In this document: piece by piece, positions 1 through 64,000 of the stretch
How positions within the stretch are numbered: the first letter of the stretch is position 1
Layout of the letters: each line of letters starts with the position of its first letter
NCBI GenBank assembly: GCA_014729085.1
Contig: WJKM01000004.1
Coordinates: forward strand, 4,345 to 68,344
Source of the DNA: Candidatus Dojkabacteria bacterium
GTDB lineage: Bacteria; Patescibacteriota; Dojkabacteria; B142; WJKM01
DNA length: 64,000 bases
Direction of reading: 5' to 3'
The notes under the pieces: model-generated
What the model was told of the DNA's origin: nothing
Database searches by the model: none
What the model saw: the letters and a program-made list of their open reading frames with translations, nothing else
Program-made: the position numbers and the translations under genes

Positions 1-1
1 A

Positions 2-898
2 AATAAAGACACTAAATACAGTATTATAGAAGGAGATGAATACTATGTCGGCTATGATAAAAAAATTTCCAAATTTTTCTACTATAATCCCAAAATTTTA
101 GTACTTACATCCATAAAATGGGATCATACTGATATCTTTAAAACTAAACAGGACTATATTAATAATTTCAGAGAATTAGTAAAACAAGTACCTAAAGATG
201 GCTTAATTATTTATAATAAAATTGACAACAAAGTAAATGAAATTGTACAAGATTCAGCCAAATGTAAAACTGTAGGTTATAATTATAAAAAAGAAATTGG
301 AAATAAATATGATTACCTGAATTCGAAATTTAAAATTATAGGAGAATTTAACAAAGAAAATGCCGTTGCTGCCGGCACTTGTGCTGAAAAACTAGGTATA
401 GATGAAGAGTCAATAAAGAAAGCCTTAATCTCATTTAAAGGAATTAAGAGACGGCTTGAGATCAGATATAGAAATAAGAACCTTATGATTATTGATGATT
501 TTGGTGCTTCGCCTCCAAAAGCAAGGTCGTCCATACTAGCTGTAAAAAAAGTATTCCCTGACTATAAACTACATGTTGTATTTGAACCAAACTTAGGAAG
601 TAGAACATATAAAGCAATTGAAGAATATGATAAGACATTTCATAAAATTGAAAGACTATACTTGCCTAGATTTACTAAAGTTAGTGGAAAGTATTTAGAA
701 AATTATGATCTCGAAAAATATCTCAAAAAAAAGAATATCAAAGCTCAAGCTATTTCAGATGATGAAGAATTAATCGAGATTGTATCTGGAAATATTTATG
801 AGCATAAGAAATCAATTATTTTATTTCTCGGAAGTCATGGTTTTAGAGGCATGATTGAACAAATGACTGAGTTACTCGAAGATGAAGAAATTTCCTAA
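2..898 (+). CDS. murC: Mur ligase family protein, UDP-N-acetylmuramate--L-alanine ligase-like (MurC/Mpl type), 5' end outside window
   Basis: The same frame is open from position 2 through the listed ORF 485..898. The translation shows MurC/Mpl-like motifs (LTSIKWDHTDIF resembling TNIxxDHLD, GIKRRLE resembling GxxRRfE, IDDFGAS in place of IDDYAHHP) and a Mur C-terminal domain. Confidence 0.55.
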   Translation, partial: NKDTKYSIIEGDEYYVGYDKKISKFFYYNPKILVLTSIKWDHTDIFKTKQDYINNFRELVKQVPKDGLIIYNKIDNKVNEIVQDSAKCKTVGYNYKKEIGNKYDYLNSKFKIIGEFNKENAVAAGTCAEKLGIDEESIKKALISFKGIKRRLEIRYRNKNLMIIDDFGASPPKARSSILAVKKVFPDYKLHVVFEPNLGSRTYKAIEEYDKTFHKIERLYLPRFTKVSGKYLENYDLEKYLKKKNIKAQAISDDEELIEIVSGNIYEHKKSIILFLGSHGFRGMIEQMTELLEDEEIS

Positions 899-1244
899 AA
901 AGAAAAAAAAGAAACGATTTAAGACAGCTAAAGAAATTTTACTTTCGAATGATTGGCTTGACGAACGAAAAAAATCTGCAAAATACATCACAAAGGAATA
1001 CCAGGACTATGGTGTTAGGTTAGCTCATAAATTAAACGACCCAGATCACAAAAGTTTATATATAAAATTAGCGAAAGAAGAAAAAAGAGGTTTATTGGAA
1101 AAAGCAGCATCTTTTGCATTAGACTACCCAAATGCAAAAAGCAAAGCTAAAGTATTTATGTGGAAACTAAAAGAACTACGAAAAAAATTTAATAAAAAGA
1201 AACAGAACAAGTCAACCAATAAACAAATGGAATTAATTTCCTAA
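882..1244 (+). CDS. hypothetical Lys-rich basic protein
   Basis: 120-aa ORF that is very K/E-rich (KKKKKKRFK start) and overlaps the murC stop by 17 nt. I recognise no domain. Confidence 0.35.
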   Translation: MKKFPKKKKKKRFKTAKEILLSNDWLDERKKSAKYITKEYQDYGVRLAHKLNDPDHKSLYIKLAKEEKRGLLEKAASFALDYPNAKSKAKVFMWKLKELRKKFNKKKQNKSTNKQMELIS

Positions 1245-1310
1245 TCGATATTTTATATTGTCAAAAACACATCATCATAAATTTGACTTATTCATCTATG
1301 AACTAGATCT

Positions 1311-2279
1311 ATGATTACAGCAATAATTACGGCGTTTAATGAACCTACCACAATAACTAAAGCATTAAAATATATTGTTAATCCTGATTTTTCAGGATTT
1401 AGAAAAAATCTCCAGGTTATTCAAATTTCACCTGATGAAGAAACCTTAGAAAAAGCTTCAAAATACATTAGCACTATCAAAAACCCAAAGCTAGAATATT
1501 TACAAATAAAAGACGAACAGCTTGGAAAGCCTCATGCTTTAAATGTAGGCTTAAAACGTGCTAAATCTGATATAGTAGTATTAACTGACGGAGATGTTCA
1601 TTTCACTGAAAGTTCATTTGTAAATTTAATTGAAGAATTTAAAAAAAGAAAACTCGATGTAGCTTGTGGTAAAGTTATCTCTAAAAATTCTACAAAGACA
1701 CTAACCGGGTATATAAGCCATCTAATGACATCTGCCGCACATCATAAAAGGTTAATTGAGCTAAGTGGAAAAACTGAAGGGTACGGTACTAAATTAGTTC
1801 ATAAAACTAATTTTTTTCCATTATCGGGTTATATGTTGATTTTTAATAAGAAGAAATTAGAGCAAGTTCTTGGGGAGGGTTTTGTGTTTCCTACTGATTG
1901 TTTAGTGGAAGATGCATATTTGTCCTACGTTGCATATAATTACGGCTTAAAGCTAGGGTACATACCTCAGGCAAGAGTGTATGCTAAATTTCCAAGTAAT
2001 TTATCCGACTATTTTAAACAAAAGAAAAGATCTACAGGAGGATATCTTCAACTTTGGAAATACGGTGTGATAAAAAAAGAAACTAATGCCAGATCTTTTT
2101 GGCAGGAACTAAGATATTTTTGGTATCCCTTTAAATTCGCTAAAAGCCTACGTGATATTATATATTCCCTTATCTATTTTCCAATTCGCCTCTACCTGTG
2201 GCTAATGATGTGGTGGGAAAGGAAAATCCTTAAAAAAGATTTTATAAAAACCTGGGTTAGAATTGAGAGTACCAAATAA
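1311..2279 (+). CDS. glycosyltransferase family 2
   Basis: N-terminal IITAFNEP and a DGD motif (VVLTDGDVHF), typical of a GT-A fold GT2 enzyme. ATG start at 1311. Confidence 0.7.
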   Translation: MITAIITAFNEPTTITKALKYIVNPDFSGFRKNLQVIQISPDEETLEKASKYISTIKNPKLEYLQIKDEQLGKPHALNVGLKRAKSDIVVLTDGDVHFTESSFVNLIEEFKKRKLDVACGKVISKNSTKTLTGYISHLMTSAAHHKRLIELSGKTEGYGTKLVHKTNFFPLSGYMLIFNKKKLEQVLGEGFVFPTDCLVEDAYLSYVAYNYGLKLGYIPQARVYAKFPSNLSDYFKQKKRSTGGYLQLWKYGVIKKETNARSFWQELRYFWYPFKFAKSLRDIIYSLIYFPIRLYLWLMMWWERKILKKDFIKTWVRIESTK

Positions 2280-2329
2280 TTTATAATAAGTTTGTATTTA
2301 GATATATATTGATTTATATTTAAATTAAT

Positions 2330-2989
2330 ATGAAAATTTTATCTGCAGGAAAAATCAAAATAGGGTTTCTAGTCCTACTAATGTTTCTAATTGTAGGAGG
2401 TGCATATATATATTCAAACAGTAATTTTAATAATTCAGAAAGCAATGTGTTAGGAGATATTTCGAATAATCTGGAACAAGACTTAATAAATAAATTTGAA
2501 AAAGGAGAGGTTGAACAAGCTGGAGGAACTTGGGAAATAACTAGTAGTACCCCACAAAATACTTATGATCCAAATAAGTCAAAACAACAAGATATTCCTG
2601 AAAATGAGTTAATCAACAATAAGATAAAACGAATACTAAAAGACCAAAACAACTTAAACCAACCTAAAATACGAAGTTATAATACAACCAGTCTTAATAA
2701 TGGAAATTTTGAAGTATTCGTAGAATATAATGCAGGTGACCATTCGAATCATCAAGTACAAAAAAATGAAATGTACAAAGATCTAGTTAAGACGCTAAAA
2801 GAGATCTATCAACATAATAACCCTTATGTTGAATCAGTAAAATTCAATGTATATTTTGAAGATAAATTAGTATTTCAAGTTAATCTAGGTAGCAATAAAG
2901 CTAAACAAGTTAATTGGGAACTTGATGAGGTCTCACTGTATGAAAAGGTTATGCCCTCAGTCTGGAATGTAACTGTAGATAATTTTTAA
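2330..2989 (+). CDS. hypothetical membrane-anchored or secreted protein
   Basis: N-terminal hydrophobic segment (IGFLVLLMFLIVGGAYIY) followed by an N/Q/K-rich hydrophilic region. Confidence 0.5.
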   Translation: MKILSAGKIKIGFLVLLMFLIVGGAYIYSNSNFNNSESNVLGDISNNLEQDLINKFEKGEVEQAGGTWEITSSTPQNTYDPNKSKQQDIPENELINNKIKRILKDQNNLNQPKIRSYNTTSLNNGNFEVFVEYNAGDHSNHQVQKNEMYKDLVKTLKEIYQHNNPYVESVKFNVYFEDKLVFQVNLGSNKAKQVNWELDEVSLYEKVMPSVWNVTVDNF

Positions 2990-3639
2990 GAAGTAAGTGA
3001 CTTAATAATTGAGAATGCTCTCTCTATTTGCTCCTCGGTGATAATTAATATCAATTCATTAGAAGTAGATACAATATCAATTAAGTTAACATCCTCCCAT
3101 GCAAGTGCTTTAAGGATTGAATAATATACTCCTGGAATATTTAAATTATCTGGAGGCAACTTAATACTTATAGCAGAAATCGCATTCAGCTCAAATACAC
3201 TATTTTCATCTTTAAACTTTTTACTAACCAAATCAACAAGCTTTTTATTTACAATAATTGTTATTTCAAAGATTCCCTGCGAAATAATAAAGTAATTCCT
3301 TGGATCATTGTTTAAATTTAAAATGAAATCTTTTAAATTAGAAATCAATGTAGAAGAATTTTGAAAAGTAAATTCATATAAATTTGATTTTATTGTTATA
3401 TCACCTAAATTATTTAATATTTTATTAATTTGATTGGTACCTTTTTTTATTTCAGGCTTATATCTTTTAATAGCCATAATAATAGCTCCAAGCTTGATAT
3501 TTTTCATTGTTTCTTCCCTAACATAAGGCTGAATCTCCCTTGCTAATGCTGAGACGTTAATTAAATCCAAATTTAATGCTTCCTCAATGTAGGGGGTACT
3601 TTTTATATAATTTTTTACAATTTCAGATACTGTTATCAT
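2986..3639 (-). CDS. ACT-domain protein (COG2150-like predicted regulator of amino-acid metabolism)
   Basis: 217 aa with a GLINVSALAREI-type N-terminal region and C-terminal ACT-like repeats. Transcribed divergently from the first T-box leader. Confidence 0.45.
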   Translation of the reverse strand: MITVSEIVKNYIKSTPYIEEALNLDLINVSALAREIQPYVREETMKNIKLGAIIMAIKRYKPEIKKGTNQINKILNNLGDITIKSNLYEFTFQNSSTLISNLKDFILNLNNDPRNYFIISQGIFEITIIVNKKLVDLVSKKFKDENSVFELNAISAISIKLPPDNLNIPGVYYSILKALAWEDVNLIDIVSTSNELILIITEEQIERAFSIIKSLTS

Positions 3640-3705
3640 AATGAATTTAATAATTTGTTAAGATTTTAACACATTATATTAATAATGAACAAAATTTTTA
3701 AAAAT

Positions 3706-3735
3706 TTGAAATCAGTGGATATATTTAATTAAAAT
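3706..3735 (+). promoter_or_regulatory. candidate sigma70-type promoter for T-box leader 1 (TTGAAA, 18 nt, TAAAAT)
   Basis: Hexamers read directly upstream of the leader. This is an AT-rich context, so the call is weak. Confidence 0.2.
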
Positions 3736-3744
3736 TAAACCTAA

Positions 3745-4045
3745 ATTTAAAATTATGAGTTTATTTTTGCATACATTGGAATTAGTGAGTAAGAAATATA
3801 GTGCAATTCTTACAACCAATGCAATAATATGAAGGCTCGTTTATTAATTCAGCATTAAATTAATAAATTTCTGGAAGAAATCTAAAATAAAGACTAGAGA
3901 TTAGAACCAGCGTCTAAGTATACGTTAATTACAATAACCTTGTCATCTATGTGTGATAGAGAGGTTAATGAGATGCAAATAGTGATATCTGCATAAATAG
4001 AGGTGGTACCACGGACTTATAAATCCGTCCTTAGTTTAAAACTAT
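3745..4045 (+). promoter_or_regulatory. T-box riboswitch leader (tRNA-sensing antitermination element)
   Basis: The conserved T-box sequence aaatagaGGTGGTACCacgg at 3995-4014 matches the consensus AAUUAGGGUGGNACCGCGG. Upstream there is a Stem-I-like hairpin with a distal loop ATATAGTGCAA and an AATTAGTGA (UUAG) bulge resembling glyQS-type Stem I. A short hairpin overlaps the T-box at 4011-4030. Confidence 0.7.
4011..4036 (+). terminator. leader terminator hairpin of T-box 1 (ACGGAC-ttataaat-CCGTCC followed by TTAGTTT)
   Basis: The inverted repeat overlaps the 3' half of the T-box sequence, as expected for a terminator/antiterminator switch. The U-tract is weak. Confidence 0.4.
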
Positions 4046-4068
4046 TTAGATTAAGTACGGTATTAAAA

Positions 4069-5943
4069 ATGGAATTATTAACTAAAGAAAAAATTCAGCT
4101 ATTAGAGTATGAAAATACACCAGATGAACTAATACCACCAAGGATGATAGAACAAATCAATGACCAATGGCTTGTGGATTTTGGAGATGAAAATATACGC
4201 ATATGGGACGGTTGGACAGGACCAGTTGTAAGAACAAAAAGACAATGGATAAACTGGGCGGTAGATTTTGTCGGATTTAATTGTGCCGAAATTAATGACT
4301 TAAGCTCCGAGGCAGTAGAAGATTCATATAACGAGTTAACATCCTGGGTAGCTCAAGAAGCACAGAATAAATTGATCCCCAATATTAAAAATCCTGATAA
4401 TTCAAAAAAAAGACAAAAACGACTCATATTTAATGCAGGTTCGAGAGCAACAGGAGATTACATAAATGAATATCATAGAATAAAAGCAGGGAAAAGAGCA
4501 CCACATTTTGATATTTGGACAGGTGCCAGAGCTGGTTTCTATGCAGAAAAAGGAGATATGGTCGTTGGAAGGGGACTAGTTGAAACAATAGGCGAGGCTG
4601 ATCCAGAAATTCAATATGTTGAAATTCAAAATTATAATGAAAGATACTATACGTATGATGCGCTTGCTCAATGGGCAGAGGATGATCCGTATTTTAATAA
4701 TCCTTCAAATCCAATCGTTCCAATTGTAAACTTTCTGAATGAAAACCCAGAAGTTTCAATTTCTCTTTATGCAAATGGTTTCGAAGAGCAAATTGTACTT
4801 TTATACTTATTAAGCTTAACTAATAACAAAACGCTAAATATTGAAGCTAACAGTCCACTTGTTGACTCATTGAATAATAAAGCTATTCTTCATCCAGAAA
4901 TAGATGAAGTACTTGAGGTTGAAGTTGAAGACTTGAATTCTTCGGAGGAAATTCTAAACACCTTAAGAAGAGAAAAATTGAGTTCACAGATAGCTCAATA
5001 TTTTGGTGAAGAAATACTTGATATTTTCCTGGGAGTGCCTGGCTGTACAATAAGTAAAACAGAGGATCTAGAAGAATATGAAAAAAAATTTAGACGTCTG
5101 TATGATTATTTTTATAATAGATATGGAATAACGAAAATTGTTGCAAAGCCAGCCGTTTCATGTGACGGGGAAGGAATTATATTCAATATTGATCCAAGAG
5201 AAACAGAAACATTAGATAAACTTGCACGAGAATTATTTAATCATAAAACCTACATCTTTGAACCGCAAATAAATTTCAACAAATATGAAATAAACGGAGA
5301 GTATAGAGATATAGTTCCCTCGGTACATATTAAAGATGGATACACACTAGTTGGACTTGGAACTAATCAAAAAATTTATGATGAAGGTGTTTGGGGAGGT
5401 CATGATTTACTGGATAAAGTAAATGCGGAAAAACTTGGTTTAAGCGAAATGTTTGAAAAGATGGAAAAGTATATGACTATAATTGCTTCCAAATCACGAG
5501 AAAAAAACTTAGGACTTTCTTTGGCCGGTATTGATTTTTATGAAGGGACTGTTGAGAGTGATAATCCAATCATTGCTTCTAGGATTTGGAGTGGACCAGG
5601 TGACCCAAATATTCGTTTAACAGGAGCAGCATATATTTATGCTTCATTTGATAAAGTTGTTGAAGAAATTGAAAATCATTACGGCACAAAACTTATTCCC
5701 GGAGATGTATCTGTCTCTACAAGAGTAATAACCCCCAATGCTGATTACCAAACCATAGACATGTTAGTGCAAAAATTTAAAGAAGAAAATGGTAATTTGG
5801 ACGTCAAAATAACGTTTGGAACAGTTGCTGCATGTAAAGGTGGCTGGGGTATGATTTATGCAAGCGGAGAGAATACAAATACAGCGTGCAAATATGCAGA
5901 AAAATTAGTAGAATTCCTTGAATCAAATAATATTTTAATTTAA
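4069..5943 (+). CDS. uncharacterised 625-aa protein with a C-terminal ATP-grasp-like ligase domain
   Basis: The ORF track starts at 4003, but 4003-4068 lie inside the T-box and terminator, so the start is moved to ATG 4069 (MELLTKEK). IVAKPAVSCDGEGIIFNI resembles the ATP-grasp vvKP..gs.G.Gv loop, with IFEPQIN and AGIDFYEG...IIASRIWSGPG downstream. The N-terminal 370 aa match nothing I recognise. Confidence 0.6.
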   Translation: MELLTKEKIQLLEYENTPDELIPPRMIEQINDQWLVDFGDENIRIWDGWTGPVVRTKRQWINWAVDFVGFNCAEINDLSSEAVEDSYNELTSWVAQEAQNKLIPNIKNPDNSKKRQKRLIFNAGSRATGDYINEYHRIKAGKRAPHFDIWTGARAGFYAEKGDMVVGRGLVETIGEADPEIQYVEIQNYNERYYTYDALAQWAEDDPYFNNPSNPIVPIVNFLNENPEVSISLYANGFEEQIVLLYLLSLTNNKTLNIEANSPLVDSLNNKAILHPEIDEVLEVEVEDLNSSEEILNTLRREKLSSQIAQYFGEEILDIFLGVPGCTISKTEDLEEYEKKFRRLYDYFYNRYGITKIVAKPAVSCDGEGIIFNIDPRETETLDKLARELFNHKTYIFEPQINFNKYEINGEYRDIVPSVHIKDGYTLVGLGTNQKIYDEGVWGGHDLLDKVNAEKLGLSEMFEKMEKYMTIIASKSREKNLGLSLAGIDFYEGTVESDNPIIASRIWSGPGDPNIRLTGAAYIYASFDKVVEEIENHYGTKLIPGDVSVSTRVITPNADYQTIDMLVQKFKEENGNLDVKITFGTVAACKGGWGMIYASGENTNTACKYAEKLVEFLESNNILI

Positions 5944-6001
5944 AGATGTATTTATTTTTAAAATTTGTTAAATTAAATTACTATTTTTTAATAATAAAAC
6001 A

Positions 6002-6928
6002 ATGAACTCAAAGAGACTTTCATTCTTATTCATTATATTCTTTATCTTGATAAATACATCTCAACATATCTATGCGAAACAATATCCAGATGTTGATAGT
6101 TCTACTTCTCATTACAAAGAAATAGACTATATAACTGATTTAAATTACGCATCGGGTTATACAGACGGTACCTATAAACCATATAGAGAGATAACAAGAG
6201 CTGAATTCACAAAAATTTTGATTAATGCAAAATATACCTCAAATGAGATTGAGTCGTGTACAAATCAATTTAATATAACATTTCCTGATGTATCTCCTGA
6301 CTATCATTTTCGTAAATATATATGTATTGCTGAGAAGGAAGGAATTGTAAAGGGCTATACCGATGGATATTATCGTCCTGAACAAAGTATTACCTTTGGA
6401 GAAGCTTCAAAAATAGTATTAAGAACTCTCTCTCAAACTTTTTCATTACCTTCCGATGCTTTGCTAACTGAATATATTGAGCTTTTAGATTATACTAATT
6501 CTATTCCTACAACTATTTCAAGCAGAACTACAGGAAAGATGACAGATGTCAATTTAAATAGATCTGAAATGGCTTATCTTATTTATCGTGGAAAAGAACT
6601 CTACGATGATATGTTTTATTTTAACTTATATGAAAACCAAAGCCACTCTTATGTAGACCATAATAATAAACTTGTTGTAAGTATAGCCAATACAGGGCAT
6701 ATTAAGAATACAGATATAAATATTAATTCGATGGATTTAGATTGTAGTGATGATCGGATCGAGGTTACTTTAACAATAACAGAAGGTTCAAATAAACAGC
6801 AGATCCATTTAGATAAAAGTTGTAGTACCATATATTCCAAAACTGTAAGTTATAAAGACTACTATTCTTTGGAATTATTAGAATTTAATAATGCTCCTGC
6901 AGCTATTTTAAAAGTTTCAATATTTTAG
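6002..6928 (+). CDS. secreted SLH-domain (S-layer homology) protein
   Basis: Signal peptide (LSFLFIIFFILINTSQHIYA). Two SLH-like repeats (YASGYTDGTYKPYREITRAEFTKIL and FPDVSPDYHF...GIVKGYTDGYYRPEQSITFGEASKIV). Confidence 0.65.
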   Translation: MNSKRLSFLFIIFFILINTSQHIYAKQYPDVDSSTSHYKEIDYITDLNYASGYTDGTYKPYREITRAEFTKILINAKYTSNEIESCTNQFNITFPDVSPDYHFRKYICIAEKEGIVKGYTDGYYRPEQSITFGEASKIVLRTLSQTFSLPSDALLTEYIELLDYTNSIPTTISSRTTGKMTDVNLNRSEMAYLIYRGKELYDDMFYFNLYENQSHSYVDHNNKLVVSIANTGHIKNTDININSMDLDCSDDRIEVTLTITEGSNKQQIHLDKSCSTIYSKTVSYKDYYSLELLEFNNAPAAILKVSIF

Positions 6929-6959
6929 ACTAAAGAGAAATTTGATATAATAATATTTA

Positions 6960-7240
6960 TGAGAACTTAGCAGTAATCAACCAGTAGGGAAACTGGAATA
7001 GTGAAACCCAGTTTAATAATACTACTAAGCAAGACTCACATATCTAATGTTAGATATGCTTCTGAAAGAAACCCAGATACCTGGCTAGTAGAATCAGACG
7101 TATAATGCACGAAAAGCATAGAGCTTACTTGTGAGCTTATAAGATACTGATAGTAATACCAGTATGAATAAAGGTGGTACCGCTTTAAATAGCCCTTAAT
7201 AACATTTACTGAGATGAATGTTATTAAGGGTTTTTTATTT
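6960..7240 (+). promoter_or_regulatory. T-box riboswitch leader upstream of lysS (candidate Lys AAG specifier)
   Basis: T-box sequence aataaaGGTGGTACCGCttt at 7167-7183. Stem I has a distal loop AATAGTGAAAC closed by AAACTGG/CCAGTTT, closely resembling B. subtilis glyQS GAUAGUGAAAG. The candidate specifier loop is ...CUAAG-C-AAG-A-CUC at about 7029-7033. A strong terminator follows. Confidence 0.8.
7193..7240 (+). terminator. intrinsic terminator of the lysS T-box leader
   Basis: Perfect 14-bp stem CCCTTAATAACATT / AATGTTATTAAGGG with loop tactgagatg, followed by TTTTTTATTTT. Its 5' arm can pair alternatively with the T-box sequence as an antiterminator. Confidence 0.75.
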
Positions 7241-7281
7241 TGTAAATTAATTTAAAATTACTAATTATTAAACTAAAAAAA

Positions 7282-10200
7282 ATGGGTAAAACTAAATCTA
7301 CACTAGCACAAATCAGACAGTTTCGAATTGATAAAGCTAATGCTCTAAGAGAAAAAGGTATTGAACCTTATCCAACAAAAGCATCTAGAACAAATTACTC
7401 CGATGAGATTAAAAAAAATTATAGTGATTTTAAAGATAAAAAAGTGACTCTTGCCGGTCGTCTTATGTCATGGCGGGAACATGGACATATTATTTTTGGT
7501 GATATTCAAGATCAAAAGGGAGTCATTCAGCTTTATATTAAAGAAGATACTCTTAATGCAACTAATAAGCAAAAACAATCTATCGGCTTTGAAGATCTTG
7601 AATTACTAGACATAGGAGATATCATTGAAGCAACTGGAATTATAACTAAAACAAAAAGTGGAGAAATATCTATTTTAGCTCAGCAGATTAAAATTCTTAC
7701 GAAAGCCATCAGACCGCTTCCCGAAAAATGGATAGGACTTACTAATAAAGAGAAAATATTCAGAAAAAGATATTTAGATTTGATTGTAAATCCGGAAAAG
7801 AAATACAGATTTGAAAAAAGCGCGCAGATTGTTGCGGCGATAAGACAGTTTTTAAACGATAAAGGATTTCTGGAGATCAAAACACCCATAATTCAACCTT
7901 TATATGGAGGCACAAATGCACGCCCTTTTAAAACATACATGAATGCACTAAGTACAGATTTCTATTTAGCAATTTCTCATGAACTTTATTTAAAACGACT
8001 AATTACAGCAGGTTTTGACAATGTTTACAATATTGCGGGCTATTTCAGAAACGAAGGTATAGATAGATCCCATAATCCAGAATTTCAAATGATTGAAACT
8101 ATGAGTGCTTTTCATAATTATGAATACAATATGGATTTGATAGAAGAACTCTATCAATTTATAGGTAAAAACGTATTTAAGAAAAATATCTTCAAAGTTA
8201 GTGGCCAAGATGTCGACTTTAGTAAACCATGGGAAAGAATTATGATGATTGATGCTGTTAAAAAATATGCTGATATAAACTTTAATAAAATAAATGATAT
8301 TGATTCTGCTCATAATATACTCGCTAAAATTGGTTATGAAGAAGACAAACCAAATACAATTGGAGAATGTATGGTTAAAGTTTTCGAAGAGAAAGTTGAA
8401 GAACAATTAATTCAACCAACTTTTATTACCGGACATCCGGTTGAAATATCACCTCTTGCAAAACAAATGCCTTCTGATTCAAGATTTGTTGAAAGATTTG
8501 AAATCTTTATTGGCGGAATAGAAGGTGGAGATAATTGGACTGAACTTAATGACCCGGTTGAGTTGTATGAAAGACTTAAAGAACAAGTAGAGAGGGGTAG
8601 AGGAGGAGATGACGAATTTCATCCTATGGATGTTGATTTTATTGAATGTATGGAATATGGTATGCCTCCAACAACAGGACTTGGACCTGGCATTGAAAGA
8701 CTACAAATGATGTATTTGGAAACAGAATATATCGATGATGTAATATTCTTTCCAATACAAAGGCCAGCACCTCCAACTGAACTACAAAAAGAATTATATG
8801 GAGCAGAATATCTTGAAAGTAAAGAAAAAGAACTTAAAATACAATCAATAGAACAAAAAGATTTAGATAAACTACCTTCAAAAATAGATGCATTGGATCT
8901 ATTACATAAATATGTAGATGACGATTATCAGGTACTTCATGCAAAAATGGTTGCCGCCGCAATGCAAGATTATGCAGAGGATCTCGGGGCTAATCCGCAT
9001 CTATGGTATATAACCGGTTTACTGCATGATTTGGACTATGCAAAATATCCAGATAAACATCCTTATCAAGAACTTGAATGGTTCAAAGAATGGAAATATC
9101 CTGATCAATTCATACATGCAGTTGCTGCCCATGATCATCTGACAACCGGAGAAGAACCAGAAACTTTACTAGCTGCGGTGTTGCTTGCAGTTGATGAATT
9201 ATCCGGTATTCTCTATGCATATTCAAAAATGCGGGATAAGAATTTTTCCGGTATGAAAGCTAAATCTGCCATAAAAAAACTTGAGGATAAGAATTTTGCA
9301 GCAAAAATAAGCAGAGATGAGATTAAACATGGAATTAAATTATCTAAATTAGATTTAGAACCACATATCAAAAATATGATTACAACTTTTGATAATATGA
9401 AAGAATTTGGAGGTGACAAAGATTATACAGATAAAGTTGAAACAAAAGTTCATTCACTATTAACTAAAAAATTAAAACTTGCTGAGATAACTTCAGAAGT
9501 AAAAGAGAAGTTTCCTGGTATAAAATTCGGATATATAGTTCTTGAGGATGTGAAAGTTGATAAAAAAGATAAAAATTTAGACAAACTTAAAAAAGAAATA
9601 ATTTCTAAACTAGAATCTCAGTATACCGACAAATCTGAAATTAAGGAAAATGATAGGATTGAAGGATTTCGTAAAATCTATAAAAATTCCGGAGTTGATC
9701 CAAATAGTAGATTGAATAGTGCCGAAGCATTGCTAAGAAGAATTGTAAGCGGGAATGGTATATATAATGTAAACAATGTTGTAGATACATATAACATCAC
9801 TTCTGCTGAATTGGGCATTCCTATGGCTGCATATGATTTAGATAAAATAGAGGGTAGATTATCACTCCGTTTTGCAAATAAAGGAGAATCAATAATTAGA
9901 ATTGGAGAAGAAAAACCGAAGTTAATTGAGAAGGGAGAGTTAGTATATGCAGATAACAAAGGCATTACATGCATGGATTTTAATTATAGGGATGCAGATA
10001 GAACTAAAATTACAAAGGAAACAAATAAAATAATTGTATTTATAGATGGACATCAAACTATCAGTCAGAAGGAAATACTCTCCTCATTAAACCTGTTAGG
10101 ACAAAGACTTGAAACATACACAGAAGGTAAGGTAATTGGTTATGGGACTTCATGGGAGGAAGACAAAGTTCTTAACGAAGAAATCAAACAAGATATGAGT

Positions 10201-10605
10201 CGAAAGATGGTTATTGTAGTTGACAAAACATTAGAAAATTGGAAAGTTCTAAATATAGTTGGGCATGTATCTGCTTATCTAGGACATCAGATGGATGAAA
10301 AATTCAGTTCCGGCCCTGCATATAGAACAAAAGACGGAGTAAGATATGATAGAAGTTGCCAATATCCAATAATTGTTTTGCAAACTGATTCATCTAAATT
10401 GTTAGACCTCAAGGATCAGTCTGAATTATCAGATATCCTCTCTTTTTCTTTTACTAAACAACATCTAGAAATTGAGAAGGATGAAGATGTTGATGCATCC
10501 ATTTCAAATCTTGAAGAAAAAGAAATTGAGCTTTATGGTGTGGGTTTAGTAGGGGAAAAAGAAAAGTTAGACAAACTTACAAATAATTTTAAACTATGGA
10601 AGTAA
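7282..10605 (+). CDS. lysS: lysine--tRNA ligase (class II) fused to an HD phosphohydrolase domain, a B3/4 (PheT editing-like) domain and a DUF2000-like C-terminal domain
   Basis: Single uninterrupted 1107-aa ORF. Residues 1-500 are canonical class II LysRS (OB fold, FRNEG motif 2, GLGPGIERL motif 3). The HD domain spans about nt 8860-9440 (HAKMVAAAMQDYAEDLGANPHLWYITGLLHDLDY). The B3/4 domain spans about nt 9510-10060 (NNVVDTYNITSAELGIPMAAYDLDKIEGRLSLRFANKGESI...LVYADNKGITCMDFNYRDADRTKIT). The C-terminal 150 aa (VVVDKTLENWKVLNIVGHVSAYLGHQ) look DUF2000-like, a family reported to have a peptidyl-tRNA-hydrolase-like fold. Confidence 0.85.
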   Translation: MGKTKSTLAQIRQFRIDKANALREKGIEPYPTKASRTNYSDEIKKNYSDFKDKKVTLAGRLMSWREHGHIIFGDIQDQKGVIQLYIKEDTLNATNKQKQSIGFEDLELLDIGDIIEATGIITKTKSGEISILAQQIKILTKAIRPLPEKWIGLTNKEKIFRKRYLDLIVNPEKKYRFEKSAQIVAAIRQFLNDKGFLEIKTPIIQPLYGGTNARPFKTYMNALSTDFYLAISHELYLKRLITAGFDNVYNIAGYFRNEGIDRSHNPEFQMIETMSAFHNYEYNMDLIEELYQFIGKNVFKKNIFKVSGQDVDFSKPWERIMMIDAVKKYADINFNKINDIDSAHNILAKIGYEEDKPNTIGECMVKVFEEKVEEQLIQPTFITGHPVEISPLAKQMPSDSRFVERFEIFIGGIEGGDNWTELNDPVELYERLKEQVERGRGGDDEFHPMDVDFIECMEYGMPPTTGLGPGIERLQMMYLETEYIDDVIFFPIQRPAPPTELQKELYGAEYLESKEKELKIQSIEQKDLDKLPSKIDALDLLHKYVDDDYQVLHAKMVAAAMQDYAEDLGANPHLWYITGLLHDLDYAKYPDKHPYQELEWFKEWKYPDQFIHAVAAHDHLTTGEEPETLLAAVLLAVDELSGILYAYSKMRDKNFSGMKAKSAIKKLEDKNFAAKISRDEIKHGIKLSKLDLEPHIKNMITTFDNMKEFGGDKDYTDKVETKVHSLLTKKLKLAEITSEVKEKFPGIKFGYIVLEDVKVDKKDKNLDKLKKEIISKLESQYTDKSEIKENDRIEGFRKIYKNSGVDPNSRLNSAEALLRRIVSGNGIYNVNNVVDTYNITSAELGIPMAAYDLDKIEGRLSLRFANKGESIIRIGEEKPKLIEKGELVYADNKGITCMDFNYRDADRTKITKETNKIIVFIDGHQTISQKEILSSLNLLGQRLETYTEGKVIGYGTSWEEDKVLNEEIKQDMSRKMVIVVDKTLENWKVLNIVGHVSAYLGHQMDEKFSSGPAYRTKDGVRYDRSCQYPIIVLQTDSSKLLDLKDQSELSDILSFSFTKQHLEIEKDEDVDASISNLEEKEIELYGVGLVGEKEKLDKLTNNFKLWK

Positions 10606-10684
10606 TTTCTAATTTTGATTTAAAAATCAATAGGTATATAATCTAATCATATTTTGATTTTAAAATTTAAATAATTAAATTCCT

Positions 10685-11077
10685 ATGAAAACCTTAGTTC
10701 TTCCAAAGAAACTAAAAATTTCAAAAAGAAATCTTCTTTTTGAACTTATAGCGGGATTCATTATTTATTCCTGCATTATGCCCTTAATTATCTTTGATAT
10801 TTGGGCATCTATATATCAATGGATATACTTCGGTCTTAAAGGAATACCAAAAATCTCTAAAAATGATTTTATAGTAATTGACAGGCATCAACTGAAAAAA
10901 TTAAACATTTTTCAAAAAGTCAACTGTATATACTGTGGTTACGCAAATGGTTTAATCGCATGGATAAAAGCAATAATCAACCAAACGGAACTTTACAGCT
11001 GTGCTATTAAACATAAATCTCCATCCATTGGTCAGGAACATCAAAAACATTTCTATGATTTTGATGACTTTGTATAA
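10685..11077 (+). CDS. hypothetical small membrane protein with CxxC and distal Cys
   Basis: 130 aa. One or two predicted TM helices and CIYCGYANG...C. Confidence 0.45.
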   Translation: MKTLVLPKKLKISKRNLLFELIAGFIIYSCIMPLIIFDIWASIYQWIYFGLKGIPKISKNDFIVIDRHQLKKLNIFQKVNCIYCGYANGLIAWIKAIINQTELYSCAIKHKSPSIGQEHQKHFYDFDDFV

Positions 11078-11100
11078 ATTAAAATCTTAAAGCAATCAAT

Positions 11101-11643
11101 ATGCCATTACCAACTCGAGCTGAAGCTCAAAAACTCCTTGAAGAATACGTCACAGAGCCTTATCAACTATTACATGCCAAAATGAATGCTTTAGCGTTAG
11201 AAGCTTATGCAGAAAAATTTGGTGAAGATAAAGATTTATGGTATATCACAGGCTTATTACATGATCTGGATTACGACAAATTTCCGGATGAACATCCCGA
11301 TAGAGAACTTGCCTGGTTTAAAGAATGGGATTATCCAAAAGAATTAATTCATGCAGTTGACGCTCATGCATTCGGATACAAGGATTATATGACCGAACCA
11401 CAAACTAAACTTGCCAAAACATTGCTTGCAACCGATGAACTCTGTGGAATTATACACGCATATTCCTTAATGAGACCAACTGGTTATGAAGGTATGAAGG
11501 CAAGCAAAGCAAAGAAAAAATTTAAAGACAAAAGCTTTGCAGCTAAAGTTGATCGAGATGTTATAAAAAAGGGTGTAGATGCGATGGAAATTGACCTAAC
11601 TGAACATCTAGCTTTTTTGATTGGAGTCTTTCAAGATTTATAG
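11101..11643 (+). CDS. HD-domain phosphohydrolase, paralogue of the HD domain fused to LysRS
   Basis: DLWYITGLLHDLDYDKFPDEHPDRELAWFKEWDYP aligns almost residue for residue with HLWYITGLLHDLDYAKYPDKHPYQELEWFKEWKYP in the LysRS fusion. The overall YqeK/HDIG-like pattern is H...HD...H...D. Confidence 0.7.
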   Translation: MPLPTRAEAQKLLEEYVTEPYQLLHAKMNALALEAYAEKFGEDKDLWYITGLLHDLDYDKFPDEHPDRELAWFKEWDYPKELIHAVDAHAFGYKDYMTEPQTKLAKTLLATDELCGIIHAYSLMRPTGYEGMKASKAKKKFKDKSFAAKVDRDVIKKGVDAMEIDLTEHLAFLIGVFQDL

Positions 11644-11660
11644 ATTTTAAATTTGTCAAC

Positions 11661-12614
11661 TTGACTTCAAATACTATAAAAAAAATAAGTATTATTGTTC
11701 CTGTATACAATGAAGAGGAAGTGATAAATAAATTTTTTCAGAGAACTAGAAAGATCCTGGAAAAAATAAAATATAAATGGGAATTAATCTTTGTAAACGA
11801 TGGAAGCACTGATTCGACTTTACCTCTCCTGATTAAACTAGCTGAACAGAATTTAGATATTAAAATTATTAATTTTTCAAAAAACTTTGGCCATCAGCAA
11901 GCAGTTACAGCTGGATTTGACTATGCGAATGGTGATGCAGTTATTTCAATAGATGCAGATTTACAAGATCCTCCTGAACTTATCCCCAAGCTGATTGCAA
12001 AATGGGAAAAAGGAAATGAAGTGGTACACGCAAAACGTAAATCCAGGAAAGATGGCATATTAAAAATTTTAACTGCCACAATTTTTTATAAATTTTTGAA
12101 TCTTTTACTTCAAACCAAAATACCAGAAAATGTAGGTGATTATAGATTGTTGGATCGAAAGGTTATTCATGTATTTAAAAAACTGCCTGAAAAAAACCGG
12201 TATCTTAGAGGTCTTTCCTCTTGGGTTGGTTTTAAACAAACTTTTGTTAAATTTCATCGAGATAAAAGACATGCAGGGAAAACAAAATATTCTCTTGCAA
12301 AAATGCTTAAATTGGCTTCAAACGCAGTTTTTTCATTTTCAAGATTTCCTATTAGATTGGCAAGATACTTGACTGTCATATTTGGTCTATCTTCTTGTGG
12401 AATTTTTATATATGTTTTGTATTCCTGGATACAAGATAATGTTGTACCCGGATGGGCGTCTCAAATTTTAATCATGCTAATTTTTACTTCAATCAATTTG
12501 GTAATACTAAGCATAATTTCCGAATATGTAAGTAGAATTTATAATCAGGTTCAAGGCAGGCCAATTTATATAATCTCAGACACATACAATATAAATAAAT
12601 CGAAACATGAATAA
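11661..12614 (+). CDS. GT2 polyprenyl-phosphate glycosyltransferase (GtrB/ArnC/DPM1-like) with C-terminal TM helices
   Basis: IIVPVYNEEEVI, VNDGSTDST, ISIDADLQDPPELI, plus a C-terminal hydrophobic pair. Apparent TTG start at 11661, since there is no in-frame ATG before the VPVYNEE motif. Confidence 0.75.
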   Translation: MTSNTIKKISIIVPVYNEEEVINKFFQRTRKILEKIKYKWELIFVNDGSTDSTLPLLIKLAEQNLDIKIINFSKNFGHQQAVTAGFDYANGDAVISIDADLQDPPELIPKLIAKWEKGNEVVHAKRKSRKDGILKILTATIFYKFLNLLLQTKIPENVGDYRLLDRKVIHVFKKLPEKNRYLRGLSSWVGFKQTFVKFHRDKRHAGKTKYSLAKMLKLASNAVFSFSRFPIRLARYLTVIFGLSSCGIFIYVLYSWIQDNVVPGWASQILIMLIFTSINLVILSIISEYVSRIYNQVQGRPIYIISDTYNINKSKHE

Positions 12615-12822
12615 ATCTAAGTCCAATTCGGATAAAATTAATAAAAGAGAAAAAATCCGTATCCTTGCAACATGTTCTGGTTGTTTAATATTTATATGTT
12701 TTATTTGTTTATTAATAAGTTATATAATTGTTAACAACCAAAGTTTCAAAAAGGGGTATTGTGACGAATGGGAAATTCAAGGAGCTGAACCTGAATTAGA
12801 TCCATTAAATCTATGTAACTGA
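12607..12822 (+). CDS. hypothetical small single-pass membrane protein
   Basis: 71 aa with one hydrophobic helix (CSGCLIFICFICLLISYIIV). Confidence 0.3.
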   Translation: MNKSKSNSDKINKREKIRILATCSGCLIFICFICLLISYIIVNNQSFKKGYCDEWEIQGAEPELDPLNLCN

Positions 12823-12845
12823 TCTTATTTCTTAAAATTTATAAT

Positions 12846-13184
12846 ATGGAAGAAAATAAAAAGAAGAAAAAAGGACCTTTATTTTGGATTGCATCAACTA
12901 GTTTATTTTGGCTGATTTTCATATCCTTAATTACTTTAATTCTATTTGTGTTACTTGCCTCTAATAGAAATATACAAATTATGGCTCTCGAAAAAATTCA
13001 AAACCAAATGGGGCTAGAAACTGATTCTCCCTTGCTAAAATCAGAAAGGGAAGAATCTTTAGAGCAGGAATTGGAAGAAGCTAAAGAGGACCTAAAAGAA
13101 GTTGAAATTGAATTAAAAGTGGAAAAAGAAATTAGACAAGAACTCCTTAAAAATTGCAAGTCAAATTCAGGAGATTCTCTTTAA
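12846..13184 (+). CDS. hypothetical membrane-anchored coiled-coil acidic protein
   Basis: 112 aa with an N-terminal TM segment and an E/K-rich heptad-like tail. Confidence 0.4.
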   Translation: MEENKKKKKGPLFWIASTSLFWLIFISLITLILFVLLASNRNIQIMALEKIQNQMGLETDSPLLKSEREESLEQELEEAKEDLKEVEIELKVEKEIRQELLKNCKSNSGDSL

Positions 13185-13248
13185 TACATAATTGAAAAAA
13201 TTCTAAGGTTTATATTATAATTACCTTTATTTAGTATACTATAGCGTA

Positions 13249-13527
13249 ATGGAAGAAACATTTATGTTGAAAGATGTACGTGAAGTTCCATTATGGGATC
13301 GATACTGGAATGGACATTTTACGCATATAACTCATTATACTACTCTGGAAATACCTCCTAACTTACAACCCGTAATTAGGGAATCTTCTATACCATTACC
13401 ATTATATGATAGAGCCGAAGACTTAGCTAATGGTATATGGACAATAAATATCCCTTTGAGTGCTTTTAGCAATGATAAACAATTCTTTTTGGCACAGATA
13501 CACCCAAATCTTACTAGAATTAATTAA
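13249..13527 (+). CDS. hypothetical protein
   Basis: 92-aa ORF with no recognisable motif. Convergent with the transferase gene. Confidence 0.3.
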   Translation: MEETFMLKDVREVPLWDRYWNGHFTHITHYTTLEIPPNLQPVIRESSIPLPLYDRAEDLANGIWTINIPLSAFSNDKQFFLAQIHPNLTRIN

Positions 13528-14153
13528 TTATCAACTCTCCTCCATTTTCTTAAGGCTTTTTCCCAAACCTGAAGCCCTTTAAACTGCTGCTTATATTTCT
13601 GGTCTGATCCAAGATACATATAATTTTTTTCATTTTCTTTTGCCCATAAAATTGCTTTAAGCATCATACCCATGCCTAAATTATTTGTATCTATATCCAA
13701 ACGATAGAACGGATAACAATAGTGTACTATAAGATTAGTTTGAAGACATATTGCGTATCCTAGTTTTTCTTTATTCAGATTCTCTTTTGAATAACTAAAC
13801 AATAGATTATAATTATGTTCGTTTGTTAATAATTCTTTTATTTTATTAGCACTAAATGTATTATCTCCAAACTTTGTAGTATAAAAATTCTTTCCCATTT
13901 TATGGATTCTCCAGTCATAATCTTGTTTGCTTATTGGAAGCTTAATAGAGTTTAATTTCAAACCATCTACTTTCCTTAGAATTCTTCGATTTTCACTTGT
14001 AAGTTTGAATTGTTTCAAATCAATTCTCAAACTTTTTATTTGATTCATCGTACCTCTTGCAATTCTTGTCATAACAAATCCTCTCGAATACATATTTTCT
14101 ATTTTTTTGTCAGTAAAATTACTTATATTTTTGGTTTGATACTTAAAATACAC
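13524..14153 (-). CDS. aminoacyl-tRNA--protein transferase of the ATE/Bpt (arginyl/leucyl transferase) family
   Basis: N-terminal half SRGFVMTRIARG...SLRIDLKQFKLTSENRRILRK resembles ATE_N (GFRRSG ... F.ps.sqRR.lr). C-terminal NLGMGMMLKAILWAKENEKNYMYLGSDQKYKQQFKGLQ resembles ATE_C (SLGt..iL..ie.ak...l.YvYLGYwI..c.KM.YK..F.P). The ATE_N cysteine cluster is absent. Confidence 0.55.
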   Translation of the reverse strand: MYFKYQTKNISNFTDKKIENMYSRGFVMTRIARGTMNQIKSLRIDLKQFKLTSENRRILRKVDGLKLNSIKLPISKQDYDWRIHKMGKNFYTTKFGDNTFSANKIKELLTNEHNYNLLFSYSKENLNKEKLGYAICLQTNLIVHYCYPFYRLDIDTNNLGMGMMLKAILWAKENEKNYMYLGSDQKYKQQFKGLQVWEKALRKWRRVDN

Positions 14154-14180
14154 TGGTTTAAAAAAATGAACTTAATTTAC

Positions 14181-14402
14181 TTATTCAATTATAACGGTTT
14201 TTATTCTGGATTTCTGGCCAGATTTAATTTGAATTGATGATTTGGACACTCTAAGATGCTCTGAAAGAAAATTAACAAGCTCAATATTCGCTTTATTATT
14301 CTCCGGAGCTGCTGCTAAATCAATATGTAAATCAATATCTTCCCTGCCTTTAACATTTCTGATTTTAGTTTTTGGTTTGTTTGGGTAGACTTTTATCCTC
14401 AT
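14181..14402 (-). CDS. YggU/DUF167 family protein
   Basis: 73 aa. KVYPNKPKTKI...LHIDLAAAPENNKANIELVNFLSEHLRVSKSSIQIKSGQKSRIKTVII matches the UPF0235 pattern. Confidence 0.7.
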   Translation of the reverse strand: MRIKVYPNKPKTKIRNVKGREDIDLHIDLAAAPENNKANIELVNFLSEHLRVSKSSIQIKSGQKSRIKTVIIE

Positions 14403-14403
14403 T

Positions 14404-16983
14404 TTAATTATCTGCTTGATATTTATCTAATAATTTTTGTTTCTCTATTGCTTCAGCAAGCATCTGCATATAAAGTGCAAGTCCTACGTTTTGTATATTA
14501 CCGTGCTGTTGCTTACCAAGTAAATTTCCTGCACCACGTATTTCTAAATCTCTGGAAGCTAATTTAAACCCAGATCCCAGTTCTTGATTTTCAACTATTG
14601 CTCTAAGTCTCTCTTTATATTTCTGATTCTTTCTTTTCCTTTGAATCGCCTCAATTTCTTCATCATCTAGATCAACCTGGGTTTCGACAGACGACGAACT
14701 TAACTCATCTCCTTTATAGTAAATATAACAATAAGCCTGCTTTTCAGACCTTCCGACCCGTCCTCTAAGTTGATAAAGTTGTCCTAAACCAAAATTCTGG
14801 CCATTGTTTATAATTATTGTATTAACATTAGGCATATCTATACCATTTTCTATTATGGTAGTACATATCAAAACATCATATTTTTTATCATAAAACATGG
14901 AAATAGCCTCATCTAATTTTCTCGAACTCATCTGGCCATGCCCAACAATAAATCTAATATCAGGTAACAACTTTTGCAATCGAGCTCTAATAGATTCTAT
15001 AGTTTCGACTCGATTATGAATAAAATAAACTTGCCCACCGCGTTTTAATTCATTCTCTATTTGAAAAACAATTTTTGTCCAATCAAGTTTAGCAACTTCA
15101 GTTTTAATTGATCTGCGATCGTCAGGAGGGGTTGCAATAATTGAAATATCCTTTATTTGAGATAATGCCATACTTAAAGTCCTCGGAATTGGAGTTGCTG
15201 TCATAGCAAGTGAATGAGCTGTATATTGAAGTTTTTTTATTTTTTCTTTTTGCTTTACTCCAAATTTTTGTTCTTCATCGATTACAATGAGTCCTAGATT
15301 TTTAAATTCAACATCATTGGATAAGAGTCTATGTGTACCAACTAATATATCCAGACTTCCTTTTTTAGCTTCTTTTATTATAGTTTTATTAACACTTGGT
15401 GTATGAAAACGGGATACATAATTTACATTGATCCCGAAATTCTCAAATCTTTCTTTAAAAACTTTAAAATGTTGAGCAGCAAGGACAGTTGTAGGGCAGA
15501 GTACAGCTACTTGTTTTCCGGTCTCAATAATTTTAAAAGCAGCTCTCATTGCAACTTCAGTCTTACCAAATCCTACATCTCCAACTATCAATCTGTCCAT
15601 TGGTTTTTCTGAACTCAAATCTTGTAATATGTCTTTTATTGTTGTTTTCTGATCTTCGGTTTCTTCATATGGAAAAGCCTGTACAAATGACTTATAAAAT
15701 TCTGTATGAATTTCATTAAGTTTTTCTGCTTTCGCCAATTGTACCTTAGCATAGTGCTGTACCAAATCTCGAGCAATTAATTCTATTGATTTTTTAGTTT
15801 TTTTAACAGTTCGTTTCCAATTACCTTTATGAAGCCTTGTGATATCGGGATCTTCTTCTGTAGTACCTATATATTTTGTTATCTTCTGAATTTGAGAAAT
15901 GGGAACAAGTAATTCATCTCCTTTGGCATACTGAATTAATAAGTAGTCATCTAATCTTTCGGTTTTAATAGTCTGAAAATCTACTGTTTTAGTTTCGATA
16001 ATCTTTTCCTGTTTAATACCTTTATATATTCCAATTCCATGATCTTCATGGACAACATAGTCATCAAGTTCTATTTCTCCTTCTAACTTTTCTAATATTT
16101 TTTGGGCTTGTTTTGTTGTTAAATCTTTTCTTTCCTTTTGTAAAAAAATTGTTCCAAAGAGCTCTCGATCAGTGAGTAAAATCATTTTTAACTTTTGAGA
16201 AGAAAAACCAGCTTGATATCCATTATCTTCAAGTTCTATTAGATATTTTCTTTGTTCAACAGGAATTTCATTTTTATGTCTTGTATGTATGAAAATCTTC
16301 CAATTATCGTCTTCAAGCTTTTTAAGATAATCATTTAATAAATCAAATCTTTTATAAAAAAGTTGAGGATAAGTAAAATCGAAATTAAATCTTGTGATAT
16401 AAAACCCTTGAATTATTTCTTCTTCATCAAATTGAATATGTGAAAATAAAAGTACCAAGTTTGGATTAAAATTTTCATTGCCGCTTATCTTGATTTCATA
16501 CCAATCTATTTTATCCGGAAGCTTAGCTATATCCCCAATTGCAACGCTGTTTATACGTTTAATTTTAGTATTATATACTTCATCATATATCTCGATATAT
16601 TCAATTTCATCTCCAAAATAAGATACTCTTATTGGATGTTCATATCCAATGGGCCAGAACGTAATACTGTCTCCTTTAGTTGAATATTCTGATACTGTCT
16701 CGACTTTACTAGTTTTTTCAAAGCCATTTTCTTGTAGTGTGAATTCGAGTCCAGCAAATGAATATGCTTCATCTTCTAAATTAAACATGGACAAGGAGTT
16801 AATGTATTTCTGAATATCAGAATTATTTCTCTTTGAATAAACGAAATTTTGTTTAATTGTATTGACTAATTCCTGAATAAAATTTTCCTGAAGATGGGGA
16901 AGTAACCCACTTACAAGAAATAGTGTAGGTTTATTATAAAATTTATTTTCAATTTCTAAACTTGTGAATATTTGCATGATCAA
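14404..16983 (-). CDS. mfd: transcription-repair coupling factor Mfd (short form, 859 aa)
   Basis: RNAP-interacting CarD/TRCF domain (DDYVVHEDHGIGIYKGI). Helicase motifs LIVGDVGFGKTEVAMRAA, DEEQKFGV, QVYFIHNRVETIE. C-terminal TRCF domain (LLGKQQHGNIQNVGLALYMQML). Confidence 0.85.
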   Translation of the reverse strand: MIMQIFTSLEIENKFYNKPTLFLVSGLLPHLQENFIQELVNTIKQNFVYSKRNNSDIQKYINSLSMFNLEDEAYSFAGLEFTLQENGFEKTSKVETVSEYSTKGDSITFWPIGYEHPIRVSYFGDEIEYIEIYDEVYNTKIKRINSVAIGDIAKLPDKIDWYEIKISGNENFNPNLVLLFSHIQFDEEEIIQGFYITRFNFDFTYPQLFYKRFDLLNDYLKKLEDDNWKIFIHTRHKNEIPVEQRKYLIELEDNGYQAGFSSQKLKMILLTDRELFGTIFLQKERKDLTTKQAQKILEKLEGEIELDDYVVHEDHGIGIYKGIKQEKIIETKTVDFQTIKTERLDDYLLIQYAKGDELLVPISQIQKITKYIGTTEEDPDITRLHKGNWKRTVKKTKKSIELIARDLVQHYAKVQLAKAEKLNEIHTEFYKSFVQAFPYEETEDQKTTIKDILQDLSSEKPMDRLIVGDVGFGKTEVAMRAAFKIIETGKQVAVLCPTTVLAAQHFKVFKERFENFGINVNYVSRFHTPSVNKTIIKEAKKGSLDILVGTHRLLSNDVEFKNLGLIVIDEEQKFGVKQKEKIKKLQYTAHSLAMTATPIPRTLSMALSQIKDISIIATPPDDRRSIKTEVAKLDWTKIVFQIENELKRGGQVYFIHNRVETIESIRARLQKLLPDIRFIVGHGQMSSRKLDEAISMFYDKKYDVLICTTIIENGIDMPNVNTIIINNGQNFGLGQLYQLRGRVGRSEKQAYCYIYYKGDELSSSSVETQVDLDDEEIEAIQRKRKNQKYKERLRAIVENQELGSGFKLASRDLEIRGAGNLLGKQQHGNIQNVGLALYMQMLAEAIEKQKLLDKYQADN

Positions 16984-17035
16984 AATAATACAGGGTTATT
17001 ATACATATTCAAGGGCATAAACTAAACTGAAAGTT

Positions 17036-17461
17036 TTATTGGGAAAGATGGGAGGTAACTTTTTTAAGTAATTCATCGAGGTCAATATTCGCTTTGATGA
17101 TATGGTCAACAACACCTAGTTCCTTGGGTGAAGAATAATTATTATATAATTCCTGTAATTCACTTATAGAATCCGGTTCATAATTCGTAGTAATTATTAC
17201 AATACCTTGCTCATCTCTAAAGGACTGCTCATTAAAGTTGGTGAGAAAAGCTACTCCATCCATAATGGGCATGAAGATGTCTAAAAGAATAACATCAAAA
17301 CGCATACTCGGAAGCTGGTTTAAAGCTTCTTCTCCATTTGAGGCTTTGTGTACTTCAAAGCCTGCATCGCTGAAAAGATCTTCGTAGATGTTTAGAATAA
17401 AAGGTTCGTCATCTACAATTAAGATTCTTTTTTTATCTCCAATGTTTGAATTATCCGCCAT
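17036..17461 (-). CDS. stand-alone response regulator receiver (CheY-like)
   Basis: KRILIVDDEPFIL...FDVILLDIFMPIMDGVAFL, 141 aa, with no output domain. Confidence 0.75.
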   Translation of the reverse strand: MADNSNIGDKKRILIVDDEPFILNIYEDLFSDAGFEVHKASNGEEALNQLPSMRFDVILLDIFMPIMDGVAFLTNFNEQSFRDEQGIVIITTNYEPDSISELQELYNNYSSPKELGVVDHIIKANIDLDELLKKVTSHLSQ

Positions 17462-17545
17462 TATTCAAAGTTTAGTCAAATATAAACTAGGCAGATGAAG
17501 TCTTATATACATGATAGTACGTTGATACATATTTTTCAATCATTA

Positions 17546-20014
17546 TTATAATAATTCAATTTGTGGACTTTTTGGTTGTATTGTGGATTTCTTGTTCTTT
17601 TTTATTGTCGACTTATTGCTTTTTTCAAAACCCTCCAAAATAGCTTTTGCCCGTCTGATTACTTTAGTTGGAACTCCTGCCATTTCAGCTACATGAACGC
17701 CATAACTCTGGTCAACACCTCCTGCTTTGATATCATGTGTAAAAATTATACTATCGCCAGATTCATCTACATCTACGTGTAAATTTTTTACTTTTATAAA
17801 TTTTTTCTCCAAATTAATAAGTTCGTGGTAATGAGTTGCAAAAAGGGTTTTAGCTCCTATATCTTCGTGAATATATTCGACTACAGACCAAGCAATAGCA
17901 ACTCCATCATAGGTACTTGTGCCTCTTCCAACTTCATCAATAATTATTAGCGAATTCTTTGTTGCATTGTTTAAAATATTTGCAGTTTCATTCATTTCTA
18001 TCATGAAGGTCGATTCACCTGCTGCTAAATTATCCGATGCTCCTACTCTGGTAAAAATTCTGTCTACTATACAAATTTTAGCTTCATCACAAGGAACGAA
18101 ACAACCGATCTGAGCCATCAGTATGTTTAAGGCAACTTGCCTGATATAAGTAGACTTACCAGACATATTTGGTCCAGTTAATATTATTAAAGAACCATTC
18201 TCATTTAAGATAATATCGTTAGGAATATATTCGTGTTTTTTTATTAACTCAACAACGGGGTGTCTGCTGTTTTTAATTGAAATATCATTTGTATCTTTGA
18301 TTATTTCGGGTTTAACATAATTCCGCTCTTTAGACAATAATGCAAAATTAGTATATACATCAAGTTCTGCTATTTTATTAGCTGTTTCAATAATTTGATT
18401 TATAAATTCGGAAATTTCTTCAATAATGGTATCGAAAACTTCCTTTTCTAATTCAATTAATTGTTCCTCAGCAGAAATGATTTTCTCTTCATATTTTTTT
18501 AATTCTGGAGTAAAGTAACGTTCAGAATTAACTAAAGTCTGTTTTCTTGTATACCTATCAGGAACCTTATCTATATTTGATTTAGTAATTTCAATATAAT
18601 ATCCGAATACTTTATTAAATTTAATTTTGAGTGAATCTATTCCGGTTTTTTCTTGTTCTTCTTTTTGCAGTTGAAGTAAATAGTCTTCAACGTGAGAAAC
18701 TATATCTCTAAGTTCATCAATTTCATTATTATATCCATCTTTTATAATCCCTCCCTTGTCAAATTTTACAGGGCAATCTTCTTGAATCGATTTATTGATT
18801 AAATTGATTACATGATTATAATTGTCCGGATTTATATTGCTAATCATTTTTTTTAGAATTTCGTTTTGTTTCAAGTTATTAAGTACCTGAAAAATACTTT
18901 TACAAGATTTTAGAGAAATTTCCAAACCTAAAAGGTCTCTGGGATTTATCGAACCCGTTCCAATTTTCGATATAATTCTTTCAATATCTAAAATTTCATT
19001 AAATGTGTCTTTTAACTCATTTGTTAGATCAATTTTGCGGTAAAAAAAATCTACAATATTCAAACGATAATCAATCTCTGAATATTTTATTAAAGGTGCG
19101 ATAATCCATTTATATAATTTGCGTTTACCCATTGAAGTCATACATCTATTGAGAACTTCAAACAAACTTAGTGGGTCACCTTCATCCCTAATATTTTGAA
19201 CTAATTCTAAGTTCCTGACTGTTTCAAAGTCCAAATTCATTAAATTAGTCTTATCTTTTATTTGAACTTTTGTAACATGTTGCAACTTGGTTTTGTGATT
19301 CTCGAGAGCATACCTTAGTAGTACACCTAAAGGGATTATTTCATTATTTGTTTTGCTTATACCAAAACCTTTAAGACTGGTTGTATTAAAATGTTTGAGT
19401 AATATTTCGTAACTTCTTTTCAGATCAAAATCATCGTCCCATATATATTCAACTTTAAAATTATCTAGTTTTAAATCCGTTTTTTCAAACGATTTGGATA
19501 CTAAAATTTCCGCGGGATTATATATAAATAAATTATTTAAAAGACCATTATAATCATTAAAACTTTCAGAAAAAAATTCCCCTGTAGAAAGATCTAAAAG
19601 AGCAAGCAAATATATTTTCTTCTTTTTATTTATGTGAATACAGGAGATAAAGTGGTTTTTTTCTTCTTGAAGGTTTTTTTCATTAGTGTATGTACCCGAT
19701 GTATGAATTTTAATGATGTCTCTTTCTACAATTTCACCCGGTTTTGGTTCAGATAACTGCTCTGCTATTGCAACTTTCTTGCCAGCTTTAATCAACTTGG
19801 GAAGATAGTTGTCCAATGAGTGGAAAGGAATACCTGCCATTGGCCTTCTATTTTCTCCTTTTCCCCTTCCAGTTAGTGTGATACCTAAAATTTTAGATAT
19901 AGTATTTGCATCATCATCAAATGCTTCATAGAAATCACCTAACCTAAACAATAAAATTGCATCTTTGTTTTCTTTCTTAAGCTTATTATATTGCTTCATC
20001 ATAGGCGTTGCCAT
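17546..20014 (-). CDS. mutS: DNA mismatch repair protein MutS
   Basis: N-terminal mismatch-binding MKQYNKLKKENKDAILLFRLGDFYEAFDDDA, Walker A TGPNMSGKSTYIRQVAL, and a C-terminal ATPase/HTH region. Confidence 0.9.
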   Translation of the reverse strand: MATPMMKQYNKLKKENKDAILLFRLGDFYEAFDDDANTISKILGITLTGRGKGENRRPMAGIPFHSLDNYLPKLIKAGKKVAIAEQLSEPKPGEIVERDIIKIHTSGTYTNEKNLQEEKNHFISCIHINKKKKIYLLALLDLSTGEFFSESFNDYNGLLNNLFIYNPAEILVSKSFEKTDLKLDNFKVEYIWDDDFDLKRSYEILLKHFNTTSLKGFGISKTNNEIIPLGVLLRYALENHKTKLQHVTKVQIKDKTNLMNLDFETVRNLELVQNIRDEGDPLSLFEVLNRCMTSMGKRKLYKWIIAPLIKYSEIDYRLNIVDFFYRKIDLTNELKDTFNEILDIERIISKIGTGSINPRDLLGLEISLKSCKSIFQVLNNLKQNEILKKMISNINPDNYNHVINLINKSIQEDCPVKFDKGGIIKDGYNNEIDELRDIVSHVEDYLLQLQKEEQEKTGIDSLKIKFNKVFGYYIEITKSNIDKVPDRYTRKQTLVNSERYFTPELKKYEEKIISAEEQLIELEKEVFDTIIEEISEFINQIIETANKIAELDVYTNFALLSKERNYVKPEIIKDTNDISIKNSRHPVVELIKKHEYIPNDIILNENGSLIILTGPNMSGKSTYIRQVALNILMAQIGCFVPCDEAKICIVDRIFTRVGASDNLAAGESTFMIEMNETANILNNATKNSLIIIDEVGRGTSTYDGVAIAWSVVEYIHEDIGAKTLFATHYHELINLEKKFIKVKNLHVDVDESGDSIIFTHDIKAGGVDQSYGVHVAEMAGVPTKVIRRAKAILEGFEKSNKSTIKKNKKSTIQPKSPQIELL

Positions 20015-20123
20015 ATCTTCAAACTTCTGTAGATATAAATATAGTTATTGGAAGTATCTGTATTTTAACAAGAAAGAATAAAATATTTAATTATTTATCT
20101 ATGAATTTGTATGGTATTACAGA

Positions 20124-20594
20124 TTAGAGTTTTATGGGAATTTCAACAGCATCACCTCCTTGTTCAATTTGTAGAATTGCATCACCTTGCAATGTTTCTC
20201 CAATATCAATTTCTTCATCAATAAGTTTAAATTCTCCTGCTGCTGTTTGGGGAACTGGAAAAATATCTTTTGTATATAACACTTCACCATCCTGTATTAT
20301 TTTAGCCTTAACTTCTTCGTCTACATTGATTATTTTACCTTTCACATTCATCCCAACCATGTCGATCTCTTGATTTTCACAAGGATAGTTTATTAGAATT
20401 CTTTGAGACTCAGACAACATATTACATGCTTCCATTGGATCTGCCTCTAACTTGATACTTCCAGTACCAGAATTATTAGTTGATGAATTTTGGGAAGTCT
20501 CAATATTATTATTATTTTTAGTAGCGGTACAGCCTGCTAAAATCAAACATAGTAGGGGAATTAACAATAGTTTTACAGTGTTTTCCTTTCTCAT
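20124..20594 (-). CDS. lipoprotein, function unknown
   Basis: Signal peptide with lipobox LILAGC, followed by an N/S/T-rich linker. Confidence 0.55.
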   Translation of the reverse strand: MRKENTVKLLLIPLLCLILAGCTATKNNNNIETSQNSSTNNSGTGSIKLEADPMEACNMLSESQRILINYPCENQEIDMVGMNVKGKIINVDEEVKAKIIQDGEVLYTKDIFPVPQTAAGEFKLIDEEIDIGETLQGDAILQIEQGGDAVEIPIKL

Positions 20595-20835
20595 ATTATT
20601 TCAAAAAATCTAAAATATAATTTACTATAGTAATATACATGAAAATCTGTTTAATTTACAAATATCTTTAACAGTAAAGATCTTTGGGGAAAAATATGTT
20701 TTTATTATCAAATAAATTTATAGTATAATGGACAATGCAAAAAAATTGTTATAATAGAATCTGCATAGAGAAGCTATACTCAAAAAAAATTACTTCTTTA
20801 AAAATTTGGGAAGTTCTGAATAAACTATTTATTTT

Positions 20836-20919
20836 GCCGTTGTGGCGGAACTGGTAGACGCGCTGGTCTTAGGAACCAGTGGGAGCAATCCCGTGGAGGT
20901 TCGATTCCTCTCGACGGCA
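20836..20919 (+). tRNA. tRNA-Leu (anticodon UAG), no encoded CCA
   Basis: Cloverleaf folded by hand. Acceptor stem GCCGTTG/CGACGGC, anticodon stem CTGGT/ACCAG with loop CTTAGGA (U33, UAG, A37), long variable arm, T-arm GAGGTTCGATTCCTC. Confidence 0.85.
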
Positions 20920-20941
20920 TTTGGTAAATATATTAGTGTTC

Positions 20942-21065
20942 TTGTTACGGAAATTGGAAATTTTTTAAAAATTTACATTTTTCCGTACAAGCTGCCGAAA
21001 TTCCACATAAGCTTGCTGAAGTGGAATGAAGGCAAATAATTCCGAGCATAGCGAGGATTATATGC
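20942..21065 (+). repeat. copy 1 of a roughly 120-bp intergenic repeated element, immediately downstream of tRNA-Leu
   Basis: About 85-88% identical to 55989-56100. Contains an 8-bp inverted repeat TACGGAAA...TTTCCGTA and the hairpin TTCCAC-n14-GTGGAA at 21001-21026. Confidence 0.6.
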
Positions 21066-21159
21066 ATACCAAAAGTAACTAGGAAGGCAGACATAGATCC
21101 CTCTCGTTCATACTTAAACTTCTTTATAGAAAATAATTACAATTATTTTCACTCTGACT

Positions 21160-21630
21160 TCATTTGGATCTCTTAAAATATTCACCTAAATAATACCTAT
21201 ACATTGCTCCTGTTTCTCTAGGAATCTTCTTTTGTTTACTTATAAACTTAAAAGTTGAAAAATGCTCTTTATTGATTTTAATTTTATCGTTTGTATCGAC
21301 TGCTATGAGATATCCAGTAGATAAATCTTGTCTTTGTTCTTCACTTCTAAATTTTCCAACATATTGTCCTAAAAAAATTTTTTTCGATGGGTCAATTCTT
21401 ATACTAATTTCATTTTTTACTATTCTTATGAGAGTCTCATCTATACTTTCTCCCTTATATATTCTTAGACCTGGCAAGGCCCATTTATTCTTGTAAGGAG
21501 CAATCTTTCTTTTTAAGAGCAATACTCCTTTTCCATTAATTTCTAGAATTAAATCAAATGTTGGAATAACCATCCATTTTAATATTTTTTCAAACACATC
21601 CCGGGGGGCATAGCATTTATCTTGTGGCAT
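21160..21630 (-). CDS. Nudix-like hydrolase with degenerate Nudix box
   Basis: ALPGLRIYKGESIDETLIRIVKNEISI approximates GX5EX7REUXEEXGU with substitutions. Confidence 0.4.
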   Translation of the reverse strand: MPQDKCYAPRDVFEKILKWMVIPTFDLILEINGKGVLLLKRKIAPYKNKWALPGLRIYKGESIDETLIRIVKNEISIRIDPSKKIFLGQYVGKFRSEEQRQDLSTGYLIAVDTNDKIKINKEHFSTFKFISKQKKIPRETGAMYRYYLGEYFKRSK

Positions 21631-21693
21631 AATTTCTTATTTTTTTATTTAGATAATTGATTAAATTATACTTAAATGTATATAATATTTGTA

Positions 21694-21716
21694 GAAGGGG
21701 TTCGCCCCTTTTTAAA
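21694..21716 (+). terminator. GC hairpin followed by a T-run (terminator-like) in the intergenic region
   Basis: AAGGGG-ttcg-CCCCTT followed by TTTT. It sits on the plus strand between a minus-strand gene start and a plus-strand gene, so its role is unclear. Confidence 0.3.
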
Positions 21717-21786
21717 TGCAATTTGAATATGTAGCTATGATAATTATATAATTGCACTCAAAATATTTTACCCATTAATAAACACC

Positions 21787-22491
21787 ATGCAAACAAGTTC
21801 TTCAATCGAAACAGGCATTAACTCTAACCTAATTGAATTAAGTTCCTTTTCAACTCTACTTTCCAAAGTTTACGCTTGGTTAGGAGTTGGTATATTTATC
21901 ACCATGATAACAGCACTTACTTTGTATTATACGGGTATTGCCCAACTGCTCTATCAGACTCCACTAGCAATGCCAGTATTGCTAATATTGCAAATTGGAT
22001 TAGTCATAATACTTTCTATTTTTTCTACAAGATTAAATTCAGTTTTTAGTATTTTCCTCTTTCTGTTTTATTCATTTTCTATGGGAATTACTATGACAGC
22101 AATCTTCTACGCCTTTTCTATTACTTCTGTACTTATAACTTTTTTTGTTGCAAGTACAATGTTTGGTGTAATGGCTGCATATGGATTTTTTACTAAAAAT
22201 GATTTAACACATATTGGTAATATTGCTCTAATGGGTTTGCTGGGTCTTATTATGGCCTCTGTATTAAATATCTTTTTTGCAAATCATACTATTGATTGGC
22301 TATTAACATATGTCGGAATTGCAATCTTTCTTATTTTGATTGCTTCAGATACTCAAAAAATAAAAAAAATGTCTATGTTATCAGAGACAATTAAGGGAAA
22401 TTTGGCAATTGTAGGTGCTCTCACACTATATCTTGATTTTGTTAATATCTTCTTGAGGCTTTTAAAATTACTAGGAAACAGAAGAAGGTAA
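21787..22491 (+). CDS. BI-1/YccA (Bax inhibitor-1, TMBIM) family membrane protein
   Basis: Seven hydrophobic segments and the C-terminal family motif ASDTQKI. Confidence 0.7.
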   Translation: MQTSSSIETGINSNLIELSSFSTLLSKVYAWLGVGIFITMITALTLYYTGIAQLLYQTPLAMPVLLILQIGLVIILSIFSTRLNSVFSIFLFLFYSFSMGITMTAIFYAFSITSVLITFFVASTMFGVMAAYGFFTKNDLTHIGNIALMGLLGLIMASVLNIFFANHTIDWLLTYVGIAIFLILIASDTQKIKKMSMLSETIKGNLAIVGALTLYLDFVNIFLRLLKLLGNRRR

Positions 22492-22495
22492 TCTT

Positions 22496-23065
22496 TTAAA
22501 CATACTTTCGATTCTTCAGCTTATCTGGTAAGCATTGTTGTCCTGATTTTTTATTCTTTAAATCATGATCATAAATATAACCTTTACCATATCCAAGATT
22601 TTTCATTAATTTTGTTGGAGCATTGCGCAAGTGTAAAGGTACCGGTAAATTCAATGTCTCTTTTGCATCTTTAGAAGCTTTCTTGTATGCAATATAAGCC
22701 TTGTTACTTTTTGCAGCATTTGAAAGATATATTGCTAATTGAGTAAGAAAAACATTTGACTCCGGCATTCCTACTTTTCTACAGGCTTCAAAAACCGAGT
22801 TTGCAAGGATTAAGGCTTGGGGATCGGCGTTTCCAATATCTTCAGATGCAAATCTGAGCATTCGTCTTGCAATATATAAAGGATCCTCTCCAGCTTCCAA
22901 CATTCTAGCTGTCCAATATACAGCAGCATCTGGATTTGAACTTCTCATGGACTTATGGAGAGCAGAGATAATATTGTAATGTTCTTCTCCGTTCTTGTCA
23001 TATAAAAGAGAAGAGGATTGAAATACCTGCTCTAAAATTTGTTTTGTAATTATAACTTTTCTCAT
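22496..23065 (-). CDS. rarA: RarA/MgsA C-terminal fragment (MgsA_C domain), separated from the N-terminal part by a frameshift
   Basis: HYNIISALHKSMRSSNPDAAVYWTARMLEAGEDPLYIARRMLRFASEDIGNADP is the conserved RarA C-terminal helical domain. Together with the upstream fragment it gives 420 aa, typical for RarA. Confidence 0.65.
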   Translation of the reverse strand: MRKVIITKQILEQVFQSSSLLYDKNGEEHYNIISALHKSMRSSNPDAAVYWTARMLEAGEDPLYIARRMLRFASEDIGNADPQALILANSVFEACRKVGMPESNVFLTQLAIYLSNAAKSNKAYIAYKKASKDAKETLNLPVPLHLRNAPTKLMKNLGYGKGYIYDHDLKNKKSGQQCLPDKLKNRKYV

Positions 23066-23085
23066 ATTAGAGGTAATTCTAAATT

Positions 23086-23781
23086 TTATGCTTTTCGTAA
23101 AATATTTAGAGAAATCTCCAATGCATTAAGTAATGTTCTTGGATCGCCATTAGATTTTATAATTAAAAATTTTTTTGCTCCTTTTTCGAAATTTAGATTA
23201 ATTTTTTGTTTTTTTTCAAGATAAACTACTGCCCGATTCAATATCTTTTTTAAATCTTGACTAGTATGTCTTTCCAAAGTAAAAATTCTTGATCTGGAAA
23301 GTAGGGGACTAATCACTTCGAAACTAGGATTTTCTGTAGTAGCTCCAATTAAAATAATAGTTCCATTTTCAACAAATGGTAGAAGATAATCCTGCTGTGC
23401 TTTGTTAAATCTATGAATTTCATCGATAAACAAGATTGTCTTTCTTTCTTTATTAAACTGACTAATCTCCTTTGCTTGTTTAATTACAGACTGTAAATCC
23501 TTCTTTCCTGAAGTTACAGCAGATAGCTGGATAAATTTGGACTTTGTATCGTTTGCAATAATCCTAGCTAGGGTAGTTTTTCCAACTCCAGGAGGGCCCC
23601 AGAAAATCATTGAAGGAATCATGTCCTTTTCTATCAATTTACGAATAACTCCATCATCTCCAACAAGCTCTTCTTGACCAATGAATTCATCTAAAGATTC
23701 AGGACGAAGTTTATCTGCGAGCGGTTTATTGACTGAGTTGGATGTATCTCTATTAAAAAGATTCGATTGCATTATCAACAT
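23086..23781 (-). CDS. rarA: recombination-associated AAA+ ATPase RarA/MgsA, N-terminal fragment (AAA+ module)
   Basis: LRPESLDEFIGQEELVG...MIFWGPPGVGKTTLARIIAND, LFIDEIHRFNKAQQD. It stops 20 nt before the next ORF, which continues the RarA sequence in another frame. Confidence 0.7.
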   Translation of the reverse strand: MLIMQSNLFNRDTSNSVNKPLADKLRPESLDEFIGQEELVGDDGVIRKLIEKDMIPSMIFWGPPGVGKTTLARIIANDTKSKFIQLSAVTSGKKDLQSVIKQAKEISQFNKERKTILFIDEIHRFNKAQQDYLLPFVENGTIILIGATTENPSFEVISPLLSRSRIFTLERHTSQDLKKILNRAVVYLEKKQKINLNFEKGAKKFLIIKSNGDPRTLLNALEISLNILRKA

Positions 23782-23868
23782 TTAAAACAAAATTAGAATT
23801 TCTCGCTATCAGTATTTTAATTATATTATAAAAGAAATTATAAATTTACTTTGTTCTTAAATATGATT

Positions 23869-25875
23869 TTAGTTTTCTATTGGGGAACTCATTGGATTTT
23901 CGACTGGGCGATTCACAACAACTGGTTTATAATGAGGTAATTCATCAACCCAATTTGACTCATATTCTGGATATTGATTGATTAAATCATTATAAAATCC
24001 GGACCAAATAGGTAATGCTGTTGTAGATCCAAAAGCATATGGGTGCATTCTTGCATTATTATTATTACCAACCCAAATACCAATTACAAATTTATCATTA
24101 TAGCCAATAAAATAATTATCTCTATTTGCATCTGTTGTTCCAGTTTTTCCGGCGATTTTGGCTGGTCCGTATTCTCTTAATATTCCATTAAGCATCTTTA
24201 CATAATCGGAATTAAGTTTATTAGATTCATTAATATTGGTTTCTTGTATAAGTTTTCCTTTTGAATCTTCTATGCGAAGGATAGGTCGGAGATCTGCCAT
24301 ATTCCCATTATTAGCAAGAGCCGTATAAGCATGTGTATGTTCAAGTAGATTTGATTCAAAACCACCTAAAGATATAGATAAGCCATATCTGTCTCTATCC
24401 TCAGAAGCGCTTTTATATTCCAGTAACTCTAATAAATCTAAAAAGTTGTTTACCCCTACTTTTTGTATCATTCTGACGAAAGGAGTATTTCGAGACTTTA
24501 TTAAGGCTTCTGCAACAGTCATTTGTCCCATAAAGGAACCGTCACTATTTTTGGGGCTAAAGCCATTTATATAAATGGGGCTGTCATAAATAATACTATA
24601 CGGACTATAGTAATTATTTTCAAACGCCTCATAGACAAGGAATGGCTTAATAGAAGATCCTAAATTTCTTGATGAAAGGGTCACATTTACATGAGGATCG
24701 AATCTACCATCAGGACTTCTTTCTGCCCAATAATCCTTGGATCCAACAAGGACTAAAATTTCGGATGATTTAGGATCAAGCATTACCATAGATGCGTTAT
24801 TCATCCAGTAATGTTTTTTCTTTTCGATTCCTTCTTTCAGTTTTGCTTCAGCTAAATTTTGGAGTTCTAAATCTAAACTTGTGTAAATATGATAACCTCC
24901 ATTGTATAACTCCTCTTCAGAAATATTATATGGTTCATTTTCAAGTATTTCTTTAACATAGAAAACAAAGTGCGGTGCTTTAATGTCTCCAATATCTGGA
25001 TTAAGAGAAACTATTTCTGACTCTGCTTCTAATACTTCTTCATAAGTATAGAATGCAGGATCTTGTTTTCTTATATAAATTAAATTTCTTTTTAACTGCT
25101 TAAAAATATATTTTCTACGAGTTTCTACAATATCCCAAGCTAATTGTTCATTGGAACTAAAAAGTGGGGATGCTTTTCCTGGAGTTTGTATCAGACTTAT
25201 CAAAAAAACAGATTCATTTAATGTTAATTCGTCAATATCTTTATTGAAATAAACTCTGGCTGCGGACTTAATGCCTCTAATTCTGCCTCCAAAACTTGCT
25301 GAATTCAAATATAATTCAAGTATGTATTCTTTTGTATATTCTTTTTCGATAAAGAATGTTACCAGCATTTCTTTAATTTTACGATCGAAAGTTTTCTCAT
25401 TTGAGAGAATTGTGTTTTTAGTGAGTTGCTGTGTTATTGTACTACCTCCAACTTTTTGTTTTCCGCCAGATTTGAAATAAATAAACGCACTTCTTAGAAT
25501 AGCTACATAATCCAACCCTTCATGTTCAAAAAATATTTCATCTTCTGCAGCGATTAAGGCCCAAATTAAACTATTTGGAATATCATCAAATTCAATATAT
25601 TCACGATCTCTATGAGGATCTTTAAATACGTATAATAATTGGCCATTCCTATCATAAATAAGACTATTTTCACCCTTTTCTGTTACTTTATACCTAATTT
25701 CATCTATAGGTGGTATAGATTCCGCATATGTATGTAGCTCATAGAAAACAAAACCTATGATTACAATTATAAAGAAAGACAAACACAAACCAAGAATTAA
25801 TAAGCTTTCTAAATGCTTAGGTATAGTATTATTGTTATCTTTTGCAAAGTATCTTGGAGAAATTACTATTTTCAT
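23869..25875 (-). CDS. class A penicillin-binding protein (bifunctional transglycosylase/transpeptidase, PBP1A type)
   Basis: N-terminal TM anchor. GT51 motifs (AAEDEIFFEHEGLD, GGSTITQQLTKN). Transpeptidase SxxK (SSIKPF) and KTGTT. Confidence 0.85.
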   Translation of the reverse strand: MKIVISPRYFAKDNNNTIPKHLESLLILGLCLSFFIIVIIGFVFYELHTYAESIPPIDEIRYKVTEKGENSLIYDRNGQLLYVFKDPHRDREYIEFDDIPNSLIWALIAAEDEIFFEHEGLDYVAILRSAFIYFKSGGKQKVGGSTITQQLTKNTILSNEKTFDRKIKEMLVTFFIEKEYTKEYILELYLNSASFGGRIRGIKSAARVYFNKDIDELTLNESVFLISLIQTPGKASPLFSSNEQLAWDIVETRRKYIFKQLKRNLIYIRKQDPAFYTYEEVLEAESEIVSLNPDIGDIKAPHFVFYVKEILENEPYNISEEELYNGGYHIYTSLDLELQNLAEAKLKEGIEKKKHYWMNNASMVMLDPKSSEILVLVGSKDYWAERSPDGRFDPHVNVTLSSRNLGSSIKPFLVYEAFENNYYSPYSIIYDSPIYINGFSPKNSDGSFMGQMTVAEALIKSRNTPFVRMIQKVGVNNFLDLLELLEYKSASEDRDRYGLSISLGGFESNLLEHTHAYTALANNGNMADLRPILRIEDSKGKLIQETNINESNKLNSDYVKMLNGILREYGPAKIAGKTGTTDANRDNYFIGYNDKFVIGIWVGNNNNARMHPYAFGSTTALPIWSGFYNDLINQYPEYESNWVDELPHYKPVVVNRPVENPMSSPIEN

Positions 25876-26026
25876 TATTTCATTAATATATTATAGTAGA
25901 AAAAATACAGAAAATGAACTTTAAGGATTCCAATATCAATAGTTTTTTTGATATAATTTAGGTAGTTTAGCCTCTTTTTCAAAATATAGTTTATTTTACC
26001 AAACATATGACATTAACTCAATAAAT

Positions 26027-26827
26027 ATGAAAGCAGATGAGATTTTCGAAATAATCAATTTTAGTAAGGAAAACATATATTTTCTACTTACTTCCTTACT
26101 TGGATTAGCAATTTTAGTTTACACTGTAATTATCTTCTGGTTAATATCAGACATACAAAAGCGGATTAAACACAAAGTCCTAAGATATACATTTTATGGT
26201 ATTATATTAAGTACAATTCTTTCTGGTATTTTGGGATATATATATTTTAATCCTATAGCTATATTTATAACCTTTGGAATCTTCCTATTTTTAATTATTT
26301 ATCTTATCTTTCGTCCTAAAGAAATAATAGATGTTAATCATAATCAACTTTATAATAAAAACGATGTAATCCTTTTTGAACCCAATCTTGTACATTGCAA
26401 AAAATGTCATTTTTTAAATAAAAAATCATACCGATTCTGTACTAATTGTGGAAGAAATCTGAAATTCCAATGTCAACAATGCAATTATGAAATAGACCCT
26501 ATATGGCATTTCTGTCCAAACTGTCAGGGACGACTCGATCATGTTAAAGTTTATTACTTTTGGCAAAAGCTTATTGCTTTCCCTTCAAATATCTTTTCAG
26601 GATTTTGGACCTTTATCTCTGAAATATTGAAAAAACTTAGAAAGAAGATCAAAATTCAATTTGACTTTGAAACTACTACAATTGCAGTTCAAAAACATAG
26701 AGTTAAAACTTACGAACTTAAATCAGAACCTTCAAATTTGACATTGCAAAAAAGAAAAGAGGATAAACCAAAATCCGATCAAATTAATTTGTCGGATGCC
26801 AAAAACAAGAAAAAAAAGAAGAAGTAA
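26027..26827 (+). CDS. membrane protein with a cytoplasmic double zinc-ribbon
   Basis: Three TM segments, then CKKC...CTNCGRNL...CQQC...CPNCQGRL, then a basic tail. Confidence 0.5.
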   Translation: MKADEIFEIINFSKENIYFLLTSLLGLAILVYTVIIFWLISDIQKRIKHKVLRYTFYGIILSTILSGILGYIYFNPIAIFITFGIFLFLIIYLIFRPKEIIDVNHNQLYNKNDVILFEPNLVHCKKCHFLNKKSYRFCTNCGRNLKFQCQQCNYEIDPIWHFCPNCQGRLDHVKVYYFWQKLIAFPSNIFSGFWTFISEILKKLRKKIKIQFDFETTTIAVQKHRVKTYELKSEPSNLTLQKRKEDKPKSDQINLSDAKNKKKKKK

Positions 26828-26856
26828 TAAATTTTTAATAAAAACAATGAAGGATA

Positions 26857-27831
26857 TCAGATAAAATTCATTACTATCTGCTCTAAATTCTCCGAATCTG
26901 TCTTAATTAAATCATAACCTCTTCCTTCACCCTCAAACCAAGTAATCTGTCTTTTCGCGTATTGTTTATGGGCATTTTGAACTCTTTGAATACATTCTTT
27001 AATACTTTCATCTTTAATACCAAGAAGCATTTCATAAATTTGTTTATAACCAGTTGACTGCATAGCTTTATTATGAAGATCATATCCCATATCTATAAGC
27101 CCTTCTACCTCCGATACAAAGCCATCCTCGAACATTTGCACTACTCGTTCATTAATTTTTTTCATTAATTGGCTTTTTTGAAATTTTGGATATATAAAAA
27201 GTGAATCTAGATCTATCGAATCCAAAGGATTATTGGTGTTCTTATTTTTTGAATCTGTATTTATCTTTTCAATTAACCTAATTAATCGTCTTGGATTATT
27301 TTTATCAGAGTTATTTAAATTAAAGTAAACAGTTGAATCTTTTTCTCTTAGAATTTTTTGCAAGTCTTGAACCTCCATTTTATTGAGTTTATTACGAAGA
27401 GTAGTATCAATTTCTATATTAGGAAGATTATACTTATTAAGAATTGAATCAATGTAAAGCCCTGTTCCTCCAACTAGAATAGGTATCTTTTTTTGAATAT
27501 TAAAATTCAATATCAATTTTGAACAAACGGAATAATAATCATATAGAGTAAAATTAACATCGGGTTCAACGAAACTAAATAAATGACCCTTCATATCAGA
27601 ATTATCTACATTCATTACTGGTAGAGGCTTATGGTCGATCATTTCTGTTGCTATTCTTGTTAATTTTCCCTTATTTGATCCAATATTTAAATACTTATAC
27701 ACTTGAACAGAGTCCGCATTAATAATTTCGGCTGATATAATTTTTGAAATCATTAAAGCAAGTTCTGTCTTCCCTGAGGCAGTAGGACCTCCAATAACTA
27801 TTATCTTTTGTGTACGATTCTGTGAGTTCAT
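26857..27831 (-). CDS. miaA: tRNA dimethylallyltransferase MiaA
   Basis: IVIGGPTASGKTELAL...IINADSVQVYKYLNIGSNK, ILVGGTGLYIDSIL, and a C-terminal tRNA-binding region. Confidence 0.85.
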   Translation of the reverse strand: MNSQNRTQKIIVIGGPTASGKTELALMISKIISAEIINADSVQVYKYLNIGSNKGKLTRIATEMIDHKPLPVMNVDNSDMKGHLFSFVEPDVNFTLYDYYSVCSKLILNFNIQKKIPILVGGTGLYIDSILNKYNLPNIEIDTTLRNKLNKMEVQDLQKILREKDSTVYFNLNNSDKNNPRRLIRLIEKINTDSKNKNTNNPLDSIDLDSLFIYPKFQKSQLMKKINERVVQMFEDGFVSEVEGLIDMGYDLHNKAMQSTGYKQIYEMLLGIKDESIKECIQRVQNAHKQYAKRQITWFEGEGRGYDLIKTDSENLEQIVMNFI

Positions 27832-27900
27832 TTTCTATAATATAAAAGATTTATCAATTGAATTATAATGTATTATTAATCAACATAAAAAAAATTCTAT

Positions 27901-29037
27901 ATGGATTATTTAGAGAAACTAAAAGATTTAAACAAAAAAATTAATGCTATTTGGCTTAAAGGGGTAGCTTTCTTTTTACTTATAATATTCCTTTTTGCAT
28001 TGGGTAAAAATCTGAAACTATTTCCAGAAAGACCTCCCTTACAAGAACAACTCAAACCTATTTTAGAAGCAGATTTTAGTATAGATCAGACACAATATAA
28101 AAATTGTAATTTATCATCTTCCAATGAAAACGTGGATACCTCACCTCTAAAGACAAATGACCAACTTGGGAAAATAGATCTAATTGAAGACACAGACAAA
28201 ATAACAGACAAAAAAAATTTAATCCCACCGGTTTATAATCCTAAATTCATTACTTTAGATGAAGCTAAAGACTGTATTAAGCCTAATGAAATTATTTATG
28301 CTCTTACCATAGAAGATCAAACTCATATATATACTTATTCGGTTCTTGCTAAGCATCAAATCATTCATGATATGTTTCAAATAACTAACAAAGAAAACGA
28401 GACAATATCAAAAGAAGTTATAGTAACTTACTCGCCTTACTCAGACTCGATTTCTGCATTTATCACGTCTGAAATTTTTGGAAACTCCGGAAGGCTATAC
28501 AAAGGTATTAATCTTCTTTTCGATACCAAAACTGAATCCTTATGGCTGCAAATAAATGGGGAGGCGATAATAGGGAATAGAACAGGTGAAAGAATCGAGC
28601 ACTTACCGATTCGAACCCTTACATTCGAAGAAGCAGGTATTAAATTTCCCGAAGGATCCTTTCTTTCCTTCGATACTGGTTACATTACTGATTACTCTAA
28701 AGATCCTTATAAAGATTTTCATACTAATGACCAAATTGTAGGTAAAATTACTCAAAATATCTCAACAAATCTACTTAAGGAAAAAGTCATTGCTATCGAT
28801 TATTCAGGTGAACAGAAAGCCTACTTATTAAATAGTTCACTTCAAGATGAAGACTTAATTGATAAGATTAACGAAGAAGAAATAAAAATATATAAAAATA
28901 TGGAGTTTGATACTTATGAAATTGCTAAAATTGACAACAACGGGAATGTAACTACAATACTTCCATCGGTGCAAATGTACCTGTATTCTTGGAAGGAAGT
29001 TTTTCCAAATAGCAAAATTTACTCAAATAAGTTATAA
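27901..29037 (+). CDS. DUF3179-family protein (membrane-anchored), lacking the usual CPLC cysteines
   Basis: LIPPVYNPKFITLDEAKDCIKPNEIIYALTIEDQTHIYTYSVLAKHQIIHDMF...VTYSPYSDS...FGNSGRLYKGINLLFDTKTESLWLQINGEAIIG follows the DUF3179 consensus. The CPLC motif is replaced by SPYSDS. Confidence 0.5.
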   Translation: MDYLEKLKDLNKKINAIWLKGVAFFLLIIFLFALGKNLKLFPERPPLQEQLKPILEADFSIDQTQYKNCNLSSSNENVDTSPLKTNDQLGKIDLIEDTDKITDKKNLIPPVYNPKFITLDEAKDCIKPNEIIYALTIEDQTHIYTYSVLAKHQIIHDMFQITNKENETISKEVIVTYSPYSDSISAFITSEIFGNSGRLYKGINLLFDTKTESLWLQINGEAIIGNRTGERIEHLPIRTLTFEEAGIKFPEGSFLSFDTGYITDYSKDPYKDFHTNDQIVGKITQNISTNLLKEKVIAIDYSGEQKAYLLNSSLQDEDLIDKINEEEIKIYKNMEFDTYEIAKIDNNGNVTTILPSVQMYLYSWKEVFPNSKIYSNKL

Positions 29038-29048
29038 AATAAAAACAC

Positions 29049-29537
29049 ATGATAATAGATACAATAATATTCGATTTCTATGGAGTAATATTAAAAAATA
29101 TTAAAGAAAATGTATTGTTAGGAAGTAGGGAACTTATACCATATGAAGAAACAATTTCTTTTATAAGATCAATCCCTATAGACTATACTTTAGCAATTGG
29201 ATCAGCCTCTAATACTTTAATAATAAAAGAGGCACTTGAAATCTTTAATTTAGTTGACCATTTTAAAATCATTCTAGGAGCAAGTGATGTGGCTAACTTT
29301 AAACCTCATCCCGAAGTATATGAGAAAGTACTACATAAATTAAATAAAACTGCTGAACAGGCGATTGTAATTGAAGATAGCCCTGCTGGAATTGAAGCAG
29401 CTCACGCTGCAGGCTTGAAATGTGCTGTTGTTTTAAATTCTCATACTCGCAAACAACTTCAAACTGCAGATATTTTTCTTCCTAACTTTGAAACCATTAA
29501 TTTTGAAGGATTTCTCGAACTTATAAAAAAAAGCTAA
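29049..29537 (+). CDS. HAD-superfamily hydrolase-like protein (short, possibly degenerate motif I)
   Basis: IIFDFYGVIL occurs where HAD motif I DxDGV belongs, with the second Asp replaced by Tyr. C-terminal IEDSPAGIEAAHAAGLKCAVV matches the HAD motif III/IV region. Confidence 0.5.
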   Translation: MIIDTIIFDFYGVILKNIKENVLLGSRELIPYEETISFIRSIPIDYTLAIGSASNTLIIKEALEIFNLVDHFKIILGASDVANFKPHPEVYEKVLHKLNKTAEQAIVIEDSPAGIEAAHAAGLKCAVVLNSHTRKQLQTADIFLPNFETINFEGFLELIKKS

Positions 29538-29568
29538 TAAAACTAGATGTTATTTTTTCAATATTTAA

Positions 29569-30186
29569 ATGATTAACAAAAGACAAGTTACAGATAACAT
29601 AATCCAATACCAATTTTCATATATGAGAGAAAATATTTTCTACCTCAAGAACCAAGAAATATTAATAGATACAGGTAGTCCAAACGCAAAATCCGAACTC
29701 AAGGAAATAATAAAACAAATCAACATTACTAAGATTATCATTACTCATTCCCATTTTGATCATATTGGAAATATTGATATATTCAAAAATACTCCAATCA
29801 TTATGAGTAAAACCTCAAAAGAGATTGTCACAAAAAACAAGGATGAATATATGCTATTTAATTGGATAGGTTCTGAGGTCGTGGAAGTATCTACAGATCA
29901 AATATCGACGAAATTCAAGCATAAGCAACTTCAAATTATCAATACACCGGGGCATCTAACCGGAAGTATTGTAATCTATGACAAAAATAATAAATTCTTA
30001 TTTACAGGGGATTTAATATTTGGGCCTACTTCAATTGGACGAACAGACATACCAGGAAGCGACAAAAATGAAATGAAACAATCACTTCAGAAGTTATTGG
30101 AACTTGAAATACATGCAATACTTCCTGGCCACGGAGAAATATGTTATGAAAAAAATATAGTTTCCAAAGCACTAAAAATTTTATAA
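29569..30186 (+). CDS. MBL-fold metallo-hydrolase
   Basis: ITHSHFDHIGN (HxHxDH), downstream His and Asp ligands (TPGHLTG, GDLIF), and C-terminal LPGHGE. Confidence 0.7.
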   Translation: MINKRQVTDNIIQYQFSYMRENIFYLKNQEILIDTGSPNAKSELKEIIKQINITKIIITHSHFDHIGNIDIFKNTPIIMSKTSKEIVTKNKDEYMLFNWIGSEVVEVSTDQISTKFKHKQLQIINTPGHLTGSIVIYDKNNKFLFTGDLIFGPTSIGRTDIPGSDKNEMKQSLQKLLELEIHAILPGHGEICYEKNIVSKALKIL

Positions 30187-30235
30187 AAAAAGCTGGAGCA
30201 TAAATATACTTATACTACACCCCAGCTATTATTAA

Positions 30236-33200
30236 CTATAGATCTTTCACGGCTTTGTCAGGTAAAATTTTTATTTTTGGGAAGACAAAAGCAATCAATG
30301 AAAAAATGATTATAGTCAAAAGAATTACATGAGTTTCTGACTCAGGCATTGATTGCCCTTTAAACATGCTTGGAACATTTAAATTCTGTTCTCCAATGTC
30401 ATATTCCTCATCATATGCATCATCATCTTCGGATAATTCATCCAGCTGTTGTTTCTGCCACGTAGTCTGAACTGCAATCATTGAATTAAAAGGATCAACA
30501 AAATGTTCTTCTTTTGCTATTTTTGTCATTTCTTTTGCATAATACAATCTAGATTGTGAATCATTCATGTAGCCAATGAAATCTTTAGAATCGTTAGATT
30601 TATTGAGCTTTTCAATTACATCATTCCAAACTGTTTCTTCTTCTACTTGTTGATCTTGACAATTTTCATTTTTATAATCCAATTCAATAATATCAACTTC
30701 TTCGATATCTTTTATATGAAATATTCTCCCATTTGATGACCAAACTAGATTATTAACTTCTTCCTTTTGACTAGTCAATCTATCCCCAACCTGAATAATG
30801 TTTATCTGATTGTTAAGATTTGTTGAGTAATTAAAATCAAAATCAACTTCTTCTGAAAATTCAAAATCTGAACTATCTGTAATAATATATGTCACTGTAT
30901 TTTCAAACTGTGTATCTTCAACTATAAGTTTTTCTGCTACGTCAGACGTATCTGAATATCCCCAGAATTCATTATTCATAATCCATGTATATATTTGATC
31001 TTCGATAATAATACCTTCCTCATAATTGACATCAAAATTATATTCATATATCTCAAAATTACTTGTGTCAAATTCCTGAAATATTTTATTTGTAACTTCT
31101 TGGTATATCTTTCTATTTTGGATAGATTCAGCACTTTTGGAGAAATCATAGAATATTCTAATATTTTCAACTTCACCAAAATTACTCTCGTCTTTTTGAA
31201 TGTAATCACAAATATTTGAAAACTTTGAAAAAGAAAGTACAGAATTGTCTTTTAACTCGTCTCCATTCCTTCCAGGTGATAGTTTATAGAACTCTGAGTA
31301 AACAGGTTCTTCTTTATGCGATGTAGGATATTGAGTACTTGTTGCTGAAATTTCCTTAATTTTGTTTTTATTTTCTCCCTCAAAGGATATTTCAGCTGAA
31401 TAATTTGTTTTGTTGGAAATATCTAAATTTCGAGTATATGGAAACCTTAGCAATTGGTATTTACCTTTGATTTGACCACTGACTGTAAACTGTACTTTCT
31501 GATAATCAGGAACTATTATATCTTCCCACGTATTTGTTCTTGAATTCCAATTTGATTGAATATCACCTCCTTTTGGTGGAATTGGATAAACTCTTAATCT
31601 ATAAGTTCTAGGTCCTACTAATTCCATTAAAGCTGGATCAATACTTCGTGTTAAACTTCTCTCATACACAGTTTTAGCAGCTGCTTTTGGCGCTACGATT
31701 CCTGGATTTTCTAAGTCAGGCCCAAGATTCAAATCGGTTATTATAGTCTCTTCGGGAAGGCTAAACTCAAAGTAAACTTCTTGATTAGTAATTTCTTTAT
31801 TTTTAAAAGTGAAAGTATAATTTGTTTCATGCAAATTATAATCAGTATTAATTGTAGATTTCACATGTAAATCTTCTAGAAATACACTTTTCTTGTCTTC
31901 ATCAATCAGACCAGCTGAGTCATCAATTGTACCTCTAAAGGAAAATACGCCTTCAGTTAATGTATTGGAGGTATATTTATTTATCATATCTGATTCAGCC
32001 CGTTGAATATTGTCATCAAATACTTTCTTATATTCGATATCTGCACTCTCAAAGTCTTCAAACAAATTTCCTTTATAAACTACAGCTGATACTAAAAAAG
32101 AAAAAGATGTATACATCTCATCGCAATATACCGAAGGCAAATTAAATTCAAAGTCATCACTAAATGGAGAAGAATAATATCTGTACTTATTCTGCTGACA
32201 ATATAGTTTATAAAATATTTTATCTGATTCATCATCAAAAATATTTTCGTATCTTGCAAAGAATTTTTCTTTTAAAGCATCTTTAGTTCTATTTTCATTT
32301 ACATATAAATCCATATATTTTTCTTTTAAGACATCAAACTCTCCTTGGGAATTGGTAACTTTGGTAATTTCCTCTCTGTATTTAGAATTGAAATCGTAAC
32401 TCATTACAGTAATAATCAAAACACTTGAAAATACGGCTATAAAAGGAACTAAAAGCTTCGATACATTCGTTAGACTTACTGCATTTTTCTTGATTTTAAA
32501 TCCTTTGCTAAAGTTAAATAAGCTATTTAAATGCCTCTTAAATAGATTGATGAACTTCTTTAAATAGATAGGAAACACATATGCTGGACTTAAATACAAG
32601 AAAGACATTATTCCAAAAATTAGGAACATGAGTGGAGAAACGGCTAATATGCCTCCACCAGCAAAATTATTATTATAGGGATTAAAACTAAACATTTCGG
32701 CTAGCAGTTCCAAAAATCCTTTTAGAACGGAAAGAGCAATATATGGAAAGAAAAAAGCCCAAATAAGAAATATATAGCCAGACATTAAAGAACCAATGGA
32801 ATAAGCTACAAGCTTCAAGTACTCAAATATGTGTTTATATCTCTTAACTATTTTTAGATCAATTAGATCTAAGAATAAAATAAAACAGGAATATAAAATT
32901 AATATAAACATAAATCCTAAGACAGGAGAGTATATTTGTATTACAAAAATTCTAAAGACAGACAGTAAAAATAATGGAACTTCAATCCCTAGTAGGAATA
33001 AAAGCATTGATCGTAATTTTTTCCTAATATTAAGATATACTCCTACAACTATTCCTATTGTAGGTATAAGTAAAGCACCTATATAAGTAAGTGCAGAAGC
33101 AATGGTTAATTCTTCTGGACCTCTGAGAATGACTGTAAAGAATAAAAATGCGCCACCCAGAATATAAAGTGCCCAAAATATATGTGGTATCCAGAAAAAT

Positions 33201-33556
33201 ATGTATGCTGATAAACGAAGTAATTTTTTCAACTTGCCTTTAGGAGACTTACGTTCATTCTTTTTTGAAATATCATCTGGAGCTTCTTGTTTCATATCCT
33301 CAATTGTTCCCATTTTATTTATTAGAGTCTGTATATCTTCAGTTGTAAGGACTTCTTGTTTATTTGAATTTAGAGCATATTTTAAATGTTCCTCAATCCT
33401 ATCTTTCATATCCTGCCAAATGTCTTCCTTATCTCCATTTTCACTCAAATGTTTTTTAAGAGACGTAATATAATTCTCATAAACTTTCTTGGCTGAACTT
33501 TGAATTTTAAATTTTGTATTATTAATTTTTATTTTTTGTATTTTTTTGTTTACCAT
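30236..33556 (-). CDS. large polytopic membrane protein with N-terminal HAAS/DUF1700-like domain and a roughly 650-aa extracytoplasmic C-terminal region
   Basis: N-terminal 100 aa (VYENYITSLKKHLSENGDKEDIWQDMKDRIEEHL...LTTEDIQTLINKMGTIEDM) fit the DUF1700/HAAS pattern usually paired with PadR. Then about ten hydrophobic helices. Then a long hydrophilic domain with no recognisable fold. The start overlaps the PadR gene by 35 nt. Confidence 0.6.
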   Translation of the reverse strand: MVNKKIQKIKINNTKFKIQSSAKKVYENYITSLKKHLSENGDKEDIWQDMKDRIEEHLKYALNSNKQEVLTTEDIQTLINKMGTIEDMKQEAPDDISKKNERKSPKGKLKKLLRLSAYIFFWIPHIFWALYILGGAFLFFTVILRGPEELTIASALTYIGALLIPTIGIVVGVYLNIRKKLRSMLLFLLGIEVPLFLLSVFRIFVIQIYSPVLGFMFILILYSCFILFLDLIDLKIVKRYKHIFEYLKLVAYSIGSLMSGYIFLIWAFFFPYIALSVLKGFLELLAEMFSFNPYNNNFAGGGILAVSPLMFLIFGIMSFLYLSPAYVFPIYLKKFINLFKRHLNSLFNFSKGFKIKKNAVSLTNVSKLLVPFIAVFSSVLIITVMSYDFNSKYREEITKVTNSQGEFDVLKEKYMDLYVNENRTKDALKEKFFARYENIFDDESDKIFYKLYCQQNKYRYYSSPFSDDFEFNLPSVYCDEMYTSFSFLVSAVVYKGNLFEDFESADIEYKKVFDDNIQRAESDMINKYTSNTLTEGVFSFRGTIDDSAGLIDEDKKSVFLEDLHVKSTINTDYNLHETNYTFTFKNKEITNQEVYFEFSLPEETIITDLNLGPDLENPGIVAPKAAAKTVYERSLTRSIDPALMELVGPRTYRLRVYPIPPKGGDIQSNWNSRTNTWEDIIVPDYQKVQFTVSGQIKGKYQLLRFPYTRNLDISNKTNYSAEISFEGENKNKIKEISATSTQYPTSHKEEPVYSEFYKLSPGRNGDELKDNSVLSFSKFSNICDYIQKDESNFGEVENIRIFYDFSKSAESIQNRKIYQEVTNKIFQEFDTSNFEIYEYNFDVNYEEGIIIEDQIYTWIMNNEFWGYSDTSDVAEKLIVEDTQFENTVTYIITDSSDFEFSEEVDFDFNYSTNLNNQINIIQVGDRLTSQKEEVNNLVWSSNGRIFHIKDIEEVDIIELDYKNENCQDQQVEEETVWNDVIEKLNKSNDSKDFIGYMNDSQSRLYYAKEMTKIAKEEHFVDPFNSMIAVQTTWQKQQLDELSEDDDAYDEEYDIGEQNLNVPSMFKGQSMPESETHVILLTIIIFSLIAFVFPKIKILPDKAVKDL

Positions 33557-33878
33557 GATGTGAGATATAATTAACAGAATTATTTATTTCCTCCCAAGAG
33601 GATTTGAAAAGAGTAAGTTTTTCCTCACCCTTTGTGGTTAAAACATAATATTTTCTTGGTGGCCCGCTTTTAGACTCAACCCATTTATAGTCCACCAAAT
33701 CATCCCTTTTTAGTCTACTTAATAATGGATAAAGAGTGCCTTCAACTACAATTAAATCTGCTTCCAGTAATTTCTTTAAAATATCAGATGCATAAACTTC
33801 TGCGTCAGAAATAATCTGCAAAATACAAAACTCTAGTATACCTTTTTTCATTTGTGTTTTAATTTGATCTTTCTCCAT
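33522..33878 (-). CDS. PadR-family transcriptional regulator
   Basis: GILEFCILQIIS...EGTLYPLLSRLKRDDLVDYKWVESKSGPPRKYYVLTTKGEE is the canonical PadR winged helix. Confidence 0.75.
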   Translation of the reverse strand: MEKDQIKTQMKKGILEFCILQIISDAEVYASDILKKLLEADLIVVEGTLYPLLSRLKRDDLVDYKWVESKSGPPRKYYVLTTKGEEKLTLFKSSWEEINNSVNYISHHGKQKNTKNKN

Positions 33879-33885
33879 TATTTAT

Positions 33886-34356
33886 TTAAACATAGCTAAA
33901 TTCAACATTCTTTGCCTCAATAGGAACTACAACAGATTTTTCATTCTGAAATGGGAGAGGCAATATACTAATCCCAAATAACTCTAAGTGTATATTAGAA
34001 GTTTGAGTAGCATGTGCATAGCCTTCCAACTCAAAGGAACCATCTTGCTTATTCTTGAAATAAACACCGGTTTTTCTAACGTTACCGTTGTTTGGGAATT
34101 CATAAACAGGGTAACTCAATTCTAGACCCTCTTTATCTATAATGCTAATTAAATTTTCATATGATATGCTTTCCAGATCCAACTCAGACTCAACAAGTGA
34201 TTTTTTTATATTATTGATATCAATCATAACTAGATCTTTGGAACTCATACATGCACAAGGCAACTCTAAACCAATAACAATATTTCCAATTTTAAGATTT
34301 ACTATTAAAAAAATCAGTGGAGTTATAAGAAAAATTAGTATATGTTTGGTTTGCAT
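33886..34356 (-). CDS. hypothetical membrane-anchored protein
   Basis: N-terminal TM segment. 156 aa. First small gene upstream of padR in the same orientation. Confidence 0.4.
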   Translation of the reverse strand: MQTKHILIFLITPLIFLIVNLKIGNIVIGLELPCACMSSKDLVMIDINNIKKSLVESELDLESISYENLISIIDKEGLELSYPVYEFPNNGNVRKTGVYFKNKQDGSFELEGYAHATQTSNIHLELFGISILPLPFQNEKSVVVPIEAKNVEFSYV

Positions 34357-34440
34357 ATTTAAATATAAAAAGAAAATTATTTTAAAACAATTCCTAAGAT
34401 TGTATCACAAAGAACTATGTATTACAAGGTACCAATTTAT

Positions 34441-35025
34441 TTATGAGATATATTGTTCAATATCAAGAAAGTGCCTAACTAAAAGCTGTTCATTTTCAAC
34501 TGGGGTATAGGGATAGATATATATAAATATTTTTTGTTTTTTGTCAAAAAAATCAAAAATATTGTATTCAGTATAAATATTATCTTCCTGGATTAACCAA
34601 AAATATGAATTACCTGAGTTTTTTAATATCATCTTTCGAACAAAAATATCATCTTCAATTAATATATTGTTTATTCTGTACACTTTTGTACCTTTTTGAA
34701 CTTCAATTTTAGGAATTTCTGCTAATATACGATTCGAATTTGTTTCTCCAACAATAATGATTCCATTTAAATTTTGATTAATGAAAAATTCATATGATCC
34801 CAGGCTTGAAAAGTTTGATGTGGAAAATATTTCTGTTATATTGGGGGAGAGCTTAATCTTTTTAAATTCTATAGAGGGAGAATTACTAAGTCTCAGATTC
34901 TTTATATTAATTAACTTAACTTTTGACTGACTCATTAAAAAAACTTTTATAAGACCTAATAAAACTAATACTAAGACTAATAAGGGATAAACTGTATTAT
35001 TTTTTACTTTAATTTTAGTATTCAA
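34441..35025 (-). CDS. hypothetical membrane-anchored protein
   Basis: N-terminal TM segment. 194 aa. First gene of the putative four-gene minus-strand operon. Confidence 0.4.
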   Translation of the reverse strand: MNTKIKVKNNTVYPLLVLVLVLLGLIKVFLMSQSKVKLINIKNLRLSNSPSIEFKKIKLSPNITEIFSTSNFSSLGSYEFFINQNLNGIIIVGETNSNRILAEIPKIEVQKGTKVYRINNILIEDDIFVRKMILKNSGNSYFWLIQEDNIYTEYNIFDFFDKKQKIFIYIYPYTPVENEQLLVRHFLDIEQYIS

Positions 35026-35167
35026 ATCTATATATTAATCATATTTACTGATATTATATACAAATTTCCAAATAATAATTGAACATAATCTATAGTTATG
35101 AGATCTAGTCTTAATTAGTTTATTATTTTCATAACATAATTAATATTAGTTAAATAAATAAGGGACT

Positions 35168-36811
35168 GTGATAAACCTACAAAAAATTCAAAATGAATAT
35201 CAGATTGAATTAAAAATTGACAAAGGACTAGTATTTCTTTTTGCAACCTGGGGAGTATACTTCCTCATTATCTGGCCTAAAATGTTATTTTATGGAAATG
35301 ATGGGATTTATTCCGGATATTTTGGCGTATGGTCGGACTGGGCATCTCACTTTGCATATATGAATAGATTTTTATATCACACACCAGCCAATTGGTTTAA
35401 TACTCACCCTTTATTTTATGGTAAAAAATTCATCTACCCTTTCATTCCAGATTTTATCTCTGCAATGCTTGTTAAATTTGGTATGGATAAAGTTACTTCA
35501 TTCATATTGCCAAGTTTATTGGTTAGCTTACTCTTGTTGTTAATTTTTTACAAATTCTTCAAATATATTTTTAAATCATCAAAGCTTGCAATCTTAGCAA
35601 TCACATTATTCTTTTCAAGCGGAGGGCTCGGTTTTATCTGGTTTATAAATGATTTAGTCAGCAACTGGGGAAATATTCTACAATTTTTCCCTCCCGAATA
35701 CACGAGAATGCCGGAAGAACATATTCACTGGGTTACTATCTTACCAGGACAACTCTTAGCACAAAGAGGCTTATTATTTGGACTACCAATATTGACTTAC
35801 ATCGTATTTCAACTTTATAAATGGAGTAAACAAAACTTCAAAAATATAAAGAAATATAAAATTACTTTACTCGGTTTTCTGTCAAGTCTATTATTAATTA
35901 TTCATACCCACTCTTTTATAGTTCTATTCATGGTATGTTTGTGTTTTCTTTCTATGCGTTTCAAGCAATACAAGTCATGGCTTGTATATGGGGTAACCGT
36001 AGTAATATTTGCATTCCCTATATATTTGCTTCTTTATCATAATCAAGTATCAGGTTCATTTTTTAAATGGTATCCTGGCTGGATCGCTAAGACAGACCAA
36101 ATTAATTTTTTATATTTCTGGTTTTTAAATTGGGGACTATTTTTACCTTTCGCAATATATTCTATAGTCAAGAATAAATTATATAAAAATCCTTTAGTAA
36201 CAAGTGGTTTAGTTGTGTTTTCTGTTTCTAACTTAATTCTTTACCAACCATGGGATTGGGACAATACAAAAATACTTAACTGGACATACCTAATGTTTTG
36301 TATACCAGTTGTTATAGAATTAAAAAATATATGGAATTTAAAAAACAAATTTTTGCAATCCTTTGTAATTTTATTGATATTTCTATTTAGTTTCTCCGGA
36401 ATGCTTGATAACTTTAGACTACTCAAAACAAACAAACTTAAGGCAAAGGCATGGAGCTATGAAGAAGTAAACTTAGCTCAAAACTTTAGAAGAATCTCTA
36501 ATCCAACTGATATTGTTCTATGTTCTGACTACCATCATCACTGGATTACATCGCTAACTGGAAGACAAGTTCTAATGGGCTACAGAGGATGGCTTGGTTC
36601 ATATGGAGTAGATTATCACCAGACCTATGAAGATATTCATAATATTTACAAAGGGTCAGAAATATCTAAAGTTTTGATTCAAAAATATAACATTAAATAC
36701 ATTGTAATAGGACCTCATGAAAAAAGAGATTTTGAGGTTAATCTTGATTTTTTTAAAAAGAATTATCAAGTAGTTCTTAACAATGGAAATTATGTGGTTT
36801 ATAAAGTATAG
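35168..36811 (+). CDS. polytopic membrane protein, putative GT-C-fold glycosyltransferase
   Basis: At least 11 hydrophobic helices with an acidic first-loop motif (VWSDWASH) and a roughly 120-aa soluble C-terminal domain. Family not identified. Confidence 0.4.
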   Translation: MINLQKIQNEYQIELKIDKGLVFLFATWGVYFLIIWPKMLFYGNDGIYSGYFGVWSDWASHFAYMNRFLYHTPANWFNTHPLFYGKKFIYPFIPDFISAMLVKFGMDKVTSFILPSLLVSLLLLLIFYKFFKYIFKSSKLAILAITLFFSSGGLGFIWFINDLVSNWGNILQFFPPEYTRMPEEHIHWVTILPGQLLAQRGLLFGLPILTYIVFQLYKWSKQNFKNIKKYKITLLGFLSSLLLIIHTHSFIVLFMVCLCFLSMRFKQYKSWLVYGVTVVIFAFPIYLLLYHNQVSGSFFKWYPGWIAKTDQINFLYFWFLNWGLFLPFAIYSIVKNKLYKNPLVTSGLVVFSVSNLILYQPWDWDNTKILNWTYLMFCIPVVIELKNIWNLKNKFLQSFVILLIFLFSFSGMLDNFRLLKTNKLKAKAWSYEEVNLAQNFRRISNPTDIVLCSDYHHHWITSLTGRQVLMGYRGWLGSYGVDYHQTYEDIHNIYKGSEISKVLIQKYNIKYIVIGPHEKRDFEVNLDFFKKNYQVVLNNGNYVVYKV

Positions 36812-36820
36812 ATATCATAA

Positions 36821-38602
36821 CTAACTTGTCTTGATAATCAACTTTTCTTTGTTGGGAGGGCATATAAATCGTTTATATTTTTCGCAATACGTGTATAAAT
36901 TTGTTTCTGTTTGGGAGTTTTTATGTGAGCTTACATGTATTTCGTTTATTGAATAAGTTTCATCGATAATTAAAGAAATATTTTTATTTGGTATTTGAAA
37001 CTCAATTGCTTCATTTATATGAAATAAATTGAAATAATCATAATTCGATTTAGATAAAAAAATTGAAAGATCTTCTTCCTCTTTTAAATTTTCATTGTTC
37101 TTAATTGTCCTAATCATATAACTTAGTAAATAGTCTTGTGTGATACTTTCTCTCTGATACCAAAACATACTCTCGGAAGCCCTTTCATTATAAAAAAAAT
37201 CAAATAAGTTAAATATATTCGTAATAAAAAACAATGAATATATAATTGTATTCCCTAGTATTTTAAAAATTTTGTAGTTAATTTTAGCCTTATTAATGTA
37301 ATTGGTTAATTCTATGAAACCAATCCCAGTGATCATTGATAATATTGGAAATAAAACTGCTAATCTATGATCACAATTTACACAATTTGTTATTGCACTA
37401 TTAGTAAAAGGTAGTAGCATGGCAAGAAATAGAATTACTTTGTGGGGTAACTTTCCCTTAATTAACATAAATACTGCTCCAATAATAAAAAATATATTTA
37501 AGGGAAAAATCAATAAGGGGTTTTTATGAGTATAATGATAGGATACAGGCTCTTTTACATAACCTAATAAAGATTTTTGATAGTTGGAAAAAGCGGTACT
37601 AATTTTTGTTGATATTTGATAATTTTCATCATTAAAAGTTCTGTAGTACTTATCTGTTTTATTAATTAGGGAAACGCTTTTCGTATGAAAAAGTACATTC
37701 GGTGTAGTAAACAATAGTCTAGGACCAAATCCCACTATAAATAAAATAATACAAATTGTAATCTCAAGGAGTATTCTTTTAATACTTTTAATGTCAATCT
37801 GCTTTAACCTAACAATTAAGAGTAAAAATAAAATGAAAATTAAAGCAAAAATAACTGGCTTAATGGATGCATGGAAATTTAAACAAAATCCAGAGAAAAG
37901 AAATATAAGTCTCATTATCTCTGCCTTTCTTTCTTTTATGTACCAAATTATAAAAAAAATATTTATAGTTGTTAGTATGCTACTGAATACTACAACTATC
38001 TCGGTTCTACCATAATATAGGTGTAAAGGTAAACAAATTAAAACGAAAGCAGAAAAAAAAGCATATTTTCTATTAAAAAAAATTTCAACAAATTTATATA
38101 AAAACAATATGTCAACAAATGAAATCAATGCAGACGCAAATTTGAAAGTAATGGTAGAATTACCAAATATCAAATAAAATAAAGATGAAAAAGTCGGTAT
38201 AATCAAGCCATGAGCCTCATATCTCCCATAGGAAAATATATTTCTTATTTCTCCAGTTACTATTCGCAGTGCATCCCAACCACCATCTCTCATCTCGTCA
38301 CCAATAGAATTAAATGGATATATTCTTAAAAAAATAAATCTAGTAAATAGAGCTAATATGATTATTAGAATGAAATTACTATCAAAAATTTTATTAGCTT
38401 TTATATTATTAACAAATTTACCTTCATTCAAAACAAAATATACAACAAATAAACCTAGTGATATAAGCCATAAGAAGAACACGAGCCAACGATATTTGAA
38501 TCGATAGTCAAACTTAACTATAAGCATGGAGATACACCATAAACTTCCTGCCAAAACTACAAATTTCTGTTTGTTAGAATTAATCAGTTTTAAAATTTCC
38601 AT
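36821..38602 (-). CDS. GT-C glycosyltransferase of the ArnT/PMT (GT83/GT39-like) family
   Basis: Multi-TM N-terminal region with first-loop motif FNSIGDEMRDGGWDALRI (compare ArnT RLDEtRYAE...GDW). C-terminal soluble domain. Confidence 0.55.
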   Translation of the reverse strand: MEILKLINSNKQKFVVLAGSLWCISMLIVKFDYRFKYRWLVFFLWLISLGLFVVYFVLNEGKFVNNIKANKIFDSNFILIIILALFTRFIFLRIYPFNSIGDEMRDGGWDALRIVTGEIRNIFSYGRYEAHGLIIPTFSSLFYLIFGNSTITFKFASALISFVDILFLYKFVEIFFNRKYAFFSAFVLICLPLHLYYGRTEIVVVFSSILTTINIFFIIWYIKERKAEIMRLIFLFSGFCLNFHASIKPVIFALIFILFLLLIVRLKQIDIKSIKRILLEITICIILFIVGFGPRLLFTTPNVLFHTKSVSLINKTDKYYRTFNDENYQISTKISTAFSNYQKSLLGYVKEPVSYHYTHKNPLLIFPLNIFFIIGAVFMLIKGKLPHKVILFLAMLLPFTNSAITNCVNCDHRLAVLFPILSMITGIGFIELTNYINKAKINYKIFKILGNTIIYSLFFITNIFNLFDFFYNERASESMFWYQRESITQDYLLSYMIRTIKNNENLKEEEDLSIFLSKSNYDYFNLFHINEAIEFQIPNKNISLIIDETYSINEIHVSSHKNSQTETNLYTYCEKYKRFICPPNKEKLIIKTS

Positions 38603-39395
38603 TAAAATAATTAAGCATGATAATTGTAAATGAAGTCATAAAGACAGTAATAAAATTAGATACAAATTTGTGTGAATTTCTTAAATTGTTAATTTCCAAT
38701 ATATTATTTGAATAAGTCATTAATAAAAGGTGAATCCAGTTTATTAAAACATATATACAGGATATGACTATTATAAAAAATATAATTCTCATTATCTTTA
38801 GATTTCTATAATAGCTTAAAATCAAAGTAAAGACTGACAGAAGATATATATTAGAAACCCCACTACACCCACTATCTATATTAGTATAAATATTACCTGT
38901 AATTATAATTGTATTAACCAATTCTGTTTTAGGATTAATTAAATGAATTATTTCAAAGATCGAAACAGAATAGAATCTTCTAAACAAGATACCAACTATA
39001 GAATTAGTATAAAAGAGAAGGGGAAGGGATAAGAATAAAAGCAGAGATATTATTAGAATTTGTTCATAGTATTTTTTTTCTACAAATAAGAATAATAGAA
39101 TAGTTATGGAAATAATGAATAAAAATGCAGAAATTATAGATATTTTAAAATAATATAAATTCAATAAATCTAAAATTAAAATTGGAATTAGTATCAGAAA
39201 ATATTTCGAATTCCTAATAGAAGCAATTTTAATATTACCTCTGTTAATTTTAGAAATTAAAAGAAGAATAGTAGCTAAAAATATAACAAATCCATATATA
39301 TTTCTAATATCGGAAAACCAAAATCTACATAACCATATTATTGTATTGAAGAAATATAAACATATCAAAAAGAAAATTATTAGGTATTTCTTCAT
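38580..39395 (-). CDS. putative exosortase/archaeosortase-family membrane protein
   Basis: Eight hydrophobic segments. A candidate catalytic Cys in DSGCSGVSNIYL resembles the exosortase xCSG(I/L) motif. It is followed by RNLKIMRI and a His (INWIHLL). Overlaps the downstream GT-C gene by 23 nt. Confidence 0.35.
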   Translation of the reverse strand: MKKYLIIFFLICLYFFNTIIWLCRFWFSDIRNIYGFVIFLATILLLISKINRGNIKIASIRNSKYFLILIPILILDLLNLYYFKISIISAFLFIISITILLFLFVEKKYYEQILIISLLLFLSLPLLFYTNSIVGILFRRFYSVSIFEIIHLINPKTELVNTIIITGNIYTNIDSGCSGVSNIYLLSVFTLILSYYRNLKIMRIIFFIIVISCIYVLINWIHLLLMTYSNNILEINNLRNSHKFVSNFITVFMTSFTIIMLNYFNGNFKTD

Positions 39396-39483
39396 ATGAA
39401 ATTAATCACATATATCGAAAACATTTTAAAACTCTTTGCAAAATTGTTAGTGTATTTTCAATATCTATATACTATACAAAAAA

Positions 39484-39897
39484 CTAGTTATAAAGTTTAT
39501 AGTAAGTAGAGGGAAAAAGATTTGCAGGTTTCGCTCCTTCATTCAATTTTCTTTCTAGCCACTGAACCTGTTCTACAGGATCGCAGTAATCATCTAACTT
39601 ATGAAATCCTTCATGAACCTGGAAAATACCTCGATATTTATAATAATATGATGTATTGTTTAAACCAGACTCAGCTTTTGCTAATGCTACAAAGTTTAAA
39701 TCCATAGTCTTTGTTTGATTTATAATTGCTGCAACCTCATCAGGTGGCATATAGGGAGTTCTGCAATGAGGATCCTCATATACGATTTCTTCCTCAACTA
39801 TCTTCTCAGATACATCATTATTAAAATTCTCTGTTATATAAGCTCCTCCAAACGATAAACTGGTCGAAAGTACAATCGATGATATGATTTTGAACAT
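39484..39897 (-). CDS. small secreted lytic-transglycosylase (SLT)-like protein
   Basis: Signal peptide. ALAKAESGLN...YRGIFQV resembles the SLT catalytic Glu-Ser and GLMQV motifs. Confidence 0.5.
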   Translation of the reverse strand: MFKIISSIVLSTSLSFGGAYITENFNNDVSEKIVEEEIVYEDPHCRTPYMPPDEVAAIINQTKTMDLNFVALAKAESGLNNTSYYYKYRGIFQVHEGFHKLDDYCDPVEQVQWLERKLNEGAKPANLFPSTYYKLYN

Positions 39898-40069
39898 TTG
39901 ATGTTCAATTTAGATTTTAATTGCCCTTCTTATATCAATAAGTCACTTTTCTTTGGGCAACAAATAATACTATAAATAACAAAAAATTTAAATAGTAGGA
40001 ATTTTGAAACTATAAGTTGATTTGTAGGTTTCTTATGGTATAATCAACTTATATTTCAGCATTATTATT

Positions 40070-41344
40070 ATGAAAAGAAATATTATAACTGTTTCATTCA
40101 CAATCCTTTCTATTTTACTGGTTTTCTGGATTGTAACAGAAAGTACAGCAGCTAATCCGGGAAATAATTGCTGTGGAGAAGCAGATTATGGAAGTTGTAC
40201 AACAGATGGCGATTGGATAGATGGCTATATTGCTTGTTCGAACGGACAATGCAGTAAATGTGCTGGAGCTTCATGGCATTCATGTAATTATGATGGAAAC
40301 TGTGGACCAGGAGAAGATCATGTAGTATGTCCAAATGACTGTGATCAGTACGGAAGAAGTACTGGCTCAAGTAGTACCGATAATTATACTAATTCCGGAA
40401 GCAATCAATGTTCGTGCGCTGATTGGAATTATAATGGTTGTGGTCGAGGTTGTACATTCCCTGGAGGTAAAGACTGTTCGGGAACTGCAAAAGCTAATCC
40501 TGGACGAGTAGTAGTACAGTGGTGTTCAAGTGTAAATAACGCTACATGTAGAGTCGATCCTCCATCAGGTTGTAACTGTATTGTAGGGAACAACTCGGGC
40601 ATGAATATAGGAGACTGCGGAACCTGTGGAAATAAAGCCTGGAGATGGAATCCGGAACAAACACCGCCCCCTTCACAGCCTACTCCTGTGCCTACTCAGC
40701 CAACTTTACCGCCGCCACCATTACCTGGCTGTCCATGTGTAAGAACTTATACAAATCCAAGTGAATCGCCATATTATAACCCTCAGACTAAACAAACTTT
40801 TCCTGATGTTCCTATATCACATCAGTATTTTGAATATATTCAATGCCTTGAATGTGATAACGTAGTTCATGGATACAGCAATTGGACTTTCAAACCGGAG
40901 CAACCAATTACTAGAGCTGAAATGGCTAAAATAATCGAAAACGGCTTTCGAATACCTGAAAATCTTGGATGCACACCTTTTAGAGATGTTCATTATGGTA
41001 CAGTTTTTTATCATTACATTACGACTCTTAAATGCTGGGGAATCTCAAACGGATATTCTGATGGTACATATAGACCTCAATATTATATTACAAGAGCTGA
41101 AGCTGTTAAACTTATTGTTCTGGCAGCAAGACGTGCTAAAGCTGATCCCAATTTTTTAGCAAACCGAGCAAATCATCAAGTTTTTTATGATGTACCAACA
41201 AATCATGTACATTTCCAATACATTAATGCTCTTTACTCAAATAATGTAAGAGATCCTAACTATAGTCAGTACTTTAGGCCAGAAAACTATATAACAAGAG
41301 CCGAAATGTCTCTATATGTTGATATCGCAAGGAGATATATGTAA
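40070..41344 (+). CDS. secreted Cys-rich protein with Pro-rich linker and three C-terminal SLH domains
   Basis: Signal peptide. 30 Cys in the first 200 aa (CCGEADYGSC...CSKCAGASWHSC...), then TPPPSQPTPVPTQPTLPPPPLPGCPC, then three SLH repeats (FPDV.../FRDV.../FYDV...ITRAE). Local GC is clearly above the window average. Confidence 0.7.
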   Translation: MKRNIITVSFTILSILLVFWIVTESTAANPGNNCCGEADYGSCTTDGDWIDGYIACSNGQCSKCAGASWHSCNYDGNCGPGEDHVVCPNDCDQYGRSTGSSSTDNYTNSGSNQCSCADWNYNGCGRGCTFPGGKDCSGTAKANPGRVVVQWCSSVNNATCRVDPPSGCNCIVGNNSGMNIGDCGTCGNKAWRWNPEQTPPPSQPTPVPTQPTLPPPPLPGCPCVRTYTNPSESPYYNPQTKQTFPDVPISHQYFEYIQCLECDNVVHGYSNWTFKPEQPITRAEMAKIIENGFRIPENLGCTPFRDVHYGTVFYHYITTLKCWGISNGYSDGTYRPQYYITRAEAVKLIVLAARRAKADPNFLANRANHQVFYDVPTNHVHFQYINALYSNNVRDPNYSQYFRPENYITRAEMSLYVDIARRYM

Positions 41345-41473
41345 TCATTCCTCCTTACTCCTCTTTTTGACACAACTAATAATTTTGTATTCTGTATAAA
41401 TCTGGTATAAAATAATTCTGAGTCAAATTTTAAACAAATGTTTAAAATTGAATCGACAATACATTTTAACTAA

Positions 41474-41884
41474 ATGACTATGCCTAACCTCCTTAAAATA
41501 CTCGTAACCTCTTCAATAACTTTACTGGTAGCCTTGGTATGGCATTCTCCGTTTGTTTTTGGGAAAGTATGGTTGAGAGTTTCCCATCTTTTATCAAAGA
41601 AAGTAGCTGAAAAAAAGGAAAGTTTATATAGACTATACTTATACACTTATCTTTCTGGACTCATTACCACATATGTTTTAGCAAAATTTATTACTGTTCT
41701 TAAAATTCAAACTTTTATACCTGGTATGCTGACAGGTTACTGGATGTGGGTGGGTTTCGTTGCTGCAACTACTCTGCCTGATTATCTTTTCGAAAAACGT
41801 CCCTTAGAGTTATTCTTGATTAATGTTGGGAGAGATTTAGTCAGTATGCTTTTAATGGGTGGAATACTTGCTGTATGGCTTTAA
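41474..41884 (+). CDS. DUF1761-like small membrane protein
   Basis: Four hydrophobic segments. WHSPFVFGKVW resembles the DUF1761 N-terminal motif. Confidence 0.4.
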   Translation: MTMPNLLKILVTSSITLLVALVWHSPFVFGKVWLRVSHLLSKKVAEKKESLYRLYLYTYLSGLITTYVLAKFITVLKIQTFIPGMLTGYWMWVGFVAATTLPDYLFEKRPLELFLINVGRDLVSMLLMGGILAVWL

Positions 41885-42065
41885 AATTTATAGTTGTAAT
41901 TCCATAAAGGCTTCAAAATATTCTTCTAGTTCTTTATTCTTAACTTTTTCTAAATCAAACTTTATTATATTTCCTACATCATGCAAAAGGCAGATCTGGA
42001 TCAAAATATCTTGATCTATTTCTTCACCCAATCAATTACAATTGAATTTTTATACAAATTTAATG

Positions 42066-42731
42066 CTAGTTCTCTTCAATAATCACATCCTCTATTACCA
42101 CATCCTCAATCGGTTTGTCTAAAGCACCAGTTTCAACCTTTCCAATTTCTTCCACTACATCCATACCTTCTACAACTTTTCCAAAAACAGCATGCTTGCT
42201 TGTAGATGGCTCCTTATCATAGTCAAGTTGCGTATTATCAACTAAGTTAATAAAAAACTGGCTTCCATTTGTATCGGGACCTGAATTAGCCATAGAGATA
42301 GTACCTTTCAAATTAGACAATTCCTTATGAAATTCATCTGGGAACTGGTAGCCTGGGCCTCCCATCCCTGTTCCTTCTGGGTCTCCACCTTGTATCATAA
42401 ATTGATCAATGACTCTATGGAAAAGGATTCCATCGAAATAATCTTCTTTTGCAAGAATTATAAAATTACTAACTGTCATCGGAACCTTATCTGCAAAAAA
42501 TTCTATTTTGAAATCACCCATGTTTGTTTTAATAATTGCAAAATAATTCTTACCTTCTTCAGTTATATTTTCAAATGGAAATTCCTCTTCTGGAGGAGAT
42601 TCGATTTGTTGTATATCCTGAGTTACGTCTGAGTCATCTGAATCGTCTACTTTTTCTATAGTACATCCAGTTGTTAATAATGCGAACATAAAAATAACTA
42701 TAAGAAATAAAAAAGTCTTAAAAAATTTCAT
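42066..42731 (-). CDS. cyclophilin-type peptidyl-prolyl cis-trans isomerase, lipoprotein
   Basis: Lipobox LLTTGC, an acidic linker, then a cyclophilin core with FHRVIDQFMIQGGDP and GTGMGGPGYQFPDEF. Confidence 0.85.
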   Translation of the reverse strand: MKFFKTFLFLIVIFMFALLTTGCTIEKVDDSDDSDVTQDIQQIESPPEEEFPFENITEEGKNYFAIIKTNMGDFKIEFFADKVPMTVSNFIILAKEDYFDGILFHRVIDQFMIQGGDPEGTGMGGPGYQFPDEFHKELSNLKGTISMANSGPDTNGSQFFINLVDNTQLDYDKEPSTSKHAVFGKVVEGMDVVEEIGKVETGALDKPIEDVVIEDVIIEEN

Positions 42732-42843
42732 GCTTTTAGATTAATATATAATTTAAAACCAAGAGAAAACTATGTATTTTAACAATTTTTTACTTATAAA
42801 AAAACTTGATTTTTATATAATAAATATTTATACTCTATCAGTA

Positions 42844-43212
42844 ATGAATACTATTAAGGAACGAAACACAATTCAAAAAAAACTAATAATAGATTTCTTA
42901 TCAAATACGAAATCACATCCAACTGCTTATGAGATATATGACGAAGTTAAGAAAAAAATTCCCAATGTAAGTAAAGGAACCATATATAGAAATCTAAAAA
43001 AATTAAAAAAGGAGTCTAAGGTCAAGGAAATTTATTGGGATGTCGCTCATTTTGATGGCAATACTGACCCCCATGGTCATTTCATTTGTTCAAAATGCGA
43101 TCAAATTAGAGATATAGAAGATATTCAGGTAAATTTGCGAAAACTTGAACATTATGGAAAAATTGATAGCTTTGATATATACATTTATGGAATTTGTAAC
43201 GATTGTATATAA
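42844..43212 (+). CDS. fur: Fur-family metalloregulator (Fur/PerR/Zur)
   Basis: Winged HTH (PTAYEIYDEVKKKIPNVSKGTIYRNLKKL), HGHFIC, and C-terminal CxxC pairs (CSKCD...CNDC). ATG at 42844 is preferred over the upstream ORF start at 42772. Confidence 0.7.
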   Translation: MNTIKERNTIQKKLIIDFLSNTKSHPTAYEIYDEVKKKIPNVSKGTIYRNLKKLKKESKVKEIYWDVAHFDGNTDPHGHFICSKCDQIRDIEDIQVNLRKLEHYGKIDSFDIYIYGICNDCI

Positions 43213-43291
43213 TAACGTTATTTAATTCTGAAATAACAATACTATTTAATTGCATTATTAACTATTTTTTTTATTTATTATTGTAAACACA

Positions 43292-45541
43292 ATGTCATCT
43301 TTTAAAAAGGGTAAATGGACAGAAGAAATTGATGTCCGAAATTTTATTCAACAAAATTACAAACCATACAATGGAGACGAAACCTTCCTTTCAGAAGCAA
43401 CCGAAAGAACTAAGGAAATTTGGGAGAAGCTTCGGGAACTAATGAAAAAAGAAGTAGAAAAGGGAATCCTGGATCTAGACGTAGAAACACCTTCCTCTAT
43501 CACAAGTCATGAACCAGGTTATATAGATGAAGATAACGAAATTATTGTTGGCCTTCAAACCGATGAACCGCTAAAAAGAGCAATTAAACCAAATGGCGGA
43601 ATTCGACTTGTGGAAAAAGCTGCCGAAGCATATGGATATTCAATTCCTAAGGAAGTATCGGAAATCTTTTACAAATATAGAAGAACTCATAATGACGGTG
43701 TTTTTTCTGCATATACGTCTGAACATAGAATGCTTAGAAGCAAACATATTATAACTGGACTTCCAGATAATTATGGTAGAGGAAGAATAATTGGTGATTA
43801 CAGAAGAATTTCATTATATGGGACAGAAAGGCTAATTGAAGATAAAAAAGATCAATTGGAAGCACTCACGGATGAAATGAATCAAGAAACAATTCGACTA
43901 CGAGAAGAAATATTTGATCAAATAAAAGCCCTGAAGGAAATGACTCAAATGGCAGAGTCTTATGGATTCGATATAACCAAACCAGCAGCAGACTCTAAAG
44001 AAGCCATACAATGGCTTTATTTTGCATATTTGGCCGCAGTCAAGGAACAAGACGGGGCTGCTATGTCTTTTGGTAGAGTAGATGCCTTTCTAGACATCTT
44101 TTTCGAAAAAGACTTAGATTCAGGAAAATATACAGAAGATCAAATCCAGGAAATGATAGATGATTTTGTAATTAAACTTAGAATTGTACGCCATCTAAGA
44201 CCTCCTCAATACAATCAATTATTTGCAGGAGATCCTACTTGGGTAACTCTTGTTCTTGGAGGAACAGGTATTAATGGTCGAAACATGGTGACGAAAACGT
44301 CTTATCGACTTCTAAATACTCTAAGCAATCTTGGACCGGCACCAGAACCTAACCTTACTGTACTATGGGGTAAAACATTGCCTGAAAGTTGGAAAAATTA
44401 TTGTTCTAGACAATCAGTACTTTCAAGCTCAATACAATATGAAAATGATGATTTAATGAAACAGTATTATGGAGATGATTATGGAATTGCATGCTGTGTT
44501 TCTGGGATGGCAATTGGTAAACAAATGCAATTTTTCGGAGCACGAGCTAATCTTGCCAAGGCCCTGCTTCTAGCAATAAATGGAGGTAAAGAAGAACCGA
44601 TTACTCATGAGTGTGAATGTAAAGGAGAAGGCGGAGATGCCATTATTCCTGGTCTTAAATCCTATAATAAAGACGAATATTTAGATTACGAAAAAGTATG
44701 GCCACAGTTTGTAAAAGTTATGGATTGGCTTGCAGAAAGATATGTGAATATGATGAACACAATTCACTTCATGCACGACAAATACCACTATGAAGCAAGT
44801 CAAATGGCACTTCATGATAGAGATGTACATAGATTTATGGCTTTTGGTGTCGCTGGACTTTCTGTAGTTGCTGATGCCTTATCTGCAATTAAATATGCAA
44901 AAGTTAAGCCAATCCTAAATGATAAAGGTGTAGCACAGAACTATGAAATCGAGGGAGATTTCCCATGCTTCGGAAACGATGATGATAGAGTAGATCAAAT
45001 TGCAAAAGATGTAACTCATGAATTCATTAAAGCATTGAGAAAATATCCAACATATCGAAATGCTGAACATACTTTATCAATCCTAACTATTACTTCTAAT
45101 GTCGTTTATGGTGATGGGACAGGTGCTACTCCAGATGGAAGAAAGTCCGGGGTTGCTTTTGCACCTGGTGCAAATCCAATGCATGGAAGAGATAAGAATG
45201 GAGCTGTAGCTTCTCTAAATTCAGTTGCTAAACTCTCTTACGATGATTGCCAAGATGGAATTTCAAATACATTCTCAATTGTTCCAAGTTCTCTTGGTAA
45301 AGACATAGAAGAACAGGTACAAAATCTGACTCAAATGATGGATGGATATTTTGTTGGAAAAGGAGCCCATCATCTCAATGTTAATGTTTTAAATAAAGAA
45401 ACATTACTCGATGCACAAAAGCATCCTGAAAAGTATCCACAACTTACAATAAGAGTCAGCGGATATGCTGTGAATTTCGTGAAATTAAGTAAGAAACAAC
45501 AAGATGAGGTTATATCAAGAACATTCCATGAAACAATCTAA
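43292..45541 (+). CDS. pflB: pyruvate formate-lyase (formate C-acetyltransferase), glycyl radical enzyme
   Basis: Active-site [10 protein letters not shown]-terminal glycyl radical motif RVSGYAVNF, 749 aa. Confidence 0.9.
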
Positions 45542-45571
45542 ATTTTAATGGAATTTTCATTTTAAATTTAA

Positions 45572-45598
45572 ACGACGGGAGTAACTCCCGTCGTTTTT
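45572..45598 (+). terminator. rho-independent terminator after pflB
   Basis: ACGACGGGAG-taa-CTCCCGTCGT followed by TTTT. Confidence 0.8.
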
Positions 45599-45896
45599 AC
45601 TTATTAATTCAAAACAAATTACTCTTCTATTATTATAAAAAGAAAAGAATTTGCCTTAAAAAACTAGCTAACTTTCTTAATAAATTAGGTTTAGAATAAC
45701 AACTTTCATTTTCCCATAATTTATCCATTCCCATATAAATTAAATTACAATTTAATTTGGGCAGGTGTTAGTATAAAATTATCAAATAAAACAACAATAT
45801 TTTTAAAAAAATAATTTATTTCAATTATAAATATTTCAAATACAAAATTCATTGTATTCCAATACAAATCAAAAATCTTTATTGTATAATAACGCC

Positions 45897-46703
45897 ATGG
45901 GAAATCAAAAAGAAAGAACAACAACTGGATATGTACACTCAATTGAAACATTTGCAGCTTTAGATGGACCCGGATTAAGAACGGTTATTTTTATCCAAGG
46001 TTGCCCCTTAAAATGTAAATTCTGCCATAATATAGATTGTGCCTTAAAAGAAAAAAAGGGGGATTATATTTCAGCTAAAAATTTAGTTAAAAAAATCCTT
46101 AAAAATAAGCCTTATTGGGAATCGTGCAATGTTTCCGACCGTAAATGCAGAGGTGGTGTAACATTAAGTGGAGGTGATCCTGTTTTTCAGCCTAAATTCA
46201 CATTGGATATTTTAAAAGAATTGAAGAAACATCAAATACATACTGCAGTTGATACCTCTCTTTACACTTCTCATAAAACAATTGATTCTTGGCTTCCTTT
46301 TGTAGACCTTTGGATGGTTTCTCTTAAACATATGAATTCTGCTAAACATAGAGAACTAACATCCGTTGATAATAAAAGAATACTTGAAAATATTGTTTAT
46401 CTGGATTCCAAACTATCAGATATTCCTAATAAAAACAAAGATACTCAAAAATTAAGAATTCGGTTCTTAGTAATTCCGACTATTACAGATGATCCCGAAC
46501 ATATCAGACAGGTAGGAAAATTTGTATCAAAAATTCAAAATTTAGAAGTACTTGAAATCTTAAAATATGGTTCACATGGAAAGCACAAGTGGATAGAAAT
46601 TTTTGGTAAGTACGAACTAGAAGGTGTACCCGAAGCAGAAGACAAAGATATTGAAAGAGCTTTAAAAATACTTGAGAATTATAAACTCCCGATAAAAAAA
46701 TAA
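45897..46703 (+). CDS. pflA: pyruvate formate-lyase activating enzyme (radical SAM)
   Basis: GYVHSIETFAALDGPGLRTVIFIQGCPLKCKFCHN (CxxxCxxC). ATG at 45897 sits directly after a TATAAT box. The ORF-track start at 45852 is a TTG upstream of that box. Confidence 0.85.
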   Translation: MGNQKERTTTGYVHSIETFAALDGPGLRTVIFIQGCPLKCKFCHNIDCALKEKKGDYISAKNLVKKILKNKPYWESCNVSDRKCRGGVTLSGGDPVFQPKFTLDILKELKKHQIHTAVDTSLYTSHKTIDSWLPFVDLWMVSLKHMNSAKHRELTSVDNKRILENIVYLDSKLSDIPNKNKDTQKLRIRFLVIPTITDDPEHIRQVGKFVSKIQNLEVLEILKYGSHGKHKWIEIFGKYELEGVPEAEDKDIERALKILENYKLPIKK

Positions 46704-46838
46704 GTATTCCTTCCTTTACTTATCTTCCGTAATTATTCGGTTGTCTTTATCTAAGTAAGTTGTTATTATTTCTCAATTTTTATAAACTTTAGATGCAAAT
46801 CCACATTATTACGTTTATTTGGCTTAATCTTTTTATTA

Positions 46839-46868
46839 AAAGAGTCCCCCAGGGACTCTTTTTTTTTA
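46839..46868 (+). terminator. rho-independent terminator after pflA
   Basis: AAGAGTCCC-cca-GGGACTCTT followed by nine T. Confidence 0.75.
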
Positions 46869-46887
46869 TTCTTATTATTTATCAATA

Positions 46888-47256
46888 ATGCATGTAGAGC
46901 AATTTTTACAAGAAAGTGAAAAAACTTTAGCTTCACCATTAAACTTTAAAAGAGACGATTTTCAACTTACACTTTTATATGGAGCTACAAGAATTGCTGT
47001 TGAAGGGAGTGAAATACTAGATCATATACATAATTCTGTATTTCGTGAATCAGACATAGATAAAGCGCATTTAGAAGAAGAATTAGGTGATTTGATGTAT
47101 GCAGTTGGAATAATCTTAAGAAGTCTGGATTTTGATCTAGAAACAATAATGGATAAACAAATACAAAAAAACGAATTGATATTTGGAGATGAAGGATATA
47201 ATGCTGATCTTTGGAGATCACGTGATAAAAAAAGCGAAAGCGAGATATTTAGTTAA
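46888..47256 (+). CDS. MazG-like nucleotide pyrophosphohydrolase (small all-alpha NTP-PPase)
   Basis: EELGDLMYAVGIILRSLDFDLE matches the MazG EExxE/D metal-binding helix. Confidence 0.5.
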   Translation: MHVEQFLQESEKTLASPLNFKRDDFQLTLLYGATRIAVEGSEILDHIHNSVFRESDIDKAHLEEELGDLMYAVGIILRSLDFDLETIMDKQIQKNELIFGDEGYNADLWRSRDKKSESEIFS

Positions 47257-47725
47257 CTAATATCGATTCTTCTATAGAATTTTCAATCATCTGTACTTCT
47301 TTTGAAATTTGTTTTTTAATCAAAAACCTAATTGGAGAATAAAAAATTAATGTCGAAACCATCTTACTCAAAAAATGACTATTAGGATCATTAAAAACAA
47401 CTAATTTAAGCGATACCTTCTCTTTGTTTTGCTGTAAAACAAATTTACCCATTATATTTAGATAAGAAAATGGTTTAATAAGTTTGAAAGTGAAAGATTT
47501 ATTGGCTTTGGTTTTCGTTGTTATAAATCGTAATCGTAGAAATATAAGTAAAAATTTTTCCCTTGTTTCAAAAATCGCACCTTCTTCAATAATTTTCCCT
47601 TTAACAGGAATTATCCCTTTATGAGAGTCCATTTTATAGATGTCTGGATTTGTACTGACCTTGTAAAAATAGTCAATAATAGTTTCGATATTTGAATCAA
47701 CAAAGGTTTCAGAAAAAATTTTCAT
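47249..47725 (-). CDS. hypothetical protein (possibly SRPBCC/START-like)
   Basis: 158 aa with no decisive motif. Confidence 0.35.
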   Translation of the reverse strand: MKIFSETFVDSNIETIIDYFYKVSTNPDIYKMDSHKGIIPVKGKIIEEGAIFETREKFLLIFLRLRFITTKTKANKSFTFKLIKPFSYLNIMGKFVLQQNKEKVSLKLVVFNDPNSHFLSKMVSTLIFYSPIRFLIKKQISKEVQMIENSIEESILVN

Positions 47726-48030
47726 CTATAAATTTTGACAAGAGCAAGAGTAGAAAACAAAATAATCAATACAGTGACTATTTGAAAAAAATCACGTCTT
47801 AGTAAATTATATAATTTCTTGAATCTTATCTCTCCTTCATTCTGGTCTATCCTAAAAAACCAAATAAACATTAAGTAAAACGAAAAAATTATCCAACACT
47901 CAAAAGCCCAAAGCCTTCTACTCAACATGTCATTACTTCTAGGAGTCATTAAAAAATAATAGAAAGCATAAACAAAACTTGATAAATAAGTAAAATGGAT
48001 AAATTTTTTAAAGAAATTTTTATTAAACAT
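47722..48030 (-). CDS. hypothetical small membrane protein
   Basis: 102 aa, three hydrophobic segments. Overlaps its neighbour by 4 nt. Confidence 0.35.
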   Translation of the reverse strand: MFNKNFFKKFIHFTYLSSFVYAFYYFLMTPRSNDMLSRRLWAFECWIIFSFYLMFIWFFRIDQNEGEIRFKKLYNLLRRDFFQIVTVLIILFSTLALVKIYR

Positions 48031-48035
48031 AATGT

Positions 48036-48434
48036 TTATTTATAACAAAATTTAGTTTTCATCCCATCTACTACAAAACAAGCATTTGATATACACTCCA
48101 GATTATTCTTTTCACAAAAATCAAGTGCCTCATCAGACTCGGAACCTGGCTGCATCCAAATCATTTCAATACCTAGCTGTTTACATTCTCTTATAACATT
48201 AAAAGATATTTCAGGAGGGACAACTGTAATAACCAAATCAACTATAAAAGGGATCTCCTTTAAGTTCGAGTAACAGGTACTTTCTTCTATTTGTTTATAT
48301 TTTGGATTAACTGGGACTACCTTATAATCAGCCTCTAACAGTTTATCAAAAATTTTTCTTCCCCACTTATCTTTATCGTTAGATACACCAACGATAGCTA
48401 TTTTATTATCCTTGTTCAAAAACTGATTGTACAT
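48036..48434 (-). CDS. CoA-binding domain protein (YccU/YneT-like)
   Basis: IAIVGVSNDKDKWGRKIF...KVVPVNPK...ITVVPPE matches the CoA_binding_2 pattern. Confidence 0.65.
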   Translation of the reverse strand: MYNQFLNKDNKIAIVGVSNDKDKWGRKIFDKLLEADYKVVPVNPKYKQIEESTCYSNLKEIPFIVDLVITVVPPEISFNVIRECKQLGIEMIWMQPGSESDEALDFCEKNNLECISNACFVVDGMKTKFCYK

Positions 48435-48540
48435 TGTACCAATTATGTAAATAAAATCGGGATTATATTGTAAAATAGAAGGTGCAATAGATATGTTATA
48501 TTTTATAACTTATTTCTAAGAATTTCAAATAAGACGAACA

Positions 48541-49863
48541 ATGTACAAAGTTGTAAAACTAGATCACAAAGGTCGTGGTATATATTTTGACTCTAATTCC
48601 AAAAAGAAATTTTTATTCTGGAATGCCTTGCCTGGGGAGCAGGTGAGCTATACTTATAGCAAAAATAAAAAAGGAAACAAAATTTGCATTGCTAATAAAA
48701 TTAAAAACAGATCTAAAGATCGAATAAAACCATTAGAACCAGATCACTATATATCCTGTAGTCCATGGCAGATTATGAATTTTGATTTTGAAAGTAAAAT
48801 TAAGAAAAAAATTGCAAAAGAAAAATTAAAATTTATAAAAAACTCAAGAGAAAAAAATTTAATATCAAATTTACAGATCTACTCAAACGGACTTTCGCAA
48901 TTTGCGTATAGAAATAAGATTGAATTCAGTTTTTATATAGATGACCAAGATAAACTTCATCTTGCTTTTTTTAGAAGAGGCACACATAAAAGTAAAATTC
49001 CTATTAAAGGTTGTCAACTTGCAGAAGGGGTTATAAATCAATCAGCTGGTATTATTGTAGATTGGTTAAATTCAGAGATTAAGACTCATCTGAATACAAA
49101 GCAAAAACAAATCGGGAGATATTTTAAGACCCTTATTCTAAGAAGTAATAATCAAAACGAATGTATTGCAGCTTTATACCTTAGAAAAAAAATTTCATTC
49201 AAATCTTTTCCTAAATTAAACTCATCTTTTCTAGGATTCCATATTTATTATTCCGATCCAAAAAGTCCTGCATCTGTGCCTACAAAAATTTTATATTCTA
49301 ATGGCCAAAATTATCTTGAAGCATCGATTAATAAAACAAAATTGCAATTTGGTATCAATAGTTTCTTTCAAATAAATATCCCAGTATTTGAGCAGGCTCT
49401 AAAAGATATTTCACAATTCCTTCACAAAGACGACCATATTATCGATTTATATTCAGGAGTAGGTGCGATCTCTTTGCCGAACAACAAATCATACAAAGAG
49501 TGCATCCTAGTTGAAATTAATAAGGAAGCTATAAAGTATGCAAATTTAAATATAGAAAATAATAACATTTCTAACTGTAGAACTATCCTAGCACCTTGTC
49601 GGGAAGTTGTAGAATTATTTCACAAAAAACATACAGTCATATTAGATCCACCTCGAGAAGGTTTGCATAAGAAAGTTGTAAAAAGCATACTGAATATCAA
49701 ACCAAAAAAAATAATTTATCTATCTTGTAATATTAATTCACAAATAAGTGATTTAAAGAAGCTAGAGACAGCTTATGGTATTACATTCATTAAGTTATAT
49801 AATTTTTTTCCCCGCACACCCCATATAGAATCTCTCATCATTCTAGAAAAAGGAATAGTCTAG
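48541..49863 (+). CDS. TRAM-domain RNA (uracil-5)-methyltransferase of the RumA/RlmD/TrmA family
   Basis: N-terminal TRAM-like OB fold. SAM motif IIDLYSGVGAISL. Catalytic VILDPPREG. No 4Fe-4S cysteine cluster. Confidence 0.75.
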   Translation: MYKVVKLDHKGRGIYFDSNSKKKFLFWNALPGEQVSYTYSKNKKGNKICIANKIKNRSKDRIKPLEPDHYISCSPWQIMNFDFESKIKKKIAKEKLKFIKNSREKNLISNLQIYSNGLSQFAYRNKIEFSFYIDDQDKLHLAFFRRGTHKSKIPIKGCQLAEGVINQSAGIIVDWLNSEIKTHLNTKQKQIGRYFKTLILRSNNQNECIAALYLRKKISFKSFPKLNSSFLGFHIYYSDPKSPASVPTKILYSNGQNYLEASINKTKLQFGINSFFQINIPVFEQALKDISQFLHKDDHIIDLYSGVGAISLPNNKSYKECILVEINKEAIKYANLNIENNNISNCRTILAPCREVVELFHKKHTVILDPPREGLHKKVVKSILNIKPKKIIYLSCNINSQISDLKKLETAYGITFIKLYNFFPRTPHIESLIILEKGIV

Positions 49864-52124
49864 TGTATGGGATCCTTACCTTCCTCCAAAATCATAGAAC
49901 GATAAGATTTAAGCATACTGTCAATATAGTCAATCAATTTTGATTGTTTCTTTTTTACATTTGAATTATAGACCGATGCATATTCAGCAGCCTCAAGAGC
50001 TAAAGTAAATCTATCCATTCCATTCTGAATCAAAATATCAAATGGTGTTGTCATGAGGCCCTTTTCGTTATAACCGTGAATAAGAAAACGTGCAGCAGAA
50101 TGATGATTAAATATTAATGATTTAATATCTTCTTCATATCCGTGATAGTTGAATATAATTGGTTTATCATTTGTAAATACTTCATCAAAACGCATTTGAT
50201 TAATCCGACTTTTAAAATTATTATCACCTATACCAAAACAAGATATTTGAGCAATATTCACAATTCTTATATTAATTTCGGGTATAATTTTCTTAAGAAT
50301 CAGTCTTGCAGCAATCACCTCATTCATGGCAACATCACCGCAACCAACCATAACTACATCTACGTTATCATCACTTACAAAATCCCAAATTAGTATATCT
50401 TCGCGTAGCTGTTTTCTCGAACTTTTCAAATCAAGCCATTGAGGTTGACTACGATTACTGGTAACAATTAAGTTGATTTTATTCTTTGAACTAATACACT
50501 CTTCAAAGGCTGTTAAGGTTGTATTGACATCTACAGGAAAGTAAACATCGATAAAATTTGCATAATTATTCAAGACGGCTGAAACGAAGCCTGTATTTCT
50601 ATCTGTATCGCCTACAGACTCTTTGTCAATAAGGACAAAATTTAAAGATGGATATTTATCTCTCCAATTAAGGTTTCGAATACTATTTAAAAATTCAGTA
50701 TATTTGTCAACCATACTTATCAAATCTTGTGCATATGATTCTTCAGTAATATAAATACCATTCCTACCCGTTTGTATATAACCAAGGAACCAACCAAGAA
50801 GTGTTCTTGGATTTAAAATTTCAACTATTTTACTTTTGTTATTAGCAAAACTAGAAACATAACTATCCAATTTTTCAAAACCTAGATTTGTTAAATTGTC
50901 AAATGCAAAAACTTTAAAATTCCGGTTGTTTTGATTTTTATCTATTACCTCCATAATATATTCACTAAGCTTATCGGGACTTTTATACTTCTTTTTATTA
51001 ACTTCAATTTTAAGATCTTCCAATGAAGGTAAGGTTAGATCCTTGCTTTTTTGACCATATAGTCTTTCATTTACCCCCAATCTCATATTCTCTTTAGGTA
51101 TAAACTCTTCGATATCATTAGATAGTCTATAATCATTTTTAACTACTAAATTTTGAAACTCAAATCCTTTTAACCATTCACTTACTTCAGATATTAATTC
51201 CTTATTGTTATTTTTCGAGATTTGAGAAAAGTTACTTTCTTTTCCTAAATTAGGTCCAAACCAATTATGAGGAATCTTCAAGATTATCATCGGTGGGTTA
51301 AATTCATCTGAATTTTGTTTTGAGCCCATAATTTTTTCCTGAATTTTTTTGTAAGATGCTTCTACTGCTGCAAGCATAGGTTCGAATAATTGATTCCCTT
51401 CCACCAATATCGGTTCATATCCAAGACCTTCAAACTGCTTAATCAGTTGATCGTTCGTATACTTATTGTATACAGAAGAAATTTCTTGTTCTTGATTATT
51501 TATATAGATTATTGGCAAAACATTTCCATTATTCTTAGGATGAATCAACTTATTGCTTTTCCAAGCAGCTGAAATATTTCCAGTTTCAGCCTCTTTGTCA
51601 CCAATAATGCAAGGAATAACAATATCTGGATTATCTAAAGCTGCGCCCCATGCAAGAGATAATGAATCTCCTAACTCACTTCCTCCTGTGATTGTACCTG
51701 GGATTGAGGCATTAAAATAGAGAGGATTGCCACCAGGCCAATTAAAATCATGCATTAGATTTTTATATGCTAATAGTCTCGTTTCTTTTTCCTTTGCATT
51801 GAAATTATATCTATTGTAAATCTCGCCTAATGTTCCTTCAACAAAAAGATTGGAAAGTATTGAAGGAGTAGAGTGTGTAGGCCCGACTACTAGAAGAGTT
51901 TCGAGTTCGTACTGTGAAATTACATAATTGAGTATTCCCCAAATAAAATTTACTGTTGAAATTGTGTTCCAGGAAACTTTAATATTATCCTTGAAATGTT
52001 CAGGCTTTAGTTCATCTTCAAGGAAAAAATTGCTTTTTAGAAGCAATTGACTGGCGCTTAGATAATTAGTAAGTTTAAGATATTTGGTTAACCACTCAGT
52101 ATAATTTTTCGTGTTGTTGTCCAT
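49860..52124 (-). CDS. xfp: xylulose-5-phosphate/fructose-6-phosphate phosphoketolase
   Basis: GGSELGDSLSLAWGAALDNPDIVIPCIIGDKEAETG matches the XFP signature. 754 aa, TPP enzyme. Confidence 0.85.
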   Translation of the reverse strand: MDNNTKNYTEWLTKYLKLTNYLSASQLLLKSNFFLEDELKPEHFKDNIKVSWNTISTVNFIWGILNYVISQYELETLLVVGPTHSTPSILSNLFVEGTLGEIYNRYNFNAKEKETRLLAYKNLMHDFNWPGGNPLYFNASIPGTITGGSELGDSLSLAWGAALDNPDIVIPCIIGDKEAETGNISAAWKSNKLIHPKNNGNVLPIIYINNQEQEISSVYNKYTNDQLIKQFEGLGYEPILVEGNQLFEPMLAAVEASYKKIQEKIMGSKQNSDEFNPPMIILKIPHNWFGPNLGKESNFSQISKNNNKELISEVSEWLKGFEFQNLVVKNDYRLSNDIEEFIPKENMRLGVNERLYGQKSKDLTLPSLEDLKIEVNKKKYKSPDKLSEYIMEVIDKNQNNRNFKVFAFDNLTNLGFEKLDSYVSSFANNKSKIVEILNPRTLLGWFLGYIQTGRNGIYITEESYAQDLISMVDKYTEFLNSIRNLNWRDKYPSLNFVLIDKESVGDTDRNTGFVSAVLNNYANFIDVYFPVDVNTTLTAFEECISSKNKINLIVTSNRSQPQWLDLKSSRKQLREDILIWDFVSDDNVDVVMVGCGDVAMNEVIAARLILKKIIPEINIRIVNIAQISCFGIGDNNFKSRINQMRFDEVFTNDKPIIFNYHGYEEDIKSLIFNHHSAARFLIHGYNEKGLMTTPFDILIQNGMDRFTLALEAAEYASVYNSNVKKKQSKLIDYIDSMLKSYRSMILEEGKDPIH

Positions 52125-52447
52125 GGGCAGATTGTTTAATATTTATTTCAAAGATATTTATATAAGTGTATCAATTATAAAAAATATTGTCGATATCTAA
52201 AAGCTTTGGTCTCTAAGTCTGATAATATTTTATAATGAGCTTCGGACGAATTTCACTTGAAAATTCCAACGCAAATTTATATTATTACACTGTTTCATCC
52301 ATATATTTCATAAAATCAAGGTTCAAAGCTAAATATCTAACTGAAAGCTATCTTTAACTAAACATGGTCAATCTAAACAATTTCTTATCTTAATTTTATA
52401 CCAAACTTAAAACTATTAAACTTTATATACTTTCTAATTAACAAATC

Positions 52448-53371
52448 ATGATTAAAGTAAAAAATCTTACTAAAAAATTCAAACAAACGGTCGCAGTTGA
52501 TGATATATCATTTGAAATAAAACAAGGAGAAATTGTTGGTGTCTTGGGCCCAAATGGTGCAGGTAAAACTACAACACTAAGAATTCTTGCAGGATATTTA
52601 TACCCTGATAAAGGACAAATAACTATGCAGGATCAAAACTTCTTAAAAAATGACAATGAATTGAAACTCGATATTGGATACATGCCAGAAAATAATCCTA
52701 TATATAAAAATATGTTAGTTAAAGATTTGCTACTTCTTACCTTAAATTTAAATAATATACCCAAAGATAAACATAAAGAAAGGATTGATTATGTTTTAAA
52801 TGCAGTTGATATAAAAGATAAATATTATCGTCCCATTTCTGAACTTTCTAAAGGTTATAAACAAAGAGTGGGGCTTGCTCAGGCATTAATAAATGACCCT
52901 AACATCCTAATTCTAGATGAACCTACTGAAGGACTCGATCCTAATCAAAGAGCAGAAATAAGATCGCTTATAAAAGATGTTGGCAAAAAAAGAACTGCCA
53001 TTATCAGCACACATGTTATGCAGGAAGTAGAAGCTATGTGTAATAGAATAATCATCATTCACAAAGGAAAAATTATTGCTGATGGAAAAAAAGAAGAAAT
53101 TCTTAAAATGAAGGAAGAAGGTGACCGAATTAAGCTTGATATCGAAGGCAAAGGGATTAAGAAAGCTATTCAAAAAATTGATCATATAAATGTTTTACAG
53201 AGTAAAACTAAAAAAGGACGAACAAAAATGGAAATTGAATTACTCAAAGAGGCTGAAGATAAGGTATATGAGGATATCTCAAAACTAATAGCAAAAAACA
53301 AATGGGTTTTATACAGACTCGAACCGATGCAAAATACTTTAGAAGAAATATTTTATAAACTCACAAAATAA
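52448..53371 (+). CDS. ABC transporter ATP-binding protein (ABC-2 type)
   Basis: Walker A GPNGAGKTTT, signature LSKGYKQRVGLAQA, Walker B ILILDEPT. Confidence 0.85.
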   Translation: MIKVKNLTKKFKQTVAVDDISFEIKQGEIVGVLGPNGAGKTTTLRILAGYLYPDKGQITMQDQNFLKNDNELKLDIGYMPENNPIYKNMLVKDLLLLTLNLNNIPKDKHKERIDYVLNAVDIKDKYYRPISELSKGYKQRVGLAQALINDPNILILDEPTEGLDPNQRAEIRSLIKDVGKKRTAIISTHVMQEVEAMCNRIIIIHKGKIIADGKKEEILKMKEEGDRIKLDIEGKGIKKAIQKIDHINVLQSKTKKGRTKMEIELLKEAEDKVYEDISKLIAKNKWVLYRLEPMQNTLEEIFYKLTK

Positions 53372-53396
53372 ATTTTAAATTACTAGAAAAATAATC

Positions 53397-55655
53397 ATGC
53401 CTAAAATAAATATTAAGAAACCAAATCTTAAGATTCACAAAGTTTTTTTCTCAAATCTGAATTCTTTAATTTTTAAAGAACTGAAATCCTATTTTAATAG
53501 CCCGATAGTTTACATTGTTGCATTTGTTGGAATCATTTTTCATTTCTTTTTCTTTTTATTTTTAGGTGCTTTTTTCCAAAATGGCGTATCTGATTTAACT
53601 ACTTATTTTGAATCACTGCCATGGATATTTTTATTAATGGTTCCTGCTTTTACAATGGGATCCATTTCTAAAGAAATCAATCAAGGTACAGATGAATATA
53701 TACTTACTAAACCCGTTAAAACCATTGAGTTTGTGTTAGCAAAAGTTGTTGCAGCATTTTCTTTTATTTTAATTACATTACTTTTTGAACTACCAGCTGT
53801 TATTACTATTATCACAGCCGGTGATTTTGACATTGGCAAGCTCTTTACTCAATATCTGGCTGTTATTTTTGTTGCTTTTTGTCTTACAACAGTAGGAGTG
53901 TTTTACTCAAGTGTAGTAAAGAATCAAATCGGTTCATTATTACTAACCTTACTCTCAAACTTTATTATTCTATTTATTGGAAGTAGGGTAGTTACATTTG
54001 TTTTACCTCTTTTTCTTGCCCCATACATTGAAAGAATCAGCTTAATTACCCACTTTGAATCCATGCTTAAAGGAGTAATAGATTTACAGGATTTAATTTA
54101 TTTTACGGGTTTTGCACTATTTTTCATAACATTGATTTATTACAAAATAAGTACAATAAGACTTCCAAAAAAAAGTATAAAGTTAACAAAATTAAGATTT
54201 ACAACACTACTATTATTAGTAATCATATTTTTTATTACTGGTTTTGGACAAAAGATACCTGGAAGTATAGATCTGACTAGAAATAAAATCAATACTTTGT
54301 CGGAAGTAAGCAAAGATATTAGCAAAAATTTAGATGAAAAAACTACTATTCAACTTTACTATTCCGAGTCATTACCAGCTGGGCTTCAAACCATAAAAAG
54401 AGATACAATATCTCTATTAAATGATTTTAAAAAAGCTGGTAACGATAAAATACGGATTGTACATAAAATTGGAGATACTACAAAGGCTATGGATAAGGGC
54501 ATCCGTGTGGAAAAACAAGGATCAGGGAATTTATCAACTTTACAAATCTCTGATGTCTATCTTGGGCTTGTTATTAAATATAAAGATCAGGAAGAAACAA
54601 TTGCCTCCATATCCAATACAAATAATCTTGAATATGAAATTACCAGTACACTTACAAAATTATCTAACAAAGATAAAAAAGTCATAGGTATTTTAGATAC
54701 CAAGGTACGAAATACCTCAACTACTGGCTTAACTGCCTTTAAATCTACTCTTGAACGTGAATATACCGTTGAGTCAATTATTTTCGATGAAGAACAACGT
54801 ACTATAGATAGTGAAAAATTTGATGCAATCATTATTTCTGCACCCAACCAAGAAATGTCTGAAGAAATGCAGGGAGAAATTAGAAGATACTTTGATGAGG
54901 GTGGGGCACTCTTCTTTATGGTAGATCCAATTAACGTACAAACCCAAATGATGTTTTCAGCAAGCAGTGTTGAATCGCCATTAAACAATTTTTTTGAAGA
55001 TCTTGGAATTACAGTAGAAAAAACACTTCTCTTTGATCTTAAAAGTTATGCCAGCTTGCAGCATCCAAACTACGTTTTTGGAATCCCATATCCATTTTTT
55101 ACAATTACCGCAAATACAGGAGAAAACAATTCATTTAATAATATTTCAAGTGTAATGCTAGGTTGGGCAAGTTGGATCAGGATTGATGAAGAAAAAGTCC
55201 ATAATATAGAAATTACACCTATACTGCAAACTTCAAATTTTGCTGGTTTCCAAAAAGAAGGTGAATTCAACATCGAAATGGAACAGACCTGGGACAACAT
55301 TAAAGAAAACGAATTAGACCAATATACTGTTGCTGTATCATTTGTTGAACAAGATGACTCTCCTGGACGAGCTGTCTTGGTATCAGATTCCGATTTTCTT
55401 ACAAATCAATATGGACATCTTGAAAGCTACCAGAATAGTGCATTTGGACTTACTTCAATTGAATGGTTGGTTCAAAACGAAGCTCTGTCTTCCATTAAAG
55501 GCAAAAGCAGACAGATAGCTCCTCTTATGGTTAAAAGTCCTGCTCATGCTCTGTTTTTAAATATCATGATGTTTTCTCCGTTTGCTCTAATCCTTCTAAT
55601 AGCAGCTGGAAAATTCATACTAAGAAAAAGAGAGATGAAGAAAGTGTATAAATAA
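53397..55655 (+). CDS. ABC-2 permease fused to a GldG-like extracytoplasmic domain
   Basis: Six N-terminal TM helices (ABC-2/GldF-like), a roughly 450-aa soluble region resembling GldG auxiliary components, and a C-terminal TM anchor. Confidence 0.6.
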   Translation: MPKINIKKPNLKIHKVFFSNLNSLIFKELKSYFNSPIVYIVAFVGIIFHFFFFLFLGAFFQNGVSDLTTYFESLPWIFLLMVPAFTMGSISKEINQGTDEYILTKPVKTIEFVLAKVVAAFSFILITLLFELPAVITIITAGDFDIGKLFTQYLAVIFVAFCLTTVGVFYSSVVKNQIGSLLLTLLSNFIILFIGSRVVTFVLPLFLAPYIERISLITHFESMLKGVIDLQDLIYFTGFALFFITLIYYKISTIRLPKKSIKLTKLRFTTLLLLVIIFFITGFGQKIPGSIDLTRNKINTLSEVSKDISKNLDEKTTIQLYYSESLPAGLQTIKRDTISLLNDFKKAGNDKIRIVHKIGDTTKAMDKGIRVEKQGSGNLSTLQISDVYLGLVIKYKDQEETIASISNTNNLEYEITSTLTKLSNKDKKVIGILDTKVRNTSTTGLTAFKSTLEREYTVESIIFDEEQRTIDSEKFDAIIISAPNQEMSEEMQGEIRRYFDEGGALFFMVDPINVQTQMMFSASSVESPLNNFFEDLGITVEKTLLFDLKSYASLQHPNYVFGIPYPFFTITANTGENNSFNNISSVMLGWASWIRIDEEKVHNIEITPILQTSNFAGFQKEGEFNIEMEQTWDNIKENELDQYTVAVSFVEQDDSPGRAVLVSDSDFLTNQYGHLESYQNSAFGLTSIEWLVQNEALSSIKGKSRQIAPLMVKSPAHALFLNIMMFSPFALILLIAAGKFILRKREMKKVYK

Positions 55656-55687
55656 ATCTGAAAATAAATAACCTAGAATGAATTATA

Positions 55688-55900
55688 TTAATAAAGTGAA
55701 CCGTGTGCTGAATTATTAACTACAGGCATATGTCCACCTTTTCTTGGATCCCTATGCAAAGATCCAGAACTTGATTTTCTTCGGGTATCATAGGGTCCAA
55801 GTCCATCATTTGGTCCCCATCGGTCATCAGTTACATCTCGCCAGTCGCCATGATATGGATCTTCTGACGTTACAAATACTAGATTTTGTTCTATTTCCAT
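55688..55900 (-). CDS. hypothetical small hydrophilic protein (G/D/P/H/R/W-rich), GC-elevated
   Basis: 70-aa ORF whose GC is far above the window average. No signal peptide and no recognisable motif. Confidence 0.3.
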   Translation of the reverse strand: MEIEQNLVFVTSEDPYHGDWRDVTDDRWGPNDGLGPYDTRRKSSSGSLHRDPRKGGHMPVVNNSAHGSLY

Positions 55901-55988
55901 ATTTGAATAATTAAATATAGGTTACTGTATTTAATTATATCATTAAAAGATATATTTTCAATATATATTATTAATATTCATAGGTTTA

Positions 55989-56100
55989 TTGTTACGGAAA
56001 TTGGAAATTTTCTAAAAATTTACATTTTACATACAAGTTGCCGAAATCCTGTTTTACGGGATGAAGGCAAATAATTCCGAGCGTAGCGAGGATTATGTGC
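55989..56100 (+). repeat. copy 2 of the roughly 120-bp intergenic repeated element
   Basis: Aligns with 20942-21065, with one 14-nt indel. The hairpin region carries compensatory changes (ATCCTG-ttttaC-GGGAT versus TTCCAC...GTGGAA). Confidence 0.6.
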
Positions 56101-56185
56101 TTAGTAATTAAAGAAGCTTATATGACCGAAAATCCAACTAATACAGATAATTACTATTGTATGTAAAATGGAATTCCACTTATTA

Positions 56186-57385
56186 TTAGACCGTAAATTT
56201 TCCATGTTCATAAATTACTTTACTTCCTCCATCAAGTAGATATGCTGTTACTTTTCTTTCCTCGGTGGTAATTATATCTGTGTGCTCGGGAGAGTAATTA
56301 AAGCCCATTTTTTCCCACTCATCTTTTTTGACCTTGCGAGCATCGCCTTCAAACGCATCTTTATATGCCATACCAACTGCAATATGCATGTTACCGTTTT
56401 CTCCGCCTACATTTTCATCATACAAAGTATTTGCCATAAATTTAGTTATACGAGAAAATCTAGAATCTGTTAGTGAAAATTCACCAACTTTATTGGCATT
56501 TTCCCTTTTGATCATTTTCTCTAGTATTTCTTGGCCTTCACCAGCTTCAGCTTTTGAAACAAGTCCTTCTTTAAATTCAATTCTTATATCTCTTAAAATG
56601 TTGCCATAGCGATACAAAGGCTGATTAAAGTAAATATAGCCTTCAGTGCCCCTCCAATCTGGCGATGTAAATATTTCGTAACTTGGAATGTTTCTACCAT
56701 TTCCGCCTAACCATTGTCTTCTTGGGCCAATTTTTACCTTTAAATCAATGTTTTCACCTTTAGCATGTACATAATCAATATCCAAAGAATTTAATTCTTT
56801 CTTGATTCGTTCTTGTTCGTTCATTATTTTCTTCCATTCCTCCTTTGGGTTTTCCTTATCAAGATAACAGGCGTGGATAATTTCCTGCCAATATTCTTCT
56901 AAACTCATATTTGCTTCTTTTGCCATACCTTCAGTTCCATAAAGACCCATTGTCCATGTAAATTTACCACGTCTTTCTTTTTCATCGAGCCACTCACGAA
57001 CCTTTTTACGTGCATCGGCTGATTTCATAATCTTTTCCGGATTAATATCTTTCAATTCCTGAGGATCAACTTCTGACAACACTCCGATTTGATGATCAAT
57101 TAAATCGCATCTTGCCTTTTGATATTCTTCTGGAAAAAAAACAATTTGGCCGTCGCTTGCATGAACGAAAAAATCCTTATTAATTCCTGTTGGTATCATT
57201 CTCATAATTGGGTGAGCACCTGCTTTTAATAAAGTTTTATGCAATTCAATTAACAAAGGTTTTGCAACATCATCTACAATACACATAACAATCTCATCTT
57301 TCTTAACTCCTTTTCCTGAGTTTAAAGCAAAGTTCACAAGTAAATCTGCGTATTTTTCTAATGTTTTTTTTGACGGTTTATACAT
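56186..57385 (-). CDS. M29-family aminopeptidase (AmpS/PepS/aminopeptidase T-like)
   Basis: N-terminal LEKYADLLVNFALNSGKGVKKDEIVMCIVDDVAKPLLIELHKTLLKAGAHPIM closely follows the M29 N-terminal consensus. 399 aa. Confidence 0.75.
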   Translation of the reverse strand: MYKPSKKTLEKYADLLVNFALNSGKGVKKDEIVMCIVDDVAKPLLIELHKTLLKAGAHPIMRMIPTGINKDFFVHASDGQIVFFPEEYQKARCDLIDHQIGVLSEVDPQELKDINPEKIMKSADARKKVREWLDEKERRGKFTWTMGLYGTEGMAKEANMSLEEYWQEIIHACYLDKENPKEEWKKIMNEQERIKKELNSLDIDYVHAKGENIDLKVKIGPRRQWLGGNGRNIPSYEIFTSPDWRGTEGYIYFNQPLYRYGNILRDIRIEFKEGLVSKAEAGEGQEILEKMIKRENANKVGEFSLTDSRFSRITKFMANTLYDENVGGENGNMHIAVGMAYKDAFEGDARKVKKDEWEKMGFNYSPEHTDIITTEERKVTAYLLDGGSKVIYEHGKFTV

Positions 57386-57429
57386 TTTTGCAATTTAATT
57401 ACTAAAATAGTTTTCTATTATAAAGGGTA

Positions 57430-57909
57430 CTAATGACTTTCTACAATCTCTAATTTTTCATTGAATTTATTATAAGTATAGACCAGTTCATGTTTCTTTA
57501 AACTTTGCATAATCTTAATATGATTTTTCAAATCCGGATATATATTTTTACTATTCAGAGCCTCGTTATACCCAAGCCAAACGGGTTTCCCAAAAGCCTT
57601 TTCCTGTTTAATTAGTCTGCCAGAAAAATTAGTTGAGGAAAAAATAAAAACTATATAAACTTTTGATTGATATTCATGGTTGTGAGTAGCTATTATCTTC
57701 AATTTGGGATCCCTGATTTTCAAACCTGTTTCTTCTTTGGTTTCTCTAATTGCTGTTTTGGATGGAGTTTCATTAACCTCTTGTTTACCGCCTGGGAGCA
57801 TCAGCCAACCAGGAAAATCCTTTAAATTTTTGTCTCTTTGAACAAACAAAATTTGATCATCTTTTGTTATTAATGTATTTGTAGTACTAATAAAATCAAT
57901 CTTCTTCAT
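57430..57909 (-). CDS. Nudix hydrolase
   Basis: Canonical Nudix box GGKQEVNETPSKTAIRETKEETGL. Confidence 0.8.
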   Translation of the reverse strand: MKKIDFISTTNTLITKDDQILFVQRDKNLKDFPGWLMLPGGKQEVNETPSKTAIRETKEETGLKIRDPKLKIIATHNHEYQSKVYIVFIFSSTNFSGRLIKQEKAFGKPVWLGYNEALNSKNIYPDLKNHIKIMQSLKKHELVYTYNKFNEKLEIVESH

Positions 57910-59190
57910 TTATAATAAACCATTTGAGGATACTAAAAAGATGATGGTAGCCACACCAACTAAAGCTGTTCCTCCAAAAATAACTAAAATCTTATTTCCG
58001 AACTTCTTTTCTCCATTTATTTTAGCAAGAGTGCCTTTTAATGCAGTATTCATTGTTACTGCTAATATAATCCCCTGAACTGCTACATTACGGAATATAG
58101 TTGAATCATTAAACATACTACTTATAGACAATGTAATTGCATCAACATCTACCAATCCTGAAAGTGCGCTGGTAAGATACACACCCGAATTTCCCAAATA
58201 CATTTCAGCTATTTGAATGGCAATTTTGACAAGTGCAAACATAGCAGCCATTTTTAATGCAGGTTTAAAATGAAAAGGACTTCCAAGATTTATTTCAAAG
58301 TCTTTTTTATTTTCCTCTTTCATAACAAAGCCTGATTTAGAAAATAAAACTCCAAGAACTACCATTGTAATAAATATTGGGAGCATGAATAGAAATATAT
58401 CTCCAAGTAACTTGGGAGCTAAAAAACTAATAACGATTATTACACGTAAAAACATAGTAAGTGATGCAATTGTGGTTGCAGCTACAAGCGATGAAGTCAG
58501 GCTTTTATATTTTTTACTTTGATTCGTCATACTAAACGCAACAGCTGTACTAGAAACAAGCCCACCTAAAAATCCATTTAGAACAACTCCAATATTCGAT
58601 CCTATTGTTTTTATTAAAAAATATCCAACAAATTCTAAACCGCTAATTAATACAACTAAAAGCCAAATTGAGGAAGGATTTACTAAACCCCACGGGTCAA
58701 TTGGTGTCTTAGGCAGAATCGGATAAATGATTAACGCTATAGTTGCAAATTTTAGAGTATCAGCCCATTCATCAGCACTTGTATTTCGAATAAAACTATG
58801 TACAACCCTTTCTGACTCTATTAGAATAACAACTACTACAACGAGTACAATTGCGACAATTGTATACTCTGTTAAAGCAAGAAAACCGAATGTAAATGTC
58901 AAAAGAGAAGATACTTCTGTAATAATTCCGTAGAGTCCTTGTTTAGCAAACGCCCAGTATGTTGCTATAACTAATGCAGCAAATGCACCAAACATTACAA
59001 TAAAAATTAAGTTAGAATTCAATTTTTCTAATAAAAAAGCACAAACTGCGCCCAATAACGAAATCAATATAAAAGTTCTAAAACCACTTCCAAGATTTGT
59101 GTGCTTTTGCTTTTCTCTTTCACGCTCAACTCCAATTAAAGCGCCAATTCCTATTGCAATTAAAAATTTCTCGAGCAGTATTGGTTCCAT
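57910..59190 (-). CDS. MgtC/SapB-family membrane protein with C-terminal DUF4010
   Basis: GALIGVEREREKQ...GFRT MgtC motif, followed by a multi-TM DUF4010-like region. 426 aa. Confidence 0.7.
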   Translation of the reverse strand: MEPILLEKFLIAIGIGALIGVEREREKQKHTNLGSGFRTFILISLLGAVCAFLLEKLNSNLIFIVMFGAFAALVIATYWAFAKQGLYGIITEVSSLLTFTFGFLALTEYTIVAIVLVVVVVILIESERVVHSFIRNTSADEWADTLKFATIALIIYPILPKTPIDPWGLVNPSSIWLLVVLISGLEFVGYFLIKTIGSNIGVVLNGFLGGLVSSTAVAFSMTNQSKKYKSLTSSLVAATTIASLTMFLRVIIVISFLAPKLLGDIFLFMLPIFITMVVLGVLFSKSGFVMKEENKKDFEINLGSPFHFKPALKMAAMFALVKIAIQIAEMYLGNSGVYLTSALSGLVDVDAITLSISSMFNDSTIFRNVAVQGIILAVTMNTALKGTLAKINGEKKFGNKILVIFGGTALVGVATIIFLVSSNGLL

Positions 59191-59216
59191 TGTAAGTAAT
59201 CTAACTTAATTTAAAT

Positions 59217-59669
59217 TCATTTAATTTGCTCTCCTATCTTTTTCCCCCAATCTTTTATCTCTTCTAATTTTTCATCTGTAAAATCAGAATTTATAGGCAG
59301 ATTCTTATAAATGATATGTCCACCTTGCTTTTTAATGGTATCTTCAATCGTATGTATTGCAGCACAATATGAATCTTCATAGGCTTCATCTCCACATCCA
59401 AAAACAGCAACTTTTTTAGTTGCCAAATCATAATCAGAAAGCTCTTCATGAAAAGGTTCGAAATCATATTGCAAGGCTCCCAAATCCCAAGTTGAACAAC
59501 CAAAAATAATATATTCATATTCATCTAAATCTTTAATTTGGGCATCAAGAACATTCTTTACTGTTATATTGCTAATGCCAGCTTCTTCAAGACCCTCCTT
59601 GACATATTGAGAACACATTTGGGTGTTGCCTGTTGTTGAACCGTAAATAATAAGTACTTTCTTTTCCAT
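59217..59669 (-). CDS. flavodoxin
   Basis: MEKKVLIIYGSTTGNTQMCSQ FMN-binding loop. The start is moved to ATG 59669. The ORF-track extension to 59735 has no support. Confidence 0.8.
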   Translation of the reverse strand: MEKKVLIIYGSTTGNTQMCSQYVKEGLEEAGISNITVKNVLDAQIKDLDEYEYIIFGCSTWDLGALQYDFEPFHEELSDYDLATKKVAVFGCGDEAYEDSYCAAIHTIEDTIKKQGGHIIYKNLPINSDFTDEKLEEIKDWGKKIGEQIK

Positions 59670-59692
59670 ATTTTCTTCTCTAAAAAATAGAT

Positions 59693-60652
59693 TTACTTTA
59701 ATAAAGGATATTCCTTGAAACCAACAAGTTGGCACTCGGGTTCTAGTATAAATCCGTATTTTTCTTGAACCAAAGATTGCATCTCTTTTGCAACTCTAAT
59801 AATATCTTGTGTACTTGCATTTGATTCATTAACAATCATATTAGCATGTTTAGATGAAACTCTAGCACCACCATGACTTAAAGATCCCTTAACTCCTATC
59901 TTATCTAAATAGTAAGCAGCAAATTTCATCTTCCGTTCATTAATTACAGGTAACTTTTCCCAACAGTCATCATCTTCTCTGAAATTTCGAAAAAAACTTC
60001 CACAAGTTCCGGCTGTAGGATATCTAATATTTCGGTGTCTGATTATTTCGTCTCTACGCCCTTTAGCATACGAAACTTCATCATCATCTACTTTTTTCAA
60101 TTTGAATGTTGCATCTAATAAGAAATGTTCTTTATTCTCTAATTTAGAGGTATCATATCCAAAATTAAACCAATCCTTATCAACTTTTTTTGTGAGCAGT
60201 GATTTTCGATCGATTATAGTTGCAGATACAATAAAGTCTGACAACAGGGAATCAAAATAATGAATATTTATATAAACAGATCCGCCAACAGTGCCTGGGA
60301 TTCCGCTGAATTCTTCAAGCCCGACAAAATTTGAGTCTAAACAGTAATTAATTAATTCTAGAATTTGAACGCCAGCTCCAGATTTAATAAACCCCTGTTC
60401 CTCAGAAACAATTTCCTTCTGCTTTAAATTAGGTTTAATAACTAATCCTTGAAAGCCATTGTCACTTATTAAAACATTGGCTCCACTTCCTAAAATAAAA
60501 ACTTTTAGATCTTTTTCTTTAGCAAAATTCAAAGCTTCCTTAAAATCCGTATTTGATTCTGGTTTACAGAAATATCTTGCTTTTCCGCCAGTTTTAAACC
60601 AATTTTTATTTTTCAATTCAACATTTTGTGCAGTATCCATACTTAAAGACAT
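59693..60652 (-). CDS. murB: UDP-N-acetylenolpyruvoylglucosamine reductase MurB
   Basis: FAD-binding N-terminal domain (FKTGGKARYFCKPESNTDFKEAL...FILGSGANVLISD) and MurB C-terminal domain. Confidence 0.85.
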   Translation of the reverse strand: MSLSMDTAQNVELKNKNWFKTGGKARYFCKPESNTDFKEALNFAKEKDLKVFILGSGANVLISDNGFQGLVIKPNLKQKEIVSEEQGFIKSGAGVQILELINYCLDSNFVGLEEFSGIPGTVGGSVYINIHYFDSLLSDFIVSATIIDRKSLLTKKVDKDWFNFGYDTSKLENKEHFLLDATFKLKKVDDDEVSYAKGRRDEIIRHRNIRYPTAGTCGSFFRNFREDDDCWEKLPVINERKMKFAAYYLDKIGVKGSLSHGGARVSSKHANMIVNESNASTQDIIRVAKEMQSLVQEKYGFILEPECQLVGFKEYPLLK

Positions 60653-60993
60653 TAAACATTAGGTGAAGGAAGCGCTGAGCTACCATAAAATAGGACAATT
60701 AAACTATAAGAAAGAAAAATTAATATCAGGCTAAAGATTACAACCGAAATAACATTTGTTAATAAAAATATAATCACCATATAGTCAAACCTTAATTTCC
60801 ATTTTGTATAACAATATAAATATAAGAAAAGATCTAAAAATAACGATATTCCTACCATTGCAAACCAAAAAATTCCGTTTGGAATTATTGGTGCTAGATA
60901 GTAGTTTAATATTATAAAGATGAAAGATATTAATAGACTAACAACAAAAATTATGAAATATTGTTTGAATCTATGGGACTTAAAAATTTTCAT
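60652..60993 (-). CDS. hypothetical small membrane protein
   Basis: 113 aa, three or four hydrophobic helices. Confidence 0.35.
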   Translation of the reverse strand: MKIFKSHRFKQYFIIFVVSLLISFIFIILNYYLAPIIPNGIFWFAMVGISLFLDLFLYLYCYTKWKLRFDYMVIIFLLTNVISVVIFSLILIFLSYSLIVLFYGSSALPSPNV

Positions 60994-61030
60994 GTTTTAA
61001 ATTGATTATATTAATAGGAAAAAGTATAAA

Positions 61031-61459
61031 TTACTTATGTATTTTATCTTGTAATCTAAACTTATTAGCTAACTTTTCTCCCTCTTCATTAGTTAGTCTT
61101 CTATCCTTATCGTGTTGCATATCTCCAATTTTTGAAATGGCATCTGTCCAGTCATTATAACCTCCGTTATGTGGAATTAAGTGCACATGACAATGGGGGA
61201 CCATCCTCCCTAATGTTAATGTATCCACATATTCAAATCCCAAATTTAAAAAATGTTTTCCGATCTTTTGGATTACAGTCGAATATTCTTTAATATTTAC
61301 TACTTCCCATATATTAATATGATGTTTCTTAGGAATTACAATTGTATGTCCCTTCGTGAACTGCGATTGATCTAAAATGGCCAAAAAATTTTTATCTTCA
61401 TATATGTTATAACTTGGCAAGTCTTTGTCGACAATTCTACAAAAAACACAATCACTCAT
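61031..61459 (-). CDS. HIT-family (histidine triad) protein
   Basis: CVFCRI...PHCHVHLIPH histidine triad. Confidence 0.8.
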   Translation of the reverse strand: MSDCVFCRIVDKDLPSYNIYEDKNFLAILDQSQFTKGHTIVIPKKHHINIWEVVNIKEYSTVIQKIGKHFLNLGFEYVDTLTLGRMVPHCHVHLIPHNGGYNDWTDAISKIGDMQHDKDRRLTNEEGEKLANKFRLQDKIHK

Positions 61460-61622
61460 ATTTTTATGCTAACAATATGAAAATAATATCACTTATTCTT
61501 ATTATATTAAATCTTGGAAATTAAGAAAATTAATAATTAAATTGAAAATATTTGATTTTTTATGTTAATCTTACTTGTATTCCAACTACGAAGAAGCTAT
61601 TTATAATTATTAATTAAAATCA

Positions 61623-62489
61623 ATGACAAAGAAAAAAGAAACTTCATCAAAGCAAACTTCCCATAAAAATCCAAGCGAAGATATATATACCATTGATGTC
61701 CAACCATTTTTATTACCAATTGCTATTTTAATTTCTTCACTAATCTTATCCTTCGCAATGATTATTTCTGCTGGAAGAATAGGAAGAATTTCCGAAAATA
61801 CCAATTCAGGAGACAAAGAAATTATTAATGAACCACAAAATAATGGGGAAGATACAACTGTAGGTAATACCAGCATAGATGATGATGCAGTAAAGGGAAA
61901 CAAAGATAAAGCAAAAGTCGCAATCGTAGAATTTAGTGATTATTCTTGTCCATTCTGCTCAAAATTTTATCAGAATACACTTCCTAAAATTCAAGATAAT
62001 TTTATAAAGAATGATAAGGCAGTATTTGTATACAGAGATTTACCTCTATCTTTTCATGAATATGCACAAATACAAGCTGAAGCTGCTGAATGTGCCGGCG
62101 AAGAAGGAGAAGACATGTATTATGCAATGCATGACCGAATTTTTGAGGAATTGATAAATAAACAAACCGAAATGCAAAAACTCACTCAAGAAGAGTACGA
62201 AAACCTATCAGATGAACAAATGCTTGAGTATCAAGTACATGGAGATATTCTTAAAGAATTAGCAAAGGAACTTAAATTAGATACCTCAAAATTCAACAAA
62301 TGTTTAGATGAGGGTTTAATGAAATCTGAAGTTGAAGCAGATGCAAAAGATGCAAACGCTACAGGAATAAACGGAACTCCAGGATTTGTAGTCGGGATCC
62401 TTAATGAAGATGGTTCAGTTGAAGGTGAGGTAATATCGGGAGCTCAACCCTACGAATCATTTGAAAAAGCAATAAACAACTATTTATAG
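61623..62489 (+). CDS. membrane-anchored DsbA-like thiol:disulfide oxidoreductase
   Basis: N-terminal TM anchor. Thioredoxin-fold CPFC active site (FSDYSCPFCSKFY). DsbA-type helical insertion. Confidence 0.7.
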   Translation: MTKKKETSSKQTSHKNPSEDIYTIDVQPFLLPIAILISSLILSFAMIISAGRIGRISENTNSGDKEIINEPQNNGEDTTVGNTSIDDDAVKGNKDKAKVAIVEFSDYSCPFCSKFYQNTLPKIQDNFIKNDKAVFVYRDLPLSFHEYAQIQAEAAECAGEEGEDMYYAMHDRIFEELINKQTEMQKLTQEEYENLSDEQMLEYQVHGDILKELAKELKLDTSKFNKCLDEGLMKSEVEADAKDANATGINGTPGFVVGILNEDGSVEGEVISGAQPYESFEKAINNYL

Positions 62490-62512
62490 ATCAAATCTAT
62501 TAGTATAGTGCA

Positions 62513-62541
62513 AAAGCGTGAATTTATTTCACGCTTTTTTG
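62513..62541 (+). terminator. rho-independent terminator after the dsbA-like gene
   Basis: GCGTGAA-tttat-TTCACGC followed by TTTTTT. Confidence 0.7.
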
Positions 62542-62580
62542 TTATACTTTATAATAAATCCAAAATATTAAAGTTTTTTT

Positions 62581-63087
62581 ATGTTCTATCGAAACCAAAA
62601 AATTATTCAACCAGATTTCGCCGTTCGTAAATTTTCGAAAAAAAATAATCTGGTTTTTACATCTGGCGTATACGACATTTTACATATTGGCCATATAAAA
62701 TTTCTAAGGGCTGCAAAAAACATTGTAAAAAATGATGGACATTTACTTGTGGCTATACACGAAGATGAATTTGTAAAACAAGTAAAAGGTCCAGATAGAC
62801 CCTACACAAAAACAAATGAGAGACTTGAAATATTAAGCGAATTAATCTGTGTAGACTATGCAGTATCCTGGTCTGGATGGGAAAGTATAGTAAGTTTTAC
62901 TAAACGCTTAAAACCCAAATATTTTGCAATCACAGATAAAAATTGGGACCACTCTCGAAAAGGAAATTGGAAAGCTCAAACCTGGGATGAAGTCGCTGAA
63001 GAAATAAATACGGAGATTGTTCAAATTCCTCTTTATAAAAATTATTCTTCATCAAAAATTATCAATAAAGAAAATGGCTTTATATAA
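62581..63087 (+). CDS. cytidylyltransferase-like nucleotidyltransferase (HxGH family)
   Basis: FTSGVYDILHIGHIKFL HxGH motif. 168 aa. Resembles the RfaE domain II / glycerol-3-phosphate cytidylyltransferase class. Confidence 0.6.
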   Translation: MFYRNQKIIQPDFAVRKFSKKNNLVFTSGVYDILHIGHIKFLRAAKNIVKNDGHLLVAIHEDEFVKQVKGPDRPYTKTNERLEILSELICVDYAVSWSGWESIVSFTKRLKPKYFAITDKNWDHSRKGNWKAQTWDEVAEEINTEIVQIPLYKNYSSSKIINKENGFI

Positions 63088-63790
63088 AACCGAGGGTCTA
63101 ATCTATAAAATAAAAAATATGCATGACTCTAATAAACTTGTTTGGATACTAAGTAAAGACAAGGGAAAAATTAATTCTATAGCAAAAGGTGTAAAAAAAA
63201 TCTCAAGTAAAAGAGCAGGTCATATTGATATTTTTAACCATAACAAATTTACATTTTACAAAGGTCGAAATCTTGATATTTTAACAGAAACTTCTTCAAT
63301 CAAATCATACGAAAATATCAAAAAAAAATTCGTTTTCGAAACCTTCTATCTTGCTGAACTAATTGATTCGATAATTGTTGAACCTTCGGAGTCAAATAAA
63401 ATTCTGAATTACCTGCTCGTTATATATGATAACGCCACTGAATCAAATTTTATTAAGCTATTAGCATTTTTTGAAATAAAACTATTGCAGACTCTCGGAT
63501 TTGAACCTAACTTACATACTTTTCTTGATACCAATTCCGCTCTTAAAATTGAAGATGAGATATATTTTTCAAACACAACGCCGGGATTTTTATCATTTGG
63601 CGAAAAAGAATTCTTGGTTAATCCTAATACAATCAAATGCCAGAGATTCTTTCTAAATAACTTTATCTACGAAACTCTTAAATTGGATATTGAGAAAAAA
63701 ACATTAAAGCAAATATCAAGAATTAATAAAATCTGGCTTCAAACAGTAATTGATAAAAAATTAAAATCGTTACAATTTGTTAAAACCTAA
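63074..63790 (+). CDS. recO: DNA repair protein RecO
   Basis: MALYKTEGLIYKIKNMHDSNKLVWILSKDKGKINSIAKGVKK resembles the RecO N-terminal OB fold. The start is moved to ATG 63074, overlapping the upstream gene by 14 nt. Confidence 0.6.
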   Translation: MALYKTEGLIYKIKNMHDSNKLVWILSKDKGKINSIAKGVKKISSKRAGHIDIFNHNKFTFYKGRNLDILTETSSIKSYENIKKKFVFETFYLAELIDSIIVEPSESNKILNYLLVIYDNATESNFIKLLAFFEIKLLQTLGFEPNLHTFLDTNSALKIEDEIYFSNTTPGFLSFGEKEFLVNPNTIKCQRFFLNNFIYETLKLDIEKKTLKQISRINKIWLQTVIDKKLKSLQFVKT

Positions 63791-63793
63791 AAA

Positions 63794-63988
63794 TTAAATT
63801 TCCGTAAGCTTCACCTCCCCTTTACTAACTGACTTATTTTTATAATCGTTTATTCTAAGATAAGTAAGTGTCCAGTACAATTCATGAAAAGTTACGAAAG
63901 GCCCCTGTATTGCAGCCGAGAATAATGTAAATATAACTAATAATAAAAATGCATAGATTAATGCAGCAATAATATTAAACATTATCAA
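63794..63988 (-). CDS. hypothetical small membrane protein
   Basis: 64 aa, one or two hydrophobic helices. Confidence 0.3.
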   Translation of the reverse strand: MIMFNIIAALIYAFLLLVIFTLFSAAIQGPFVTFHELYWTLTYLRINDYKNKSVSKGEVKLTEI

Positions 63989-64000
63989 ACTTACAAATCC

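Follow-up and report, generated by a model that had tools for sequence, protein, structure and literature searches.

The window, the 64-kb stretch of DNA that was analysed, comes from a Candidatus Dojkabacteria bacterium with a tiny genome. It carries two T-box-like leaders, T1 and T2, about 3 kb apart, neither of which is present in the standard annotation. T1 precedes an uncharacterised gene for a predicted ATP-grasp ligase, and T2 precedes lysS. The promoter-like site of T1, the genes, and T2 with its parts are as follows, in positions of the window with + for the forward strand.

3706..3735, +, promoter-like site of T1 (TTGAAA, 18-nt spacer, TAAAAT; 10/12 in a consensus scan, a pattern match only)
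4069..5943, +, GF362_00445, predicted ATP-grasp carboxylate-amine ligase of an uncharacterised family, 624 aa
6002..6928, +, SLH-domain protein gene (Pfam SLH, 6e-21), 58 nt downstream of the ligase gene
6924..7243, +, paralogous T-box T2 including its promoter (RF00230, 31.6 bits, E 2.2e-5)
6924-6951, +, T2 extended -10 promoter
6960-7038, +, T2 Stem I, specifier AAG+A at 7031-7034
7171-7197, +, T2 antiterminator
7191-7232, +, T2 terminator, then a U-run
7282..10605, +, lysS, class II lysyl-tRNA synthetase fused to HD, B3_4 and DUF2000 domains (Pfam)

The ligase open reading frame encodes one residue fewer than the 625 given in the initial annotation. No terminator-like site was found at 5943-6002, and the SLH gene is possibly co-transcribed with the ligase gene. 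The lysS product scores above the cut-offs of both NCBIfam NF001756 (567.8 bits) and TIGR00499 (523.9 bits). The composition profile of the 5-kb insertion in which the ligase gene lies has no GC anomaly, and two small upstream ORFs gave marginal matches only against PDB sequences.

Between 3756 and 4032 all of the tRNA-contacting parts of a T-box are present: Stem I with its AG bulge and distal loop, Stem II, a CGUUA box, Stem III, and the antiterminator AGAGGUGGUACC. Transcription is predicted to start at about 3742. The parts of T1 are listed here.

3756..3839, +, Stem I, every pair verified by script
3756-59 / 3836-39, +, Stem I base helix, UGAG / CUCG
3762-65 / 3826-29, +, Stem I helix, UAUU / AAUA
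3767-69 / 3822-24, +, Stem I helix, UUG / CAA
3774-79 / 3816-21, +, Stem I helix, CAUUGG / CCAAUG
3780-3789, +, Stem I AG bulge AAUUAGUGAG, unpaired
3790-95 / 3807-12, +, Stem I distal helix (6 bp), UAAGAA / UUCUUA
3796-3806, +, Stem I distal loop AUAUAGUGCAA, unpaired
3832..3835, +, proposed specifier AAG (Lys, 3832-3834) with its purine G, immediately before the base-helix 3' strand, by analogy with T2
3840..3867, +, extra hairpin X1 (UUUAUUAAUU / AAUUAAUAAA, 10 bp) between Stem I and Stem II, not in the Rfam consensus
3871..3910, +, Stem II, CUGG 3871-74 / CCAG 3907-10, enclosing the purine string AAGAAA and ..UUAGAA
3911..3928, +, Stem IIA-like hairpin CGU/ACG, then a CGUUA (F-box-like) motif, from sequence
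3936..3966, +, extra hairpin X2 (AACCU...AGGUU)
3973..3994, +, Stem III (AUGCA...UGCAU), from the Rfam alignment; direct repeat with T2
4000..4032, +, T-box sequence and antiterminator, from the Rfam alignment with high posterior probability
4025..4060, +, competitor helix (CCGU/ACGG and an 11-bp hairpin) that recruits the antiterminator's 3' strand; 9 nt separate it from the ATG

The initial annotation had put a T-box leader immediately before an uncharacterised ATP-grasp-like protein, and in this it is borne out, with the RNA motifs, the platform pattern, the helices and the fold in agreement. Its T-box motif aaatagaGGTGGTACCacgg is at 3995-4014, its distal loop ATATAGTGCAA at 3796-3806, and the UUAG bulge within the AG bulge segment at 3780-3789. 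The description of Stem I as glyQS-like is misleading. Its AG bulge and distal loop are platform motifs of T-boxes in general, and T1 has a Stem II and a CGUUA box, both of which are absent from leaders of the glyQS type. The conserved T-box sequence is AGAGGUGGUACCACGG. Its antiterminator is made up of A1 (GAGG/CCUU), a 7-nt bulge UGGUACC (4004-4010) and A2 (ACGGA/UCCGU). No recognisable K-turn was found in T1.

The Rfam search that had been proposed for the leader gave a divided result. RF00230 matched 3881-4035 at 39.0 bits with an E-value of 3.3e-7 for the 551-nt stretch searched, or about 4e-5 when rescaled to the whole window. This is far below the gathering score of 93 bits, T1 is missing from a gathering-threshold Rfam scan, and the alignment puts Stem I in the wrong place. 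The actual Stem I was built by hand and its pairs were then checked by script. The Stem I region alone (3735-3850) gave no T-box match, an isolated Stem I not being scorable by the model.

The sub-threshold score could be taken to mean that AT-rich intergenic DNA here resembles a T-box by accident, particularly as GGTGGTACC by itself is not rare when one mismatch or fewer is allowed (3 matches against 2 expected). This is scarcely credible in view of the E-value, the platform motif on the same strand some 200 nt upstream, the full set of helices and the paralogy with the leader of lysS. A pattern combining the AG bulge and distal loop matched only T1 and T2 in the whole window, where about 0.37 matches would be expected on both strands together. 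The longest direct repeat within 2000-7400 is the Stem III and T-box region of the two leaders (43 nt, 77% identity). On sequence grounds T1 (~3742-4068) is best explained as a true T-box riboswitch whose form, with its two additional hairpins, is particular to the lineage.

T1 and T2 have their layout in common, including the extra hairpins, and T2 therefore serves as an internal reference. X1 has its counterpart at 7040-7057 and X2 at 7122-7137, and the equivalent of the Stem IIA-like region is CGU..ACG at 7099-7119. The loops, bulges and T-box sequence are kept between the two while the helices diverge. Five of the six pairs in the distal helix are changed on both sides with pairing kept (UAAGAA/UUCUUA in T1, AACUGG/CCAGUU in T2). 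The same pattern of altered sequence and preserved pairing is seen in Stem II and Stem III. Stem II of T2 (UCUGA-AAGAAA...CUAGUAGAA-UCAGA) has one compensatory pair relative to T1, G-C against A-U.

The specificity of T2 is fixed by the gene downstream of it, lysS. In T2 the specifier AAG+A directly precedes the CUCA strand of the base helix, and in T1 UGAAGG precedes CUCG, which gives AAG+G; the 5' strand is UGAG in both. Both leaders have UGGU, which would pair with a discriminator A73, as the initial annotation had foreseen for T1. Bacterial tRNA-Lys has A73, as does elongator tRNA-Met, while bacterial tRNA-Glu has G73. Because T2 carries AAG+A on a like base helix and both leaders have a UGGU that fits A73, tRNA-Lys is the likeliest ligand of T1 by analogy, and this assignment is considered reasonably probable. 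None of the candidates originally listed as specifiers (AUG, AAU and GAA) is the best placed, which is AAG at 3832-3834; GAA is an alternative register one nucleotide away, and AUG and AAU are poorly placed. No tRNA-Lys gene is present within the window.

The codon register of T1 is ambiguous by 1-2 nt, since G-U wobble pairs can form between U3760 and G3835 and between U3761 and G3834. Such a G-U shift would give GAA+G or UGA+A, and the minimum-free-energy fold does add these two G-U pairs to the base helix. T1 could then be a working T-box for another tRNA: tRNA-Glu, through GAA at 3831-3833 followed by G on a base helix GAGU/GCUC, or, less likely, tRNA-Met, through AUG at 3829-3831. BesA, a top structural neighbour of the ligase, uses glutamate according to its PDB description. 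LdmS, also a neighbour, uses methionine and has a methionine-related riboswitch above it, and the A73 of elongator tRNA-Met would suit UGGU. The G73 of tRNA-Glu does not, however, and the AUG is four nucleotides from the helix, away from the canonical order of codon, purine and helix. The paralogue T2, with its unambiguous AAG+A on the same base helix, also stands against a different tRNA, and such a reading is unlikely. A glycine specifier (GAA-GGC-U, resembling the GAAGGCA of glyQS) was rejected; it would need UGGA for a discriminator U73, it has U rather than a purine after the codon, and its base helix is poor.

A lysine assignment is unusual in itself. Lysine specifiers are among the rarest in T-boxes, in which codons ending in A are usually preferred (PMC7778990). 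Lysine-specific T-boxes and T-box control of lysyl-tRNA synthetase are very rare, found in four species among 891 genomes and always with a second lysyl-tRNA synthetase (PMC2916919).

T2 has the helix and U-tract of an intrinsic terminator, unlike T1. No canonical terminator was found in T1, in which the competitor helix (4025-4060) has no U-tract and is followed by UAUUAAAAAUG. The competitor helix is predicted to be about 6 kcal/mol more stable than the antiterminator (-13.4 against -7.0 kcal/mol). Shine-Dalgarno motifs are found upstream of only 2 of 57 ORFs, both at mechanically assigned non-ATG starts. With no terminator in T1 and no Shine-Dalgarno sites in the organism, how the switch is read out becomes a testable question. 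Modelled accessibility of the start site changes modestly between the free and the antiterminator-constrained leader, the mean unpaired probability at -20..-1 being 0.32 in one state against 0.52 in the other.

The missing U-tract and this small change would fit a T1 that is a duplicate of the lysS T-box, retaining the appearance of a tRNA binder but regulating nothing, the ligase being constitutive or otherwise controlled. The leader has also been found in one genome only, with homologues lacking it. Neutral decay would not be expected, however, to leave strongly diverged helices with their pairing and all tRNA-contacting motifs intact, and the retention of the more stable competitor helix is standard T-box switch geometry. 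A non-regulating copy is thus rather improbable, and from its sequence T1 would be expected to regulate expression of the ligase, at the level of transcription or of translation.

Relatives of the two genes were searched for leaders, as had been suggested for homologues of the ligase. For the one close homologue (P0002, 49% identity) the contig breaks off 86 nt upstream, and this short stretch contains no GGTGGNACC, only an unrelated-looking hairpin. No T-box leader was found in any of the other ligase homologues examined (28% identity or less), four low-GC relatives among them, nor at five Dojkabacteria-type lysS loci with upstream gaps of 3-166 nt. A profile search of genome contigs with a 4-sequence ligase alignment gave 16 loci, mostly in actinomycetes, with the source genome not among them. 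A search of metagenome contigs with the lysyl-tRNA synthetase fusion gave mainly synthetase matches at 35–40% identity and no lysS orthologues with leaders.

The protein that T1 precedes belongs to a family of about 126 clusters worldwide that has no Pfam or NCBIfam model, and the ligase itself matched none of these models. Among 49 family members, one weakly matches ATP-grasp (0.0053) and one PreAtp-grasp (0.014). A HMMER profile search of PDB sequences with the family gave no match. The AF2 model of the ligase (pLDDT 91.6, pTM 0.90) has the three-domain ATP-grasp fold which, with a pre-ATP-grasp N-domain, aligns over 359–384 residues in structure comparison, as had been surmised. Only about the first 200 aa are outside the aligned fold, rather than the 370 thought to be novel. 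The best structural matches are the amino-acid or peptide ligases 8ynd, BesA, PGM1 and LdmS. Both the proposed ATP-grasp loop, IVAKPAVSCDGEGIIFNI, and IIASRIWSGPG are present in the protein. The latter had been read as an EvNxxPG-like region, but the Mg-binding motif is the DPN after it (D512, N514). K271, K360, G367, D489, D512 and N514 are invariant in the 49 members; judged by motif position, not by residue-level superposition, these would be the ATP-binding lysines, Gly-rich loop and Mg-binding residues.

The protein is therefore probably an ATP-grasp carboxylate-amine ligase resembling BesA, PGM1 and LdmS, with the amine probably that of an amino acid or peptide. It could instead be an ATP-grasp enzyme that forms no amide, of the kinase or carboxylase type or an inactive scaffold. 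This is improbable given that all of the best structural matches are amino-acid or peptide ligases, that the ATP and Mg residues are invariant, and that relatives adjoin aminotransferases and peptidases.

With tRNA-Lys as the most likely ligand, uncharged tRNA would dock on the Stem I platform of T1, where its anticodon would pair with AAG (3832-3834), while the free ACCA at its 3' end would pair with UGGU (4004-4007). Once docked, it would allow the antiterminator-type helix (4000-4032) to prevail over the competitor helix (4025-4060), the stronger of the two. The ligase gene would thereby be switched on, perhaps along with the SLH gene that follows. The ligase would convert a carboxylate to an acyl-phosphate and couple it to an amine, probably that of an amino acid or a peptide. 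With the T-box T2 on lysS, it would belong to a small lysine-limitation regulon. It is odd for a starvation regulon to include a ligase that consumes an amino acid, which counts against this explanation. As a whole, from a T-box that senses tRNA-Lys to the regulon shared with T2, it is nonetheless favoured, if with some reservation.

More speculatively, the 5-kb insertion, seen only in this Dojkabacteria lineage, could serve as a module for lysine stress that carries an aspartokinase-like ACT-domain protein, the T-box ligase, the SLH protein and a T-box on the syntenic lysS. Two tRNA-Lys-sensing T-boxes of unseen architecture would coordinate lysyl-tRNA synthetase with a new ligase family that makes a lysine-linked or lysine-sparing amide, and T1 would work without a terminator or Shine-Dalgarno sequence as a new expression platform. 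So much in combination is doubtful. If true, it would extend T-boxes to a Candidate Phyla Radiation (CPR) bacterium in forms missed by Rfam thresholds.

T-box leaders show which amino acid is tied to the function of a gene, so that T1 offers a handle, probably lysine, on a family without a model. Lysine T-boxes are rare anywhere, and here there would be two in one tiny genome. A full-text literature search found no paper tying T-boxes to CPR or Patescibacteria. In this CPR genome they take a divergent form scoring 32–39 bits against a threshold of 93, and a compact T-box at another locus (L034) was undetected by Rfam. Riboswitch censuses of CPR genomes are probably incomplete, because divergent forms fall below the threshold or go undetected.

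Among known systems T1 most resembles the class I transcriptional T-boxes (RF00230; for example B. subtilis tyrS and B. cereus lysK). In these, too, Stem I has an AG bulge and a distal loop, besides a specifier loop such as is proposed for T1. A purine string in Stem II is shared as well, along with the CGUUA box, Stem III and the conserved T-box sequence. The 7-nt UGGN bulge in the antiterminator and the competing helix on its 3' strand are also in common. T1 differs in its extra hairpins X1 and X2, in having neither K-turn nor U-tract, in its score (39 against 93 bits) and in its Candidatus Dojkabacteria host. With the translational class II T-boxes of actinobacterial ileS it shares the lack of an intrinsic terminator and an alternative helix just upstream of the start codon, which makes control of translation initiation conceivable. 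Stem I is shorter in class II leaders, which mask a Shine-Dalgarno sequence, whereas T1 has a full-length Stem I with platform in a genome almost without Shine-Dalgarno sites. The ligase shares only 11–13% identity with PGM1, BesA and 8ynd (Streptomyces), and its family has the additional N-terminal region of about 200 aa. A precedent is the L-Asp-L-Met ATP-grasp ligase LdmS (SAOUHSC_02373), whose operon is headed by an S-box riboswitch in several Staphylococcaceae (PMC9486568). There the riboswitch is an S-box that senses SAM, and here it is a T-box that would sense tRNA; the amino acid and the protein family also differ.

A scan of the whole window at Rfam gathering thresholds returned a tRNA-Leu gene (20836-20919) as its sole match and no T-box. 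In a permissive scan of 3600-4150, the T-box model RF00230 (gathering score 93) matches T1, the leader of the ligase gene GF362_00445, at 3881-4035 (E 3.3e-7); the score, 39.0 bits, is under the Rfam threshold. The 3' half of this match, which takes in Stem III, AAAUAGAGGUGGUACCACGG and the antiterminator (bulge UGGUACC), has high posterior probability. The model's placement of Stem I at 3881-3920, with a 68-to-5-position deletion, is wrong. The true Stem I is at 3756-3839, every pair of which was checked by script:

base helix, UGAG/CUCG
helix, UAUU/AAUA
helix, UUG/CAA
helix, CAUUGG/CCAAUG
AG bulge, AAUUAGUGAG
distal helix, UAAGAA/UUCUUA
distal loop, 11 nt, AUAUAGUGCAA

The platform formed by the AG bulge and distal loop was searched for as AGNGA, 5-10 nt, TRGTGNAA over 128 kb, both strands counted. 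There are exactly two matches, T1 and T2, the leader of lysS, against approximately 0.37 expected from first-order Markov simulations. Judged by its sequence, T1 would behave as a T-box, with the tRNA-contacting features present, while its Rfam score is subthreshold and a terminator is lacking. The sequences quoted in the initial annotation are present where it placed them, and its main reading, a T-box leader before the gene of an ATP-grasp protein, is supported with corrections. It called the Stem I distal loop 'glyQS-like', but T1 is not a glyQS-like leader.

T2 (6924-7243) contains a second copy of GGTGGTACC (7173-7181) and is matched by RF00230 at 6947-7200, again subthreshold (31.6 bits, E 2.2e-5). 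Its other features are:

6924-6951, extended -10 promoter
7191-7232, terminator of textbook form, then a U-run

The product of the downstream lysS (7282-10605) is a 1107-aa class II LysRS fused to HD, B3_4 and DUF2000 domains (Pfam), and exceeds the cut-offs of NF001756 (567.8 bits) and TIGR00499 (523.9 bits). The B3_4 domain is of the PheRS-beta type, and among the search matches the nearest LysRS relatives have differing subsets of these additions (LysRS+DUF2000, +HD, +B3_4).

Both leaders have the order Stem I, extra hairpin X1, Stem II (with the purine string AAGAAA), a CGU/ACG hairpin, extra hairpin X2, Stem III and antiterminator. This architecture departs from the Rfam T-box consensus, and the low Rfam scores are due to the two extra hairpins. 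Loops, bulges and the T-box sequence are kept between T1 and T2, whereas the helices differ yet remain paired:

distal helix, T1 UAAGAA/UUCUUA, T2 AACUGG/CCAGUU
Stem II, T1 CUGG/CCAG, T2 UCUGA/UCAGA
Stem III, T1 AUGCA/UGCAU, T2 AUACUG/CAGUAU

The longest direct repeat of the region consists of their Stem III and T-box parts (43 nt, 77% identity). This pattern of conservation is that expected of diverged paralogues, both selected for tRNA binding. A decaying T1 copied from T2 conflicts with the kept loops and motifs, and with helices that have changed but still pair.

The 3' side of the T2 specifier loop has CAAGA immediately 5' of the base-helix strand CUCA, the partner of UGAG. The specifier is therefore AAG plus the usual purine, which agrees with lysS, and the RF00230 alignment of T2 has AAG in the specifier-equivalent columns. 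In T1 the 5' strand is likewise UAUGAG, and the 3' side, UGAAGG, is followed by CUCG, giving AAG + G. The initial annotation listed AUG, AAU and GAA as candidate specifiers, so that the best candidate, AAG (Lys), was missing. UGGU is present in both leaders and pairs with an A at the discriminator position, which is A73 in bacterial tRNA-Lys but G73 in tRNA-Glu. In the minimum-free-energy fold of T1, U3760 and U3761 wobble-pair with G3835 and G3834, and the codon register could therefore become GAA+G or UGA+A. From the AAG specifier, tRNA-Lys is probably the ligand of T1. It is unlikely to be tRNA-Glu and very improbable that it is tRNA-Met; the remaining probability falls to another tRNA or none. 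In TBDB, Lys specifiers are among the rarest, and >85% of two-codon families favour the A-ending codon (PMC7778990). T-box-controlled LysRS was found in only 4 species among 891 genomes, always with a second LysRS also present (PMC2916919). Judged by these two surveys, two Lys leaders together are unusual.

No U-tract terminator was found in a search of T1. Its competitor helix (4025-4060), made up of CCGU/ACGG and an 11-bp hairpin, captures the 3' strand of each antiterminator helix and is more stable than the antiterminator (-13.4 versus -7.0 kcal/mol), which is the standard T-box switch geometry. UAUUAAAAAUG is directly 3' of this helix, which stops 9 nt short of the ATG (4069). When the fold is left unconstrained, the T-box bulge can pair with 4059-4065 as well, and the modelled gain in accessibility at positions -20 to -1 is small (0.32 to 0.52). 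An SD-like motif is upstream of only 2 of the 57 window ORFs, both at non-ATG, mechanically chosen starts; the actinobacterial 'SD sequestrator' model is therefore not directly transferable to T1. Of the T-box control proposed initially, the leader stands; T1 may regulate transcription or translation, and would do so through a non-canonical expression platform.

On the same ORF count, initiation in this genome (30% GC) appears not to depend on SD motifs. The SLH gene (5975-6004) and lysS (7255-7284) share 77% identity in the 30 nt up to and including the ATG (AAATTACTA...AAAATG), which may be a common translation-initiation context or an AT-rich coincidence.

The ligase protein has no match in Pfam or NCBIfam, and a sequence profile run against PDB entries had no hits. 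Four relatives came from a word-index search. One is the identical NCBI entry ('hypothetical protein GF362_00445, Candidatus Dojkabacteria bacterium'), another has 49% identity, and the remaining two have 23-25%. Searched exhaustively with an HMMER profile, 1.84 billion proteins gave 126 cluster representatives, mostly of 550-650 aa and matched full-length. The family is small and distinct. Its structural matches (entry and score) are:

Streptomyces ATP-grasp peptide ligase, 8ynd, 21.3
BesA (L-propargylglycine-L-glutamate ligase), 8yi6, 20.2
PGM1, 3wvq, 19.7
LdmS, 7r8p, 18.3
PurD, PylC, PurK and PurT, ranking below LdmS

Between 359 and 384 residues are aligned in the top three, and the ATP-grasp matches of a Foldseek check agree (E 1.3e-12). 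From the structural alignments, the ATP-grasp fold, including the pre-ATP-grasp domain, therefore covers approximately residues 200-624. K271, K360, G367, D489, D512 and N514 are invariant in 49 family sequences and would fit the ATP-binding lysines, Gly-rich loop and Mg-binding residues of ATP-grasp enzymes. The N-terminal 370 aa had been described as novel; this holds for the first approximately 200 residues, which have no structural match and include an invariant GD..VGR motif, and not for the rest, which the fold covers. Its modelled fold and catalytic residues put the protein in the ATP-grasp superfamily, though not demonstrably in any characterised family, and it is predicted to act like an ATP-grasp amino-acid or peptide ligase.

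Among representative genomes the family is mainly found in actinomycetes (Streptomyces, Kitasatospora, Pseudonocardiaceae and an Allorhizocola MAG), and also in MAGs assigned to Deltaproteobacteria, Thermoanaerobaculia and Candidatus Multivoradales. In several Streptomyces loci, L007 and L009 (about 1-9700) among them, an apparent operon ends with the ligase relative. The other operon genes encode a Lys/Orn-monooxygenase-like flavoprotein, a haem-oxygenase-like iron enzyme, an amidohydrolase and a class I/II aminotransferase, with an unknown protein as well in L007 and L009. Close by is a gene for a peptidase C26 or TauD, and in L007 and L009 the peptidase C26 gene lies opposite. This operon looks like an uncharacterised natural-product cluster with amino-acid-derived chemistry, as for BesA and PGM1. 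One low-GC relative (L036) adjoins aminotransferases, an M20 peptidase and a GCS2 ligase, and those in L035 and L038 adjoin other amino-acid enzymes. None of the low-GC relatives examined has an upstream T-box. The closest homologue (49% identity) is 86 nt from a contig end, so there is too little upstream sequence for a leader.

In five lysS loci of Dojkabacteria type the upstream gap is short and there is no T-box. One of these five, L030, has the gene order of the window (Mur ligase, small ORF, GT2, lysS; GT2 proteins 45% identical) with GT2 abutting lysS, and approximately 5 kb, with four ORFs and both T-boxes, has therefore been inserted in the window:

2280-7281, insertion between GT2 and lysS, containing a hypothetical ORF, the ACT-like protein, T1 and the ligase gene, the SLH protein and T2
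2986-3639, - strand, 217-aa ACT-like protein, divergent from the T1 promoter

The composition profile has no GC anomaly across 2280-7281. The T-box-controlled lysS is the copy within the conserved GT2-lysS synteny. The 217-aa protein weakly resembles the aspartokinase ACT regulatory region (Pfam ACT_9 7e-4, TIGR00656 4.6e-4, PDB 3c1m 0.35), a region with lysine or threonine as its ligand in other organisms. The resemblance is a hint, though a weak one, at a connection with lysine.

A compact T-box-like element is present at 6758-6935 of L034 (Logan SRR23636737 contig 9805), directly 3' of an ATP-grasp ligase relative and 5' of a 134-aa ORF and two tandem ThrRS genes. Rfam gives it no match even with the E limit raised to 10. 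Its features are the AG bulge AGUGAG, the distal loop AUUAAGUGAAA, AAAGGUGGAACC with UGGA, a strong terminator with a U-run (fold z-score -3.9) and a candidate specifier of ACC or ACA. Upstream of the L034 ligase relative is a 1.1-kb non-coding gap, ending in two tandem terminator-like hairpins (4860-4968), CCAGCCUUCAGGCUGG+U6 and CCAGCUUGAAAUAGCUGG+U6. Pairing of AAGGCUGG, which lies upstream, with CCAGCCUU could form an anti-terminator, and the region may be an attenuator or a riboswitch of unknown class.

A non-exhaustive literature search found no paper tying T-boxes to CPR or Patescibacteria and, beyond PMC9486568, none tying them to ATP-grasp regulon members. The nearest functional precedent for an ATP-grasp ligase preceded by a riboswitch is LdmS, an L-Asp-L-Met ligase, the operon of which, in several Staphylococcaceae, has an S-box riboswitch as its control element (PMC9486568).

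Follow-up and report, generated by a model that had tools for sequence, protein, structure and literature searches.

The 64-kb stretch of DNA analysed here (the window) encodes, in a genuine single gene, a four-module lysyl-tRNA synthetase (LysRS) in which a class II core is followed by HD, B3/4 and DUF2000 domains. Sequence comparison places the protein in a modular family, known mostly from candidate-phyla (CPR) metagenomes, in which these three domains have been shuffled on LysRS C-termini. The domains are identified by profile and structure searches; their catalytic roles and substrates we infer, and the best reading, which we hold to be fairly probable, is that of a synthetase for quality control and recycling of tRNA-Lys.

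One gene for a four-module LysRS

The gene occupies 7282..10605 (+) as one frame of 1107 aa in the ORF listing, with an ATG start and no internal stops, in agreement with the uninterrupted ORF claimed in a sequence-only reading of the window; the peptides quoted there (NNVVDTYN, PMAAYDLDKI and ADNKGITCMDFNYRDADRTKIT) were all found in the translation. The four domain assignments of that reading also held, LysRS scoring above NCBIfam cut-offs and HD, B3_4 and DUF2000 above those of Pfam.

The LysRS core, aa 1-496 (7282..8769, +), consists of an OB anticodon-binding domain (Pfam tRNA_anti-codon, aa 55-139, E 6.5e-13) and a catalytic domain (tRNA-synt_2, aa 156-493, E 4.9e-74). It scored above the cut-offs of the NCBIfam families TIGR00499 (lysS_bact; 523.9 bits vs 427.6) and NF001756 (567.8 vs 468), and aligned end to end with Geobacillus stearothermophilus LysRS 3a74 (aa 14-494, E 1e-118), the motif 2 and motif 3 regions included. 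With both an lysS equivalog match and an end-to-end alignment, these N-terminal 496 aa are predicted to act as an ordinary class II LysRS, charging tRNA-Lys. Mycobacterial LysX, an MprF-LysRS fusion, also exceeds 1000 aa, and the window core aligns with the LysRS part of NF002821 (profile positions 616-1101); however, its score of 439.6 is far under the LysX cut-off of 742, and LysRS is joined in LysX to an N-terminal membrane lysyl-phosphatidylglycerol synthase, whereas its partners in the window are C-terminal, soluble and predicted to be hydrolases.

Three appended domains

The HD domain spans aa 531-706 (8872..9399, +), with the Pfam match (PF01966) at aa 553-641 scoring 31.6 bits vs a cut-off of 22. 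It combines an HD fold with the H...HD...D pattern of metal ligands: all 20 sequences compared keep H553, H582-D583 and D638, and H617 is invariant as well. The sequence-only reading had called this domain YqeK-like, a label that proved too specific. The NCBIfam scan gave no YqeK family match, and the non-specific fold search showed a likeness to YqeK (an Ap4A hydrolase) no better than that to c-di-NMP phosphodiesterases, alarmone hydrolases or the HD domain of GlyRS beta, the last of which, non-catalytic and tRNA-binding, was among the best matches. No subfamily stands out among YqeK, the cyclic dinucleotide phosphodiesterases PgpH/HD-GYP and GlyRS beta HD, although the H-D doublet is kept in the window domain and not in GlyRS beta. 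From its conserved ligands, the fused HD is probably an active phosphohydrolase, whose substrate may be a nucleotide by-product of LysRS (Ap4A, for instance) or a tRNA with a damaged 3' end. A free-standing HD paralogue of 180 aa (Pfam HD; 11101..11643, +) lies two genes 3' of lysS; its identity to the fused HD is 53% over 180 aa, and to the HD fused in a related locus (L029) 60%.

The B3/4 domain, aa 737-960 (9490..10161, +), was placed by Pfam B3_4 (PF03483; aa 801-925, 92.0 bits vs a cut-off of 29.3, profile positions 7-128 of 174), by PDB sequence matches and by residue mapping. Its best solved relatives are structures of CtdA (9f7e, E 2.7e-12; 9mkl, E 3.1e-12), and the match to PheRS beta is weaker (E 4.8e-7), so CtdA-like describes this domain better than PheT-type. 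CtdA is a free-standing canavanyl-tRNA(Arg) deacylase of the B3/4 fold (PDB 9f7e, 9mkl; PMC10018355, PMC12449066), and its N105 is essential (PMC12449066). In the window domain, whose pocket residues are N838, A849, Y851, D852, C897, D904 and F920, the essential Asn (N105 to N838) and the specificity Cys (C166 to C897) are retained, and a small residue, A849, conservatively replaces G116. The pocket differs, however, at E118 (Y851), Q173 (D904) and I189 (F920); because of these differences canavanine specificity is not expected, and with the set N105/G116/E118/C166/Q173/I189 not fully kept the domain is a relative of CtdA rather than CtdA proper. It is also covalently joined to a synthetase, with LysRS rather than ArgRS as its partner. 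Fusions are not mentioned in the CtdA papers that we consulted.

The B3/B4 domain of PheRS beta, which hydrolyses Tyr- and m-Tyr-tRNA-Phe, belongs to the same Pfam family and represents the same concept, a class II synthetase that carries its own module for post-transfer editing in cis. It is embedded in the beta subunit, whereas the window domain is a C-terminal appendage; moreover, the PheRS editing positions H265 and G318 correspond, via the CtdA alignment, to A849 and D904, leaving the shared Asn (E. coli N254) as the sole one retained.

Among B3/4 domains fused to a synthetase, the Asn essential in CtdA is invariant in all 39, and the specificity Cys is kept in 25 of the 39, the window among them. 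At the positions of E118 and Q173, every LysRS-fused domain (38/38) carries Tyr/Phe and Asp, and the lone TyrRS-fused domain His and Gln. The Asp is not a lysine-specific marker, since it also occupies the Q173 position in 112 of 120 free-standing B3/4 proteins.

The DUF2000 domain closes the protein (aa 975-1107; 10204..10602, +), at 86.3 bits vs a Pfam cut-off of 25 (PF09391). The closest known systems are Pth2, the archaeal/eukaryotic peptidyl-tRNA hydrolase (1wn2), and the DUF2000 protein Atu0240 (2gax). The domain has the fold of Atu0240, and its fold matches Pth2, which bears out the peptidyl-tRNA-hydrolase-like fold proposed earlier; sequence-level alignment of DUF2000 to Pth2 gave no match. 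Five polar residues (W987, N991, H995, D1018 and D1067) are invariant in the family. Of the top 150 DUF2000 matches in a profile search against 1.84 billion representatives, 38 are proteins of at least 240 aa, and 35 of these contain a LysRS module; lysS was the best NCBIfam family for all nine LysRS-containing DUF2000 proteins tested (9/9). We found no description of this strong, nearly exclusive fusion in the literature. One fragment reads LysRS-DUF2000-AlaX; AlaX is a known editing domain.

The three appended modules would be autonomous hydrolase-type domains. They might instead be mainly non-catalytic tRNA-handling devices, raising affinity for tRNA-Lys or positioning its acceptor end, as do Trbp111/EMAPII-type domains and the degenerate HD of GlyRS beta; a relative (P0057) carries tRNA_bind (PF01588) as well as B3/4, and reduced genomes often compensate through tRNA-binding extensions. 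We think this unlikely, given that the HD ligands are intact, unlike those of GlyRS beta, and that the CtdA catalytic Asn and the W, N, H, D, D set of DUF2000 are invariant. Single-domain free-standing versions of all three also exist, as expected for autonomous enzymes.

A modular family of LysRS fusions

The survey of LysRS architectures proposed in the sequence-only reading uncovered related fusions, the architectures seen being LysRS-HD, -B34, -DUF2000, -B34-HD, -HD-B34, -B34-DUF2000, -HD-DUF2000 and -DUF2000-HD. On this comparison the window fusion does not stand alone. Its four-domain form has no second example so far, and the window protein is the largest known, maximal member of the family. 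Ten proteins with LysRS cores 62-67% identical to that of the window show four different architectures, and in one locus (L028) an HD of the same subfamily is encoded by a gene of its own, 18 nt after LysRS-B34. In this lineage LysRS has time and again acquired, shed and rearranged the three modules. The nearest relatives of the gene come from metagenome-assembled CPR genomes. No description of the fusion family was found in the literature.

An architecture that is a singleton might be an artefact in which a chimeric join, or an error of sequencing or assembly, has run separate neighbouring genes together. We consider this very improbable, as all three junction types are seen independently in other proteins: LysRS-HD in 60, HD-B34 in P0008, and B34-DUF2000 in P0003, P0007, P0024, P0212 and P0265. 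In addition, GC (31-35%) and GC3 (0.20-0.23) are even over the four domains and the same as in neighbouring genes, and the interdomain linkers are K/E-rich, in frame and stop-free. An identical protein is absent from a collection of 15 billion proteins, and searches of genome and metagenome contigs returned no near-identical locus. The host genome is low in GC (30%).

The same B3/4 subtype is joined to class II LysRS and, in 12 proteins, to class I LysRS (PF01921). The two classes are structurally unrelated and have in common lysine, ATP and tRNA-Lys as substrates. The free-standing B3/4 and DUF2000 genes that we examined do not adjoin lysS.

Proposed function

The CtdA-type B3/4 domain would most likely hydrolyse wrongly acylated tRNA-Lys in cis, a post-transfer editing step that would remove a lysine analogue or another non-cognate amino acid. 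DUF2000, with its PTH2 fold, most likely targets the 3'-terminal ester bond of tRNA-Lys as well; its substrates might be N-blocked or peptidyl-Lys-tRNA-Lys, or else a second class of mis-acylated species, and its action would hand free tRNA-Lys back to the synthetase. Lys-tRNA-Lys was reportedly found by Heurgue-Hamard in 1996 (cited in PMC9973355) to be limiting in E. coli without Pth.

The sequence-only reading had offered both cis-editing and Ap4A turnover as functions, and we treat both as inferences; comparative evidence has added support to the former and none to the latter. LysRS makes Ap4A, and YqeK is an HD-type Ap4A hydrolase. The fused HD and its paralogue might thus destroy the Ap4A and other dinucleoside polyphosphates that LysRS makes, with editing secondary or absent. 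In favour of nucleotide turnover, LysRS-HD accounts for 60 of the 108 full-length fusions collected, far more than any other type, and its metal ligands are intact; the idea nevertheless seems to us doubtful, as the domain matches no YqeK family and is structurally no nearer YqeK than other HD classes, and as turnover leaves B3/4 and DUF2000 unexplained, likewise the B3/4 on class I LysRS.

Quality control and recycling of tRNA-Lys might extend beyond this one protein. Tentatively, LysRS in these lineages could be the hub of a dedicated system of this kind. The LysRS-type B3/4 subfamily would then carry out a post-transfer editing of tRNA-Lys that has so far escaped notice, and the two LysRS classes, I and II, would have recruited it independently. 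DUF2000 would serve as an ester hydrolase directed at tRNA-Lys, removing N-blocked, peptidyl or aberrant acyl groups and freeing tRNA-Lys beside the enzyme that recharges it. If true, DUF2000 would gain its first function, and the view that LysRS relies on pre-transfer editing only would be overturned; the fusions suggest a proofreading or recycling of tRNA-Lys that textbooks deny to LysRS.

A T-box-like leader upstream of lysS

A T-box-like leader occupies 6947..7200 (+), with Stem I (6960-7038), further stems, a T-box core and an antiterminator, behind a promoter-like site at 6924..6951 (+; TTTAGA, a 16-nt spacer and a TG-extended TATAAT) that rests on a consensus match at 10 of 12 positions, with TG preceding the -10 box. 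The strings AATAGTGAAAC and CTAAGCAAGACTC lie at 6998-7008 and 7025-7037, Stem I folds as predicted, and the fold of 6945-7245 has a z of -4.3. The candidate lysine specifier, AAG at 7031..7033 (+), was read directly from the sequence at the position given by covariance-model alignment; it lies 5' of lysS, as in the earlier assignment, and is followed by a purine (A7034) and the closing helix CUCA (7035-7038). The core AAAGGUGGUACCGC (7170..7183, +) presents UGGU at 7175-7178, which would pair with the tRNA 3' end ACCA; within it the motif GGTGGTACCGC is exact at 7173-7183, with 0.08 such matches expected by chance in the window, and a second match, with one mismatch, lies at 4002-4012. An intrinsic terminator at 7191..7237 (+) combines an 18-bp hairpin (7191-7232; dG -23.2 kcal/mol, z -8.0) with a T-run. 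In the model alignment the CCCUU of its 5' arm also forms part of the antiterminator's 3' strand; the antiterminator is a weak structure (4 + 3 bp) that differs from the minimum-free-energy fold of 7166-7200.

The leader had been described as a clear T-box, which it is by combined criteria only: core with UGGN bulge, competing terminator and candidate AAG specifier are all present, but the Rfam T-box model RF00230 scored 31.6 bits (6947-7200, E 2.9e-5, in a 601-nt search) vs a gathering score of 93, which is why the default whole-window Rfam scan was silent here. From its anatomy, we take it as a transcription-attenuating T-box. It shares with the T-boxes of other aminoacyl-tRNA synthetase (aaRS) genes (RF00230), the rare Lys-specific ones included, its place 5' of the cognate aaRS gene, the core AAAGGUGGUACCGC and a Stem I in which distal-loop motifs are present. 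As in those leaders, a purine comes after the candidate specifier, and antiterminator and terminator exclude each other. Its specifier is AAG, whereas in two-codon families the 3'-A codon is preferred in >85% of cases (PMC7778990). It also differs in its host lineage, which looks CPR, and in that T-boxes were found at none of the six related lysS loci scanned (L001, L003, L010, L028, L029, L030), so that covariation support is lacking. Stem I would bind uncharged tRNA-Lys by base pairing at its AAG specifier, and the ACCA end of the tRNA would pair with UGGU in the T-box bulge; this would hold the weak antiterminator and keep the very stable terminator from forming. When charged tRNA-Lys is scarce, lysS would be transcribed, and perhaps also the downstream HD paralogue: 10400-13600 has no terminator-like site, and there is none between lysS and that paralogue. 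The window holds no tRNA-Lys gene.

Such control raises the possibility of an auxiliary, starvation-induced LysRS paralogue, like the T-box-controlled lysK of Bacillus cereus, with the extra domains serving a stress function. Lys-specific T-boxes are among the rarest (PMC7778990), control here is lineage-specific, and ~5 kb separate the conserved GT2 gene from lysS in the window, a stretch that contains both T-box-like leaders, whereas the two genes are adjacent in L001 and L003. We nonetheless judge this improbable. The core scores above the lysS equivalog cut-off, and the GT2 / lysS / ATE_C-like neighbourhood of the closest relatives is kept, which is what an orthologous housekeeping gene should show. 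Single aaRS copies are the rule in CPR genomes, and a second lysS was not seen within the window.

Results and Discussion

The forward strand carries a single ORF at 7282..10605 that encodes a lysS product of 1107 aa, with no internal stops in the ORF listing. Pfam placed five domains along it, each above its curated cut-off: tRNA_anti-codon (aa 55-139), tRNA-synt_2 (aa 156-493; E 4.9e-74), HD (aa 553-641; 31.6 bits against a cut-off of 22), B3_4 (aa 801-925; 92 bits against 29.3), and DUF2000 (aa 975-1107; 86.3 bits against 25). The N-terminal 496 aa are a lysine-tRNA ligase at equivalog level (NCBIfam TIGR00499, 523.9 bits against 427.6), and this LysRS core gives an end-to-end alignment with 3a74, the G. 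stearothermophilus enzyme (E 1e-118). The four modules and the neighboring genes do not differ in overall GC (31-35%) or third-position GC (0.20-0.23), and the modules are joined in frame by K/E-rich spacers. A sequence-only reading had described one ORF with four domains, and the uninterrupted frame and the HD, B3_4 and DUF2000 scores bear this out; its interpretation stood in part, losing the PheT type of the B3/4 domain and the YqeK-specific HD. The protein collection contained no exact copy of the protein, and scans of genome and metagenome contigs gave no close copy: the best was L003, the closest genomic locus, from a MAG labelled uncultured Candidatus Saccharibacteria, which encodes a LysRS-B34 protein (B34 denoting B3/4) of 67% identity, and the others reached at most 40% except for short fragments.

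A search with the C-terminal 611 aa recovered 111 proteins, which we re-annotated using the window's own segments. The commonest architecture was LysRS-HD, found in one protein named Candidatus Dojkabacteria among others; further architectures were LysRS-B34, LysRS-B34-HD and LysRS-HD-B34, and DUF2000 occurred in LysRS-B34-DUF2000, LysRS-HD-DUF2000 and LysRS-DUF2000-HD. We also found LysRS-tRNA_bind-B34 (P0057), one B34-TyrRS with the B3/4 domain N-terminal of TyrRS (P0111), and 12 proteins named Anaerolineae in which B3/4 follows a class I LysRS (PF01921). P0156, from the DUF2000 profile search described below, is a fragment running from LysRS-DUF2000 into an AlaX(M)-type editing domain, and P0212 and P0265, which may be fragments, carry B3/4-DUF2000 with no synthetase; these three, P0057 and P0111 come from related metagenomes. 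Ten proteins with LysRS cores at 62-67% identity to that of the window account for four architectures, the next relatives being at 45%, and locus L028 has a LysRS-B34 gene and, 18 nt after it, an independent HD gene belonging to the same subfamily. All three junction types of the window protein occur in other proteins; the complete four-domain form had no second case in the homologue set, the protein collection, or the genome and metagenome contigs. Judged by these architectures, the window protein belongs to a modular family.

The B3/4 domain had been taken for the editing domain type of PheRS beta. Its closest solved relatives are structures of CtdA, a free-standing canavanyl-tRNA-Arg deacylase with a B3/4 fold (9f7e, E 2.7e-12; 9mkl, E 3.1e-12), which outscore PheRS beta (3pco, E 4.8e-7), and we discarded the PheT type in favor of a CtdA type. 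CtdA acts on canavanyl-tRNA-Arg through a pocket of N105, G116, E118, C166, Q173 and I189, where N105 is indispensable and specificity is tuned by C166 (PMC12449066); the corresponding window residues are, in order, N838, A849, Y851, C897, D904 and F920. The catalytic Asn (N105/N838) and the Cys (C166/C897) are thus common to both, but the remaining pocket positions differ, and because they differ we class the domain, on its pocket residues, as CtdA-like and not as a canavanine deacylase.

B3/4 domains fused to class I and class II LysRS have one common signature (N, A/G, Y/F, D), and all 38 carry Asp where CtdA has Q173; the TyrRS-fused domain departs from this, with H and Q. We dropped Asp904 as a lysine-specific marker, since Asp also occupies this position in most free-standing B3/4 relatives. 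Since class I and class II LysRS have unrelated structures and only their substrates in common, the recurrent B3/4 fusion suggests tRNA-Lys or a lysine analogue as what this module acts on. Given the CtdA ancestry and the invariant catalytic Asn, the most economical reading is that the domain would deacylate mis-acylated tRNA-Lys post-transfer. Free-standing LysRS-type B3/4 genes (L013 and L014) showed no lysS link in their neighborhoods. The capture of a CtdA-like domain by both LysRS classes is a strong comparative hint of post-transfer tRNA-Lys proofreading in some organisms, and the shuffling of this module takes the newly characterized CtdA family beyond canavanine. In the textbook account, LysRS lacks an editing domain of its own, and its rejection of homocysteine, homoserine and ornithine occurs inside the catalytic site. 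One study lists these three among the compounds that LysRS rejects (PMC5370406).

The DUF2000 domain of the window protein has the Pth2 fold. A word-index search with it gave no matches, and a full profile search of 1.84 billion representatives, used in its place, gave 701 hits; among the top 150 of these, the LysRS module was present in 35 of the 38 proteins of at least 240 aa, and lysS was the best NCBIfam family for all nine LysRS-containing DUF2000 proteins tested. A profile search of the PDB did not reach Pth2, and free-standing DUF2000 genes (L025-L027) had no lysS link in their neighborhoods. The Pth2 fold together with this near-exclusive LysRS partnership suggests a second hydrolase working at the 3' end of tRNA-Lys. 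Heurgue-Hamard reportedly found in 1996 (cited in PMC9973355) that E. coli deficient in Pth is limited by Lys-tRNA-Lys, which makes recycling of blocked tRNA-Lys beside the synthetase plausible, and we infer that DUF2000 could perform such recycling next to LysRS. The fusion would offer DUF2000 a concrete, testable substrate class, and ties in with tRNA-Lys as the limiting tRNA upon Pth failure.

A structure model of the fused HD domain (pLDDT 93.8) was compared with known structures, Foldseek also being run, and scored 12.2 against HD-GYP, 12.0 against the GlyRS-beta HD domain, 11.2 against PgpH and 10.3-11.0 against YqeK-type proteins; as modeled, it resembles the HD superfamily broadly. The proposed YqeK-specific assignment was discarded, since the YqeK family model was unmatched in the NCBIfam search and YqeK-type similarity lies below that to HD-GYP. 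H553, H582-D583, H617 and D638 are invariant in 20 HD homologues. Unlike the HD domain of GlyRS-beta, which has lost the H-D doublet (PMC8464048), the window HD, probably a functional phosphohydrolase, keeps it. An earlier suggestion, Ap4A turnover by this domain, is possible, with nothing specific in its favor.

Two genes downstream of lysS is a free-standing HD paralogue (11101-11643, +) that shares 53% identity with the fused HD, and no terminator-like site was found between lysS and this gene. The paralogue is closer, at 60% identity, to the HD domain carried by the syntenic LysRS-HD gene of L029 (compared over L029 4133-4663), a relationship suggesting that HD modules have been split off, fused or replaced in this lineage. 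Between lysS and the paralogue, a 130-aa ORF (10685-11077, +) has a hydrophobic-looking, cysteine-containing translation, which matched no family at E values as permissive as 10.

Our literature searches found no paper on LysRS fused to B3/4, HD or DUF2000, no tRNA-biology function for DUF2000, and nothing relevant on LysRS with an editing domain in CPR or on the T-box in CPR. Aminoacyl-tRNA synthetases with cis-editing domains, trans-editing factors, Pth2, HD hydrolases and T-box control are already known; the main interest of the fusion is that it predicts tRNA-Lys editing or recycling and gives DUF2000 a testable role.

A default Rfam scan of the whole window reports nothing but a tRNA. A permissive scan of 6800-7400 matched the T-box model full length at 6947-7200, scoring 31.6 bits where the gathering score is 93 (E 2.9e-5). 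The leader has a promoter-like site with a TG-extended -10 (6924-6951), a Stem I with a distal AGUGAAAC-type loop (6960-7038), a candidate AAG specifier (7031-7033) followed by A, immediately 5' of the closing helix and at the model's specifier position, a T-box core AAAGGUGGUACCGC (7170-7183), and a terminator of 18 bp with a T-run (7191-7237; dG -23.2 kcal/mol, z -8). The core includes an exact match to the 11-mer GGTGGTACCGC, for which the chance expectation in the window is 0.08, and CCCUU in the 5' arm of the terminator comprises bases that the Rfam model pairs into the antiterminator, which is weak here. Promoter-like site, Stem I, AAG, core and terminator are independent features that agree with a T-box. 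The earlier proposal of a T-box with an AAG specifier is thus upheld by core, terminator and specifier position but not by the Rfam score, and we accept the leader, with the caveat of that sub-threshold score, as a putative T-box-type attenuator specific for tRNA-Lys. A T-box was found in none of six related lysS loci (L001, L003, L010, L028, L029 and L030), so covariation of the leader cannot be assessed, and the motif GGTGGTACC was found in none of 30 fetched loci. Lys-specific T-boxes are among the rarest, and two-codon families favor the 3'-A codon in >85% of T-boxes (TBDB; PMC7778990), which makes AAG a minority choice.

A second T-box-like leader (3881-4035, +; local scan with RF00230, 39.0 bits, E 3.6e-7) lies upstream of an ORF at 4069-5943. 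Its core is GAGGUGGUACCACGG, and its Stem I is strongly shortened, 5 nt standing in for 68 of the model positions. We found no U-tract terminator in it but a possible helix, CCGUCCUUAG / UUAAGUACGG, adjoining the ATG at 4069, so that this leader may act on translation. The 624-aa product of the ORF has no relative in Pfam (E up to 10), NCBIfam or the PDB. If the organism belongs to the CPR, two T-box-like leaders would widen the known range of this riboswitch.

In this window of 30% GC, the glycosyltransferase gene (GT2) at 1311-2276 has an orthologue immediately upstream of lysS in both L001 and L003, and we compared window 2280-7280 with L001 2996-4001 and L003 1955-3001. The window's GT2-lysS gap of ~5 kb contains, besides both T-box-like leaders and the 624-aa ORF, two small ORFs and the gene of an SLH-domain protein; because both leaders fall inside this stretch, T-box control looks like a lineage-specific acquisition. 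The SLH-domain protein (6002-6928, +) is one of two, the other being at 40070-41344 (+), and such proteins seem unusual where the closest lysS relatives are labelled candidate-phyla bacteria.

The order GT2 / lysS / ATE_C-like is common to the window and L029 and, like the GT2 neighborhood of L001 and L003, links the window to these relatives by synteny. The window's ATE_C-like ORF (13527-14153, -; ATE_C E 2.9e-5) matches NCBIfam arginyltransferase models at E ~1e-10, all below cut-offs, and is 52% identical to its syntenic counterpart (L029 5925-6572); with its weak similarity to arginyl-/leucyl-tRNA-protein transferases, it is another would-be aminoacyl-tRNA user near the synthetase. Downstream of the LysRS-B34 / HD pair in L028, a PheRS-like gene is immediately preceded by a partial tmRNA-like match (6020-6089, -), whose 32.9 bits fall short of the gathering score of 47.

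Follow-up and report, generated by a model that had tools for sequence, protein, structure and literature searches.

Does a sequence of about 130 nt, which stands twice between the genes of a Dojkabacteria genome, act as an RNA, or is it only a repeat of the DNA? The window, i.e., the whole stretch of 64,000 nt that was analyzed, has ~30% GC and carries one tRNA gene. In this 64-kb window the element occurs as direct repeats at 20934-21068 and 55981-56103, 35 kb apart. The two copies and their immediate neighbors are as follows.

20836..20919, + strand: tRNA-Leu gene (anticodon UAG) with no encoded CCA, detected by ARAGORN and by Rfam (RF00005, 56.3 bits), directly upstream of copy 1
20934..21068, + strand: copy 1 of the element, 135 nt, found by alignments, by the repeat finder and with the covariance model (161.9 bits), with an RNA fold of -35.3 kcal/mol (z = -3.97)
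21160..21630, - strand: NUDIX hydrolase gene (Pfam), convergent with copy 1, with its stop codon 92 nt from the element
55688..55900, - strand: orphan ORF of 70 aa, divergent from copy 2, with a strong promoter of its own at 55961..55934 (- strand)
55943..55971, + strand: weak sigma-70-like promoter match (TTAAAA-17-TATTAT, 9/12), from which transcription would be expected to start at the left edge of copy 2
55981..56103, + strand: copy 2 of the element, 123 nt, found by alignments, by the repeat finder and with the covariance model (139.8 bits), with an RNA fold of -26.3 kcal/mol (z = -2.0)

When the copies were aligned with MAFFT, they shared 89% mean column identity over 131 columns, and the gaps were one of 1 nt and one of 11 nt, the latter being an indel that sits within one hairpin. 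The repeat finder recovered the element in two halves, 20934-20981/55981-56028 (92% identity) and 21023-21068/56058-56103 (91%), and two stretches of 23 nt, TTGTTACGGAAATTGGAAATTTT and GATGAAGGCAAATAATTCCGAGC, are exact in both copies. The two-copy repeat that a first-pass annotation of this DNA had reported was thereby confirmed at both places. The same annotation had pointed to an 8-bp inverted repeat, TACGGAAA/TTTCCGTA (20946-20953/20980-20987), which is indeed perfect in copy 1 and is degenerate in copy 2 (TTTACATA). No third copy was detected in the 64-kb window by blastn or with a covariance model derived from the two copies. At up to 3 mismatches, the window also held no further match to the 5′ 23-mer or to an 18-mer of the third hairpin (P3, see below; 0-0.03 expected). 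The element is the only significant repeat in the 64 kb, and the repeat finder returned no other family of comparable quality. Since the sequences that flank copies 1 and 2 are unrelated, both by alignment and with the repeat finder, the copies do not mark the borders of a larger duplication, which was one of the outcomes that the first-pass annotation had named as speaking against its reading. Its claim that neither copy is coding also held: the 11-nt indel breaks any long frame, so that no long frame is shared, and only an ORF of 16-18 codons is common to both. The element is therefore real and non-coding.

We then considered the fold. When each copy was folded on its own, three hairpins common to both copies were predicted on the + strand, and the RNAalifold structure of the pair agrees with them. 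Their positions are given below.

20942..20990, + strand: P1 of copy 1, a long AT-rich hairpin with the GC clamps UUGU/ACAA and ACGGAAA/UUUCCGU
20993..21034, + strand: P2 of copy 1, a UGCC/GGCA stem that leads through a symmetric internal loop (GAA/GAA) to an inner hairpin of variable sequence, AUUCCAC-[14 nt]-GUGGAAU
21036..21061, + strand: P3 of copy 1, AUAAU-U-CC-GA-GC-AUA-GC-GA-GG-AUUAU, with tandem G·A mismatches, a triloop and one bulged U
55989..56036, + strand: P1 of copy 2, the same hairpin, in which two outer pairs are broken (C·A and G·A) and 1 nt is deleted; a shifted register can still pair
56039..56069, + strand: P2 of copy 2, with the outer stem and GAA/GAA loop identical to those of copy 1 and the inner hairpin replaced by AUCCUG-UUUUA-CGGGAU
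56071..56096, + strand: P3 of copy 2, identical to that of copy 1 except for the first triloop base (GUA vs AUA)

On the + strand, purines make up all ten internal-loop bases, which are invariant between the copies. The variable part of the fold is the tip of P2. A variable hairpin after the conserved gccgaaat had been claimed by the first-pass annotation, and it is real, with AUUCCAC...GUGGAAU in copy 1 and AUCCUG-UUUUA-CGGGAU in copy 2. When the two inner hairpins are aligned, two pairs are changed on both sides (U-A to C-G and A-U to G-C), one pair becomes a U·G wobble, and the loop is replaced, with 14 nt in copy 1 and 5 nt in copy 2. The whole tip may also have been exchanged in one event. 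Among the 13 substitutions between the copies, 6 fall in loops or linkers, 5 keep the pairing in P2 and 2 break pairs in P1; hence, most of the differences are in loops or preserve the pairing. The changes that had been called "compensatory" amount to two double changes that keep their pairs, and covariation equal to or better than the observed one (2 double changes, 1 wobble and 2 broken pairs, n=2 sequences) was obtained in 127 of 500 shuffles, which is not significant. Because there are two sequences only, such counts are without statistical weight. The strand asymmetry of the fold carries more weight as evidence than the counts of changed pairs. On the + strand, the fold z-scores against shuffled sequence were -3.97 (RNA parameters) and -5.16 (DNA parameters) for copy 1, and -2.0 and -2.73, respectively, for copy 2. 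The - strand of copy 2 was indistinguishable from its shuffles (z = -0.99 with RNA and -0.31 with DNA parameters), and that of copy 1 does beat shuffled sequence. A closing stem, UUGGUA/UACCAA, can be drawn around copy 1, and it has no counterpart in copy 2. A kink-turn was also considered and rejected by direct reading, since the tandem G·A of P3 lacks a bulge, and the symmetric GAA/GAA loop of P2 lacks a G·A step after a bulge.

The hairpin P3 deserves a separate comment. It combines tandem sheared G·A pairs with a GNA-type triloop, which is a known stable module. Mini-hairpins of the d/r(GCGNAGC) type were reportedly described by Hirao and co-workers in the 1990s, and P3 is the same module as these GCGNAGC-type, tandem sheared G·A hairpins, with a Y-GA-R tandem mismatch, two G-C pairs and an NUA triloop. 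The hairpin CC-GAGC-NTA-GCGA-GG was also observed inside several unrelated multi-copy, strongly structured intergenic elements of ~100-200 nt in other phyla: at five loci of a Chitinivibrionales bin, six of a Bacteroidales bin and eleven of Bifidobacterium. The stems of these elements covary (e.g., L048 vs L091), none of them has a match in Rfam, and at the two positions next to the forced CC/GG the bases can pair in 68% and 73% of the 91 contexts, respectively. They may be undescribed RNA or repeat families. The sequence around P3 in these elements is unrelated to ours, and with our covariance model they score no more than 18.8 bits, compared with 140-162 bits for the true copies. The P3 module is a building block, and not a sign of kinship.

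The searches for homologues were negative throughout. The first-pass annotation had proposed to look for the element in Rfam and for further copies in related genomes. At the gathering score only the tRNA was matched by Rfam in the whole window, and when both loci were compared with Rfam 15 at E-values up to 10, only matches at chance level were obtained (ARRPOF, 15.5 bits with a cutoff of 127; Rota_CRE, 18.7 bits with a cutoff of 40). The covariance model (R1) was run with default filters and with the filters off, and gave no significant match in ~130 kb of Dojkabacteria relatives (L100-L108, L115, L116, L119 and L120) and nothing significant in ~270 kb of other loci. The best match with the filters off (16 bits, 15782-15883 of L100) was rejected, since it is an array of short TGTYCCAA-like repeats with an unremarkable fold; in the same locus, about ten short TGT(T/C)(A/C)CAA repeats lie at 15840-16000, upstream of acetate kinase, and resemble a set of protein-binding sites. 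A scan of the genome collection with the core of P2 and P3 (GAAGGCN{4,12}CCGAGCNTAGCGAGG) returned 99 loci, all unrelated and mostly GC-rich, none of which had the architecture of the element, and a stricter, AT-flanked pattern had 0 matches in the metagenome scan. When the metagenomes were scanned with the 3′ half of the tRNA-Leu, only a different Leu isoacceptor from other lineages was found, with nothing similar downstream. Among viral contigs there was one chance 20-mer inside a coding region and no homologue, blastn against phages and plasmids gave only AT-rich matches of 22-27 nt, and a literature search yielded nothing relevant to the element. The family is hence known only from the two copies, because no homologue was present in the collections searched. 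The reading of the element as a structured RNA, as proposed by the first-pass annotation, is thus supported in part: both copies are predicted to form the same fold and the + strand beats shuffled sequence in both, and the support is limited by the lack of a Rfam match, of homologues and of a terminator, by the absence of the element from the syntenic sites of the nearest relatives and by the broken P1 pairs of copy 2.

The setting of the two copies is not the same. The homology of copy 1 begins 14 nt after tRNA-Leu(UAG), on the same strand, and the strict repeat 22 nt after it, so that copy 1 occupies the position of a tRNA 3′ trailer, and copy 2 does not. In front of copy 2 there is the promoter-like sequence listed above, which is at the level expected by chance in AT-rich DNA (6 such matches found vs 4.1 expected). 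Both copies face, on the + strand, the 3′ end of a convergent gene, and therefore the element is not a 5′ leader. The intergenic regions that hold the element, of 565 and 530 nt, are the two longest in the window, in a genome in which convergent genes usually abut, and they share the highest intergenic GC content in the window (0.31 vs 0.16-0.30 for nearly all others). Long intergenic regions with raised GC are a signature by which structured RNAs are picked out in AT-rich genomes. No intrinsic terminator was found on either strand at 20600-21300 or 55650-56300, and canonical terminators do occur elsewhere in the window (e.g., at 45570-45596, 46838-46862 and 62512-62538). A canonical-looking + strand terminator, AAGGGG-TTCG-CCCCTT followed by TTT, was observed at 21695-21713, between the start of the NUDIX gene and Bax1-I; it could end a transcript of tRNA-Leu and the element that runs antisense through the NUDIX gene. 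An internal promoter in P1 (TTGTTA-17-TTAAAA) was rejected because its -10 is poor, and readings of P1 or P2 as a DnaA box or a parS site were ruled out on sequence. The complement of the hairpin tip of copy 1 had no target in the window.

The neighboring genes were also analyzed. The 70-aa ORF (55688-55900, - strand) has a GC content above that of its surroundings, and its promoter (55961..55934) is an 11/12 match to sigma-70, including the TG of an extended -10. Among 1.84 billion representative proteins it had no homologue, apart from two weak, repeat-like matches. Each copy of the element lies near a NUDIX gene (21160-21630 and 57430-57909, both on the - strand), and both of these genes are absent from the syntenic positions of relatives. 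The one NUDIX gene is not related to the other (21% identity, E = 1.2), and no similar element was present in the context of a NUDIX homologue (P0122).

The reading that we rank first, tentatively and with somewhat less than an even chance of being right, is that the element is a lineage-restricted small structured RNA of the + strand, which has two paralogous copies and of which copy 1 is transcribed with tRNA-Leu. It is ranked first because of its strand-specific fold, its invariant purine loops around a variable stem, its position after a tRNA, and the fact that ~130 nt of non-coding sequence are kept twice in a compact genome. Counted in its favor are the fold shared by the copies with its + strand z-scores, the purine loops, the pattern of the substitutions, the long and GC-raised intergenic regions, the proximity of the tRNA, the promoter-like site of copy 2 and the occurrence of the P3 module elsewhere. 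Counted against it are n=2, the lack of a terminator, of a Rfam match and of homologues, the absence in relatives, the degraded P1 of copy 2, and a promoter match at chance level.

If the element is such an RNA, the following steps can be proposed. Copy 1 would be transcribed together with tRNA-Leu, since there is no room for a promoter of its own, and it would be freed as a structured 3′ trailer when the 3′ end of the tRNA is cleaved. Processing of the RNase Z type would be expected here, because the tRNA-Leu has no encoded CCA. Transcription of copy 2 would depend on the weak promoter, whose predicted start site coincides with the left edge of the homology. The parts that do not vary, i.e., P3 with its tandem G·A, the GAA/GAA loop in P2 and the 5′ side of the P1 hairpin, would be the functional surfaces, and these would most likely bind a protein or make a tertiary contact, or else bind another RNA, with the tip of P2 being free to vary. 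A bolder version, which we regard as unlikely, is that the element represents a new class of structured RNA of one Dojkabacteria lineage that rides in part on the tRNA-Leu precursor, in which the purine loops dock a protein or RNA and the P2 tip confers specificity on each paralogue.

The main alternative, which we judge possible but the less probable of the two, is that the element is a young, lineage-specific intergenic repeat without RNA function, whose DNA was copied between two insertion-prone sites, and which is either REP/ERIC/BOX-like or a scar of the gain of the neighboring genes. The hairpins would then be a property of the DNA, and the variable tip the result of a hairpin replacement in one step. 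Three proteins encoded in the window are 100% identical to proteins of a single Candidatus Dojkabacteria MAG, to which MBD3362218.1 and MBD3362183.1 belong. The nearest relatives of the host show 70% (M29 peptidase) and 60% (MutS) identity in a protein database of 5.8 billion clusters. One of them (L115) keeps the order PBP-AAA-MgsA-Bax1, tRNA-Leu(UAG), hyp-MutS, and in it the tRNA-Leu is separated from Bax1-I by 96 nt with a small hairpin and without the element or the NUDIX gene, compared with 866 nt, with both, in the window. In a similar way, M29 peptidase and ABC_aux are convergent neighbors in L100, L102 and L105, where they lie 241, 155 and 56 nt apart, respectively, whereas the same gap is 530 nt in the window and holds the 70-aa orphan ORF and copy 2, neither of which is present at the syntenic loci of the relatives; the gene order XFP-ABC-ABC_aux, M29-MgtC is kept across the site of copy 2 in L100 and L105. 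The two copies are thus in lineage-specific DNA, which counts in favor of a young repeat, and the gene order is kept across both. The closest homologues of the NUDIX protein encoded at 21160-21630 come from scattered phyla, and transfer is therefore suggested, which also favors this alternative. REP-like inverted repeats, GTCATYCCTGC...GCAGGRATGAC, were observed in the M29 and ABC_aux region of L100 (7790-7920) and L102 (2560-2680), where the window has copy 2, and this motif (GTCATYCC) is absent from the window; relatives thus have other hairpin repeats in the same intergenic region. That P3 is a short hairpin found in repeat families of many phyla, that no terminator follows the element and that it has no homologues would fit a simple repeat as well. 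However, terminal inverted repeats and a target-site duplication were both missing on direct reading, the window encodes neither a transposase nor an integrase nor a reverse transcriptase, and just two copies are present in 64 kb. Moreover, neutral decay does not predict a strand-asymmetric fold, or all-purine loops that stay invariant while a stem varies. A MITE or non-autonomous transposon was rejected on similar grounds, since its termini (TAGTGTTCTTGTT... and ...GATTATATGCATA) do not form inverted repeats, no duplication is seen in the flanks, and the window holds only two copies.

It is improbable that the functional strand is the - strand, with the element serving as a 3′ UTR structure or as a terminator or insulator behind the NUDIX gene (21160-21630) and the M29 peptidase gene (56186-57385), so that transcripts would be kept from reading through into the antisense strand of tRNA-Leu and the promoter region of the 70-aa ORF. 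This arrangement would account for the position of the copies, which begin 83-92 nt after the stop codons of these - strand genes, and for copy 2 lying just upstream of the strong - strand promoter at 55961..55934; in addition, one of the two breaks in P1 of copy 2 would be a G·U pair on the - strand. It is at odds with the fold, since for copy 2 the - strand does not beat shuffled sequence with either parameter set, the internal loops would become all-pyrimidine mismatches, and the U·G in P2 of copy 2 turns into A·C. Furthermore, the - strand lacks a U-run after the element, and the search for terminator-like sites was negative.

Very improbable is the proposal that a very small protein (MKANNSEHSEDYMHTKSN and MKANNSERSEDYVLSN) is the product of the conserved 3′ half, with the 5′ half acting as promoter and leader. 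An ORF that starts with ATG does lie at the same place in both copies (18 and 16 codons), with only one residue different among the first 12 codons. However, the two differences within the shared part are both non-synonymous and the C-terminal ends are dissimilar, and direct reading showed no Shine-Dalgarno-like sequence at a usable distance and an ATG that is hidden in the P2 stem, on its 3′ strand. By our own estimate, in DNA of 30% GC a given ATG would be followed by a 16-codon open frame with a chance probability of ~0.26, and the conservation runs 85 nt upstream without a frame.

That the copies are direct repeats of the attL/attR type, 35 kb apart and bounding an island integrated at tRNA-Leu, is refuted, in spite of copy 1 adjoining a tRNA gene, which is a common integration site, since the 35 kb are ordinary chromosomal genes with a flat GC content and without integrase, transposase, reverse transcriptase or other mobile genes, the gene order across both copies is kept in relatives (L100/L105 and L115), and the repeat neither overlaps the tRNA nor comes with a second copy of the tRNA 3′ end. 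The first-pass annotation had already held that the element is no att remnant, and the conserved synteny and the lack of an integrase in the window agree with it. An integron attC site was also rejected: the element forms three hairpins instead of a single one, GTTACGG and CCGTAAC depart from the core consensus RYYYAAC ... GTTRRRY, no integrase is present, and the orientation relative to the neighboring extra gene differs between the two loci.

Several side observations were made during this work. At two loci of Firmicutes type (L017, 2195-2300, and L083, 7319-7423), a tRNA (Ala and Gln, respectively) with its terminator precedes an inverted copy of the 3′ end of the tRNA, behind which lies a conserved GAAGGCGACYGTGCCGAGCRTAGCGAGGTAAAAACGTCACAGTGTGACGTTTT block; in L017, the gene for SRP RNA comes next. 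In the window, the ORF at 7282-10605 (+ strand) encodes a fusion of 1107 aa, in which a class II tRNA synthetase of the Asp/Asn/Lys type is joined to HD, B3_4 and DUF2000 domains; relatives have a shorter synthetase-DUF2000 protein (666-673 aa) beside separate HD genes. At ~10000-13000 the cumulative GC skew peaks and the gene orientation, predominantly + before, becomes predominantly -, a pattern like that of a replication origin or terminus.

Taken together, the element plausibly acts as an RNA, and with n=2 and one metagenome-assembled genome it is a candidate small structured RNA or intergenic repeat. Two sequences from one such genome make it, at present, a lead rather than a result. Genomes of the candidate phyla radiation are small and tightly packed, and therefore 125-135 nt of conserved non-coding sequence that is kept twice is unlikely to be idle. 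To our knowledge, almost nothing has been learned about the non-coding RNAs of these bacteria. If the element is an RNA, it would be an orphan class of unusual origin, i.e., a tRNA trailer with a free-standing paralogue, and a clean case of conserved purine loops around a variable stem, and if it does represent a new class, few regulatory or scaffold RNAs of candidate phyla radiation bacteria would have been described before it. Should it prove to be no more than a repeat, the element would point to two intergenic sites that are prone to insertion and at which this lineage gained small genes.

How does the element compare with known systems? It shows none of the tested defining features of Rfam families, MITEs, attC sites, K-turns or intrinsic terminators. 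By analogy, it would work most like a tRNA-trailer RNA, in the case of copy 1, or like two sibling sRNAs, and in part it resembles the repeats of the REP/ERIC type. The REP/BIME, ERIC, BOX, RUP and Correia elements are hairpin-rich, non-coding, intergenic sequences of ~35-150 nt, which often lie between convergent genes and are lineage-specific. Our element is likewise hairpin-rich, non-coding and intergenic, and relatives have other hairpin repeats at the same site, but it differs in its two copies in the window, in the lack of terminal inverted repeats, in its three hairpins instead of one long palindrome, and in its strand-asymmetric fold. Sibling sRNAs (Qrr1-5, PrrF1/2, OmrA/B) normally have an intrinsic terminator and a conserved single-stranded seed, neither of which is present in the element; what it would share with them is the presence of two paralogous, intergenic, non-coding units of ~100-130 nt with conserved blocks and a variable segment. 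The third system is 3′ETS-leuZ of E. coli, reportedly described by Lalaouna and co-workers in 2015 as an RNA from a tRNA 3′ external transcribed spacer. 3′ETS-leuZ is short and base-pairs with sRNAs. The element has no sequence relation to it and has a second copy that is free of any tRNA. Nevertheless, a stable RNA that stems from the trailer right behind a tRNA-Leu, and that is released by processing of the precursor without a promoter of its own, is what copy 1 would be expected to yield.

Follow-up and report, generated by a model that had tools for sequence, protein, structure and literature searches.

A candidate PadR–HAAS signalling pair built on a TIGR02921-like membrane protein near exosortase genes in Candidatus Dojkabacteria

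The closest precedents for the locus described here are the dyad of HAAS (PF22564) and PadR-like wHTH proteins reported by Ravi, Aravind and co-workers (mSystems 2024, PMC11237479), who also described the HAAS-PspC architecture, and the Listeria LltR/lmo0600 pair, in which LltR autorepresses lltR-lmo0600 (DUF1700)-lmo0601 approximately 100–150-fold (PMC6624303). HAAS consists of three consecutive helices, the third of which is kinked at a conserved GxP (PMC11237479). On the protein-sorting side, TIGR02921 and exosortase O (XrtO, TIGR04489) represent systems known solely as NCBIfam/TIGRFAM models, while the XrtN-system VIT protein (TIGR04477) and the MSEP-CTERM protein (TIGR04286) are sister multi-TM VIT families with dedicated sorting signals.

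We analysed a 64,000-nucleotide stretch of Candidatus Dojkabacteria DNA (the window), in which the following genes and candidate regulatory site were located:

30236 to 33556, minus strand: giant gene, 1106 aa; HAAS, seven TM helices, VIT/vWA-like ectodomain and C-terminal sorting signal, all as predicted
33522 to 33878, minus strand: padR, 118 aa (PF03551, 65 bits), its last 35 nt inside the giant gene
33886 to 34356, minus strand: orf156, 156 aa, single TM, between the operator and padR
34399 to 34430, minus strand: candidate PadR operator, with a palindrome at 34414–34430 (promoter scan and conserved block)
34441 to 35025, minus strand: 194-aa ORF, single TM, homologous to the exosortase O C-terminal domain
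38580 to 39395, minus strand: exosortase gene, 271 aa, predicted catalytic 8-TM protein with an IDSGCSG Cys motif

We consider it rather likely that in this locus an autoregulated PadR–HAAS signalling pair has been combined with a dedicated exosortase/substrate system.

ORF calls bore out the giant and padR reading frames and their 35-nt overlap (33522–33556), all reported in the earlier note, and the NCBI annotation has identical boundaries (MBD3362195.1 and MBD3362196.1, Candidatus Dojkabacteria). That note had allowed that the overlap might disappear once the start codon was corrected. Between the upstream stop and the ATG at 33556, which lies 9 codons into the open frame, there is no other start codon. 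The later in-frame candidates, a TTG (codon 37) and an ATG (codon 50), would fall inside an N-terminal domain whose conservation begins at residue ~4, both in the five family members and across thousands of homologues; therefore, the overlap stays. In the four relatives of the giant gene, padR stop and giant start are separated by +1, +27, 0, and -1 nt, and only the window has the 35-nt overlap. padR was directly upstream of the giant gene in 5/5 loci (the window and the four relatives). The PF03551 winged-HTH domain, at residues 19–89 and well above the Pfam cut-off of 27 bits, places the window protein in the PadR family, with 67% identity to the PadR of the related locus L001 and 36–63% identity to operator-adjoining PadRs of other phyla.

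A four-gene membrane-protein operon had also been proposed. Two small membrane-anchored ORFs do precede padR on the same strand, but a conserved promoter/operator block between the 194-aa and 156-aa ORFs speaks against a single four-gene unit, and the regulated unit is probably orf156-padR-giant. orf156, annotated as a gene by NCBI (GF362_00580), had no family match in Pfam and NCBIfam profile scans, is missing from the relatives' loci L001 and L002, and is lineage-specific. The promoter/operator block is kept upstream of padR in both of these loci, giving three orthologous loci with the window. The window palindrome reads ACCTTGT-AAT-ACATAGT on the gene strand, with a degenerate right arm (two mismatches), and overlaps the -35 of a TG-extended -10 promoter (TTGTAA-17-TACAAT) found by promoter scan. 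Mismatches in the palindrome arms were uncompensated, which argues for a protein-binding site over an RNA hairpin. When the palindrome ACCTTGT-N3-ACAAGGT was used as a blind probe covering 42 loci in other phyla, a PadR gene lay beside the motif in 20; the distance from the palindrome centre to the downstream padR was 17–79 nt in 17 of these loci and ~694 nt in the other three. Ten downstream or nearby ORFs of operator-linked loci were scanned, comprising three with Pfam HAAS above threshold (50–53 bits), four with PspC, two with a HAAS-like domain plus VIT, and a small upstream ORF of locus L042 for which the scan gave no match. padR and partner genes often overlapped by 4–14 nt in operator-linked loci. 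We regard the palindrome as a candidate PadR operator.

The predicted domains of the giant protein, from N- to C-terminus, are as follows:

33272 to 33556, minus strand: HAAS-type N-terminal cytoplasmic domain, aa 1–95 (profile search, Pfam scan of matches, reverse HMM, and AF2 model)
32399 to 33220, minus strand: seven-TM domain, aa 113–386, N-terminus inside, common to TIGR02921
30332 to 32398, minus strand: ITIH-like extracytoplasmic domain, aa 387–1075 (689 aa), net acidic (D+E 132 versus K+R 69)
31571 to 31879, minus strand: VIT domain, aa 560–662 (PF08487, E 3.6e-12, 46.9 bits, cut-off 26.5)
30713 to 31168, minus strand: probable vWA domain, aa ~797–948, with MIDAS-like D804-x-S806-x-S808 and a strand ending T893-D894
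30239 to 30352, minus strand: C-terminal sorting-signal-like tail, S1069-M-P-E-S followed by TM helix 1076–1095 and a K-containing tail

Of the DUF1700/HAAS character previously suggested for the N-terminus, the HAAS part was supported transitively, by profile and reverse HMM and by the PadR neighbour in all five loci, while the Pfam DUF1700 part was not, and neither the window protein nor its four relatives matched PF08006 (DUF1700) or PF22564 directly, even at E ≤ 10. An exhaustive profile search with the domain matched 4595 cluster representatives at E ≤ 1e-3 (659 matches at E ≤ 1e-10), every one of them at the protein N-terminus. Among 94 matches submitted to a Pfam scan, PspC was detected in 84, a LiaI-LiaF-TM region in 66, and HAAS PF22564 in 62 (best match 4e-9), and a reverse HMM built from PspC-type proteins alone scored the window domain at 85 bits. 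The AF2 model of the domain (mean pLDDT 80, core >90) contained a beta-hairpin (residues 6–19), helices at 20–38, 43–65, and 72–82, a break at G83, and a short helix at 85–89; searched against the PDB, it had no significant structural match. G83 was invariant in 46 sequences. The Pro of the GxP motif is absent from the window family (G83-T-I, with Ile or Val in its place), and G-x-P is present in several PspC-type homologues. The three modelled helices and the break at invariant G83 agree with the published description (PMC11237479) except for the absent Pro, and we counted the model in favour of HAAS identity to that extent; by the transitive profile link, the first ~95 aa are a HAAS-type domain as in PspC-type proteins.

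Alternatively, PadR could be an ordinary ligand-responsive autorepressor of the phenolic-acid or drug type, with the giant protein as cargo that makes no contact with it and an adjacency that reflects co-expression. Small-molecule-responsive PadR repressors limited to their own operon are well documented (PMC6624303), and the HAAS–PadR contact in PMC11237479 was itself proposed from gene context alone. We nevertheless find this explanation unlikely, given that one PadR subfamily and its operator precede HAAS-type N-termini on unrelated PspC, small 2-TM, and VIT proteins, that overlaps between padR and partner are frequent, and that co-expression alone would hardly account for a ~90-aa cytoplasmic domain travelling so strictly with PadR.

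Beyond the HAAS-type domain, hydropathy, AF2 helices, and loop charge indicated seven TM helices plus one C-terminal TM, with K+R per successive loop alternating 8/1/4/0/4/0/8, instead of the approximately ten helices counted earlier. The giant protein has four full-length relatives at 36–45% identity, and the family has only five members. It matched TIGR02921 at E 3.6e-44 and 151.2 bits, under the curated cut-off of 200, and relative P0002 matched at 159 bits from its residue 151 onwards. P0153, the sole genuine TIGR02921 member retrieved (723 bits), starts at TM1, and its gene start is overlapped by a genuine XrtO gene (302 bits) directly upstream. The giant protein and P0153 align along the TM, VIT, DxSxS, and tail regions, and the former shows the TIGR02921 layout of a multi-TM N-terminal half and, after it, an ectodomain containing VIT. 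On these profile scores and alignments, the giant protein is related, though divergently, to the TIGR02921 "PEP-CTERM integral membrane protein."

The view that the ectodomain has no recognisable fold is contradicted by the Pfam VIT match (46.9 bits), the invariant DxSxS, and ITIH1-like Foldseek matches. D804, S806, and S808 were invariant in 6/6 aligned proteins, P0153 among them. The full-length AF2 model was poor (mean pLDDT 49.6), and with this low-confidence model Foldseek matched ITIH1 (6fpz/6fpy, E 4e-10 over ~500 columns) and the vWA domains of TFIIH p44, vWF A1, and Rpn10. The vWA-like region was modelled with an alternating beta-alpha pattern (regional pLDDT 50–72), and a Pfam scan of the giant protein gave no VWA match. 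The top PDB sequence match of the ectodomain was ITIH4, a weak one (E 0.5), and the nearest NCBIfam families were VIT proteins named as C-terminal sorting targets (sortase target, XrtN system, and MSEP-CTERM). On these models, the ectodomain looks like a VIT plus vWA (ITIH-like) module with DxSxS intact, in which aa ~797–948 probably form the vWA domain with its MIDAS-like motif.

At the C-terminus, S1069, P1071, and E1072 were invariant in the alignment of the five family members, whose tails follow the pattern S-x-P-E-[SAG], TM helix, basic residues. The giant-protein tail aligned column for column to the canonical VPEP signal of P0153 (VPEPE, then a TM helix and RRGRK), with P1071 and E1072 still invariant and the S1069 column corresponding to the V of VPEPE. 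The window tail is without the second Pro (P-E-S versus P-E-P) and had no match to the PEP-CTERM HMM (PF07589). Such a tail is unique to the giant protein among the window's ORFs. In the predicted topology, the P-E motif is on the outer side of the membrane and the basic tail on the inner side, the same orientation as in the PEP-CTERM model (PMC1569441). Judged from its sequence, the tail has the hallmarks of a tripartite sorting-signal-like element of a candidate exosortase target.

The exosortase gene lies 3.5 kb upstream, and two unrelated genes separate it from the rest of the locus. Its predicted 8-TM domain above the Pfam cut-off (PF09721, 58.4 bits versus 25.7) and putative catalytic Cys are those of Exosortase/EpsH proteins; the best subfamily model, XrtO, scored 38 bits versus a cut-off of 250, and no named subfamily fits. 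The L001 orthologue is 39% identical and best matched XrtT (43 bits), and in that locus the gene order is exosortase, 188-aa gene, padR, giant, with the exosortase directly adjacent. In an alignment with the genuine XrtO of locus L004, IDSGCSG falls on IDIPCSG and a His is also matched; by Cys spacing, the usual N-x-x-R seems to read N-W-I-H, MAFFT aligned this region otherwise, and the conserved Arg could not be placed with confidence. The 194-aa ORF matched positions 283–422 of the 451-position XrtO profile (E 4.6e-6) and has homologues in L001 (188 aa, 2e-14) and L002 (a partial gene, 1e-27). An HMM of these three sequences scored the genuine L004 XrtO at 17.8 bits versus 4.9 for the best decoy. 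By homology, the 194-aa ORF is an exosortase C-terminal domain detached as a separate gene.

The C-terminal hydrophobic segment could instead be a second anchor that is never cleaved, with the exosortase serving other substrates or persisting as a remnant. Consistent with this are P-E-S in place of P-E-P, the tail's lack of a PEP-CTERM HMM match, the 3.5-kb distance of the exosortase behind two other genes, and its possible lack of the usual Arg, which depends on the alignment. We hold such an anchor to be improbable, given that invariant P1071 and E1072 align to VPEP in a genuine member of TIGR02921, the gene of which is overlapped by that of a genuine XrtO, that the L001 exosortase directly adjoins, and that no second window ORF has such a tail. 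We think it less likely still that the giant protein is a structural or regulatory exosortase partner whose tail docks in the enzyme while HAAS–PadR reports complex assembly: although each examined locus has one exosortase gene beside one multi-TM protein, atypical of PEP-CTERM systems, which usually have many soluble substrates (PMC1569441), and an exosortase C-domain gene always adjoins padR-giant, the tail is built in all three parts expected of a cleaved sorting signal.

For an autoregulated PadR–HAAS pair grafted onto an exosortase/substrate system, we infer a mechanism in which a PadR dimer would bind the palindrome and repress orf156-padR-giant, while the tight or overlapping gene junctions would fix the proportion of PadR to its partner. 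The earlier note had suggested that the protein may sequester PadR; in the mechanism inferred here, HAAS may dock PadR at the membrane via a groove at the third-helix kink (G83), and the seven-TM domain could signal ectodomain state to HAAS and alter the hold of PadR on its operator. The state sensed may be a ligand at the vWA metal site or exosortase removal of the C-terminal anchor. The exosortase would cut at S-x-P-E, so that the ectodomain C-terminus would be freed or transferred while the seven TM helices keep the protein anchored. A PadR–HAAS pair on an exosortase-sorted surface protein would connect gene control to a protein-sorting pathway in a way not described before.

Like the HAAS–PadR dyad, the window has a standalone short PadR gene directly upstream of a membrane protein, an arrangement that is often translationally coupled, and a cytoplasmic N-terminus modelled as three helices, the third broken at a conserved Gly; as in that dyad and LltR, the unit seems to be repressed by its own PadR through a palindrome at the promoter. 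Unlike the dyad, what is fused to HAAS here is a TIGR02921-like 7-TM protein whose ectodomain is VIT/vWA-like and whose tail resembles a sorting signal, a kind of partner not listed in PMC11237479, where exosortase, VIT, and vWA are unmentioned. The window domain also differs in its extra N-terminal beta-hairpin, in G-T-I for GxP, and in having no direct Pfam HAAS/DUF1700 match.

With the TIGR02921/XrtO system, the window shares the multi-TM N-terminal half, VIT, DxSxS, a conserved pre-tail module, and the motif/TM/basic tail, as well as an exosortase gene in the neighbourhood and a homologous exosortase C-terminal domain. In contrast to TIGR02921, the window protein carries ~110 aa of HAAS and linker in front and has padR inserted upstream; its motif is P-E-[SAG], its score is 151 bits versus the cut-off of 200, and its exosortase is split in two genes. 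Regarding the XrtN and MSEP-CTERM kinds, the L026 and L042 relatives combine a HAAS-like N-terminus with a PadR gene linked to the operator, on contigs that end before the C-terminus; their HAAS fragments had no match to the TIGR04477 model, and likeness of these families to the window protein is confined to the VIT region. Finally, in ITIH1 (PDB 6FPY) and the "marine proteobacterial sortase target" (TIGR03788), VIT is followed by a vWA-like domain with MIDAS, an order that the low-confidence model suggests for the window protein as well; unlike in those proteins, the VIT/vWA-like module here appears to form the outer part of a 7-TM protein and to be linked with a transcription factor.

Four genes of the locus lie on the reverse strand of the window (G+C ~30%) and are, in transcription order:

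35025-34441, reverse strand, 194-aa ORF with a TTG start
34356-33886, reverse strand, 156-aa ORF
33878-33522, reverse strand, padR, 118 aa (PF03551, 65 bits)
33556-30236, reverse strand, giant ORF, 1106 aa, identical to NCBI MBD3362195.1 from a Candidatus Dojkabacteria (WS6) genome bin

The overlap between padR and the giant gene reported in the earlier note survived start-codon correction: the last 35 nt of padR fall within the giant ORF, whose ATG is the first start after the upstream stop and comes 9 codons after the frame opens. In-frame alternatives follow at codon 37 (TTG) and codon 50 (ATG). Starting at either would remove a beta-hairpin and helix that all five family members (the window protein and four full-length relatives) and thousands of homologues conserve from residue ~4 on, and we therefore consider the overlap real. 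Its length is not conserved, since the distance from padR stop to giant start in the four relatives is +1, +27, 0, and -1 nt, and the window PadR continues for some ten additional codons. Immediate padR-giant adjacency is kept in 5/5 loci, and the 156-aa ORF is missing from L001 and L002, two of the relatives' loci. The window and L001 neighborhoods are syntenic despite ~44% protein identity, with the cassette bordered in each by miaA and a gene for a DUF3179 protein (window, 26857-29037; L001, 3072-5164).

Judged from sequence and by a transitive route, the N-terminal domain of the giant protein is of the HAAS type. Its proposed assignment to DUF1700/HAAS held as transitive homology but not as a direct match, given that neither PF22564 (HAAS) nor PF08006 (DUF1700) matched the window protein or its four relatives even at E ≤ 10, while Pfam and NCBIfam scans of the domain in these proteins returned only chance-level matches (such as Ku_PK_bind and DUF6375). 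A HAAS profile made from residues 1-112 of four family members and scored against 1.84 billion cluster representatives retrieved 4595 proteins at E ≤ 1e-3, 659 of which reached E ≤ 1e-10; among the matches listed, it fell at the extreme N-terminus, typically residues 2-100, with a repetitive TPR protein (P0005) as the one exception. A Pfam scan of 94 matches detected PspC in 84, the PspC/LiaI-LiaF TM region in 66, DUF2807 in 43, and Toastrack in 18, which is the HAAS–PspC–LiaI-LiaF-TM–Toastrack architecture described previously (PMC11237479), and PF22564 itself matched 62 of the 94 over residues ~26-85 (best 4e-9). The window domain scored 85 bits with an HMM from PspC-type N-termini only, a value somewhat inflated given that the PspC-type set was chosen with the family profile. 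HAAS was defined as three helices, the third kinked at GxP, always beside a standalone PadR (PMC11237479). Modeled with AF2 from 46 aligned sequences (mean pLDDT 80, core >90), the domain had a beta-hairpin at residues 6-19, helices at 20-38, 43-65, and 72-82, and, after a break at G83, a short helix at 85-89; every one of the 46 sequences has this glycine. The proline of GxP is replaced by Ile or Val in the window family; several PspC-type homologues keep G-x-P. Foldseek of this model against PDB gave nothing significant (best E ~1; 2O3L, DUF1048, was not recovered), and neither did PDB sequence searches with the domain profiles.

The body of the giant protein is TIGR02921-like and probably an exosortase target. 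It matched the NCBIfam model TIGR02921 "PEP-CTERM integral membrane protein" at E 3.6e-44 and 151 bits, below the cut-off of 200. Searching without the HAAS part recovered P0153, a genuine TIGR02921 member (723 bits) that begins at the first TM helix, has no HAAS domain, and finishes with VPEPE followed by a TM helix and RRGRK; the adjoining gene, which shares 17 nt with the start of the P0153 gene, encodes a genuine exosortase O (XrtO; 302 bits, cut-off 250). In a six-protein alignment, window S1069-M-P-E-S aligned with VPEPE of P0153, with P1071 and E1072 invariant in all six proteins and S1069 in the five family members, and it is followed by a TM helix (1076-1095) and a Lys-containing tail. 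Successive loops carry an alternating 8/1/4/0/4/0/8 K+R residues, the 689-aa ectodomain has a net acidic charge, and the final tail is basic, which together point to an internal N-terminus, seven TM helices, an external ectodomain, and a C-terminal TM helix whose tail is internal. With this topology the P-E motif would lie on the outer side of the membrane, in line with the PEP-CTERM model (PMC1569441).

The C-terminal region had been described as lacking a recognizable fold, which is contradicted by a Pfam VIT domain at residues 560-662, an invariant DxSxS motif (D804-x-S806-x-S808), and Foldseek matches to ITIH1 and vWA. The full-length model was of low confidence (mean pLDDT 49.6); its best Foldseek matches were ITIH1 (6fpz/6fpy, E 4e-10, ~500 columns) and isolated vWA domains, and the top PDB sequence match, a weak one, was ITIH4. 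Going by these matches, the DxSxS motif, and a strand ending in T893-D894, this ectodomain segment is probably a vWA domain.

No other ORF in the window carries a tail like that of the giant protein (P-E motif, TM helix, basic end). The only other sizeable window ORF with a C-terminal TM anchor, an ABC-2 permease fused to ABC_transp_aux/DUF7088 (53397-55655, forward strand) adjoining its ATPase (52448-53371), has no P-E motif. A 1107-aa ORF (7282-10605, forward strand) was rejected as a paralogue of the giant protein, being an aminoacyl-tRNA synthetase fusion of unusual architecture: class II synthetase (anticodon OB and catalytic core) with HD, B3_4, and DUF2000. Word-based searches recovered the five family members, three of them on short contigs, and one TIGR02921 protein, and a profile search of genome and metagenome contigs with the family alignment retrieved no loci.

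An exosortase gene lies upstream, parted from the rest of the cassette in the window, and not in L001, by two other membrane-protein genes:

39395-38580, reverse strand, exosortase, 271 aa, EpsH-type (PF09721, 58 bits), with the Cys motif IDSGCSG
38602-36821, reverse strand, multi-TM PMT_2 glycosyltransferase, its start overlapping the exosortase stop by 23 nt
35168-36811, forward strand, unclassified multi-TM protein, no family found

The exosortase, the 194-aa protein, and the giant protein are labeled only as hypothetical by NCBI. No named exosortase subfamily fitted, the best models being XrtO (38 bits) for the window protein and XrtT (43 bits) for its L001 orthologue. The 194-aa ORF matched positions 283-422 of 451, the C-terminal part, of the XrtO model (E 4.6e-6), and an HMM of this ORF and two homologues scored the genuine XrtO beside P0153 at 17.8 bits vs 4.9 for the best of 73 decoys; a sequence search with the ORF returned only itself. 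Given this C-terminal homology, the exosortase is divided between two genes, one for the catalytic part and one for the single-TM C-domain. The order in L001 is exosortase, 188-aa homologue (20-nt overlap), padR, and giant gene, and in L002 194-aa homologue, padR, and giant gene. By its spacing from the catalytic Cys, the usual N-x-x-R motif seems to read N-W-I-H in the window exosortase (38580-39395) and N-L-I-H in L001 (8146-8946). The genuine XrtO reads N-T-L-R, with which MAFFT did not align N-W-I-H, and we infer the catalytic residues of the window enzyme from spacing. Another window gene (40070-41344, forward strand) encodes a secreted protein of 424 aa whose N-terminal half is rich in Cys and which also has a Pro-rich linker and three SLH domains; in combination with the exosortase, it is informative about the organism's cell envelope.

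A palindrome (ACCTTGT-N3-ACAAGGT; perfect in L002, with 12-nt arms) followed directly by a TGn-extended -10-like element is the sole conserved intergenic block; in L001 and L002 it precedes padR, and in the window it precedes the 156-aa ORF. A promoter scanner called TTGTAA-17-TACAAT with an upstream TG in the window, where the palindrome overlaps the -35, and made no call in L001 or L002. Mismatches in one arm are uncompensated in the other, which argues for a protein-binding site rather than an RNA hairpin. The single-window statistic was not significant (2 matches vs 2.5 expected), and the weight of the candidate operator comes instead from its conserved position and from a blind scan. Between the 194-aa gene and the operator, the terminator scanner made no call. 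In L001, a G/C-rich hairpin (CCCCCCTTTTTGTTAAAGGGGG) was seen by eye at 9540-9570, between the 188-aa gene and the padR operator, where it would part the exosortase from the padR unit; it has no T-run and was not called by the terminator scanner. No match to the PadR operator precedes the exosortase gene in either the window or L001, so PadR seems to regulate the substrate and not the enzyme.

The blind probe CCTTGNNNTACAAGGTAGCTT retrieved 16 loci from species-representative genomes, among which record titles name Proteobacteria of several classes, and 26 from metagenomes, with at least one contig in both collections (L018 and L040). About 16 genome matches were expected by chance, a reading rejected given that tblastn showed PadR genes beside many of them. 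A PadR homologue (36-63% identity to the window PadR) stood beside the motif in 20 of the 42 loci. In 17 loci, in Proteobacteria and other organisms, the palindrome, AAGCTACCTTG-N5-CAAGGTAGCTT followed directly by TGn and a TATAAT-like element, was centered 17-79 nt upstream of the padR start; in the other three it lay ~694 nt upstream, with a small multi-TM ORF between palindrome and padR, parallel to the window arrangement. Examples from the probe loci (L006-L047) are:

L013, 861-881, palindrome
L009, 3988-4008, palindrome
L011, 818-838, palindrome

The gene 3' of padR, often overlapping it by 4-14 nt, encoded a Pfam HAAS protein above threshold in L011, L034, and L035 (50-53 bits), a PspC protein with a hairpin-type N-terminus in L007, L009, L013, and L020, and a HAAS-like, multi-TM, VIT protein in L026 and L042. 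Without recourse to the HAAS profile, these blind-probe loci support a link from the operator to the PadR subfamily and on to the HAAS partner, and AAGCTACCTTG-N5-CAAGGTAGCTT, a string not found in the searchable literature, looks like a candidate cross-phylum operator of HAAS-linked PadR proteins. Truncated by contig ends, the proteins of L026 and L042 had the XrtN-system VIT protein as best NCBIfam match (86-91 bits), and show that the association of PadR with HAAS/VIT membrane proteins extends beyond the window lineage. The series operator, padR, and gene for a HAAS-like (RIGAPQP), multi-TM, VIT protein was noted at L026 417-2000 and at L042 1474-3012 (reverse strand, in padR orientation), and is similar in L037 and L039. 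All four contigs (~57-60% G+C) end before the protein C-terminus, and a ~220-aa multi-TM ORF lies between operator and padR in three (L037, L039, and L042).

Our analysis established the parts, their homologies, the gene order, and the association of the operator with the PadR subfamily. In the mechanism we propose, PadR would bind the palindrome and repress orf156-padR-giant, for which Listeria LltR, a PadR protein that autorepresses a DUF1700-containing operon 100-150-fold, offers a precedent (PMC6624303). The HAAS domain would dock PadR at the membrane and modulate it, as proposed for the dyad (PMC11237479). The input may be the state of the 7-TM and ectodomain module, set by a ligand at the vWA metal site or by tail processing, and the split exosortase could cleave at S-x-P-E, leaving the giant protein anchored by its seven TM helices. 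It is also conceivable, and in our judgment rather unlikely, that HAAS–PadR reads the sorting state of its own carrier, an uncleaved anchor or one cleaved or transferred by exosortase, with the 7-TM module switching HAAS so that PadR leaves the operator or rebinds it. If so, surface-protein transcription would be fed back from the C-terminal sorting pathway. The same PadR and operator with HAAS-like/VIT proteins in unrelated GC-rich organisms (L026 and L042) hint at more than one origin or spread of this coupling.

HAAS–PadR dyads and exosortase/VIT-protein pairs are both known from comparative genomics only. The text of PMC11237479 makes no mention of partners with exosortase, VIT, or vWA; literature searches turned up no study of XrtO or TIGR02921, and among the matches listed none tied exosortases to the Dojkabacteria/WS6 candidate phylum. 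Joining both systems in one protein gives each a concrete, testable partner: the dyad gains a candidate input, a metal-site ectodomain and/or a processing event, and the sorting system a defined transcriptional output. With its attached extended -10, the palindrome offers a convenient means of locating PadR–HAAS units and putting them to the test. Compared with the described PadR–HAAS dyad (PMC11237479), the window unit behaves as a member, related to the profile transitively only and with an incomplete GxP. Compared with the TIGR02921/XrtO pair, it is a divergent relative, with a sub-cut-off score, a degenerate PEP motif, and a split, unclassified exosortase in contrast to the genuine XrtO beside P0153. 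Unlike the genuine TIGR02921 member, which has neither, the window unit combines this body with a HAAS domain and padR.
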